From contig CM068769.1 of the NCBI GenBank assembly GCA_035084275.1, positions 930,001-994,000 of the forward strand: 64,000 nucleotides of DNA, read 5' to 3'. Source of the DNA: Hydrolagus colliei. Lineage: Eukaryota. Of this stretch, positions 1 to 64,000 are shown piece by piece. The position numbers and the translations under genes are program-made. Every line of letters begins with the position of its first letter. The first letter of the stretch is position 1. Below the pieces are notes generated by a model. That model did not search any database. It was not told the DNA's origin and saw only the letters and a program-made list of their open reading frames with translations.

Positions 1-11897: not shown

Positions 11898-12230
11898 TCA
11901 TGAAAGGTTAAATGCACACATCAAATCCCTACCCATCAGATTACAACTCATTTGTTTTGATGATGTTATCACAAACGGATGGTACAGAGAATGGCCTCGC
12001 CATGTAACTTTAATTGGTTTAGAAATGGGACAATTAGTTCGTGACCCTCCAAATCCAGCTAATGTCTCCTTGCGATTAGATATTGGGATAGCAGGTTGCC
12101 TATGGAGGGAGGAGAATGTAGCACCTGAATCCACTAAAAATGGGACTGATTGTCCCTGTATCTCTAGGACCAGGGTTGGTTCCGATACTATTATTTGCTC
12201 CCCATCCCCGTGGTCTGGGAGCGGAGAACT
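11898..12230 (-). pseudogene. pro: ERV-A aspartic protease
   Basis: FLVDSGATFS active site and NLMGRDL; in frame with both the gag stop (12231-12233) and pol, with a TGA at 11898-11900. Confidence 0.92.
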
Positions 12231-14133
12231 TCATGACCCTGGGGAAAAATACTCATTCGATTCGCACCACTGACCCACAGGGTATTGTCCTGTTCCTTGA
12301 GGGTACTGTCCTTGAGGACCCTGTGTAGCGGACTGAGGACCCATAGGGTATTGTCCTTGAGGACCCTGTGTTGGGGACTGAGTGTGGGGACCATTATAGT
12401 ACAAAGGACCGGTGTAACCTCCCTTTGGGAACCCCTGTCCCTTGTGGGCCTCCCCCTCCTCGTTGTAACCCCCCTCCACCCCTTTGAGGACCTCCTGAAT
12501 TGTATGGTTGGGGGTAATACGAAGAATATGAAGGGGGTGGTGGTGGGCCATATGGAACCTGTCCATATTGATCCTGTGGCTGTATATAATTTGGAAATTC
12601 ATTTCTCCAATGTCCGGGCTGATAACAATTAAAGCAGACTTGCTGTCCTTGATTCCGACCACCTTTACCTTTTCCACTGTACCGACTCCTACCTCTAGGG
12701 CCGTTACCGTTACCCTCCCGTTGTTCGCCGTGGAACCCTTGAGGGAACGTAGGCGCAGAATCACTTATTACTGGAGCCTGAAAGAATTGTTCCTCTTTTA
12801 TCTTGGGAACAAGAGCTCGTTCTTCCAAATTGTCCTTCCAGAAATGTTTTACAGTCCTGTTAATACCTGCCACCGACAATGGGACCCAATCCAAATTAGT
12901 TCTTACCGATGAAGAAACCGAGGGCGGCAAACATTTCATTAACATGGAACAATACTGAGGAGACTCGCCATCACCATTAAATCCTGTCTCTCCTGAGTGT
13001 GTCGAATATACATCCTTAAACCTACTGAGGAAATCCTCAGCCGTTTCTGCTTTCTTTGGCTTCTGGTCCAGTATTTTACTTATATCTATTGGCTTTTGCA
13101 GGCATACAGCCAGGGCGTCCCTTATAGCCTGTTTTCTTGCTACATCATTATCTGCTACATGGGCCAGTAAAGCCTCGTGATCGGTCTGGTGAATAGATTC
13201 TTTAACTTTCGCATATTGACTTCTTCCCAAGCTACTCTGGACAAGACTCCACATATCCCTACTATTTCCCCCATACACTTGAATGACAGACTCTACATGC
13301 TCTATAAATCGTACTTGTTCGGTGTCCTTACTAGGTGCTCCCATTAACAAGGACATCATTTCATGAGGTTTCCATGGTGCATATACTTCTATTGTGGGCT
13401 CCTGGTTATCCTCACCCCCCCTGGGGTTAGGGACTGTTCACATAGGAAACATTTTAGGAGTCGTATGACTAAGTTCCTTAACTGACTCATCTCCATCCGT
13501 ATTACTATTTTGGCGCTTCTTATCATGTGATCGAGTGTGCTCCGCTGGGCCCCCTGAATATCCTTGCTCTCTAGGTTTTATTTGTCTGGGCTTGACCAAT
13601 GGGACTATTGGGGCTGACGGGGATATTAAATTTTCAGTCAACGGGGAAGCTACATATGGTGGAGGTATTCCGGGATATATCGGTCGGGGCGGCAGACCCC
13701 ATCTGTTTAGTGAGTCATCACTGTCGGCACTATCTATGCACATTTGTGTCAATTGGGCGCTTAGCGTCCTAAATTCTAACGACTTCTGTTCTTCCGCTTC
13801 CCTCTCTTTCTTCTTACATACCTCTTCCCTTAATTTATCCAGTGGTTTACACACCACATCATGGGTAATGCAAATACCTCGTTTCTCCGCGGTGTTCTGC
13901 CAACTAGATAATACTTCCTTTGCCTGTTTCTTTTTACTTTCCTCTAACCATATCCGCATAATTATTCGACACCTTTTATACCTGTCTTTCTTCCATACTA
14001 ATTCGTATACTTTTGTTAACACTGTGACGTCACTTGAACCTCCCAGAGGCCAAACAGTTTCTCCTAGCTGATTGTTCAGCTGGCCCGAAACCAAACGTAA
14101 TTCTTTTCGATTTTCCGGTAGTATTTTACACAT
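12231..14133 (-). pseudogene. gag: ERV-A gag (defective)
   Basis: MA ORF 13438..14133 continues in frame past one TGA (FPM*TVPNP...EVYAPWKPHEM) into CA. Single zinc knuckle CFNCYQPGHWRNEF (last Cys lost). Frameshift in the Gly/Pro/Gln-rich tail. Confidence 0.9.
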
Positions 14134-14315
14134 AGACGTGAGGGGACATGGCCCCTCAGTTTAACCACAATATTACCCATATTAGTTCTTATACTTTAAA
14201 TATTTTTCTTATGCTTTACTATTTTATTTGTCAAGACAGTAATTCCTTATACTTTACGGTAACAACCTTATACTCTAAATAAACAACCTTATACTCTGAA
14301 TCAGTGCACCTTCCT

Positions 14316-14450
14316 AACCTGCTGCAACCAGCTTGTACGCCTTTTTTATTCCGTCGACGGTCCTTACGTCGGTAAGTTTGTAACCTGCTGCACTCAGCTT
14401 GTACGCCTTTTATATCCCGTTAACGGTCCTTACCCCAGTAAGATTTCAAC
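14316..14450 (-). repeat. ERV-A leader tandem repeat (2 x ~66 bp)
   Basis: aacctgctgca...cagcttgtacgcctttt...cggtccttac repeated at 14316 and 14382. Confidence 0.85.
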
Positions 14451-14663
14451 TGAATCCACACATACCAACCTTTTCTTATTTCGATCTCATTAACAACTGC
14501 CAGTTACGAATACGGTTGGTGCATCCCCGGAAGCCTATTACATAGGTGAAAAACACTGAGAGTATTCAAAAATAAATGATATACTCACTGTGCTGGCCAA
14601 TTTCACTTAGGTAAAAACCCAGGGATTGTCCCGCCGTCTACGCACTGTCTTAGTTGTCAGGAG

Positions 14664-14681
14664 ATCCCATCCTCGTCGCCA
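14664..14681 (-). other. ERV-A primer-binding site, tRNA-Ser(GCT)
   Basis: TGGCGACGAGGATGGGAT is an 18-nt complement of the 3' end of vertebrate tRNA-Ser(GCT) (...ATCCCATCCTCGTCGCCA), 2 nt from the LTR. Confidence 0.92.
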
Positions 14682-14683
14682 AA

Positions 14684-15178
14684 TGTGAAACTCCGATTCG
14701 TCTCAGTCCCGTGGTTGGTGGTCTTGTTCACAAATATGTGACGCGGTGTGTGATTCAACCAGTTTAATCAGCGTTTGCAAAGCTTTACACTGGGTTGCTA
14801 CAGAATCTCGTCCGTTGACTCCAAAGTGTACCCCAAATACTTTAACACATGCACCTTTATACAGTTTCAATCCTTTGTCTGCCATAAATGGGCATGATTA
14901 CATATTGATTACCTTATCCGGTCAGTAACTCATTGCCTACCAAATAAGGACATGTTTATGCTATTTATATATGATTAATGTTAATTTAAATATATATATA
15001 TGGCCTTGCCATTGTTCTTGGAGTATATGAGATATAGGCCAGCTGCGTCTTACAATGACAGGATAAGCATCCACAAAAACAAGATAACAGATAAGCACAC
15101 AAGATACAGGATGAGCACACAAGAGCGTCTTACAATGACAGGATAAGCATTCACAAAAAACGATGAGCTGACATCTCA
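14684..15178 (-). repeat. ERV-A 5' LTR (495 bp)
   Basis: Pairs with 6262-6845; about 10 substitutions counted by eye in the first ~400 bp. Confidence 0.95.
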
Positions 15179-18103
15179 CTTCCATGTTGTAGAGTGCATC
15201 ATCGCATCTTCGAGACATATCAAAGTGCATCACAGAACATTTTGGAACACGAATCGACTGGATGTTTTGTGCTCAAAATGCGGCAGCCTTTTCTACACAT
15301 CAGTGAACCTCAAACAGTCGTGGGTCGAGTGGCAAGCATCTACTGCCTCCCATTCCTTCCACGCACTGCGTAAATTCTCACTGTTACAGCATTGCTGCAT
15401 CTCACAATTCACCAGCCCAGGGAACTCTCTGATCGCTACCGTGTGTGTGTTTGAGTGTAGGGGCAGAGGAGGCATTCGACTTGTTAAGTGCCATGTCTGT
15501 TTGTCGCTCTGTGTGTGTGTGTATGTGTATGTGACTGTGGTAACTATGTACCTCGCTCGCTTGCTCTACCTTTCTCTCTCGGTGCCTATGACAGGAGAGG
15601 CAGTGAAGTGGTTAGTGTTTGCCGTGTGTTTAATTGCTTGCGTGATAATCTCGCTCTCTCTGTCTGAGTGAATGTGATGGGGAGGTTAAGATGGAATGAG
15701 TGTGTGCATACCCTGATCTCTCAGTGTGTGTGTGTGTGTGTGTGCCGCTCAGTCTCTGCCTCACCCTTTGTCGGCACAATGGCTGTTCTATGTCTCTCAT
15801 CTTCACGTATAACGATTGGCGTTTAGGTTTTTGAGGCGATCTACTGCCCATCTCTCTCTGGAAATCCAACCCAGAGCCGCTACGCAACGCCTGCTGCATG
15901 ACTCGGCTCAAGACTGTGCACTTTGACCCGGGTAACGCGCTTGATCAAACATGTCGATGTTTATCACAAACAAAAACAGAAGTTGCTGGGGAAAGTCAAC
16001 AGGTGAGGCAGCATCCATGGAGAAAGCAAAGCGAGTCAACGCTTCGGGTCCACGATCCTTCGTCAGAATTGGGGCTTGGTGTGGAGGGAGAGAATTTTCA
16101 AGGACGTTAGATGTGGGGAGGCATCAAATGGAAGACAAAGGAGACAAGTATGACAAATGAACAAGAGTGTGTTAACTGATGGGTTGAAAATGTGATAACG
16201 CTGTGAGGGGGAGAAACAAAAGGAGGTGGGAGTAAACGACCTGACTATTCAGCGCCTTGGGACGTCTTCCCGATGTGAACGACCGTAGTTGAATACCTCA
16301 ACTAAAAGATCGCCCGCCAAAGCAACAAGTCCCCAGCAAAACATTCAAATCGCAATTTGTCTTAGTAAGAGACTCACGTGCACACAATGAGCCAGACTGA
16401 AATCTTTCTAAAATGTACCTCAGTTCATAACCAGATACTTGAAATAGCTGAAATTCATATTGGAATTGTATGGAGCGCTAACCAATTCACCATTAGATGG
16501 TTAAACTTCAGCAGTAATTGCAGCCCCACTGCTGGAGTTCGAAGGCGATACTTCCCATTTCTACCAATACTCTCAATCTGGTATTTGAAACCATTATGTC
16601 ATAATAATAATCCTGATCAAACTGATCGTTCCTTATCATTTCTTCAAAACGCACACAACAACGCTCATACAAATTATCTTATAGCGATATTTTTATCGTG
16701 AATTTTTGGTTGAAACATAAGGATATAACCAAACTCTAGATCAATAAATAGGCATTTAGTTCGCATTCCATCTTTCTACTTGTTGGAATCATATATGCCC
16801 GTGAACAACATATATACTAAGTTACGATAATTCCTAAAATACACCTAACCTCTATCCTCAATCAACACACAGATCCTAAACAAATTCCTTAGGGAATATT
16901 TTCCACAGCTTTATTGTTTGATCTTGGAATAGTGTTTCTGTGCATTCGAAATACACGAGACACTTTGCACACAGTAAACGCAAGATTAATCCATAACGTG
17001 AGTGAACAATTTTATCTGTGGGACTGTTGGCCAGGAAAATTACAAAATCTCCCTCCACTATTTGAAATGGGAGCTGGGATATTGTGGCATCCACATATAC
17101 AGACAGCCGGAACCTACGTTTAACAGCTACTTCGTAAATACAATGCATCACACAGACGCACATACATACATACACACAATCAGAGTTAAAGAGAGAGAGA
17201 GATAGACAGAGATAGAGACATTTAGAGAGAAAGGTTTAAAAAGGGAGACACGCACACACAAACACAAAATGCACACACACACAGATGCGCACACACACTG
17301 GGAAAGACACATACACATGTGTCGACATTAACACAAAAAATATGAGAGAGAGGGGCAGAGAGAGAGACAGAACGGGTTAGATGCAGCCAAAGAGTCAAAT
17401 ATGTTAAAGCGAAAGAGGAGAGACAGACACAAACACATACACAGGAAGTGTATACCGAGCAATACATTTAACCCATCAATATTTTACTCATTGGCGGCTG
17501 ATAAGCATTTCACAACAAGGTCTATACAACGCAAGGCAGTATATTGGAATTGTATGGCAGCATTATCCTTTGTGGAAAACGTTATCAACTTTAACGGGTT
17601 AATCTACAGCAGTGACCTCAGCGACCTGGACACACTGTTGTTACAAAGCCTTTATCCCTCCCAAGCTGTAACCAATGCTGTAGGTAATCGGTTCAATGCT
17701 GGTGAGTATTCCCGTGTGTAGACAATGTACACACACACTCCAGGCTGGGGAATACAGTGTGTAGGTGGGGGACGCACATTCACATTTACATCTCTCTGAT
17801 GGTTTAGATACTTTAACAACAACACATTGCACTGACACACGGTGGCGTGTGTGGTGTTGTTGGCCTGGGTGTCATGATGGAATGGGCACCCAGCTTCCCC
17901 TAAATCGCATCATTGGGGTGAATTGCGTAACTGACTTTCAGACATGATTTTCTTTGCACACGGCACAAACTCATCCAGGATCGCGAGGTAAAATTGCTCA
18001 ATGAAGCGCTCCCCACTTTCCGTTAAATAACACCACGGTTGATGCTCTTGTTTTTTGTGTGCGTTGTTTTATTAAGAAGAGAACTCACTTTATCACCAGG
18101 AAG

Positions 18104-19924
18104 ATGCACAATTCGATAATTTGGAGACTAAAATTAATTTACTACCCGATTCTCGCTGCTGTTGGAATTCCTGGCAAGTGATTCATCCATTTCAGTATTT
18201 AGGTTAGTATGCAGTAAAGTTTGTAGCCTGACACAGTTTAACAATCTCACCTTTCAATCGCAAATGTTGGGTTGTGTAATGCTTGAAATTCCCTGTTGCC
18301 ATATTTCGGGATACTGACCAATCACGTTCAAATTAATTGAGAGGAAGTGAGTTCTTAACTGAGTGCGGTAGCGAGAATAAAACCATAATAAGACATCTCC
18401 AGTTTGCCTGCTTAGATATGAGATAGAAGGGCGCAATTGAAAAGAGAAAATAGATCATGTGAACGTGATGGAATTTTGATTGTGTGATTTTGTTTATGAT
18501 GCAATATAATACTAATTTATGTGTCTCCTTGTATCTCTGTGCCTCTCTCAGTGCGTCTGTGTATAACGCTCTGTGCAGTTGTGTCTCTGCATCTTCCATT
18601 CCTTCTATGTCTGTGACAGTCTCTATCTGAACTGGTATAGTTCTTTCTGCCGACTAAAATAACTGTGTATTTGTGACTTTCTGACTGAATCTAGTTTTCT
18701 CTACATCGTCCTGTGGATCCATTCTTTGCTTGTTTCTCTTTTTCCCTCTCTGCGTGTCAGTACATCTCCATCTGTCTGTGGATCTCTCTCTGTCTCTGTA
18801 TTTGCGTGTGATTGTGTTACGTGGTGATGGGCAGCGAGCCAGATATTTCTCCATCTCCCGTTGATTCCGCAAAATAGTGACTTCAGGTGGGAGAAGCGAA
18901 TGTAACCCAACAGAAAGTCCAGCACAAAATATATATTTAATGAGCATAAAATCAACTGAAGAAATTGGGTATTATAACTGGTCATTTTCCCCTCTCTCTC
19001 TCTGTAGCTAACATGGTGGCCATTGTGATACTGTCCCGAGGAAGGTGCGGTCTCTCCAAATGTGTCTCTCACTATTTGCTTGCCATGTCAGTGGCTGATC
19101 TGATGGTGGTAATTTTCTCGGTGATTTTCTATCGCAGTGTACTTTATTACTTCCCATATTTGTTCGTGGACATCACTCATGTTTGCCGGCTACTATCTGT
19201 ACTGCGCTATGCAGCACCGGCCATCTCTGTCTGTCTAACTGTGGCTTTCACCTTTGATCGATATGTCGCCATCTGCTGCCAACAACTGAAAACTAAATAT
19301 TGCACCGAAAAAACAGCTGCTGCAGTGATAGCGGGGCTGAGCGTGTTCTTCATTGGGGAGAGCATTCCCTGGTATTTTTCCGTTGAACCACGTTACATAC
19401 ATAACAATACATCGTGGGGATGTGTTGCTAAACTAAGCTATTTCTCGTTTCTCCCATGGATAGTGTATGACCTCCTCGACCTTATGTTAACCCCGATTCT
19501 CCCATTCGTTGTGATTCTGCTGCTCAACGCCCTGACTGTCAGGCACATCCTGGTGGGCATTCGAGCCCGCAGGAGATTGCGCGGACACAGTGATGGGGAC
19601 AGGGATAGCGGTGAGAGAGATAGTGATCCAGAAATGAAGAGCCGAAGGAAAGCCATTGTTTTACTGTTTGCGATATCAGGCAATTTTATACTGTTATGGT
19701 TGATATATACTTTATTTTTCCTGTACTGGAGAATTTCAGGGTCAAGTTACTTCTCAGGCAACAATGATCCTTTGTACATTGTTCGTCAAACTGGCTTCAT
19801 GTTGCAGCTTTTGAGCTCCTGTACGAACACATGCATTTACGCTGTTACCCAGACTCAATTCAGAGAGGAGATTAAGAGAGCGTTGACATTTCCGTTTATA
19901 CTAATTCTTAAATTATGCCATTAG
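18104..19924 (+). CDS. Class A 7TM GPCR, GPR139-like family; exon 1 18104-18173, exon 2 19008-19924, 328 aa
   Basis: Exon 1 MHNSIIWRLKLIYYPILAAVGIP joins in phase 1 to ANMVAIVILSRGRCGLSKC. FDRY motif, seven hydrophobic helices, TM7 CTNTCIY, no stops. Donor is G|GCAAGT, acceptor ctgtag|. Confidence 0.9.
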
Positions 19925-21524
19925 CGATACCACCAAAATCTATTTTGAAGATAGAGAACAGCTCCAGCTTCACTGTACGTTCATATTCCCAGGTCAGGAA
20001 TAGATTCAAAATAAAGCTCCGTCAACAATAACAATAAATGTTGTTTGTTTAGCGCCTATTAGTTAAGAAGGACGTCCAAATGGCGTTGTTGACAGACAAG
20101 GTAAAGCTCTCGCTACACTGTCAATCAGCATATAGTTGTGATTTAACTATCATATAGAGGATAATTATATAAATTTGTTTTCTCTTCAAACTAGTCTTCA
20201 TCTCTTTACTCAAACGCTCTGGCGTTCCTGAAGCAAATCGCATCTGTTTTGTTCTAGTTTCAGAAATATTGGGAACCTAGACCTGGTGCATGTGTTTGCG
20301 TGGTTTCAAACCACTGCCTCTGAGTGAATGCTGAAATCACAGATAGAATACCGTCAATATAATGTTAATGTTAGCCAGTGCAAATGTAACCCCAGACCAA
20401 GGAGCCAGATAACTAACATACATCTGCAAATAAAACAGCTGAAATTGGCAACAGAAAAAATGGTGAACATAACTCAAAATCACTGTCACAGTGAAATGCT
20501 TCTGATTGGTAATGCTGATGGTTATCTACAGATAATTACCCCAAAATGTCCAACAGTATTTCACACTATTCTCCCAAATGTGCTGTTCGTGAACTTTTTG
20601 CCGAGTTGTTACAAATAAAGATTTATGTTTTGATCACATTCCGCAAAACTTCTCATTTTAAGGCAGAAGGGTTTATTGTTGATGCAAGTGAGCTCTGCTA
20701 TGTGTTCGGAGGTTTCCACGAGTGATCAACGTATCAATAAAATTCAGTTATACGTAATATGAAGGTAATGGATTTGTGTTTTAATTTTCAATTTCATGAG
20801 CCTGAATGCCTTATTTCCAGTAAGGTTCTTCAATAAATGTGTTTTGAGGCAAACGCGGGATTATTGTATCGTCACTTCACTACAAAATTTGGCAGAATAT
20901 AATATCACGGCATGATAGTTTTCGATTCAAACAACGATTCTAAATGTTTTATCTGGTACATCACGTTAACAACGCCACACCACAGCTGATATCCTGGACT
21001 CGCACACATAAGTGGAAAATTGGCTACCAATATATAGTGTATATTTACTATATGTTCCAAGCAATAATGTTACGTGTGTTTGATTAATTTTAATTAATAT
21101 TAGGCCATTGCTTATTCTTGAACGGCCTGTAATACTTGCTCAAGTTTCCCTGCCGTTGTGGAGATTGTATTGCGGTAAACACTGCACTCCGATGTCCAAA
21201 GTGACAGCCCGCAAACAGCCACTCCGATAACTCAAGAAATAATTACCGGCAAGGACACAGGCAGAAACTCGCTTCCCTTCTCAAATTGTCTTGTGGGATT
21301 TCCAATGGGATACCAACAATTCCACTGATACCACTGTGGTTATTCTTCCTCAAGTGAATCAATTCATCATTGAATGTTGACCTTGTTGAGGAAGTGGATT
21401 GTCTAAAAGATGCTGAAGAAAGTTGGCATGGTGTGTGTTTGAAATGGGACCAAACAACGTAACTGGGCTAATCACACAAGATCGTAGAAGACCCAGACAT
21501 CACAGGATTATCGAATTATAGAAA

Positions 21525-21725
21525 CTTACGGTACACAAGGAGGCAATTCGGACCATCGAGTATCAGCCAGCTCTTTAAAAAGAGCACTTTAATCCCATTG
21601 CCCAGCTTTCTCTCTCCCCGTAACTTCGCAAAGCCGTCCTCCCCAACTAAAGGTCTACCTCTCTTTTAAAGGTTGTTATCGAACCAGCCTCCATCATCGT
21701 TTTAGGCAGTGCATTCCAGATGCTT
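21525..21725 (-). mobile_element. CR1 LINE 3' fragment
   Basis: Reverse of the CR1 3' UTR (gaggcaattcggaccatcgag...gctctttaaaaagagc). Confidence 0.65.
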
Positions 21726-21809
21726 TCAGTCAGAGCTTTCCCAGATTATCAGAGTAAGAAAATATTGTAATTTTAGATAGAGTCTTTGACCATGGAAATG
21801 GCAACAACT

Positions 21810-21890
21810 GCTGCGGTGGCGGAGGGTTTAAGATATTGGACTTGAAAACCAATGGGATTTTCCCACGCGGTTCGAATCCTCCTCGCAGCG
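21810..21890 (+). pseudogene. tRNA-Ser(TGA) pseudogene
   Basis: GCTGCGGTGGCGGAGGGTTTAAG..TTGGACTTGAAAACCAATGGG...GGTTCGAATCCT.CTCGCAGCG; acceptor stem pairs, D and T arms mutated. Confidence 0.75.
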
Positions 21891-22157
21891 TTTTTGAAAT
21901 GGAATCTGCTGCAGCCGAATAATTGGAGGCGTGGTCGACGTGAGAACAAACTTTGTGTTATTTCTTCATTGCTGCGTCTGATTTGACCCGTTTCCATTTG
22001 CAGTTGTAGGAATCTCAAGTCGAAAACCGAAATAGTTTGTGCTGATCGACACTAGAAGGAAGGCAAATACATTGCAGCATCAAATGACACTGTCAACATA
22101 CGCCAATTGCCATGTTTCCCAACATAATATCAATCGTTGCATTTTATATAGAATCTT

Positions 22158-22461
22158 GGAGTCCTGTATCTCAGCGGTTAGAGAACTCGCCTTACAATTC
22201 TGTGACCTGTTTTTCGAATCCAGGCAGATCACGGCGAAACTTTGGGCAAGTTTCCTTACTCCAACTCGCGCCTAATAATAATCCTTCCAAAACAAACGAC
22301 AATAATAAAATTGGTCATGTCAATACATGAATGTTTGCGTGTACACTGCTGTGCGCGATTGGCGGCTACGCTTCGCCCACGAATATACAGTCAATTCAAT
22401 TTACAGTTTATTTTGTGAAGCGCTATGTGACGCCGAGAAAATGTGAAAAGCGCAATATAAA
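22158..22461 (+). mobile_element. tRNA-derived SINE
   Basis: tRNA-like head (tctcagcggttagag...ttcgaatccaggcag) plus the family body and L2-like tail. Confidence 0.8.
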
Positions 22462-22880
22462 GAACGTAAGAACGTAAGAATTAGGAGGACGCTCACGTTT
22501 GGCGCCTCGAGACTACCCCGTCATTTGATAAGATCATGGCTAGTCTACTGAACTAACTCTAATTACCTGCCCTATTCCATATTCCCTAATCTCTCTATTA
22601 AAAAAAAATCCATCAGTCTCAGCCTTGAAAGTGTGCAAGGACTGAGCTTTTCCAGCCTTCTGGGTAGCGAATTCGATAAATTCCATAAACTCACTACCCT
22701 CTGAGTGTAGAAATGTTTCCTCTACGCTGTTCTAAAAAGTTGAACGTTAACTTCAGGAATATGATCCCTCGTTATAGATTCTGCTACCAGTGGAAATTTG
22801 CTCTTTGCCTACATTATCTAGCCCTTTAAGAATCCTTATGTTTCAAGAAGATCTCCCCTCATTCTTCTAAATAATAAATT
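22462..22880 (-). mobile_element. CR1 LINE fragment
   Basis: Begins with the reverse tail aagaacgtaagaacgtaagaattaggag; continues as CR1 3' ORF2/UTR. Confidence 0.65.
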
Positions 22881-22889
22881 AGCTCCGAC

Positions 22890-23870
22890 ACACACAAACA
22901 AACCACCGCACCCACAAGCCTACCCCGTGCACATACACACACAAACATACCACCCCCCCACACACAACTACACACACAGAAAACTATCCTCCCATAGACA
23001 AAAACCTAACTCCCCACTCAAAAACCTAACACCAGTTCTCCTCCTGTTTAAGACAAACGGAGCAAAACACGCACAAACCTACGCAACCCCACACACAAAC
23101 CTATCTATCACAAACATACGGGATGCCAGCACCACACACGCAAACCTACGAACCCCAAACAAACGACGATCAGCCCCACACACAAACCTTACCCCTGCTA
23201 CACACAAACCAAAACCCCCACCCCACATACATACAAACCTACACCCTCACATGTAAAAAAAACTACCCACTCACCAACACAAACTTACACCATCCCAAAC
23301 CCAAAAATATCCCCTTCCACCCGCGCTCAAAATTAGCAACCTCCCCCGCCCCCACAAACATACCCTCGCACAAAAATACAAACTTTCCCCATCAACGCAT
23401 CCAAACCTACACGCCAACAAAAATGTACCCAAATGTACCCAGAAGGGTGGCAGAGATTTGAGAGGGGAGGCAGAGAGTTGGCAGCGGAGTAAGAGAATTT
23501 AGAGGAAGAGAGATTTGGAAATGGAGGAGAGATTTGGGACGATGAGAGAGTTGGAAGGGGAGGGAGAAAGTTGGATGGGGAAGGAGAGTATTGGGCGGGA
23601 TGGGACAGAGTTGTGAGAGGAAGGATACAGCTGGGAGAGGAGAGTGCGAGAGTTGGGTAGGTGGAGCGAGAGAGATGTAAGTGGGAGGGAAAGAATTGGG
23701 AGGGGAGAGAGCAGGGATAGGAGGGAAATGGGAGGGGAAACAGAGATATTTAGAGCAGGGAGAGATTTGGGCATGGAGGGAGAGAGTTGTGAGGGTAGAG
23801 GAAGATATTTGGGAGGGGAGGGGGAGAGAGTTGGGAGGCAGATGATGGGTGAGGAGGAAACTAGAAGCTA
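22890..23870. repeat. Low-complexity CA-rich then GA-rich tract
   Basis: Directly visible; explains the spurious P/T/H- and G/R/E-rich ORFs here. Confidence 0.85.
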
Positions 23871-26493
23871 GGTTAAAGGCATTGTGTGTGCGTACAGTGG
23901 CTGGAATCGTATGTGGTCGACAGAGTAATGGAGGGCTGCAATGTGACACAGTGGAAGAAGTTTTGACAGCCAATGGATCAGTTCATCTGTTTCAAAACTT
24001 CTCAGCTGCTGTTCCAAGATAGAGGCTTTGTAGCATTAATATTTATATAATATCTCGGCCAGTCCATCTCTTTGCCTATGTCTCTGTCTTTGAAATAGAG
24101 GGCAGTTGTGGATAATCTTATTTACTGATTTACCAAACTGCAATTCGGAACCAGCTTCTTTGTCATTTGTCCAATGGCTTTGGACGGTAAATGTTGTCTT
24201 CAAAATAATATTAATAATTGGGTGATCGCTCTTTCCACGATTGAGTGTTGGATTTCGCTGTTCGTAATAGTTTGCAAATGTTGTCCACCAAACACACAAA
24301 CAACAACTTATATTAATGTAGTGCGCTCCACGCCGGACGGCGTCTCAGAACGCTTCAGATTAACGGTACAAGGCAAGGACAGCGGGAGAAAGGTGACCGA
24401 ATGTGACACATTCAGTACTCTTGTAGACTGTCAAGCGGTCGGAGCCCTCTCGATCAAGTAATCATGTGGTATATTCAACGTCAGCATTACTACTATCCAG
24501 TTGTCTATTATAACAGAGTGTAATCCTCTTTCCAACTGGCATTTGTATTAAATATGGAAATGGTTGAGGGGATGTGAGGAGGAGATGATCCGTAGTGGAC
24601 ATAGAAGTTTGAGATTATTTTTGATGCCATGGTGGAGAGTGAGGAGATTGCAGTTTGGGGCTTTGCGTATGAAAGCGGTGATATTATCGATCATTGTGGA
24701 GTCAACGTATTGCTGATAATCACAATAATCATTGCATTTTATACAGTGATTAATCGCGTACTCGAGACGCCTCCAAGCGCTTCACAGAATGTTTGGTAGA
24801 ACGGAATGACCGTGTGTTTTGGGGGTGACAAAATACGCAATTGCGCACTGCAACATCTCACGGTCAGCAGCGTATTTAATTATCACATTGTTATAAAATA
24901 TTTATTGTATTAGTTATTGTATTTTTTGAGCAAATTATTACTTTATTTAGTTTCATTGAAGTATCTACTTATTTTTGTTAACTTCTTACTGACTTATTCA
25001 GAATTGTTGTTATTTTTGTTTATTTACACATCTAATTTTTTATTTCATGTATTTTTACACGTACAAATCGAATTATATTTTTATTTATTAGATAATGACT
25101 CGGATTATCTATTAGTTTGAGGTTTTATTGGCTGATTTGCCACTTTTCCAATGATAATTTCCAGTGGAACATGACTCGCCAATTGACTAACAACCGAGTT
25201 CATATTTACTGGTTCCTAAAGAGAGGCATGTGTCATATATAAACTTTCTTTGGGTATCGTCCAGCTTGGGAATCGAACGCAGGACCTCTCGCTTGTGAAA
25301 TAGGACACCTCGCCATAAAATTAGAGCACTCTACATTATTTGTTATATAACGGCATCTGGTGGTGGTTGAGGAGAATGACAGCGTATGGTTTGAGATGAT
25401 TTACGAAACGTGCAAGTTGGTTTTCAGTTAACCGTGTAAACATTGAGTGCGGCATAAGTCGTACAATATTAATATTAATATTCCGCTCACATAAACACTC
25501 TCCTCCACATCCACACTTTCTGTAATGACTGATTGGCCGGAGATACTCTCCGCCTCCCACGCCCTCCCATCCCGTGTCTCTCTCCAATGAATCTCCCCTC
25601 CTCCCCCTCCCCCACCCCCACCCCCACGTAGCTCTCCTCTCCCCATAGCTCTCGCCTCCCCACACAGCTAACACACTTCCCATAGCGCATCGCAGTCCTC
25701 CACCCTCCACACACACCTAAATCTCGGAATGAGGTTCAAGCAATAACTCTCTTGCACCATTGAATATCCAAATTTGCTCTCCTACCTAAAGGGAGGAAAA
25801 TAAATACAAGTTGTTGTATTTGTTCTTATCATCAAAGGGGCAATATATCACAACATATTTCGCTGTGCATTAACATAACTGTGTATACATTGGGGAGCGT
25901 GACAGACAGATAACACTGTTCAAGTGCGGATGGGTTCTAGATAGTGTTGTGAATGGAACCAACCACTAGAACACTATACTTCTTGCAGCTTCCTTCACTA
26001 GATAAAGTAGTCCAGGGGCGCTGGGCGATTATGGATTTTGGAGCCGAAATACAAGTTGGCTGTTCAGGTGGATTGGAGGGCTGGGGTGGTGCGGATGGAA
26101 TGGTGACTAAATCCACGGTCAAAGGGGAGAATTACAACAAGAAAATTACATTTCTCTGGCGAATTTCACAATGGGCCGATGTCCCAGGTTACTGGACTGT
26201 TAGTGTTTCGCACCAGAGTTTGGGCTTGGAATCGGGAAGGTTGAATGGTAGTGGGAGTTGGAGCTTGGTTAGAAGCACATTCGATATAGAGTGTCTGAAG
26301 ATGGGTCTTGAGGGAAGTGAAAGAGAGAGGGGGCGAGACAAACGGACAGCAATATAGAGCTCCAGGGTGTGGGGGCGGAGAATCAGCCGACCATCATTGA
26401 TTTATTTAGTTTAATGGATCATTTAATCGAATCCCCGCAGGGCCTCAAGGCCAAGATTCCGCACACTTTGCAACAGATGTAGAAAATGAAGGT

Positions 26494-26847
26494 AGTTTCT
26501 GTTGGAGCCGTGCAGTGTAGTCAACCACTCTGGTGAGACTGAAGGCACAGTGATATACTGCACTGTCAGATACCAGCATCTCAGACAAGGATAAACTGGT
26601 GATAGAATTAGTTTACTGTAGCTGAGCAGCGAAACGGTTTCCAAATCCTGTTCGTTTCACTAGATCGCCATCACCAGAATATATCTCCGGACTGTAAAAT
26701 CTGGGTGTTTGTCTGGGTAATGTCGGTACCAGAAGAGATAGTAATAGCTGGCAGTAGTGGTGCAAGGACATACAAGATTGGCAACTTCTTCTTCATTCTT
26801 AACCACCGTGGCAACTTTCTGTATGACAGAATCGGCGTCACAGAGTT
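26494..26847 (-). pseudogene. TCR alpha/delta-type V pseudogene (family 1) with defective 23-RSS
   Basis: ELCDADSVIQK...LVCPCTTTASYYYLFWYRHYP...SDSAVYHCAFSL. 2-nt frameshift and a stop; heptamer CAGAGTG (26526-26532), 23-nt spacer, nonamer ACAGAAACT. No leader found. Confidence 0.88.
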
Positions 26848-27414
26848 CTGGAATAAACACGGAAAAGCACGGCGATATATTATTGACTAAATTAACAATT
26901 CATTTCTCAGCAGTGGAACAATAGTTAGCAATACGTTTTACACAGCGTGGTATAGCATCGTTGAGACGTCATAATGCGCTGTCCCGAATAAACAATCAAG
27001 TGATAAACTGTACATTTCGTTGGCTGAACACGTCAGATAATTGTGCAAAGCAGATCCTCACAAAGAGTTAGGATGAGTTTCTAAACTGCTATTGAAACAT
27101 ACGTAATGTATTATTACCATGGGAAAAGATATCTGCCTATCTGGAAAACGAACATTAAAATCGATAAATAACTTTTATTTTGATTATCACGGCACGGGTT
27201 CAACCCGGTGATAAATCTACTGCATTCCTACAGTCAAGATCCTGGTCATCAGATAAAAAGCCCTCCACAACCTCGCCCCACCCTACATATGTGAATCCTG
27301 ACCGCTGACACACTCCGCTCAGCAGGCTCTGACTTTCTCCAAGTACACCTACACATACGCATTACCATTGACGGGCGAGCCTTCATCCACTATGCCCCCA
27401 ACATCTGGTACTTC

Positions 27415-27758
27415 GGAGTTCCTGTGGCTCAGTGGTTAGAGCACTTGTCTTGCCGGCTGGGGAGACCAATCTGGGGAGACCTGTGTTCGAATCCAGGCAG
27501 GTCAGGGCGAAACCTTGGGCAAGTTTCGTTACTCCACACGCCTATTAATAATCCCTCCAAAAAAACCACAATAATAAAATTGGTCATTTCAATCCACGAC
27601 TGTATGTGGCACAGTGCTGTGCGCAATTGACTGCTGCGATTCGCCCACAAATATACAGTCAATTCACTTTAAAGTATATTCTGTGAAGCGCTTTGGGACG
27701 TCGATAATATGTCGAAAGCGCTATATCAAATGCAAAGATTATTATTAGTATTATTATT
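27415..27758 (+). mobile_element. tRNA-derived SINE, full length, inserted in an L2 fragment
   Basis: GGAGTTCCTGTGGCTCAGTGGTTAGAGCAC...GTTCGAATCCAGGCAGG head and TTATTA tail, with L2 sequence on both sides. Confidence 0.88.
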
Positions 27759-28307
27759 AACTTCATCCTGCAGTCCACCACCTCGTCCAATCCCTGGCCT
27801 CCTTGAAGTCCAGCCTCAAGACTCTCCTCTTAGACAGCAACGGATAAGACTCCCCTTCCAGCCCACCCCCATTCCGCAGCATGGGTTTGAAGCTGTAACT
27901 TTCCAGCGCCTTGGAACGCCGTTTCATATGGCTGTTTCATTTTTGAAGACGGTTGAGCTGGAGGTGAATATTTGTAGTGGTTTGCACATTACTCCAACAC
28001 ACTACAGTATTTCATGCCAGTTGTACTATCTAAAGATATAATAAATGGAAAGAAACATAGAACTTGCAAACTGACTCAAATGAACAGCCTCTGGACGTGT
28101 AACGCCCAATTCTTTCAGTAATTGCTGTCGGCATTTATTGTAACTTATAATGCTGTGAGTGTTTAGATGACAACCTGATGGGTGGGGAATGTGGTTTCCT
28201 CTGAGTCTGGCTGCTGAACTGTCTGCTCCCCGCAGGGCCTCAAGGCCTGACCAAGATTCCGCACACAATTCAAAAAGACGGATCGTCCCCATGTATATAA
28301 TGAAGGC

Positions 28308-28346
28308 AGTTTTTGTACGAGCCCTGCAGTGTAGTCAACCACAGTG
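28308..28346 (-). other. 23-bp-spacer RSS of the ERV-split V
   Basis: CACTGTG, 23 nt, ACAAAAACT directly after YYCAFSL. Confidence 0.9.
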
Positions 28347-28482
28347 GAGAGACTAAAGGCACAGTAATACACTGCGCTGTCAGATACCAGCAGCTCAGCG
28401 ATGGATAAACTGGTAGAAAAACTGAATGTCTGTAGTTGAGCAGAGAAACGGTTTCCAAATCCTGTGCCTTTGACTTGATTGC

Positions 28483-29230
28483 TGTGAAACTAAAAAATCG
28501 TCTCAGTACCTTGGTTGGGGTTTCTGTTCACAAATATGTGACTCGGGTGTGTGATTCAAACAAGTTTATTTAGCATTCATGAAGCGGTGCACTATGTTGC
28601 TACAGACTCTCGTCCGTCTACTACTAGTGCACACCAACTACTAGTATACACACATCTTTATACAGTTTCAATTCTTTGTCTACCATATATGGGCATGGTT
28701 ATACATTAATTACCTTATTTGGTCAGCAATATATGGCCTTGCAGTTGTCTTACAGAAACATCATGGCCTAGGAGTTAATGAGATATAGGCCAACTTCATC
28801 TTACAACAAGATAAGCATACAGACATCATGGCCTGGGAGTGAATGAGTTATAGGCCATAGGCCGGCTACATCTTACAACAAGATAAGCATATAGACATCA
28901 TGGCCTGGGAGTGAATGAGTTATAGGTTATAGGCCGGCTACAGCTTACAAGTATAAGATAGCCTAAAAGCAAGATGATAACGAAGCCTAGAGCTTTACAA
29001 TTATATCATAGCCTTGGTATGCCTGCCAGACACCCTTATGGCCCCTGTTATTCGCATCTTTTTGTAACAGGCTCACAGGTGTCGGCTAGAGGTAAAATCA
29101 AAGCGTAGTACAGGTTTGCAAGTAACTATTATGCGTAACGTACGTACAGGTTTGCAAGTAACTATTATGCGTTGCGTAGCTGACGAGCAAATAACCACTA
29201 TTCGTACATGGCAGACGAGCTGACTTCTCA
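28483..29230 (-). repeat. ERV-B 3' LTR
   Basis: No difference from 34812-35559 found by eye; TATAAA and AATAAA on the minus strand; U3 tandem repeats. Confidence 0.95.
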
Positions 29231-29262
29231 TTCCTACCTTTTTGTCATTCCATGACAACCTG

Positions 29263-30645
29263 CTACTCGAATGCTGAGAAATCATCGTCAGGAGCCATGT
29301 ACAACATTGCTGCCGGGGCATCCCAGCCTGTCATCATAGATAGTATAAGTTTTTTAAATAAGGGTAAACAACAACATAATACATCTGCCAGGATTATAAC
29401 AATTATGTTAATAAATGTCAAAATTTTAGTCATCCAACCGCTAATCGACCAATCGGTCAACCAACCCCATATACCAGGGCTTACGTCAGTCTGATGCAAT
29501 TCTCTGACTTGTTGTCGGATGTATTGTACAATATTAGTAATATTCTCAGAAGCATCCGGAATATAGGTGCAACATTCAGAGCCAATCAAGGCACAAGTGC
29601 CTCCCTTTTCAGCAAGCAATATATCCAGAGCCATCCGGTTTTGGAGGGTTACAGTGCGAATAGCCACCATTTCAGCGGATATGTCTTGTAAGGCATCCGC
29701 GGTTGCATTCGCAACAGCCTCCAAAACCGTTTGTAAAGCCCCCAATGCTTGATTAGTACGGAGCAGACCGTATGGGGGCACAAATACCCCAAAAATCTGT
29801 TCGTACCTTGCTACTGCTCTACGTGTGATATGGTTTTTTGTATGCGGGTGTTCCGAAAGTTTTGTAATATGCAGGTGTGGGACAACATGTCCAAGGTAAC
29901 AGGAACCACTCCAGCTGGTTGGCAGCCATGGGTATGCCCAAGTCCCGCACACCCAGTATATCCCATTAAATGAGGGTACTGGGTGGTCTGGGGGAGTAAT
30001 GTGGATGATTGCCTCGTATTGGCTGCCCGTCACCTTACAAGAAGTATCATTGAGTGAGATGGTCGCCGAATCCTGCCGACTGGTGGCATTTCCTAATTAC
30101 AGAGAATATGAACAATAACTCTCTCCCACTTTTGTCCCTGGGCCTGTTCGTATTATACAAACACTTCCATCTGTTTTCTCTACCTTGATATGTGGTGGTT
30201 TTTGTGTGCAGTTATAATCTTGACGGTACATAGTATTATTGAGGGGAGAACAGGAAACTGTCTCATTAGTTAGCAAACCAGTCATATTAATACCCGATTG
30301 TTGCAGAGCCCGTATTGTCTGCATTTTGCTGAAAGGGACTATCAACATGGGAAAACCCCCTCCCGCACTGTGTGGGAGAGCCGCACACACCCAACAGCTT
30401 GATACTCCCAGCGTCACCGTTGTTTTGTACGCAGTGAGGAGAAAAGTATTTGCTACTATGGAGCATTCTACTTCTGTGTCCAGCATCATCCCCAATATCA
30501 TCAGAATCCCTGTCCATTTTGCAAGGCTGAAATGTGGATATCGTAGGCCCTGCCCAAGCAGTCTCTGTTTTTCTGATCGTGTCGGCCCACTTCGTCTCCC
30601 GAAGGCATCGAACGTCTTCCACCAGAGTGACAGGTAGTTCTTCAT
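29263..30645 (-). pseudogene. env: ERV-B env (460 codons, single nonsense codon)
   Basis: One continuous frame from MKNYLSLWW with CWVC, ITRR/AV, LQNRMALDILLAEKGGT, CX6CC and a TM anchor; the only lesion seen is CAA>TAA at 30097-30099. Confidence 0.93.
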
Positions 30646-30762
30646 CGCCAACGTCCACAACTTCTTCGAGCTTCTTTCCACGACGTCTTCGAGCCTGTAG
30701 GAACAAAATTGTACCCTAGGACGGGACAATGGTGAAGGCAGTAGCATCATGTTGTTTACACT

Positions 30763-32320
30763 TCATGATTGTTTACACTCAAGTCGTTTACAATCATGTA
30801 TGTGAACCCAATGATCTCTCCCCTCTAATTTAACCACAGTTGGAGTTGAGAGGAGAACTTGGAAAGGACCTATCCACCGGGGGTCCAGGCATTTCCTGAC
30901 CCAATTGCGAATCATAACATAATCACCGGGGTGTAAAGGAGGATCAGGTAAACTAATATTGTTAGAGGGACTGGAAACTGTTGTTTGATTAATACGGAGA
31001 CTGGTAGAAAGAGTTTTGATATACTCCACCATGTCAGCAGACATATGAGTAAGCGAAGAGGAAGCCGAAGCCGACCAAGGGCCTATTAAAGAGCGCCCAT
31101 AAATAATTTCTGCTGGAGATAACCGGGCAGTTCCAGTGGGGGCCGAGCGAATCTGAAACAATACAAGAGGCAAAAGCGGACCCATGAAGAGCCATGCCCC
31201 CTTGTAAGTTTAGCCAGTTTTGTCTTAATCGTCTGATTGACTCGTTCCACTATGCCCGCCACTTTGGGATGATAAACACAATGAAACGACTGTTTAATGT
31301 CTAAATGGGAACAGAGAGAACGGTTAACAGAGGCAATAAAGTGAGGGCCGTTGTCGGAAACTAAACGACCAGGCACCCCAAAACGAGGAATTATTACCCG
31401 TAACAACAATCGCACAACCGTCTCAGCAGTATTGTTTGCCGTTGGAAATGCTTCAACCCAACGGGAAAATACATCAATGATAACCAATACATAGTTGAAA
31501 TTCTGACATTTAGGTAACTAAATAAAATCCACTTAAAGCACCTCAAATGGAAGTTGAGGTACAGGGGTAGCACCGGTGACCACTGGGAACCCTTTCCCAG
31601 GATTGTGCTCAGAGCACAACAGGCACCGGAGGACAGCTTTCTCAGACAGCTGCATCATGCATGGGTGTCACCAGGTCTGTAGTAGCCACTCAGAGAGCTG
31701 TTTACCCCCCGAATGAGTCTGTTGGTGACCGCAGGCGACTACCCATCCTGCCAGCTCATCAGTCATGCAGGTCTGACCGACAGGGGTCATCCAGACCCCT
31801 TCCTCGGATAGGGCACAGCCTTCTTCAACCCATGACTGACGAGTTGCCACCGGACCGTCCTCCTGGAGTAACACAATATCATAAACAGAGGGTATGTTAG
31901 TACGTTGTTTGGGAATAATGGGAACCACAGTTTTAACTGGATAGGTACCAAGTGGGGCCTCAGCCACTAGTTTGGCACATCTATCCGCATGTCCATTTCC
32001 AAGTGAGACCGGATCCTGGGCCAACGTGTGGGCAGAACATTTCACAACTGCTAACTGAGCAGGTTGCAGAGCAGATTGTAGGAGGTTGACAACTTCAGTA
32101 CCGTTAGAAATGGGATGACCTGATGAAGTTAAAAATCCACGGTTTTCCCACAACCTCCCAAAATCATGAACCACGCCAAAGGCGTAGCGAAAGTCAGTAT
32201 ATATGGTAACCGGTTTTCCCACAGCGTGTTTACAAGCCTCCTCAAGGGCAATTAGTTCACAGGCTTGGGCAGATTTAGGAGGAACCAGTTTCTTCATACA
32301 GACTGGGTTCCATCCTGTAA
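30763..32320 (-). pseudogene. pol: ERV-B pol 3' remnant (RNase H C-terminal part and integrase)
   Basis: Colinear with ERV-A 8270-9865; several stops and frameshifts. Confidence 0.92.
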
Positions 32321-34043
32321 GGAGCTGGAGTGAAAAGTATAAGTTATCCCAGAAGAAGTGGCTGCATGAAATGCCATTCTTGTCAGTATCTGTAAGAACT
32401 AAATTACAAGGTGAAATCTCACGTTTCTTTAAACATTTTCAGTTGTTAACATGACATCATCATTACCTACAGAAACACTTTCAGTTGATGTGGAAACCAA
32501 AGGGTTACGTAAAGTCATTTTGTCCACATAAACCAGAGTGCCTGCAGTCAGTGAATTTAAACTGCCCACAGTCAATGGCTGCAGTAAATTCTAACTGCCG
32601 CAAGTTAACTGCCACAAGCTAATTTATCCATATTTAATTTCTACAAACATTTTAAGTAAATGCTGGAATATACAAAATATATGATACATAAAATATATCA
32701 GGCTTCATTTTTAAAAAAAGATCTTATATCTTCAAAGTTTACTCTATCGCTTCGTTCTTGCGTCAAATATTCCAAATTATTGGTTGTATTTTTACTTTGC
32801 TATTACTCAGTACATATGGAACGTGGGTAGTGTCTGGCTTATACTCTGCGTCCAGAGAAAAGTCAGACCTATCACGGTCCGGTACTTTTTAAATAATCCA
32901 AACCTATGGAACATGGATGAAATCTGGCCATACTCTGCGTCCAGAGCAAAGTCAGACCCACCATTGTCCACTTTAAATGCATCCATTACATAAACCATAC
33001 TTCAATTTGCTTTCTTTTTTTTAATTACTGCTCATTCAAGCTAAACCATATACAGGTACAAACATTTTGTTACACACATCTTTTACACAAAAAAAAGGTA
33101 ACAGATTGAGCTCAAGTCTTCTTAAGGACCGTACAGTCACAACTTCCTTCGGGGAAAAACTTTCAATTAGGAGTATTGTGACTGTTCGGATTGCTCTTTT
33201 TAAAGAATAGTTAGGGAGGCACAAGTCTATCAATAATATGCAGAGTGGCCTCAAACACATGTTGTGACTTTTGGCCTTCCCCAAATACTCATTCAAAGGG
33301 TCGCAACATACCCCATAGAGACCGTAAATTTAGGTAGCAATTGCTTAAAATTTGTTTTTTTTTCACCTGACATTTTGTCATCACACTTTCTTTTTAATCA
33401 GAACAAGTGGTGTTATTGGAACATCAAATCCAAATTATTTTCATTTCAATTTTATGTGTTTTTACGTATTAAAAAAACGTATTCTCAGTCAGGTTAATTA
33501 AAAAAATTATGCCTGACTTGTTTGAATTTTCAAACGTAAGTTTCTACATTTAATTTTGTAATCAATTTTGTTTTAATCAATATTCATTTGGTTTTCGACT
33601 GTCTGGTCTTTGACTTTCATTTATCTGTTGTAGCATAACATAGTTAAACATATAAAACACAGTAAATATATATTGTTTTACCAATACATACTCTCCTCAC
33701 ACACTAACATCAACACTTATTAATTCTAGCCGTTACCGTCTTTCTCTTAACTACCGAATACTCTCCTGTGTTTAGTGCCACTGAATATCCTGTCGACTAC
33801 GCCATTGTTAGAGATTCGACCATGAGTGAAATGCACTAGAGTCGTATCTCATCAAAACAGGTTGTTTATTCAGGCTAACCCGTCAGGGCTTGATACCAAA
33901 CACGGGGATCCCTTAATGGTGTATACTGTCCAGCAAGAGATTGATTCTTTATCCTCTGCAACCTAATACTCTCCTCTGTTTAGTGGTGTATACTGTCCAC
34001 CCCAATACTCTCCTCTGTTTGGTGGTGTATACTGTCCACCCCA
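32321..34043. other. Unidentified AT-rich insert replacing gag-pro-RT in ERV-B
   Basis: No recognisable similarity to ERV-A between gag codon ~21 and RNase H (LQDG). Internal repeats: 39 bp x2 (33965-34042) and an ~89-bp-period pair (32812-32958). Confidence 0.8.
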
Positions 34044-34108
34044 TTGTTTTTTAACTGACCCGAAGCTAATCGCAACTCTTTCTGATTTTCTGGCAACACT
34101 TTACACAT
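34044..34108 (-). pseudogene. gag: ERV-B gag stub
   Basis: MCKVLPENQKELRLASGQLKNN versus ERV-A MCKILPENRKELRLVSGQLNNQ; homology then stops abruptly. Confidence 0.85.
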
Positions 34109-34376
34109 AGACGTTAGGGGACACGGCCCCTCAGTTTTATCCACAATATTACCCATACTTTTGAAATTCTTATACTTTAATAATAAAAAAATTACAACCT
34201 TATACTTTAAACTAAAAATTCTTATACTTTAAATCTTATTCCTTACAACCTTAAACTTTAACTTACAACCTTATACTTTAAACTAAAAATTCTTATACTT
34301 TAAATCTTATTCCTTACAACCTTAAACTTTAAACTAAATTAACCTTAAATTCTAAACTAAACCTCGTGCACTTTTG

Positions 34377-34570
34377 AACCTGCTGCACCCAGCTTGTACG
34401 CCTTTTTTATCCCGTTAACGGTCCTTACCCAGTAAGATTTGAACCTGCTGCACCTAGCTTGTACGCCTTTTTTATTCCGTCGACGGTCCTTACCCAGTAA
34501 GATTTGAACCTGCTGCACTCAGCTTGTACGCCTTTTTTATCCCGTTAACGGTCCTTACCTCAGTAAGTTT
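34377..34570 (-). repeat. ERV-B leader tandem repeat (3 x 65 bp)
   Basis: aacctgctgcac at 34377, 34442 and 34507. Confidence 0.88.
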
Positions 34571-34791
34571 TTAACTGAATACACACCCACCAACCTTTTC
34601 TTATCCCGATCTCATTAACGACTATCAGTTACGCATACGGTTGGTGCATCCCCGGAAGCCTATTACGTAGGTGAAAAACACTGAGAGTATTCAAAAATAG
34701 ATGATATACTCACTGGGCTGCGCAATTTCACTTAGGCAAAACAAACCCAGGGATTGTCCCGCCGTCTACGCACTGTCTTATTCGTCACGAG

Positions 34792-34809
34792 ATCCCATCC
34801 TCGTCGCCA
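34792..34809 (-). other. ERV-B primer-binding site, tRNA-Ser(GCT)
   Basis: TGGCGACGAGGATGGGAT, identical to the ERV-A PBS. Confidence 0.92.
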
Positions 34810-34811
34810 AA

Positions 34812-35559
34812 TGTGAAACTAAAAAATCGTCTCAGTACCTTGGTTGGGGTTTCTGTTCACAAATATGTGACTCGGGTGTGTGATTCAAACAAGTTTATTT
34901 AGCATTCATGAAGCGGTGCACTATGTTGCTACAGACTCTCGTCCGTCTACTACTAGTGCACACCAACTACTAGTATACACACATCTTTATACAGTTTCAA
35001 TTCTTTGTCTACCATATATGGGCATGGTTATACATTAATTACCTTATTTGGTCAGCAATATATGGCCTTGCAGTTGTCTTACAGAAACATCATGGCCTAG
35101 GAGTTAATGAGATATAGGCCAACTTCATCTTACAACAAGATAAGCATACAGACATCATGGCCTGGGAGTGAATGAGTTATAGGCCATAGGCCGGCTACAT
35201 CTTACAACAAGATAAGCATATAGACATCATGGCCTGGGAGTGAATGAGTTATAGGTTATAGGCCGGCTACAGCTTACAAGTATAAGATAGCCTAAAAGCA
35301 AGATGATAACGAAGCCTAGAGCTTTACAATTATATCATAGCCTTGGTATGCCTGCCAGACACCCTTATGGCCCCTGTTATTCGCATCTTTTTGTAACAGG
35401 CTCACAGGTGTCGGCTAGAGGTAAAATCAAAGCGTAGTACAGGTTTGCAAGTAACTATTATGCGTAACGTACGTACAGGTTTGCAAGTAACTATTATGCG
35501 TTGCGTAGCTGACGAGCAAATAACCACTATTCGTACATGGCAGACGAGCTGACTTCTCA
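34812..35559 (-). repeat. ERV-B 5' LTR
   Basis: 748 bp, identical by eye to the 3' LTR. Confidence 0.95.
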
Positions 35560-35769
35560 TTGCCACCCCCAGAATATCTACGGACTATAAACTCTGGGTG
35601 TTTGTCTGGGTAATTTCTGTACCAGTAGAGATAGTAATTGCTAGCAGTAGTGGAGTATGTGCAAACCAGATCGTCAGTATCTCCTTCTTTCTTAACATCG
35701 TTGGCAGCTTTCTGACTCACAGAATCGGCGACACAGAGTTCTGCAATAAACGAGGGAAAGCACGGCTAA

Positions 35770-36005
35770 ACATTCATAGAATCATAGAATCTTAAGGCAC
35801 AAAAGGAGGCCATTCGGCCCGTCGAGATTGTGCAGGTCCTTAGAAAAGAGCAGCTCAATCCCACTCCCCAGCTCTCTCTCTCTCTTCATAATCGTGCCTC
35901 CCCAAATAAACCCATCCTCCCCAAACAAACGTCTACCTCTCTTTCGAAAGTCCTTTTCGAATCGGCCTCCACCAGCGTTTCCAACAATGCATTCCAGATA
36001 CCAAC
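35770..36005 (-). mobile_element. CR1 3' fragment in the leader-V intron
   Basis: catagaatcatagaatctta...gaggccattcggccc; the same insertion is present at about 54880 in the paralogous intron. Confidence 0.75.
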
Positions 36006-36807
36006 AAATCGATGAGTTAACACAATTCTAACCACCTCCCCTTTGCTTCCTTTAGATACTGTCTCAATTAGATCGTCTCAATTGCGGACTGATTGCTCTG
36101 TTAACTCAGCTACAGGTCTCTCTCCATCAATTGTTGTTGAAATGGAGCTGACAATCAACAGCGACACAGAATTAGCTCAACACGACCTCACCTGCCGTAA
36201 AGGTTGCCAGCACTAGACAGACAGCAAGCAGCCTCATTGCTGCTCCTCAGCCTTCGCTGTTGTGTCTGTGACATGAGTGTGTTGATAGCCAGAAGAGATT
36301 GTCGACATTGGGGGAGCCCAAAGCCTCACATCAACTGATTGACATCTCAAACACCAATTGTTTGATACAGTGAAATGCACCAGTTAGTCTTGTGGTGTGG
36401 TAGGGTGTGTATATTTGAGGGGGAGGGGGGGGTGGAGGATGGAATCCTCACACTCTGCTCATGTGAACCATACAGTCAAATCATAGTATACGGGATGTTG
36501 ATCGTGATAATCATTCAATTTGATATAGTGCCTCACCGCATCTACTAGACGTGTCTCCAATCACTTCACGAAGTATATCATTAAGTAAGATGGCTGTTCA
36601 TTTTTTCGGTGAAATGCAGCAGCAAATTGCCCACATCACAGCGCTTTTCACCTCTTTTCGACGTCTCAAACCGATTCACGCAATCAGTATAATAGGGTAT
36701 GTGAGAGAAGCAATGTCAACCGTAACAGGAAACACCTGCGATATATAGTTACAGAAAAGCACATGGAAGTTATATCAGTTGCAGCTGATGTTATATGTGT
36801 GTTTAGT

Positions 36808-36821
36808 GCGCCACCTGTTCG
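36808..36821 (-). promoter_or_regulatory. Putative CTCF site (degenerate paralog)
   Basis: CGAACAGGTGGCGC with an upstream CTGCA; homologous position to 58902-58915. Confidence 0.35.
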
Positions 36822-38879
36822 CGGTGTGCAGCTACAGCAGGTTGACAATGGATATATTTGAAAGCAAATTGTTATTTTCTGTCTTCAATTCTCTCGTTCT
36901 TTCTCCTACCGTGGAAGAATATACCTTCGTCTCGTTTCCCTGCTTGTTCCTCATTTTCTCCAAGCTTTATCAGAACATTGGTCGCGAATTCAATCCACAA
37001 TCTCTTGTCGTATTCATGCTTATACAACCCCACCCCACATTCCGCAGACCACACCCAACTACTTAAGTTAATTATTTGACTATTGCCTGTACCTGTTTAT
37101 ATCATTTGATAGAACATTGAGTTGATATTGGTCATGTTACAGTATCGCAACAACAAATATACATCTATAAAGCGTTATTCACAATGGGGGGAGTTGCAAA
37201 GTCACTATATTCACTCGGCAGATTATTTATTTGAATACTAAAATGTGCAAATTATTTTCATTATACAGTACTGATTTACATGAAGAATACAAATGGTGTC
37301 CTCTCTTTGCCGCATCGCCGATAGGTAGCATCGTGTGTTTAGTGTGCACTTTGATTCCAGGCGTTAATTGAACCAGTTATACGTGGACAACGTGACTGAG
37401 TTAATCAATAATCCAAGTCTCGTAAGGAGAGCATTCCGAACCTCATGTTTTTGACAGAAGACACAGCAGTGAACCACAATGTGCTTGCGAGTCACATTGA
37501 TGTTACAGCGTTAGATACAGCCAAACCTGAAGCGATGAACGTGTTTTGTTAGTGAATAAAACTGTGCCCTAAAGCTTTGCAAGTTTCCGACTAAATCCAT
37601 CTCCATTTCCCCCTCCCCTCATCCCACACCAATTACATCTCCTAATATTCGCCTTTAAAATCTTCCAATACGACAGCTCCTCTTGTCACACGACAGTTCT
37701 GGAACAAGCTCCGTCACTGATAATCACTGTTGAACACTGTCCAGCACGAAATGCGCTTAATGGAACAGGATAAGTCCATTCAACCCCCTGCAGATAGTTC
37801 GGAGATTCTATTACATAATTATCACCATCTCCCCCATACTCGACCAAATACATTCGCTCCCAATCATCCAGATGATCCAATTCAAGATAATGGTCATCGC
37901 GTTTAAAGCCCTTCACAACCTCTCCACACCCTACATCTGTGAATTGTAACACATTATAATTCTGCTTGCCCTCTCCGCTCAGCAGATTCTAGCCTGCTCA
38001 TCGTCCCCCGACCAACCTGTCCAAAGAAAGGCGAATGGGCGATCCTTCAGCCCATCTGCAGCAAACTCTGGAACTCCATCCAGCAGTCCCTCCGCTTCGT
38101 CCCCTCCCTGACCTCCTTGAAGTCCCGCCTCAAGACTCTCCCCTTTCGATGGTCCCATCATCAACGACTAATCTCCCACTTCCCAGCACCTCACCACCCC
38201 AACCCCACATCCCCGTGGAATGGATACATCAAGTACAGCCTTCTGGGGAAAACGGCTCCAGATTTCACTACTCTTTGTTTGAAATAAATGCGTCCAGACT
38301 TGTCTGGCAAACGATTGCCTCCGCCTCGCCCTGGTACGCCTTCGATTGCCCCTGATGCCCTAATCCCTGCCCACCACTGTCCTCATCTTGGCAATGAAGC
38401 AACAACTGTCCAGCGACTTGGAGTGTCCCCTTTACACAAAAGGCATTAACTAAATGTATGTTTCTTGTTGTTGTTTAATACTCCCTCCATTCACAAGTGG
38501 AAATTTTCCCTGACACCGCAGGACGCAATTTATATCTAAGCGATATAAACATATATTAATGATTTTTATGTGTACCTACTTTGTGATTCACCGCAGAAAA
38601 GCACGTGCATGTGGCAGTGCTCTCCAGTTTGTTGTTGATTGTACAACAGTCTTATGCTCAAACAGTTATTATTATTTGATTAAGGGATGATTTTCCCAAA
38701 CAAATAACAAGTCAATCGACATCCAAGCGGGTTCCTAGTTACCGCGAGGCAAAAAGAGGCGTGTGGGTAAAATAAAGAAGGTACATGTACAGTACAGAAT
38801 GTTTTGCTCTGCAATGAATGGAACCCATGTGCTTGCAAAGCGAATGCTGTAACCACTGAGCTGCAGGCCTCAGCATGTG

Positions 38880-39603
38880 GGTTTTTGTACGGCAGGAACA
38901 CTGATCTGTTCCTCTGTGGGGCTCAGCGCACAGTAGTACACAGCAGAGTCTGTCACTGTCACTATGGATATATTCAATGGCACGGTTCCCCGCGCTTTAT
39001 CCAAATTCTTTGAGAAACGTTTTTGTTTCTGCAGGAATTCTGCAGGATATTGCTTGTTGTTGCTGGTGTATACGTAAACGATATATTCTGGAGGTGTGTT
39101 GTGATAGTGACGGTACCAGAACATAAATGGATCGTCTCTGCTTGTGGCTGTACAATTACACAGCAGATAGGCAAATTCTCCTTCATTCACTGTCACAGTA
39201 GATTGGAGCTGTGTCACAGAGTCTCCTCCACAAAGCCCTGGAAACCGGAAACCCATAATCATTCAATAAAACAGCAACAATTCCAATCGTCCTCTTTTGT
39301 TTCATACGGCGATTTATTAAATCGTTGGTACGTCTCCATTCAATTCACAGAATAAAATTTGCAAAATCAATACAGTTTGTGATACGATTCTCCCTGTCCT
39401 GCCAGGGAATCGATTCGGCCGTGAAGCCAGTCCTATAAACACTGAAATAATGAACACTCCAAATCCTGAAGCTCTTTTCCTATTATTATATAGCTTATGC
39501 GATAAAACATAGGCATTGGATAATACATTCGGAAAGAAATACAGATAGAATGCTTACCTGACAAGGTGATGAAGACTACTGCCGCATAGATATACATTGC
39601 CAT
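38880..39603 (-). CDS. Open TCR alpha/delta-type V segment (family 2); leader 39558-39603, V exon 38919-39237, RSS 38880-38918
   Basis: MAMYIYAAVVFITLS-GLCGGDSVTQ...LLCNC...FWYRHY...DSAVYYCALS; GT-AG intron in phase; CACAGAG, 23 nt, ACAAAAACC. Confidence 0.92.
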
Positions 39604-39900
39604 GTGTACTTAATGGTACGCTTTGCGGGAAGAGTGTTGATAGTGTAGTTGGAGAATGTTGTCTGGGAGGCAGTAAGGCCTTGTGAGGAGGGCTGAACAG
39701 TGAATGACAGAACAGTGAATTGCCATATACTGCGAGAGAGCTTGTCTGAGGTTTACTTATAACAACGTTTGTTTATGTCACTCAGCGTCATTTGTTCTGC
39801 TCTGCGCTCTCGCTCATCCATTGGTTGTCGTCCAACACTGACATGTCTTTGATCAACCTGGTGCCTCAAACATGCAGCAAGTTCCACCCAAAATCCAATT

Positions 39901-41340
39901 TCAAGTCGTCCAAATACATACATGATATTCGAAGAGGAAAGTCTTCAAATCGGCCTTGAAAGAGGAAAGGGAAGAGGCGAAACGGAGGGATTGAGGGATG
40001 GCATTCCATAATGTGGGAGCGGAGAAACTGAAGGCCCGGCTTCCGATGGTGGGGCGGTTCGGGCGGGGGGCTTGGAGCAGGCTAAGTCCTGTTGAACGGA
40101 GGGTCCGGGTGGGCGTGTAGGGGGAGATTAGATCGGTTAGGTAGGATGGGGCAAGGCCGTGTAAGGTCTTGTAGGTGAGGATGAGGATATTAAATTCGAT
40201 GCTCTGGAGGATGGGGAGCCAGTGGAGACGGGCGAGGGAGGGAGTTATGTGGTCACGGAGGCGGGTGCGGGATAGTACACTGGCTGCAGAGTTTTGGATG
40301 GCCTGCAGCCTATGAATGGAGGAACTGGGGAGGCCGACTAGGAGAGAATTTCCGTAATCCAGCCGTGAGGTGATGTAAGCATGCACAAGTGTAGTGGCAG
40401 CGCGGGGGGTAAGATACTTGCGGAGCCTGGCAATGTTGCGCAGATGGAAATAGGCGGTGCCGGTCAAGGCGCGGATGTGGGGAGGAAGGAAAGTTTTTGA
40501 TCGAACATGATGCCGAGTTTCTTGATTGGCTTTGTGAGGTGGAGAGTGCAGCCTTGGATGTTGAGGCTGGCAGCGCCCGATGTGCGGAGGCGCTGGCTTG
40601 AGCCAATCAGGAGGGCCTCGGTCTTATTCACGTTCAATTGCAAAAAGTTGTCCCTCGTCCACGATTCGATGTCGGACAGACATGCTGTCAGAACATCGAT
40701 CGTCTGGGGGTTGAGGGATGAGGCAGACAGGTACAAATGGGTACCATCCGCATACATGTGAAAATTTACCCCATGGCTGCGGATGACGTCGCACAGGGGA
40801 GCGTGTAAAGGGTGAAAAGAAGGAGACAGAGGACAGAGCCCTGAGGGACGCCGTGGGAAACTGTGCGTGGGTTTGAAGAAAAGCCATTGGAAGAAACAAA
40901 ATGTAAACGGTGGGTCAAATAAGAATGGAACCATTCAAGGACTGTGCCTTGAAGGTTGAGGTGGGAGGAAAGACGTTGAAGGAGGATGGTGTGATCGACT
41001 GTGTCGAACGCAGCAGACAGGTCAAGAAGGACGAGGAGGCAGAGGGAGCCCTGGTCCCAGGGGGTTAGAATGTCATTTGTGACCTTAACCAGGGCAGTTT
41101 CTGTACTTTGGATAGGGCGGAAATCTGATTGGAGGGGTTCAAGAAGTGAATGATTTGAAAGGAAAGAGCGGAGCTGGGAGGCAACCACTCTTTCAAGGAC
41201 CATGGATAGAAACGGGAGGTTGGAGATGGGTCGATAACTTGATGGTTGCGACCCATCAAGGGAGGGTTTCTTCAGGATAAACAGTTTCTCTGTTCCCCTT
41301 TTGTCAGATACTATTTTAACATTCGTTGCGCTCATGATAA
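39901..41340 (-). mobile_element. L2 LINE ORF2 (RT) fragment, frameshifted
   Basis: LLDLSAAFDTVDH, GVPQGSVL, YADG and the C-terminal SRLDYGNSLL/LHWLPI motifs across three overlapping ORFs. Confidence 0.92.
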
Positions 41341-41499
41341 TGTGATCTCTTTGTACATGTCATTTGCCTCTTCGCTGTAACCATTCTACTAAGTCGCCTT
41401 TCAATAATGTCCAAGATTTTAATATCCTTCTTACCCTGTCAAAAAAAGACACTAGAGAGCCGCATTTCACCTAAGCCATACCGTTTCTCTAATAAAAAT

Positions 41500-41860
41500 A
41501 CTTGCATTTGTTATAGCGCTTTTTATGTATTCTAGCCGCCTCAAAAATCTTGAAAGAATATACTGTAAAGTGAATTGACTATATGTGGAGACGAAACGCG
41601 GCTCCCGAATAATAATAATAGTATTACCATTATTTTGATATTGCGCTTTTCACAACTTATCGACGTCTCAAAGCGCTTCGCAGAATACACTGTGAGGTGG
41701 AATGGTTGTATATTTTTGGGACAAACGCTGCAGCCAATTACCCACAGCAGCGTCCCCCACAAACAGTCGTGGATTGGAATGAACAATTTATATTGCGGGT
41801 TTTTTGGACGGATTAGTATTAGGCGTATGGTGTAAAGTAACTTGCCCAGGGTTTCGCACT
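41500..41860 (-). mobile_element. tRNA-derived SINE
   Basis: Reverse of the family body and tail. Confidence 0.7.
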
Positions 41861-42438
41861 AATCCTTTTAGATACGTACACATGTCTCATCCTTGTAAGT
41901 GATTGTGATATCCATTGAGCTATAATCCACAATAAAATAGCATTCTTAAAGTATTCCATACATCTCAAAGCACATCACGAACCACACCGCAAGTCTAGTT
42001 GAATTTATTGTTGATTAAAAGTGTTCCAGAAATTTGCTTTGAGATTTCTCAAAAAGGCCAAATGCAAATATTATTATCAGTATTGTTGTCATCTCTGAAA
42101 ACACAACAATTTATTTAACGGTTGTTTGACCGATTCTATACTTGTTTGCTGTAGCAGATTGCCCCCATTGAAGCCTTGGTTGTCTGTGATTATGGGAATG
42201 TTTAGCAGAGATTCAAATGTCAGTGTACACAGTTAAATCTGTTGAGTTAAAGTTGAGTGAAATGGAATTCCCCTCTCTAAATGTCGTTACACTAACATCG
42301 CTGCTGGACGAGTTGAATGGTGTCACTGGCTTGTTTCCAATATCAGTCGTCTCTCAGTCATTTGTGTTAGAAGAAAACTGCTTTCCTTAAAGAATTGTAA
42401 ATCATTGCTTGAATATATTTCTTTGTCTCTTTGCCTCT

Positions 42439-42931
42439 NNNNNNNNNNNNNNNNNNNNNNNNNNNNNNNNNNNNNNNNNNNNNNNNNNNNNNNNNNNNNN
42501 NNNNNNNNNNNNNNNNNNNNNNNNNNNNNNNNNNNNNNNNNNNNNNNNNNNNNNNNNNNNNNNNNNNNNNNNNNNNNNNNNNNNNNNNNNNNNNNNNNNN
42601 NNNNNNNNNNNNNNNNNNNNNNNNNNNNNNNNNNNNNNNNNNNNNNNNNNNNNNNNNNNNNNNNNNNNNNNNNNNNNNNNNNNNNNNNNNNNNNNNNNNN
42701 NNNNNNNNNNNNNNNNNNNNNNNNNNNNNNNNNNNNNNNNNNNNNNNNNNNNNNNNNNNNNNNNNNNNNNNNNNNNNNNNNNNNNNNNNNNNNNNNNNNN
42801 NNNNNNNNNNNNNNNNNNNNNNNNNNNNNNNNNNNNNNNNNNNNNNNNNNNNNNNNNNNNNNNNNNNNNNNNNNNNNNNNNNNNNNNNNNNNNNNNNNNN
42901 NNNNNNNNNNNNNNNNNNNNNNNNNNNNNNN
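42439..42931. other. Assembly gap (493 N)
   Basis: Run of n characters; the ORFs with X residues are artefacts. Confidence 1.
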
Positions 42932-44189
42932 TTGGCTTCATTCCTTCTTTCCTTCTTTCTTTCCTACCTTATTTCCAACCTTCTTTCGTTTCTTTCCTTC
43001 ATTCTTTCTTTATTCCCCTCTCTCACTCCACTACCCTCCCTCACTCTACCCCTCTTTGTTTCTCTCTATTACACTTTAGGTTAGTGTTACAACGTTCAAT
43101 TCTTTACATGTTGGCAAAATACGCTGGCGATGTTCAATATCTATTTGCTTTTTGATGTAGAACAAAATAAGTTTCAGCTGGAACACGCAACGTAAATGGA
43201 GAGACGAAAGTGAGTGAACGTTTCAAGCTGTTGACTTGTATTCAGACAAGGTGGTGTTTGAATTAAACTGTTTCTAGCACACTTCATAATGAATCCAATT
43301 AATTTCCCAGAAAAGTTGACTTGTCGAGACAAATTAGGGGAAGAACATTTGAAATACGCTATTGCAACTAACATATATTGGGTTAGTTAGTTACCTAGTG
43401 TACCCTCAACTTGTCCTCTGGTCTTGCTGCTTTGGAAATCATTTCCAGAAATATTCACCGACTTTATAAAACAATGAAATACGCGTAGTTCAGCAAAGAA
43501 ACAAGTCTCATTGTGGGAGCTGTACAATTGTTTGAAAATCGCGCACATACGTTTCAGGCTTCAGAAGTGGATTGTTGAATTGACAAAGTTGCAAAAAACT
43601 GGGAGTAGTCTGTTAGAATAATGCATTTTAGAAATTTAACAAAATCAATAAATAAATGAATAAAGTTTTATTTTAAGTTGACATAAATTATCCACACTTA
43701 CTTTTTGTTACCATGACTTTGGTTCCTGATCCATCTAAATTATTTGGCTTATAAGACCAGAGTCGCACAGCTCTCGTTATGCAAGGTGCAAAAACTAATC
43801 TATCTGATTATGATTGAATAATGCCACAAACTGGAACTAAATGTTAACAAGTTGGTTAATAGTTTCTGCATCTCTGCCACTGTCTCGTCAACCTACATTC
43901 ATTTCTTCCAAATCTGGTCTAATTTCAAGATAATGTCCACCCAACACGAACAAATTCCCTCGCCCAGAAAACATCTTTCAGTAACTAATTATAGAATTTT
44001 CTACTTGAAAAGGCTAACTCGGAAAGCAAACATCTGACAAATTTAGCGTAATAAAAGCAGATACAATAATTATTGTTCATGTACAATGTATTTCCATGTA
44101 AATAGCTACCCGGTTTTTATCTTGATTGATTCCAATGTGCCTTCCCATCAACTTACCAGAGTAGTTCCTGTCAACACAAATATATTGCG

Positions 44190-44720
44190 ATCAATGCTGG
44201 ACTGTCCAGCGCTTTGGTTCGTCCTCCCGAAGTGAAATTTTCTTCAGCGGATGCGCGGACCGGTTTTCAGTTTCTCCGCTCCCACTCTCTTGAACTCCAT
44301 CACATAATCCCATCGCCTCGCTTCCACCCTTGAGTGTTTGAAGGCCGGTCTCAAGACCCTCCGCTTCGATCGTGCATTCTGCGGCCCTCTCAACTCTGTC
44401 AACCTGCGCCTCCCAACTCTCTCCCATCTGCTTCCAGTTCTCTCGCCCTGTTCGTCCAAATCTCTCCCGCTCCACTTATTCCCCATCGCTCTCGCCTACC
44501 AACTCTCTCCCCCTCCATACAACTCTCTCACTACACTCCCAATTGTCCCTATGCCACTTCTCTCCCCTCCCTAACAAATCTATCCCTACCCTCACCACTC
44601 TCTCCCACTCATCCCCAAATCTCTCCCTCCCCTCCCAACTCTCTCCATTCTCTCCCAACTGTCCACCGCCGCATTCGGATGTCCCATTGAAGTGAAATGC
44701 GCTCTATAAAGGTAATTTTG
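44190..44720 (+). mobile_element. L2 LINE 3' fragment plus CT-rich tract
   Basis: L2 tail (...aaggccggtctcaagaccctccgcttcgatcgtgcatt); duplicated at about 46830-47190. Confidence 0.65.
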
Positions 44721-46163
44721 GTATTGTTGTTGCTTTATCCTAATATTAGCAGCAGTGCATGATAATGATAAGAACATTAATGCTTTGATTTATCGTATCG
44801 CCATATCAAATCTTTGATTTGATTCACAATACCTCAAAGAATATATAATATTCTTATTTCACTACATCTTGTCTGGAAATGTGGCAACCGACAGAGTACT
44901 GGTGTTCCACAAGCAGACGTACATTTTGACATTTACGCTTTTGTATGGCCTTGCGTTCGATATAGTGCTTTTCGCAACCTCTAGACACCTCAAAGCGCTT
45001 CACAGTGTATATTGTCAAGTGAGATGACGGTATATTTGTCGGCGAAACGCAGTAGTGAATTGCACAGAGCAGCGTCCCCACAAACAGTCGTGGTTTCAAT
45101 TGATCGAATTTATTTTTCTGATTTTTAACTAGTTACTGAATCTTCCTGAATAGCAACCGGCTGAACGACTACCAAACGGTGGTCACTTAATGCAAGGCAA
45201 CAAGAGTAATTTGCAAGATGCAAATTTGCCCAACGTTTATTACTGATAGTTGTCAAACTAGAGGTCTTCTTTCCGAAAAGTTTCTGCCACAAATAGGTCA
45301 ATTCTCTTTACAGTATATTGTGTGAAGCGCTCTGAGACATCGGCAAGATGCGCAAAGCGATACATCAAAAATGCAAGGATTATTATTATTATTCTATTAC
45401 CATAACCTTGCCTCCAGTTCCATTCTATACATATGCTGCCTGCTCTGGTGAGTGTTCCCAGTGATCTAAGTATTTGTTCCCGTTTAATTTATGTTTCACT
45501 GACAAAGCATTACATTCAACACATTGTGCCATTGAAGTTAATACAATTAACATCCAATGGGACAAGTGGCTCGAAAATATTTTACTAGAAGCAAAGCAAT
45601 TGAGAAAATGAGACAAATCATATAGCTACACATGATACTGTGTGATATCTAGATGTGCTGGACAAGATATAGTATAATGTGTATTGACTGTTTCTGTCTG
45701 CCAACACGCACTTAACTCACTTTACAGTGTATTCAATGAAATACGTTGAGACGTCGAGCAACAACAACCACAAGATTAAATTCATATAAGGCCTTTCATG
45801 TCAGGAAAACGTCCCAAGGCGCTGGTCATTTATTGCTTCACACGTGAGCTGAGGAAGGAGTGGGGATTGAGGCGGAGGAGCTGTTACCGATGGTTGCATT
45901 GAAGAGTAGAATCTTGGGGTGAGACACGAATGAGGCCAGGGACATAAGATTAAGTGCCCATACCAAAATTAAAGATTAGTATTTCTATTAGTTCCTCCAA
46001 TCCTTCCCTATATGTATCATTCTATCACTTTTTAGCTTGTGGTTTGGAAATATTGTCTCATGTATCCTGTGAGAGACAGAGAAGCAAATTTACAAGCAGT
46101 CAAATAGATCAACTGACAGGAATGACAACTGTGCTGCGATTATACCATTAACTCCTCTTTGTA

Positions 46164-46651
46164 GGTTTATGTACGGTGGAGTAGCCTGAAGGTAACACTG
46201 TGCGAGTGATCCCACAATAGTATGTGGCTGAATCAGATGGAGCCGCAGCCAGCACAGCTACAGTGCATGTCTTGCTTCTCGTGTCCAAACTAGTGGTGAA
46301 ATGATATTTTGCAAATTCAGCTCTGAAAGTGTCCCCATCATGATCCTGTCTCAGTGTGTACAGAGGAGGCTGCCCTGGATACTGTCTGTACCAGTACATT
46401 CAAGCACCGATCAAACCAGCAGAGTAGGTCCATCTGAGGGTCACCGTCTGGCCATCAGTGACAGACACTTCCATCTTTGATGGTTCAACATTGTCTCCAT
46501 TCGCTGTCGCTGTAGCCAGAGAGAACAAGTTATTCACTCTAACGCACATACCAGAGATAACAATCCAAATTGTCTTCGGATCGAGAGTAAATTACTTACA
46601 TAAAAGGATTAATAACATTGAAATATGCAAAGCAATGTGTTTACTCTCCAT
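46164..46651 (-). pseudogene. TCR V pseudogene (family 3); leader 46600-46651, V exon 46203-46509
   Basis: MESKHIALHISMLLILL-STANGDNVEPS...TVTLRWTYSAGLIGA*MYWYRQYP...SDSATYYCGITR; CACAGTG, 23 nt, ACATAAACC. First Cys is Trp; one stop. Confidence 0.9.
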
Positions 46652-48635
46652 GTTTCCAAGTGAGCAATTAATTCGATGGGAGCTTTTTGAGATGAGAGAT
46701 TGTGTACTGGATTGTGACTCAAAGCAGAGTGAGGAGCAGTGTGGACCACAGCACTGATGGATACGCCTCTGTGCCAGTTGACTATAGTTTCAACCCCCAC
46801 CACCGGATTTGTGAAACCTAAATAGACAGATGACGCTTCGATCGTGGTTTCTGCGGCCCTCTCAACTCTTTACACCTGCGCTTCCCAACTCTCTCCCCTC
46901 TTCTTCCAGCTCACTCACCTTCCTTTTCCAAATCTCTCCCCCTCCCCTTACAATTCCCTCCCTCTCGACTCCCAACTCTCTCTCTCCCTCCACTCAACTC
47001 TTTCTCTCCACTCCGAACTATCGCCCTCCCACTTCTCCCCCTCACTCAAAAATCTCTCCCTACCATCACATCTCTCTCCCCCTCACCCCCAAATCTCTCG
47101 CTCCCCTCGCAACTCTCTCACTTCTCTCTCAACTGTCCAACACCGCATTTGCATGTGCCCTAGACGTGAAATATGTTCTATGAATGTAATTTTATTACTG
47201 TTGTTGCTTTATCCTAATATTGACAGCAGTGCATGATCATCATAACAACATTAATGCTTTCATGTATCTTTTCGCCATATCACATCTTTGATTTGATTCA
47301 CAGTACCTCACAGAATATATCATAATTTTATTTCACTACATTTTGTCTGGAAATCTGGCAACCGGCAGAGTACTGGTGTTCCACAAGCAGTCGTAGATCT
47401 TGTCATTTAATCATTTGTATGGGAGTACATGGCTTGTGTTCGATACAGCGCTTTTAACATCTTCTCATAAACTTCTCAAAGCGCTTCACAGAGTATACTT
47501 TAAAGTGAATTGACGGTATATTTGTAGGCGAAACGCAGCAGTCAATTGCACAAAGCAGAGTCCACACAAAGATACGTGGATTGAATTGACCGATTTCATT
47601 ATTGTGGTTTTTAACTAGTTTCTAAATCTTGCTGAAAAGTAACCGGCTGATCGACTATCAACCAGCGGTCATTTAATGCATGGCAACAAGAGTAATTTGG
47701 AAGATGCAAATTTGCGCAAATTTTATTACTGATAGTTATCAAACCAGAGGTATTCTCTCTGAATATTTCGCTTACCAATAGGTCAATTCTCTTTACAGTA
47801 TATCCTGTGAAGCGCTCTGAAATGTCGTCAAAATGTAAAAAGCGATACATCAAAAATGCAAGTATTATTATTATATTATCATAACCTTGCCTCACTTTCC
47901 ACTCTACACAGATACTACGTGAGCTGTTGGATATTCCCAGCGATCTCCGTATTTTTTCCCGTTTAAATTATGTTTCGCTGACAAAGCATTAAAGTCAACA
48001 CAATGTGTCGTTGAAGTTTGTACAATTAACAATCATTTGGACCAGCGACTCGAAATTATTTTGCCAAAAGCAAAGCAGTTGAGAAAATGACACATCTCAA
48101 AAAAGTGTCACATGATACTATGTGATATCGAAAAGTGCTGGACAAGATATAGTGTAATATATGTTGACTGTTTCTATCTGGCGACTCGCAGATAACTCAA
48201 TTTACAGTATATTAACTGAAACATGTTGAGACGTCGAGCAACAACAACCAAATTACACATGTACAGCGTATTTCACCTCAGGAGAAATTCCCAAGTCTCT
48301 GAACAGTTGCTGCTTTAGATACGAGCTGACGAAGGGGTGGGAAGGGGGGAGCATAGGAGGTGTTACCGATGGGACTATCGAAGAGGAGAGTCTTGGAGTA
48401 AGACTCCAATGAGATGCGGTCATGCACTCTTACCAAAATTAAAGATTAGTTTTGCTCTTGTTTCCTCTAAGCTTTCCCGATATATAACATTCTATCACTT
48501 TTTCGCTTGTGGTTCGGAAATTTAGTCACGTGTTTCCTGTGAGGGACAGACCAGCAAATTTACAAGTAGTGAAACAGGTCAATTGTCAGTAATGACATCT
48601 GTGCTGTGATTAAACCCATTAAATCCTCTTTGTAG

Positions 48636-49610
48636 TTTTTATGTGCGGTGGCGTAGCCTGAAGGTAACACTGTGCGAGTGATCACACAATAGTATGTGGC
48701 TGAATGAGCTAGAGCCACGGCCAGCACAGTTACACTGGATGACTTGCTGTTCATGTCCAAACTCGTGGTGAAAAGACCTTCAGCAAATTCAGCTCTGAAA
48801 GTGGCCCTATCATAATCATGTCTCAAAGTGTAAAGAAGAGGCTCTCCTGGATAGTGACGGTACCAGTACATCAGAACATTGGTGAAAACAGCAGATTATG
48901 TCCATCTCAGGGTAACAGTCTGGACTTCACTGACAGACACTTCCCTCTGTGATGGTTCAACAACATCGCGATTCGCTGTCGCTGTAGCCAGGAAAAATAC
49001 GTTACGACCAAAAAAAAAAATTCTACATTGATCTAACGCCATTCACGTCAGTAGGACGTCCCAAGGCGCTGAATCGATAGGCCGGGACCCGAGCGGGATG
49101 GAGTGGTGTGATGGTTCAGTGTAGTGGGAATGAAAGTAATCGAGCGGGGAGAGTAAGGAGGGGAGCACAAGGCACATTCGACGAGGAAATTCTTGAGACC
49201 GGTCTTGAAGTAGGAACGGGAGGAAGTGAGGCCAAAGGATTGCGTGTTGAAATTCCACAGTTTGGTGGCAGAGAGCCTGAAAGCCTTTCCACCGCAGGTA
49301 GGGCGATTCGGGCCGGAACTTGGAGCAGCCCAGAGCCCGCTGAATGGAGGAGACGAGTAGGTTCGCAGGGAGACAGCAGGTCGGAGTGAAAGGCAGGTGC
49401 ACGTTTGTGAATGGCCTTGAAAGTGAGGATGATGATCTTGAATTTGACCCTCTGGGTGATGGGGTGCCAGTGGAGACGGGCAAAGGTGAGAGTGATGTGA
49501 TTGCAAACACCAGAAATACATCCAGAATTTGTTTCAATAGCGAGAGTAGGTTGCGTACATACAAGGACCAATAACATTGAAATGAGCAAAGCAATGTTTT
49601 TATTCTCCAT
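48636..49610 (-). pseudogene. TCR V pseudogene (family 3); leader 49559-49610, V exon 48675-48981, L2 in the intron
   Basis: TVTLRWT* stop, then MYWYRHYP...SATYYCVITR; CACAGTG, 23 nt, ACATAAAAA. Confidence 0.9.
49040..49505 (-). mobile_element. L2 LINE 3' fragment in a V intron
   Basis: LHWHPITQRVKFKIIILTFK is the L2 ORF2 C-terminus, followed by the tail. Confidence 0.85.
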
Positions 49611-50349
49611 GTGTCCAAACGATGAATCAATTCATTCGATGGGAGCAGTTGAGATGATTGGTTGTGTCGGATTTGTGCTTGGAAGCAGAGTGATACGCCT
49701 CTGTATCAGATGACAGTAGTTTCAAACCCCACCACCTGATTTGTGAACTCTGTTTGATGAGTTGACGAACCAACCCCTTGGGACGTACAACTACCAACCT
49801 AAATTGCTTCTTGTTGTTCTAACGCAATGCTGGCAGTTTAGTGCATTGTGAAATACTATAGTATATAATACTAATCAGATCACAAGCGAGACCCAAAGTA
49901 GTGCACTTTAATTACTTTTTGTGGTGGAACATTTTGCTAATAATAGCAATAATAACAATCCCTTTTCTTATTAATAGTATAGAACCCTAATCCTAACGCT
50001 AATATGATTATTATATCAATAATAATCCAACTTTTATGATCGTGATTTATTAATGGATTATAATTTGGCGTGTGTGTGGAGTAAGGAAACTTACCCAAAC
50101 TTTCGCTATGATTTGCCTGGATTCGATCACATGTCTAACTCTTGTAAGGAAAGTGTTCTAACCACCGAGATACAGAAGCTCCACTGTTTCAGAATGAAAC
50201 GTGATAGGTTATCTTAGACGCAGCTCATGTGATGTGTGTCTTTATTGCGCCATGTGCTGCTGGATTAGATCTACAATATCTTTACAATTGTAGACATTTG
50301 AAAGCAAACTTGGTTGAACTGTCCTAACATTTGACTGCGATGTGCACTA

Positions 50350-50690
50350 CTGTTTAAAGCACAATTGGTAGACAGGGGAGTCTGACAGCATTCCCCAGAA
50401 ACCATAATCGTTGATGCTTTTTATGTGATAGAGTAAGTATTATATGTACTAATAATCGTTGCCTTTGAGAATTTGTCATATCACAATTTAAGTCGCTTTG
50501 AAGAGATTTAGAACAGGAGAATGTAATTGAATTAACTTCATATTGTGTGGACGAAAAACGGTAGAAAACGTGGTAAGTCGCTTTGAAGAGATTTAGAACA
50601 GGAGAATGTAATTGAATTAACTTCATATTGTGTGGACGAAAAACGGTAGAAAGGCATCAGTATCCTCATTCTCTGAGTGACCAATTTAAT
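50350..50690 (-). pseudogene. Heavily decayed V-like segment with an internal 85-bp tandem duplication
   Basis: Frame-corrected pieces EVNSITFSC and SDSPVY(H)CAL; RSS not recognisable. The duplicated unit starts at 50491 and 50576. Confidence 0.4.
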
Positions 50691-51029
50691 ATTAGTTTGA
50701 GGCAATCACTTATTATTACTTTATGTTGTCTTATAGCTCATTCCATAGAGCACACGCATTTGAAGCAAGAAAAGTGACTTCACTTCTAGACAAGGGGAAA
50801 GGTTTGTGAAGTTTCCCCTTGTCTAGAAGTCATTTGATAATCATACAATGATACTATTTGTTGAATTATTGAAAGAAAGTGATTAATTGGTTGTTGTTGT
50901 CCGAATTTGCTGCACAGAACCTGCTATCAAGCTAATTACAGAGTATTATTGTGGGCGATACAACACAACCAAACATGCCCAGCAGTGTTTCACACAAAAC
51001 CGTGATTAAGTAGCAATATAAATAAGAAC

Positions 51030-51310
51030 AATAATCCTTGTGTTTGATACTGCGCTTTTCACGTCATCTAGACCTCTCAAAGCGCTTCACAGACTTTACT
51101 GCAAAGTGAATTGAACGTACATTATTGGGCGAAACGCGGCATAAGTTTGCGCACAAACAGTGTCCCCACAAACATTCGTGATTGAAATGACCAAATTTTA
51201 GTCTTGCGTGATTATTGGGGGGAAGGATTATTGATAGGCGTATGGAGTACAGTTACTTGCCTAATGTTTCGCCTTGAAACTCTTGGATTCGAACACAAGT
51301 CTCACCCTTG
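51030..51310 (-). mobile_element. tRNA-derived SINE
   Basis: Reverse of the family body and tail. Confidence 0.7.
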
Positions 51311-51663
51311 TATCTCAAGATCCCCAATCACTCGGCTACTTTTAGTACATTTTTCCTTGTATTATTATGGAAACTTTTTGTTTCAGTGTGTACTGTCCTC
51401 CGCAAACTTTACGAACAAATCCACTGAAAAGTGTTTGAGTGGATAATATATAATTATTGCTGTTTTAATCCGGCAGATGAAGTAAGGGTAGTCCTACTTA
51501 CCGCAGGTAAACTTGCCAAATGGTACCCCCTGCCCAGAAATTAAACTCAGTTTCTCTCGCGTGTGAGCCAAGGACATTTATCGATTGGCTAAAGGCTTCC
51601 GGCAACTGTTAATGTGCAGGTGGCAATCAATAGCAATAGTATCTCAACCCAACACGACCTCAC

Positions 51664-51709
51664 CTGAAATAAGGTTTGCCAGCATTAGACAGACAGACAA
51701 TAGCCCCAC
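51664..51709 (-). pseudogene. Family-1-like leader exon with ATG>GTG
   Basis: 46-nt exon GTG GGG CTA TTG TCT GTC TGT CTA ATG CTG GCA AAC CTT ATT TCA G|GTGAGGTCG, homologous to the leader at 36192-36237; a perfect CRE TGACGTCA lies at 51812-51819. Confidence 0.7.
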
Positions 51710-52849
51710 TATTGGTCTCCAGCCTCTGTGGTTATGTCTACGGCATCAGATGGCTGATATCCCACAATGCTTGTCGTCACTGGCAGAGCACATATTCTCA
51801 CGTCACCTGATTGACGTCACAGAAACGTTACAATAAACAACAATCAAATGGACTGATTCAGCGCCAATCGCTGGAGGAGCGAAACCTTCCACTCTGATCC
51901 AGATAACAACACAAACAAAGCCCTGATGTGCAGGCTGGTCATTTTATTAACACCATAACATTCTTTCCATTTCTGAAAGCACCTTTTTCGTCGACAATAT
52001 ACCACGAAGTGCAAAAGAGTCAGTTAAATAGAGTTCACAGAATCATAGATTCATACAATGCTACGGCGCAAAAGGAGGCTATTCGTCCCATCTATTCTGT
52101 GTCGTCTCTTTGACCAGCACAATTCAATCCGACTGCCCTGCTTTCTCCCCTTAACCTAACAGACCTGCTCTTGCTAATTAACGATCTCGTACCCTTTGAA
52201 AAGCTGTTATTGAACCGGCCTCCACCACCTTTATAAGCAATGCATTCCAGATTCGAACAACCCGCTGAGAGAAAAAAACTCTCCTCATCTCCCCTCTTCC
52301 TCATGCCCGGGGACGTCCGCCCGACGTGAAAGGCGCTTTGTGAATGTACTTTTGTTGTTGCTTACTCAATATTGTGTGAGCGAATCACGAGACCAATTAT
52401 GCACAGCAGTCTCCGGCGAACAATCGTGGATTGACCGATGGCCAACAAATGACCGATTTATTATCATTGTTTTTTGAAGGAATTACTTCATACGGAAATG
52501 CCTTTCCACCTATCGACAGGTAAACATATTTTCGTAGAGTACGGAAACTTGCCTAGTATTTCACTCCCGTGGAAATCGAACCTAAGACTCTCATTCGCGA
52601 ACCAATTCCTTTTTTCCCCGCTACTGTTGCGTGAGTGGTTGAGCTTCGCTGCCCCCATCGGATCATCGATGGTTTGTTTGACTGTAGGACGATACCTCAA
52701 TGTATTTGACACTTTCTGTCGTTGTCTCATTTCCAATAGGCAGGCGCTGTGCAATCTGCAAAGAACTTATTAGAAACCTACTGGACACAGTTCGTTTGTG
52801 TTGCAGTTTCTGATTGTTTCCCAGAACGAATTTCTCTCTCCTCCAGTTG

Positions 52850-53150
52850 TCTTCAATCCTCCGGTTCTGGTCTCCTCCTTGTCCCCCGATTCCTCCGCTC
52901 CACCATTCTCGGCCGAGACTTCAGTCAATACGCTCCGAAGCTGTGGAAATCGCTGTGATTCACCCCGCTCTCTTCCCCTTTTCAGGTATCAGCTGAAGAC
53001 CGTTCTTTTCGACCGCGCATTCGATCAACTTTCTCCCCCTGCCTTGGCTCGGGCCCGGGATCAGTTGTTGCAAAGCACTCTGAGTGCGCTTTTGATGGCG
53101 CCCCCAGCGTGGAGGGCGCTTTACAAATCGAAGTTACTTTTGTTATTACT
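52850..53150 (+). mobile_element. L2 LINE 3' fragment
   Basis: GRDFSQYAPKLWKSL...FRYQLKTVLFDRAF plus tail. Confidence 0.75.
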
Positions 53151-54169
53151 TGAAACAGGAAGCGGCTTTCAAAGCTGCCAAAGAAGTCAGTTACTGAAAG
53201 CAACTTTGGCAAATTAAGTGATGTGTTGTGAACGTATCATTGCTGCGTCATCTGCTGGTTGACTATAGCTACAACAATTCTAAAATTGGTGACATTTCTG
53301 TTCAATGTTACCAATCCTGTTGATGAATCAACTTTGAGTTTTTTTAGAAAAACAAATATTTTCGTCTTATTTAAACACATGTTCGTATAACGGGACCCCC
53401 GGGAAGCACAAGGTTATTTACATGTGAGGAACAATATTGTGTGTAATAACATTAATAATCCCGCATTTCAAATCGTTCAATTTCTCAAGTTTTATTTAAA
53501 GTGGCCTCACATTGCTGTCAGAAGATTGTATTGACAATGAATTGACTTCGGCACTTCTGAGTTCCATTGGTTTGAGTGACCCATTCAACAATTGTGCAGT
53601 AATAATTTTAAACAAACATTAGTTTTGAAGCGTGTATTGTCCCAGTAAACTGAAATGCCAAGCGACTACCAAGTGAGTTGCTTGGTTTTAGAACAGAGGC
53701 ATGTGTGTTAACGAAAGAATGTTTTTCTCTACCATGACTGAACCCAGGTATTCTCATTTGCAAGGCAATCACTTACCGCTGAGACAAAGGCCCCATTATT
53801 TGGGACTCTGTACGGCACAAATGCTGATCTGCTGCCAACTATGGAAAATAATTGAGAAAGTGTTGCGTCACTGTGCAGTGTACATGATATCAGGTGAAGT
53901 GTAAGTGAACGTATTTTTCAGGCAATTTCACAGCGAATGCACTTGATGGCACATTCAATGTAGTACATTGAGGCGTCTCGCAGCCGTGATAAGGTTCTGT
54001 GTCAAATAAAATAATTATTATTATTATTAATTCCACTCTTACTCGACATGAACTACTCTATCACTTCTTCTGCTTGTGGTTGTAAATCAGTCACGTATTT
54101 CTGCTGAGTCACAGCGGTAGAGTCAACAGATTGTCAATCAAAATTCAGGGCAAAATTCAGTCCAGGCTT

Positions 54170-54310
54170 CTTTGCTGAGATTAAACCATTTCTCTCCTCA
54201 TAGCAGGTTAATGTAAAGTGGGCCAGGCTGACAGCATTCTGGTTGTAACATGGCTTGTGTGATCGCTTGGTAACACGTGGTGGTGTTAAAAGCAGCCAAA
54301 TTGACAGTCA
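54170..54310 (-). pseudogene. Family-3 V 3' remnant
   Basis: ACC ACG TGT TAC CAA GCG ATC ACA and the downstream ACATTAACC..gagga..aatggtttaatctcagca align with family-3 V ends and flanks. Confidence 0.45.
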
Positions 54311-54492
54311 ATCTCTTCAGATTGTAACGTATAATTTCGTGAGAGGTTAGCTGAAAAGCTGATGGGAGGGGAATGTGGTTTCCTCTGAGTCTTGCTGCTG
54401 AAGTGACTGCTCCACGCAGGGCCTCAAGGGCTGACCAAGATTCCGCTCAGATTTCAATCAGACGGATCGTCCCCCATGTACAAAATGAAGAC

Positions 54493-55986
54493 AGTTTTTG
54501 TAATAGCCCTGCAGTGCAGTCAACCACAGTGGAGAGACTAAAGGCACAGTGATACACTGCGCTGGCATATACCAGCAGCTCAGAGATGGATAACCTGGTG
54601 GAAAAACTAAATGTCTGTAGTTGAAGTGAGAAGCGGTTTCCAAATCCTGTGCTTTTACTGGATTGCCACCCGTAGGATATCTCCGGAATTCAAAATCTGG
54701 GTGTTTGACTGGGTAATGTCTGTACCAGAAGAGATAGTAACTTTTTGCAGTGGTGTAGTACGTGCAAAACATATCGACATTATTTCCTTCTTTCTTAACC
54801 ACCATGGCAGCTTTCTAACGGACAGAAGAGTTCTGTATTAACCGAGTTATGTATTAAACGAGAGAAAGCATAGCTAAACATTCATAGAATCATAAAATCT
54901 TAAGGCATTACAGAGGCCATTCAGACCATCGTGTCTGTGCCGACTTTTTGAAAAGAGCAATTCAATCCCATTCCACATTTCTCTCTCCCTCCCCATAACT
55001 GTGCTAAACTGTCCTCCACAATCAAACATCTTCCTCTCTTTTAAAATATACTTTTGCATCGTCCTCCCAACCGTTTCAGGCAATGCATTCCAGATCACAA
55101 CAACAACAAATTACATTTATAGAGCGCCTTTCACGTCGGGAGAACGTCCCAAGACGCTGCACAGGAAGCGTGTGACCCGAGCTGGGAGGGGAGTGTTTGC
55201 GAAGGGGTGATGCACGAAGGGGGGGTAAAAGAGTTCGGGTTGGAACAAAAGGCACGATCGAAGAGGAAAGTCTTCAAACCGGCGTTGAAAGAGGAAAGGG
55301 AAGAGACGAAACGGAGGGATTGAGGGATGCCATTCCATAGGTTGGGAGCGGAGAAACTGAAGGCCCGGCCTCCGATGGTGGGGCGGTTCGGGCGGGGGGC
55401 TTGGAGCAGGCCAAGTCCTGTTGAACGGAGGGTCCGGGTGGGCGTGTAGGGGGAGAGTAGATCGGTTCAATAGGGAGGGGCAAGGCCGTGTAAGGCCTTG
55501 TAGGTGTGCCCGAGGATCTTGAACTCGATCCTCTGGAGGATGGGGAGCCAGTGGAGACGGGCAAGGGTGGGGGTCATGTGGTCGCGGAGGCGGGTGCGGA
55601 ATAGTACACGGGCTTCCGAGTTTTGGATGGCCTGTAGCCTGTGAATGGAGGAACTGGGAAGGCCGACGAGGAGAGAATTTCCGTAGTCCAGCCGTGAGGT
55701 GATGTATGCATGCACGAGTGTTTCGGCAGCGCGGGGGTTAAGATATTTGCGGATGAATGACAACGCGATGAATGAAAAAACGTTTCCTTAACTCCCCTCT
55801 ACTTCTTTTGGAAACGATTACATCATCTCAATTGCGGACTGATTGCTCTGTCCACTCAGATACATGTCTCTCTCCAACAATTGTTGTTGAAATGGAGTTG
55901 ACAATCAGCAGCGACACTGAATTAGCTCAACTCGACTTCACCTGCTGTAAAGGTACCAGTACTGGACAGACAGCATATAGCCTCAT
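54493..55986 (-). pseudogene. TCR V pseudogene (family 1); leader 55942-55986, V exon 54532-54832
   Basis: 45-nt (frameshifted) leader and indels in the V exon; MFCTY, FWYRHYP and VYHCAFSL remain; CACTGTG, 23 nt, ACAAAAACT. Confidence 0.9.
55085..55750 (-). mobile_element. L2 LINE 3' fragment in a V intron
   Basis: ITSRLDYGNSLL...LHWLPILQRIEFK; closely similar to 39901-40467. Confidence 0.88.
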
Positions 55987-56826
55987 TGCTGCTCCTCAGC
56001 CTTCGCTGTAGTGTCTGTGACATCAGTTTGCTGGGAACCAACATTAATATGCGTCTCGGCAGATCCCACAGTCCCACGTCCCCTCATTGACATACCAATT
56101 GCTTTTACATTGTGCAATACACAATTACGGTCTGTGTTAGTGTGGCGGGGTTCGCTGGGGTGGTGGGCGGGTCGGAGGTGGGTAGCAGGGAATCCTCCCA
56201 CTCAGTTCCTGGAAACCTTACAATCAAACCTTACAAATATACAGTCAATTCACTTCACACTATATATTCCGTGAAGCGCTTTGAGACGTCGATAAACTGT
56301 GAAAAGCGCTATCTTGCCGTTATAATCAAATGCAAGTATTATTCATACTGTTCTAATCCAACATGATCGTCATGAATTTCGGATTAGTTTACATATACAC
56401 AAATGGATAGAACGTTATTATTTTCACTCCAAGTATTATTTTCTACTAATTCAAACACATCCTCCATCGTATAGTTCAATACGTGCGGTTAGCACTTTTA
56501 ATTGGATTTCTAAAAGTTGTAAAATTACATTTTTGATCCATTCCAAGATCTTCATGTATCTTCAGTGTTGATTCGTGAATTAGTTATTTCCTGAAAGATC
56601 ATTGTTATATTAATAATCATTTCCTTTGTTATATTGTGTATAAATAATTCCCTACATAGATTCATAGATTCATGAAGCCATGTGATTTGCTATAGCCCTT
56701 GTACTATTGCATGTGGTTGGGAATTAATCACGTGAGACTTGTGAGAGACACAGCAGCAAAGTCAAATGGGTCAACTGAGAGGAATGACATCTGTGCTGTG
56801 ATTAAACTCATTAACTCCTCTTTGTA

Positions 56827-57314
56827 GGATTATGTACGGTGGTGTAGGCTGAACCTAACAATGTGTAAGTGATGCCAAAATAGTATATTGCTGCATCAGA
56901 TAGAGCCGCAGCCAGCACAGTTACACTGGATGTCTTGCTGCTCGTGTCCAAACTAGTGGTAAAAAGATCTTCAGCAAATTCAGCTCTGAAAGTAGCCCCA
57001 TCATAATCATGTCTCAGTGTGTACAGAGGAGGCCGGCCTGGATACTGATGGTACCAGTACATTAAAACATTGGTGAAACCAGCAGAGTACGTCCATGTCA
57101 GGGTCACAGTCTCGCCTTCAGTGACAGACACTTACTTCCCTCTGTGATGGTTCAATATTATTCCCATTCGCTGTCGCTGTAGCCAGAGAGAACACGTTAT
57201 TCACTGTAACGCACACAACATAGATAAATCTCCAAATAGATTTCAGAACGAGAGAAAATTTCTTACATAAAAGGACCAATAACAGTAAAATGATCAAATG
57301 TGTTTACTCTCCAT
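56827..57314 (-). pseudogene. TCR V pseudogene (family 3); leader 57267-57314, V exon 56866-57176
   Basis: Leader deletion with a stop, 4-bp duplication frameshift, TLTWTY (Cys>Trp) and YYF (Cys>Phe); CACATTG, 23 nt, ACATAATCC. Confidence 0.9.
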
Positions 57315-57749
57315 GTTTCCAAGCGAGCAAGTAATTCGATGGCAGCTGTTCGAGATGAGAGATTGTGCCCTGCTTTGTGACTCAAAGCAGAGTGAGGAGC
57401 ACTGTGGACCACAGCACTGACGGATAGGCCTCTGTGTCAGATGACTACAGTTTAAAACCCCACCACCGTATTTGTGAAACCTAACTTGTCAGATGACGCT
57501 CCAAATGTTTCTGACGTAGAATCAACAATGAAAAATTATTCTTGTTGTTCTGATGGAATGCTGCCAGGTTACTGTTATGATTGAAGTATGATTTTGCTGC
57601 TCGACTTCATCCTTTCCCGACCCCTCCCACCGTGTTCTTGTCTCTACTCAACTGCACATCCCCTTGGGACTGTCCTCTCGACGTGTAAGGCGCTATATAA
57701 ATGATTTACTAAATTCCAAAGTCCTACAGATCAGTGGTTAAAATAATCA

Positions 57750-58070
57750 TATCACAAGCGAGACCCAACGTAGTGTAAGTAATTTGTTTGATAGAAACAT
57801 TGTGGTAATAACAAATATATTCCTTGCGTTTGACATAGCGCCTTTCACAACTTTCGAAAGCATAAAAAGCGCTTCACGCAACGTACTGTTAAGTGAATTG
57901 ACTGTACAGTTGTGAGCGAAACGCGGCAGCCAATTGCACACAACAGCGTCCCACACAAACAGTCAAGGATTGAAATGTATAATTTTATTATTGCATTATC
58001 TTTGGTGGCATTACTAATAGCTGTCTGGAGTAAAGAAAATTGACCAAGGTTTCGCCCTCACCTACCTGGA
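57750..58070 (-). mobile_element. tRNA-derived SINE
   Basis: Reverse of the family body and tail. Confidence 0.65.
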
Positions 58071-58901
58071 TTCAATCAATCAATGAATCAATCAAAACTT
58101 ATATTTCTACAGCGTCTTTCACGTCAAGAGGACGCCGCAATGCGCTGTACACTTAGGTAGGGACAAGAGTAGGGGAAGTGGACTCGGCGCAGAATGAAGA
58201 AGAGTAGGAAATTTGACTTTATGTGGACGAAACGTGTCAACAAAATTGTGCAAAGCAGTGTCCCATAACAGTAATTGAATTGGGACTAAGGAAAAGGGCG
58301 GCAATATGGCAAGAGGAGGTGTTTGAAGGGGAAACGAGAGTAGGAAAGCCGAATGTATACTTGTGGGCGAAACGTGGCAGCATATTGCACTCAGAAGTGT
58401 CCCACAAACAGGTGGAGAAATGGGGTCAGGCGTTAAAGGGTTAAAGAGGGAAAGGAGGGAGAAGGAGGGAAAGCTGGGGTGTGGAACGCTCAGGGAGCAA
58501 GAGGGGGGAGAAAAAGGGCGTAAGGGATCGAGGGAGCGAAAGTTGGGTGTGTGGTAAGATCAAGGAGAAATTGGGTTCAGAGAGTAGAGGGAGGGAAGGG
58601 GAAAAGACGGGACAACACAGGTCTCACACTTGTAAGGCGAGTTCTACAAACATTGAGTTCCACAATATTTCTTGTGACTGAAAGGCAATGAAATACATCT
58701 AGTGCAGATTGCATTTTGATCAACAAATGCCTTGTGTTAATCAGTTTATTGATAAAGCTTTGTGCAACTCGGATCAAGCAGCAATAATGTATGTGAGGGA
58801 AGCAATGCCAACTGTAACAGGAAACACCCGTGTTAGCTGCCAATGATGTTATATACAGAAAAGCACTGGCAGTTGCATCTGATGTTATACGTGTGTTTAC
58901 T

Positions 58902-58915
58902 TCGCCACCTGGTGG
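58902..58915 (-). promoter_or_regulatory. Putative CTCF site
   Basis: CCACCAGGTGGCGA matches the CTCF core consensus, with an upstream CTGCA. Confidence 0.55.
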
Positions 58916-59959
58916 TGGTTTGCAGATACAGCAGGTTTACAATGGTGACATTTGAAAGCAAATTGTTTCAGGACTGTCTTGAATTCTCTCGTCGTTTCTC
59001 CTCCCGTGGATGGATATACCTTCGTCTCGTTCTCTGTTTGTTTCTCATGTTTTCCCAGCTTTACTAGATAATGGGACGCTAATTTAATCCACAATCTCTT
59101 GGCGCATATGCGCTCACAATTGCGCCATACACCATCCCCTCCCAACCCACTCACCCGCCCCCCACACCTCTCCCGCACCACCTATCCACCTACCACACCC
59201 ACCACACCCACAAATTTAAGTTAATTATTTGACTATTTCCTGTAACTGATTATAATATTTGACTGAACACTGAGTTCACATTGGTCATGTTACAGAATCG
59301 CAACAAACATTTTACATTTATAAAGAATCTTTCCCATTGGGAGGTGTTCCAAATATACTTTACTCTCCTGGCAAATTATGTATTATACGGTAATATCGAA
59401 ATAAGCAAACTATTCGCATTATTCTGTTTTACATCACTACTACAATTTGTATTCTCTCTTTCCTGCATCGCCAAATGGTAGCATTGTGTGTTTAGTGTGG
59501 ACTTTGAATCCAGGCTTTACTTGAACCGGTTATGCGTGGGCAACGTGAACTGAGTTAGTCAGTAATCCATGCCTCATTCGCAGAATATTCCGAATCTCAT
59601 ATTTTGGACTGCTCCTGGATTATGTTCATGTTGCGGCTTTAGCTACAACCAGTCTTCAAGCGACGCATGTTGTTTGTCACTGTGAATAAAACTGGGAAAT
59701 AAGCTTTGCAAATTGCCACTAAATTCATCCCTCTTGCCCCCCCACCCCACCCCTCTCAATTACCTCTCCTCATATTCGCCATAAAAATCGTACTAAACGG
59801 CAATTCCTCCTGTCAGCCGATAGTTCTGGAACAAGCTCCGTCACTGATTATCACTGTAGAACACTGTCCAATACGATAAGGGCTTAATGGAAACAGGAGA
59901 AGGCCATTCAACACCCCGCAGACAGTTCAGAGATTCTGCGGAACGTTGAAAACTCCGTG

Positions 59960-60420
59960 AACTCATCTCCCCACATCCTCGAACGACTCCCTTGGCTTCC
60001 CATCATCCAGAGGATCCAATTCAAGACCTTGGTCCTCACAGATGAAGCCCTCCACAGCCTCGCCGCACCCTACATCAGTGAACTTTTAACCTCTTACCTA
60101 CATGCCTGCACCTCCGATCAGCAGCCACTCGCCTGCTCCACGTCTCCCTAACCACCTGCCCAATCCCTGGCGAAAGGGCAAGGCTTCAGTCACACTGCCT
60201 TCATCTTCCATTGTGCCGTCTCTCTGCCTCGCCCCCTTCCTGTCCTACTTCAAGTCTCGACTCAACACTCTCCTCTTCAATGGACCCACCGCAACACAAT
60301 GTTAGCCACACCACCTCCCCCCACCACGCCACAGGTCCCCAGCTCAGTATGGATATCGAGCGTCTCGGGACGTCGTCGTGACGTGAATGGCGCAACACAA
60401 ATGTAATTTTGTTATTGTTG
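59960..60420 (+). mobile_element. L2 LINE 3' fragment
   Basis: LPWLPIIQRIQFKTLVLT is the L2 C-terminus, followed by the tail; paralogous to about 37865-38180. Confidence 0.7.
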
Positions 60421-61424
60421 TTACACTGGGGCTGAACTGTACCTGAACTTAAATTATCTTTATTTAACTCATATTCCACCATGCCTTAACAAATATCGAT
60501 TGCCCTCAGTTTGGAAAATGAAATGAATCCAGCATCCAAAGCCTTTTGGGAAGAGGGCTCCAGAATTCAACTACCATTTGCTTGAAATAAATGCATCCCG
60601 ATTTTTCTGCCAACGATTGCTATCAAGCCTTTAAATTTAACATAAAGCCCACATCAGCCATTTTGCCCCCAACCTCCGGAATGTACCTTTGCCTCGCCGC
60701 ATCACTGGCTTTCTTCAAGACTTGCCTCAAGACTCTCCACTTCAATGGACCCATCAGCAAATCCTTATCCCTCCCTACCGCTCCCCCCTCCTCGTCCTCA
60801 GCTCGGGTCTGAAGCAGTAAATGCCCAGCGCCTTGAGACGTCATCCTGACGTGAGAGGCGTTATGGACATGTAAACTTGTTGTTAATCTCCTATTACCTC
60901 CACTCACTGGTGGAAAGTTTCTCTGACACTATAGCACTTAAGTTATATTTAAACAACATAAACGTAGCTTGTTGATTTTTCATATTTGCTACTTATTAAA
61001 TTACCACAGAAAAGCACGTGCATGTGACAGTGCTCCCCATAAAACAACTGAGTAAATTTATTAACAATTATTCTAATTCATGTAATATGAAATACACAGC
61101 AACTCATTACATATTGAGTGGGAGAACCAACACAGCAAACCAGTTTTCAATGGTTTGAATGACCAATTTGTTGATGGTTGTACAGTCGTCATATTTCGAA
61201 ATAGTTATTTTAATTTTATTAACGGACGAGTAACGCTAAGAAATAAGAAGCCAATCGACATCCAAGCGGGTTACTAGGTAACGCGAGGCAAACGGAGGCG
61301 TGTGGGTGAAACAAAGAATGTTTGTGTACAGTACAGCATGTTTTGCTCTGCAATGAATCTAACCCAGGTGCGCTTGCTTGCAAAGCAAATGCTGTAAACA
61401 CTGAGCTGCAGGTCTCAGCATGTG

Positions 61425-62149
61425 GGTTTTTGTACGGCAGGAACACTGATCTGTGCCGCTGTGGGGCTCAGAGCACAGTAATATACAGCAGAGTCTTTCA
61501 CTGTCACTAGTGATATATTCAATGGCACGGTTCGCCGCGCTTTATCCAAGTTAGTTGAGAAATGTTCTTTTGCAAATTCTGCAGGATATTCTTTGTTGTT
61601 GCTGGTGTATACGTAAAGGATATATTCTGGAGCTTTGTTGGGATAGTGACGGTACCAGAATATATATGGAGAGTTGCTGCTTGTAGCTGTATAATTACAC
61701 TGCAGATATGCATATTCTCCTTCACTCACTGTCACAGTAGATTGGAGCTGTGTCACAGAGTCTCCTCCACAAAACCCTGGAAACAAAAAAATACATAATC
61801 ATTTAACACAAGAGCAAAAATTCCAATTGTCCCCTTGTGTTCCACACGGCACCTTGTGGAGTCTTTGATATGTCTCCAATGAATTCACAGAATTAAACTT
61901 GCAAAAAACAATGTTGTGTGTGTAACATTTCGCTCTGTCCTGCCAGGGAATCGAACGATGATCCGCCCGGCTGTGAAGCCAGTCGTATGAACACTGAAAT
62001 AATGTACACTCCTACTTCTCAAGCTCTTTCTGTATCATTATGTACCTTATGCGATAAAATGTAGGCATTGGTTAATACTTTCGGAAAAAAATACAGATAG
62101 AATGCTTACCTAATAAGACGACGATGGCTACTGCTACATAGATGTACAT
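61425..62149 (-). CDS. Open TCR alpha/delta-type V segment (family 2); leader 62110-62149, V exon 61464-61776, RSS 61425-61463
   Basis: MYIYVAVAIVVLL-GFCGGDSVTQ...LQCNY...FWYRHYP...DSAVYYCALS; CACAGCG, 23 nt, ACAAAAACC. Confidence 0.94.
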
Positions 62150-63464
62150 TGTCACATTTATTTAAAGACACTGTTTGCAGAGAGAGTGTTGACAGTGTTG
62201 TTGGGGAATGTTTTCTGGGAGGCAGTAAGAGACCGCGATGATGGCTGAACAGTGAATGATATACAGGAGTTGGAATGTGAGGGAGCAGTACTGAGGTTTA
62301 TGTATAACGACGTTTGTCTACGTCATTCGGCGTCATTTGCTCTGCTCTGCCATCTCGCTCCTCGATTGGTTCTCCTCCACCGCTGACATGTCTCTGAGCA
62401 ACCAGATAACTGACACATGCAGCAAATTGCACCAATAATTATGTTAAAAGTCGTCGAAACACATACATGGTATTCACGCAACTGTACTATCTGCGGATTC
62501 CGATAGCTTAGTGGTATCAACACAACCCACAAGCAACTTGTCTGTGTTAGATTCTTGTAGGTCGAAATCTGCGACAAGTTTCATAACTCTACCCAACCAA
62601 TTATCTTTGCACAGCTATCAGTAGCAGTTCGATTATTTCTCGATTGATCTGGTTGTGTTTCAATGTTCATAATAATTCATAAAATAAGCTATTGAACCCA
62701 CCACTGTTGTGTGACATTGCCGTGCACAAATGGCAGCCTGGTTGGGCCTGCAAATCGCCGAGTCACGATATTTTACAATGTAGTATGTAGCGATTAGTGA
62801 TGTCTCAAGTTGGACATGGTATTCAGTGGAATCCACTGAGTATGTACACAGGGCTAGATAGTGAACTAATCTGTGATAGTTTCACATCCACTAGGGCAGC
62901 TGGCAATTTGGTAAAGAGGTGAAACAATCCTTTGGATGGGAGTTGGATGGTGGTGGGGAGAATTGGGTGTTCAAAGCCAACGGGCAGGCGCCACGTGGCT
63001 TCAGCAGTTTCTCAGATGTCTCTGCTCCAGTTAGTTGAAATTTCCCTTCCTGCTACGTTACCGCTCAAAGCTTCTGGGTTTGGGAAATAAACACATATTT
63101 TTCTAGCATAACTCGTGCATGCAAGATACGTACTGTGCGTTTTAATTCGCTGACTTCAGCTTGATATACTAATATTAACAGTTGCAAATCGTGGGTCTGA
63201 AGAATTGGAAAAGCCATCCAGATAATTGTGAGTATCCAGATCAAACTGTGTACTGTATTTGCGATTGTATTTGCTGAAGCAACTTATTATGGAAGAGCTG
63301 CTAACAGTTTGAATTGATGTAATTTAAAGCCTACCGATGGTTTATTTTGCACCAGCGAATTCCACATCACATCCTCATGCAAACATTAATGGATCGAAGG
63401 CCATTCGCCAATCGATTATCAACCAGAATACAGCTTACTTCTCGCCAGAGAAACCCCAATAGTG

Positions 63465-63880
63465 CTAATCATAGCATTTGATATAGCGCTTTTGACATGA
63501 TATTAAAGTCCCAATGCGCTTCTCATTGTAAAGTGAAACGAAATTAGAAGTTGCTGGGAAAACGCAGTAGGTCAGGAGCATCAATGGAAATAGGGAAACG
63601 AGTCGACCTTTCGGGTCCACGACCCTTCGGCTGAATTTTACAGTATTTTTGTTTGTATACAGTAAAGTGAATTGACTATAGATTTGTGAGCGAAACCCGG
63701 CAGCTGATTGCACACAGAAGTGTCCCAAGAAGCGTCCTGGGTTGAAAATGACCAATATTTATTATTGTTGTTTATTTTTCGGCCGGATTATTATTGCGCA
63801 ATTCAGATAAGGAATGTTTTTCTCTGATCTGGCTGGTCTTACGCTTGTAAGGTGAGTGTTCTAACCACAGAGCTAAAGGA
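63465..63880 (-). mobile_element. tRNA-derived SINE interrupted by another short repeat
   Basis: Reverse family head (gttctaaccacagagct) and tail, with an inserted ...gttgctgggaaaac...tttcgggtccacgacccttc segment also seen near 15970-16060. Confidence 0.6.
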
Positions 63881-64000
63881 GTAGTTGGAACTAATCGCGT
63901 CTTCTAGATGCTACTAAATCTCTACTGGTTGTAAAGTGATGTGGAATGACTGTGTATGTTTCCCGCTAATTGTGGCAGCCATACGTGCATAGCAGTGTAC

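Follow-up and report, generated by a model that had tools for sequence, protein, structure and literature searches.

Probable insertional pseudogenisation of a Hydrolagus colliei TCR alpha/delta-type V gene by a non-autonomous class I endogenous retrovirus

The window analysed was a 64,000-nt stretch of the Hydrolagus colliei genome. A 7,077-bp provirus on its minus strand (ERV-B, 28483-35559) splits a V exon at the end of CDR2, and the parts of the interrupted gene are as follows.

36192..36237, minus strand: leader exon L1, 15 codons plus G with a phase-1 GT donor, matching by eye the leader of Callorhinchus milii P0002
35741..36191, minus strand: leader intron, with a dispersed repeat (35776-35999) in common with the paralogue at 54531
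35560..35740, minus strand: 5' part of the V exon, with L2, FR1 with Cys, CDR1, FR2 with Trp and most of CDR2; it ends with one 4-nt copy of the target duplication
28347..28482, minus strand: 3' part of the V exon, with FR3 and YYC but no in-frame Met; its initial 4 nt are the second copy of the target duplication
28308..28346, minus strand: recombination signal sequence (RSS) with a 23-bp spacer, CACTGTG-23-ACAAAAACT (28346-28308); heptamer and nonamer each depart from consensus at one position

The original prediction placed ERV-B in the CDR2 region with a TTGC duplication, and both copies of this 4-bp repeat were located, at 28479-28482 and 35560-35563. It also held that excision would restore an open V with both cysteines, the tryptophan and a 23-RSS. 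When the element and one duplicate were excised in silico, such an open frame was indeed obtained, collinear with one unbroken C. milii V, to which the two halves were identical at 43 of 57 (residues 17-73) and 36 of 44 positions (residues 76-119). The leader and V had been assigned to 28308..35740; the V lies there, but the leader exon does not, and exon 2 has its splice acceptor at 35740. Likewise, the RSS described as intact is present, but its heptamer is non-consensus, yet the paralogue at 54531 carries the same CACTGTG. An ATG just 5' of exon 2 was considered as a start and rejected, being intronic and followed by a stop.

As regards the type of the segment, a split leader, the Cys-Trp-Cys pattern and a 23-spacer RSS were all present. 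In a PDB search with the 5' half, approximately 42 of the best 60 matches were named TCR alpha chains; searches with the 3' half and the whole domain were headed by multi-domain antibody constructs and gave no discrimination. Judged by its closest sequences, the interrupted segment is classed as a TCR alpha/delta-type V. No J motif was found on either strand within the 64-kb window, and no J or C segment lies in it, which leaves the window neutral between alpha and delta use and as to orientation. Upstream of the leader, none of the CRE-like motifs tried was found.

Of the window's eight V segments, five carry inactivating point lesions, the two other members of the interrupted V's family among them; within the window, the V hit by the provirus had been the sole open member of that family. 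Open V genes lie at 38918 and 61463, and several of the point-mutated pseudogenes retain good RSSs. Further paralogue contigs at at least 90% identity exist among the sequencing-run contigs. A 1-kb record of runs X1/X2 at 28105-28279 (25 differences) was considered as the paralogue at 54531 and rejected on a gapless count of 47 differences. Dead V segments amid live paralogues in duplicated units are also described for the birth-and-death pseudogenes of the bovine TRAV/TRDV genes, 37% of which are reported as pseudogenes (PMC4289303). In contrast to the pseudogenes described there, the gene here was broken by an exonic provirus instead of a point change and is otherwise clean.

The features of ERV-B, in the order of its own transcription, are as follows.

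34812..35559, minus strand: 5' LTR, 748 nt, in V-gene sense; its poly(A) signal is met first by V-promoter transcripts
34792..34809, minus strand: primer-binding site, identical in ERV-A; presumably for tRNA-Ser(GCU)
34043..34135, minus strand: gag start, first 31 codons, the sole gag portion matching ERV-A
33787..33804, minus strand: internal second primer-binding site, 17/18 matching the tRNA-Ser(AGA) gene of the window with CCA added
32325..33786, minus strand: AT-rich stretch replacing gag-pro-RT (GC 0.36 over 32380-34150)
30769..32324, minus strand: RNase H and integrase remnants (Pfam RNase_H, rve, MLVIN_C) with in-frame stops and a frame change
29263..30640, minus strand: env remnant (TLV_coat), one in-frame stop, SU part
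29231..29243, minus strand: polypurine tract, before the 3' LTR
28483..29230, minus strand: 3' LTR, same as the 5' LTR, with TATAAA at 28662 and AATAAA at 28570

Direct LTRs, TG...CA ends, a target duplication, a primer-binding site and a polypurine tract, all expected of a provirus, were present. The LTRs, predicted to be identical, showed 0 differences over their 748 nt (the exact repeat is 750 nt, including 2 chance bases). ERV-B has a gamma-type env and an MLV-type integrase C-terminus (TLV_coat, E 4e-17; MLVIN_C, E 6e-13; rve, E 1e-18). It lacks an RT; that of ERV-A, a related and itself broken element in the window, was examined. The ERV-A pol scored 425 bits with gammaretroviral RT/RNase H p80 structures, 171 with Pr125Pol (which we take to be that of foamy virus) and 92 with Ty3, and its best database matches were skate and catshark proteins at 54-55%. 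By the RT of ERV-A and its own env and integrase, ERV-B is provisionally assigned to class I (gamma/epsilon-like). Since most of gag, pro and RT are lost and pol and env are broken, ERV-B is unable to mobilise itself; coding capacity for replication is absent, and the cis signals are retained. This defectiveness was absent from the original prediction.

The internal second primer-binding site (chance expectation 1e-4), preceded by an LTR-like end, TAACA, suggests that ERV-B is a chimera. Neither tblastx nor blastn found remnants of ERV-A gag, pro or RT in the AT-rich middle, which probably came from another LTR element; related sequence occurs in run X10 (organism B). In that run, most of env and the LTR U3 were uncovered, although absence of cover is not evidence. 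In recKoRV-type recombinant proviruses, a young LTR and env surround an interior from another element. The layout of ERV-B is similar by resemblance only, with another LTR element as the putative donor of its AT-rich middle.

The copy number of ERV-B was estimated by dividing contig depth by that of a single flank contig of the same run, a ratio that is not a strict copy number. All 12 listed interior pieces with 0-2 differences (env, pol remnant, AT-rich middle) had 69-143 times the flank depth, suggesting approximately 70-140 near-identical copies. One LTR piece with 0 differences reached, in one run, 218 times the flank depth, 1.86 times the interior mean, suggesting that solo LTRs are few. 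An AT-rich middle piece (33699-33851) was found with 0 differences at 91 times the flank depth in run X4. Since the decayed middle is thus present at high depth, the interior decay is a trait of the family. The window copy differs from the abundant pieces at 9 of 1,524 letters (~0.6%). If these changes had arisen after insertion, approximately 8.8 LTR differences would be expected, and none was seen (P ~1.5e-4). ERV-B was probably defective already at the time of its insertion. By the approximate depth ratios, the defective structure itself was amplified. No helper provirus was seen; the related ERV-A is broken as well. Taken as a whole, ERV-B belongs to a young family and is class I, chimeric and non-autonomous.

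Elements that have no working genes, depend on copying in trans and disrupt host genes when they insert are described in mouse (ETn, PMC1331978) and cattle (D-type ERVK[2-1-LTR], PMC10924933). The ETns are reported to act mostly in sense, via premature polyadenylation, with the orientation of the gene in 15 of 16 cases (PMC1331978), and new insertions in cattle are reported to be dominated by defective elements (PMC10924933). Compared with the elements as described there, ERV-B is class I, has a cartilaginous fish as its host and still contains remnants of env and integrase, and its helper and activity are putative. The CmiERV proviruses of the elephant shark are likewise chondrichthyan with pol and env, and their lineages II/III are described as epsilon-like; however, their LTRs are reported as 2.4-3.3% divergent and dated to 54-75 Myr (PMC4422223), whereas ERV-B shows 0/748 and has no RT, a distinction drawn from the descriptions of those lineages. 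Identical LTRs also mark the invading ERVs (ERVi) of PMC10435555, where the figure legend gives 37 host orders without a cartilaginous fish, 13 such genomes having been screened.

At the rate assumed for sharks in PMC4422223 (2.2e-10 per site per year), 0 of 748 LTR differences gives a 95% age ceiling of ~9 Myr; a chondrichthyan rate of 7e-10 per generation is given in PMC10587355. The insertion is thus young in a loose sense, but calling it "very recent", as was done originally, overstated the case. The identical LTRs, the V without any lesion other than the insertion and the youth of the family by depth ratios are consistent with an insertion that still segregates, as originally suggested, so that animals differ in carrying this V; in young ERVs, as described in PMC10435555, identical LTRs are often combined with polymorphism. 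However, under the slow chondrichthyan clocks the insertion could be millions of years old, time enough for drift to have fixed it. We consider a segregating allele, which is compatible with insertional pseudogenisation, a little short of an even chance. Thirteen sequencing runs were available, of which five, from two samples of organism A, contain more than half of the window's words; no RNA run was among those listed as containing it, which carries no information on expression. Polymorphism was checked in contigs of 4 of the 13 runs over 27780-34180, a span with one LTR only. With regard to an empty site, none of the pieces listed bridged the V/LTR junction (6,847 further pieces were outside the list), and none of the loose ends listed ran into the other V half (477 further ones outside it). 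The window letters at 28399 and 28415 were carried by no X4 contig, but by one contig in X1 and X2; contigs drop variants, so this carries no weight.

Gene conversion or assembly smoothing could also yield identical LTRs, and the decayed interior, ~0.6% off the abundant pieces, would suit an old insertion with LTRs rendered identical through conversion or assembly collapse. However, the depth of the middle piece in X4 places that decay at the level of the family, the V halves are lesion-free, and both LTRs share a U3 letter that most of the run contigs lack, as if templated at reverse transcription; an old insertion is therefore improbable. That the element was erroneously placed in the V is extremely unlikely. 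A high-copy repeat in a tandemly duplicated locus is difficult to assemble, but the exact 4-nt duplication on both sides (chance ~0.004), the TG...CA ends and the closing of the frame in register with the homologue all argue against misassembly.

The 3' LTR is co-oriented and ends 136 nt from the heptamer, exactly as predicted. It had been proposed that read-through from this LTR could make the dead half-V a rearrangement decoy or give truncated V-J-C transcripts. In the 3' LTR, however, transcription from the TATA box (28662) would meet the AATAAA (28570) before the V half, and each of the three reading frames opened by an ATG past the TATA box closes within 6 codons, none reaching the V frame, which argues against a protein product. 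Recombination to a solo LTR would not restore the V, a point on which the original prediction was right: the LTR and duplicate amount to 752 nt, not a multiple of 3, with 15-20 stops in each of the three LTR frames. In the decoy reading, the 3' LTR would act as a substitute thymocyte V promoter that keeps the RSS open, so that a measurable share of V-J joining yields dead products or sterile LTR-V-J-C RNA. The TATA box, with the same orientation, is situated ~315 nt from the heptamer, and the RSS conforms to the family form. Against this, the AATAAA intervenes, no ATG is in the V frame, 3' LTR occlusion and methylation are common, and, given the point-mutated pseudogenes with good RSSs, there is nothing unusual about an RSS on a dead V. 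In the mouse, V use is reported to accompany V promoter activity at Tcra/Tcrd (PMC2212846), and Trbv1 joining to require the promoter, although elongation through the V is described as dispensable (bioRxiv 10.1101/2024.10.13.618029). On balance, we regard such a decoy as quite unlikely. No report of a TCR V exon interrupted by a provirus, or of an LTR-driven RSS, was found in the literature searched, which was mostly open-access with little coverage of shark TCR. That the family is still mobile and the site polymorphic is conceivable, though doubtful. The fuller combination, in which a chimeric RT-less family still spreads, the insertion segregates and the 3' LTR substitutes for the V promoter, leaving carriers without a V but with an added dead RSS that competes for J segments, is very improbable.

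Insertional pseudogenisation, an already known kind of event, is strongly favoured here: a non-autonomous class I ERV inserted in sense into a working TCR alpha/delta-type V exon. The anatomy and the intact pre-insertion frame support the original proposal that an open V was knocked out by a co-oriented provirus. ERV-B, defective by then, would have been copied in trans by a helper provirus within a set of about a hundred near-identical copies, although the depth ratio rests on one flank contig per run. V-promoter transcripts may end at the 5' LTR poly(A) signal or break off in the LTR stops. The RSS may still be cut occasionally, and the dead joins would be replaced by secondary alpha rearrangement. 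The loss may be tolerated thanks to the remaining members of the V family; however, a loss without consequence is harder to reconcile with the insertion having taken the sole open member in the window.

The V-gene loss is real and cleanly preserved, and most likely ordinary. If the site were polymorphic, it would provide TCR V presence/absence alleles, as well as evidence that retroviruses still move in cartilaginous fish. Should the LTR drive RSS use, it would test whether any nearby promoter licenses a V for RAG; with both, the locus would let RSS accessibility be examined through a naturally occurring promoter swap, in the most ancient lineage to have RAG-based receptors. As it stands, the locus is a tidy case of V-gene death, and the more interesting aspect is the young retroviral burst that it marks in the slow-evolving cartilaginous-fish lineage, from which the proviruses described date back tens of millions of years.

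The exon of a TCR alpha/delta-type V gene was found to be interrupted, at the end of CDR2, by a defective provirus, ERV-B.

28483-35559 (-): ERV-B provirus, delimited by an LTR pair and a target duplication
36192-36237 (-): leader exon of the split V gene, with an in-frame splice

The two LTRs (28483-29230 and 34812-35559; 748 nt each) carried TG...CA termini and showed 0 differences, and a TTGC target duplication was present on both sides of ERV-B. When ERV-B and one TTGC copy were removed in silico, the V frame was open and retained both cysteines and the tryptophan; with the leader exon spliced, it comprised 119 codons. A 23-spacer RSS was located at 28346-28308, 136 nt from the end of the 3' LTR. 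The identical LTRs, the duplication, the open V on excision and the distance to the heptamer had all been described in the original prediction. It had also placed the leader within a range ending at 35740; that position is the exon 2 acceptor (-), and the leader exon lies outside the range. Among 2 candidates, a C. milii protein was the sole match; its leader resembled that of the split V gene, and both V halves were in register with it (identity 43/57 and 36/44). Since both halves were in register and the frame was open, the target was a clean gene. A misassembly is unlikely; the insertion is real, well preserved and an already-known type of event.

When the V frame was read on into the 5' LTR, a stop was reached after approximately 45 LTR codons, in support of the proposed knock-out. 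As also anticipated, a solo LTR could not restore the gene, because 752 nt full of stops would be left. The LTR poly(A) signal would presumably terminate transcripts from the V promoter, as in sense ETn insertions (PMC1331978). With 7 kb added between the V promoter and the RSS, accessibility might decrease instead of increasing. A join using this RSS would not be productive, but it could be replaced, as happens at mouse Tcra, where secondary rearrangement proceeds in rounds (PMC2212846).

It had been speculated that the 3' LTR acts as a substitute V promoter, drawing rearrangement to the RSS of the dead V or giving a truncated product. In its favour, approximately 315 nt separate the heptamer from a TATA box of the same sense, and mouse Trbv1 needs its promoter for joining (bioRxiv 10.1101/2024.10.13.618029). 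However, the same preprint reports that elongation through Trbv1 is dispensable, the LTR AATAAA lies between the TATA box and the V, all three downstream ATGs stop within 6 codons, and the V half has no Met. Moreover, in the window it is already common for a dead V gene to retain a good RSS. We therefore regard such a decoy as highly improbable and do not uphold the truncated product; a sterile transcript at most is expected from the 3' LTR.

The structure of ERV-B was compared with that of ERV-A, a related, broken provirus.

6262-15178 (-): ERV-A, with a CTTC target duplication
4587-4669 (+): tRNA-Ser(AGA) gene, just beyond ERV-A
5536-5609 (-): tRNA-Trp(CCA) gene, just beyond ERV-A
32325-33786 (-): AT-rich middle of ERV-B, replacing gag-pro-RT
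33787-33804 (-): second primer-binding site in ERV-B, at the start of the AT-rich DNA, with an LTR-like end before it

Pfam detected env, integrase and RNase H remnants in ERV-B, and no RT. The match to ERV-A gag was confined to the first 31 codons; the remainder of ERV-A gag, as well as its pro and RT, had no counterpart in ERV-B, where AT-rich DNA takes their place. Sequence related to this DNA was present in X10, a run of organism B. The second primer-binding site was complementary to the window tRNA-Ser(AGA) at 17/18 positions (chance 1e-4). Stops and a frame change were present in pol and env, and we read ERV-B as a chimera unable to move by itself. In ERV-A, gag, pol and env are all broken; its 822-codon pol frame best matched skate and catshark proteins. 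The pol-env identity between the two ranged from 75% to 98.5%, and the contrast between a 600-nt env part (96-98.5%) and its flanking parts (75-92%) suggests that the two families have recombined. ERV-A is older than ERV-B, because its LTRs differ at 11 of 495 aligned sites, plus indels.

In three runs of organism A, all 12 ERV-B interior pieces listed with 0-2 differences had 69-143x the depth of a single flank contig, and one LTR piece reached 218x (1.86x the interior mean). Contig depth is not a copy number, as the tool warns, and with ratios relative to a single flank contig the estimate of about a hundred near-identical ERV-B-type copies with few solo LTRs is a rough one. The window ERV-B differed from the high-depth pieces at 9/1,524 letters. 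If these had changed after insertion, approximately 8.8 LTR differences would be expected, and 0 in 748 were found; therefore, unless the LTRs were made alike by conversion, the defects are older than the insertion. The 0/748 sites set a 95% ceiling of 0.4% divergence, which amounts to 0.9 Myr if a mammalian rate applies, 9.1 Myr with the shark rate that PMC4422223 assumes, or approximately 2.9 million generations at 7e-10, as measured in PMC10587355. ERV-B can safely be called young; the 'very recent' age originally proposed goes too far, given a ceiling of up to 9.1 Myr. Polymorphism of the insertion among animals is conceivable, with the balance tilting slightly against it.

For the 5' V half, approximately 42 of the best 60 PDB matches were TCR alpha chains; other searches with the V sequence did not discriminate between receptor types. 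In the window, 8 V segments and one remnant were counted, every one on the minus strand; the remaining two members there of the split gene's family are both dead.

38918, 61463 (-): open V segments of a second V family, with leader exon and 23-RSS
26534, 46202, 48674, 54531, 56865 (-): five broken V segments, with stops, frameshifts or lost cysteines
18950-19924 (+): GPCR, open frame, of a large chondrichthyan 'GPR139-like' family

The two open genes each have a perfect RSS nonamer and sit in a duplicated unit (36691-39930 vs 58783-62475). The pseudogenes at 46202, 48674 and 56865 (-) belong to a third family; all three have Trp at the first cysteine position, and their RSSs are still recognisable. 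Repeated retroelement fragments were seen at 39901-41359 (-), 49043-49705 and 55117-55737, one matching an RT domain and one lying within the leader intron of the paralogue at 54531; our guess is that they are LINE-like. GC falls to 0.27 at 42001-44000, and 42261-43155 has ORFs stacked on either strand; a simple repeat is probable here. At 28033, X4 (sample S2) has another letter at full depth, and X1 and X2 agree with the window; sample S2 thus carries a different haplotype in the ERV-B flank. Approximately 6.6 kb separate the last V from the GPCR downstream of it; the GPCR's top identity among 120 matches listed was 64% (C. milii), and its family gave 2,250 matches at 1e-40. Together with the V and the ERV-A pol, the GPCR indicates a cartilaginous fish as host, probably a chimaera. 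No J was found in the 64-kb window. Because there is none in the 26 kb beyond the last V, the V array may end near the GPCR, pointing away from J-C; no orientation data for the locus were found in PMC12227049.

TRA/TRD loci routinely contain V pseudogenes (PMC4289303), and there are earlier cases of antigen-receptor exons lost to retroelements, e.g. opossum IgD (PMC12269197). A search of literature largely outside subscription journals, in main texts, found no published case of a TCR V exon carrying a provirus. ERV-B works like ETn (PMC1331978) and the cattle D-type elements (PMC10924933), is excluded from 'ERVi' (PMC10435555) because its genes are not intact, and is much younger than the proviruses described from the elephant shark (PMC4422223). 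The chief significance of the split V insertion is that it points to a young burst of retroviral activity in a cartilaginous fish.
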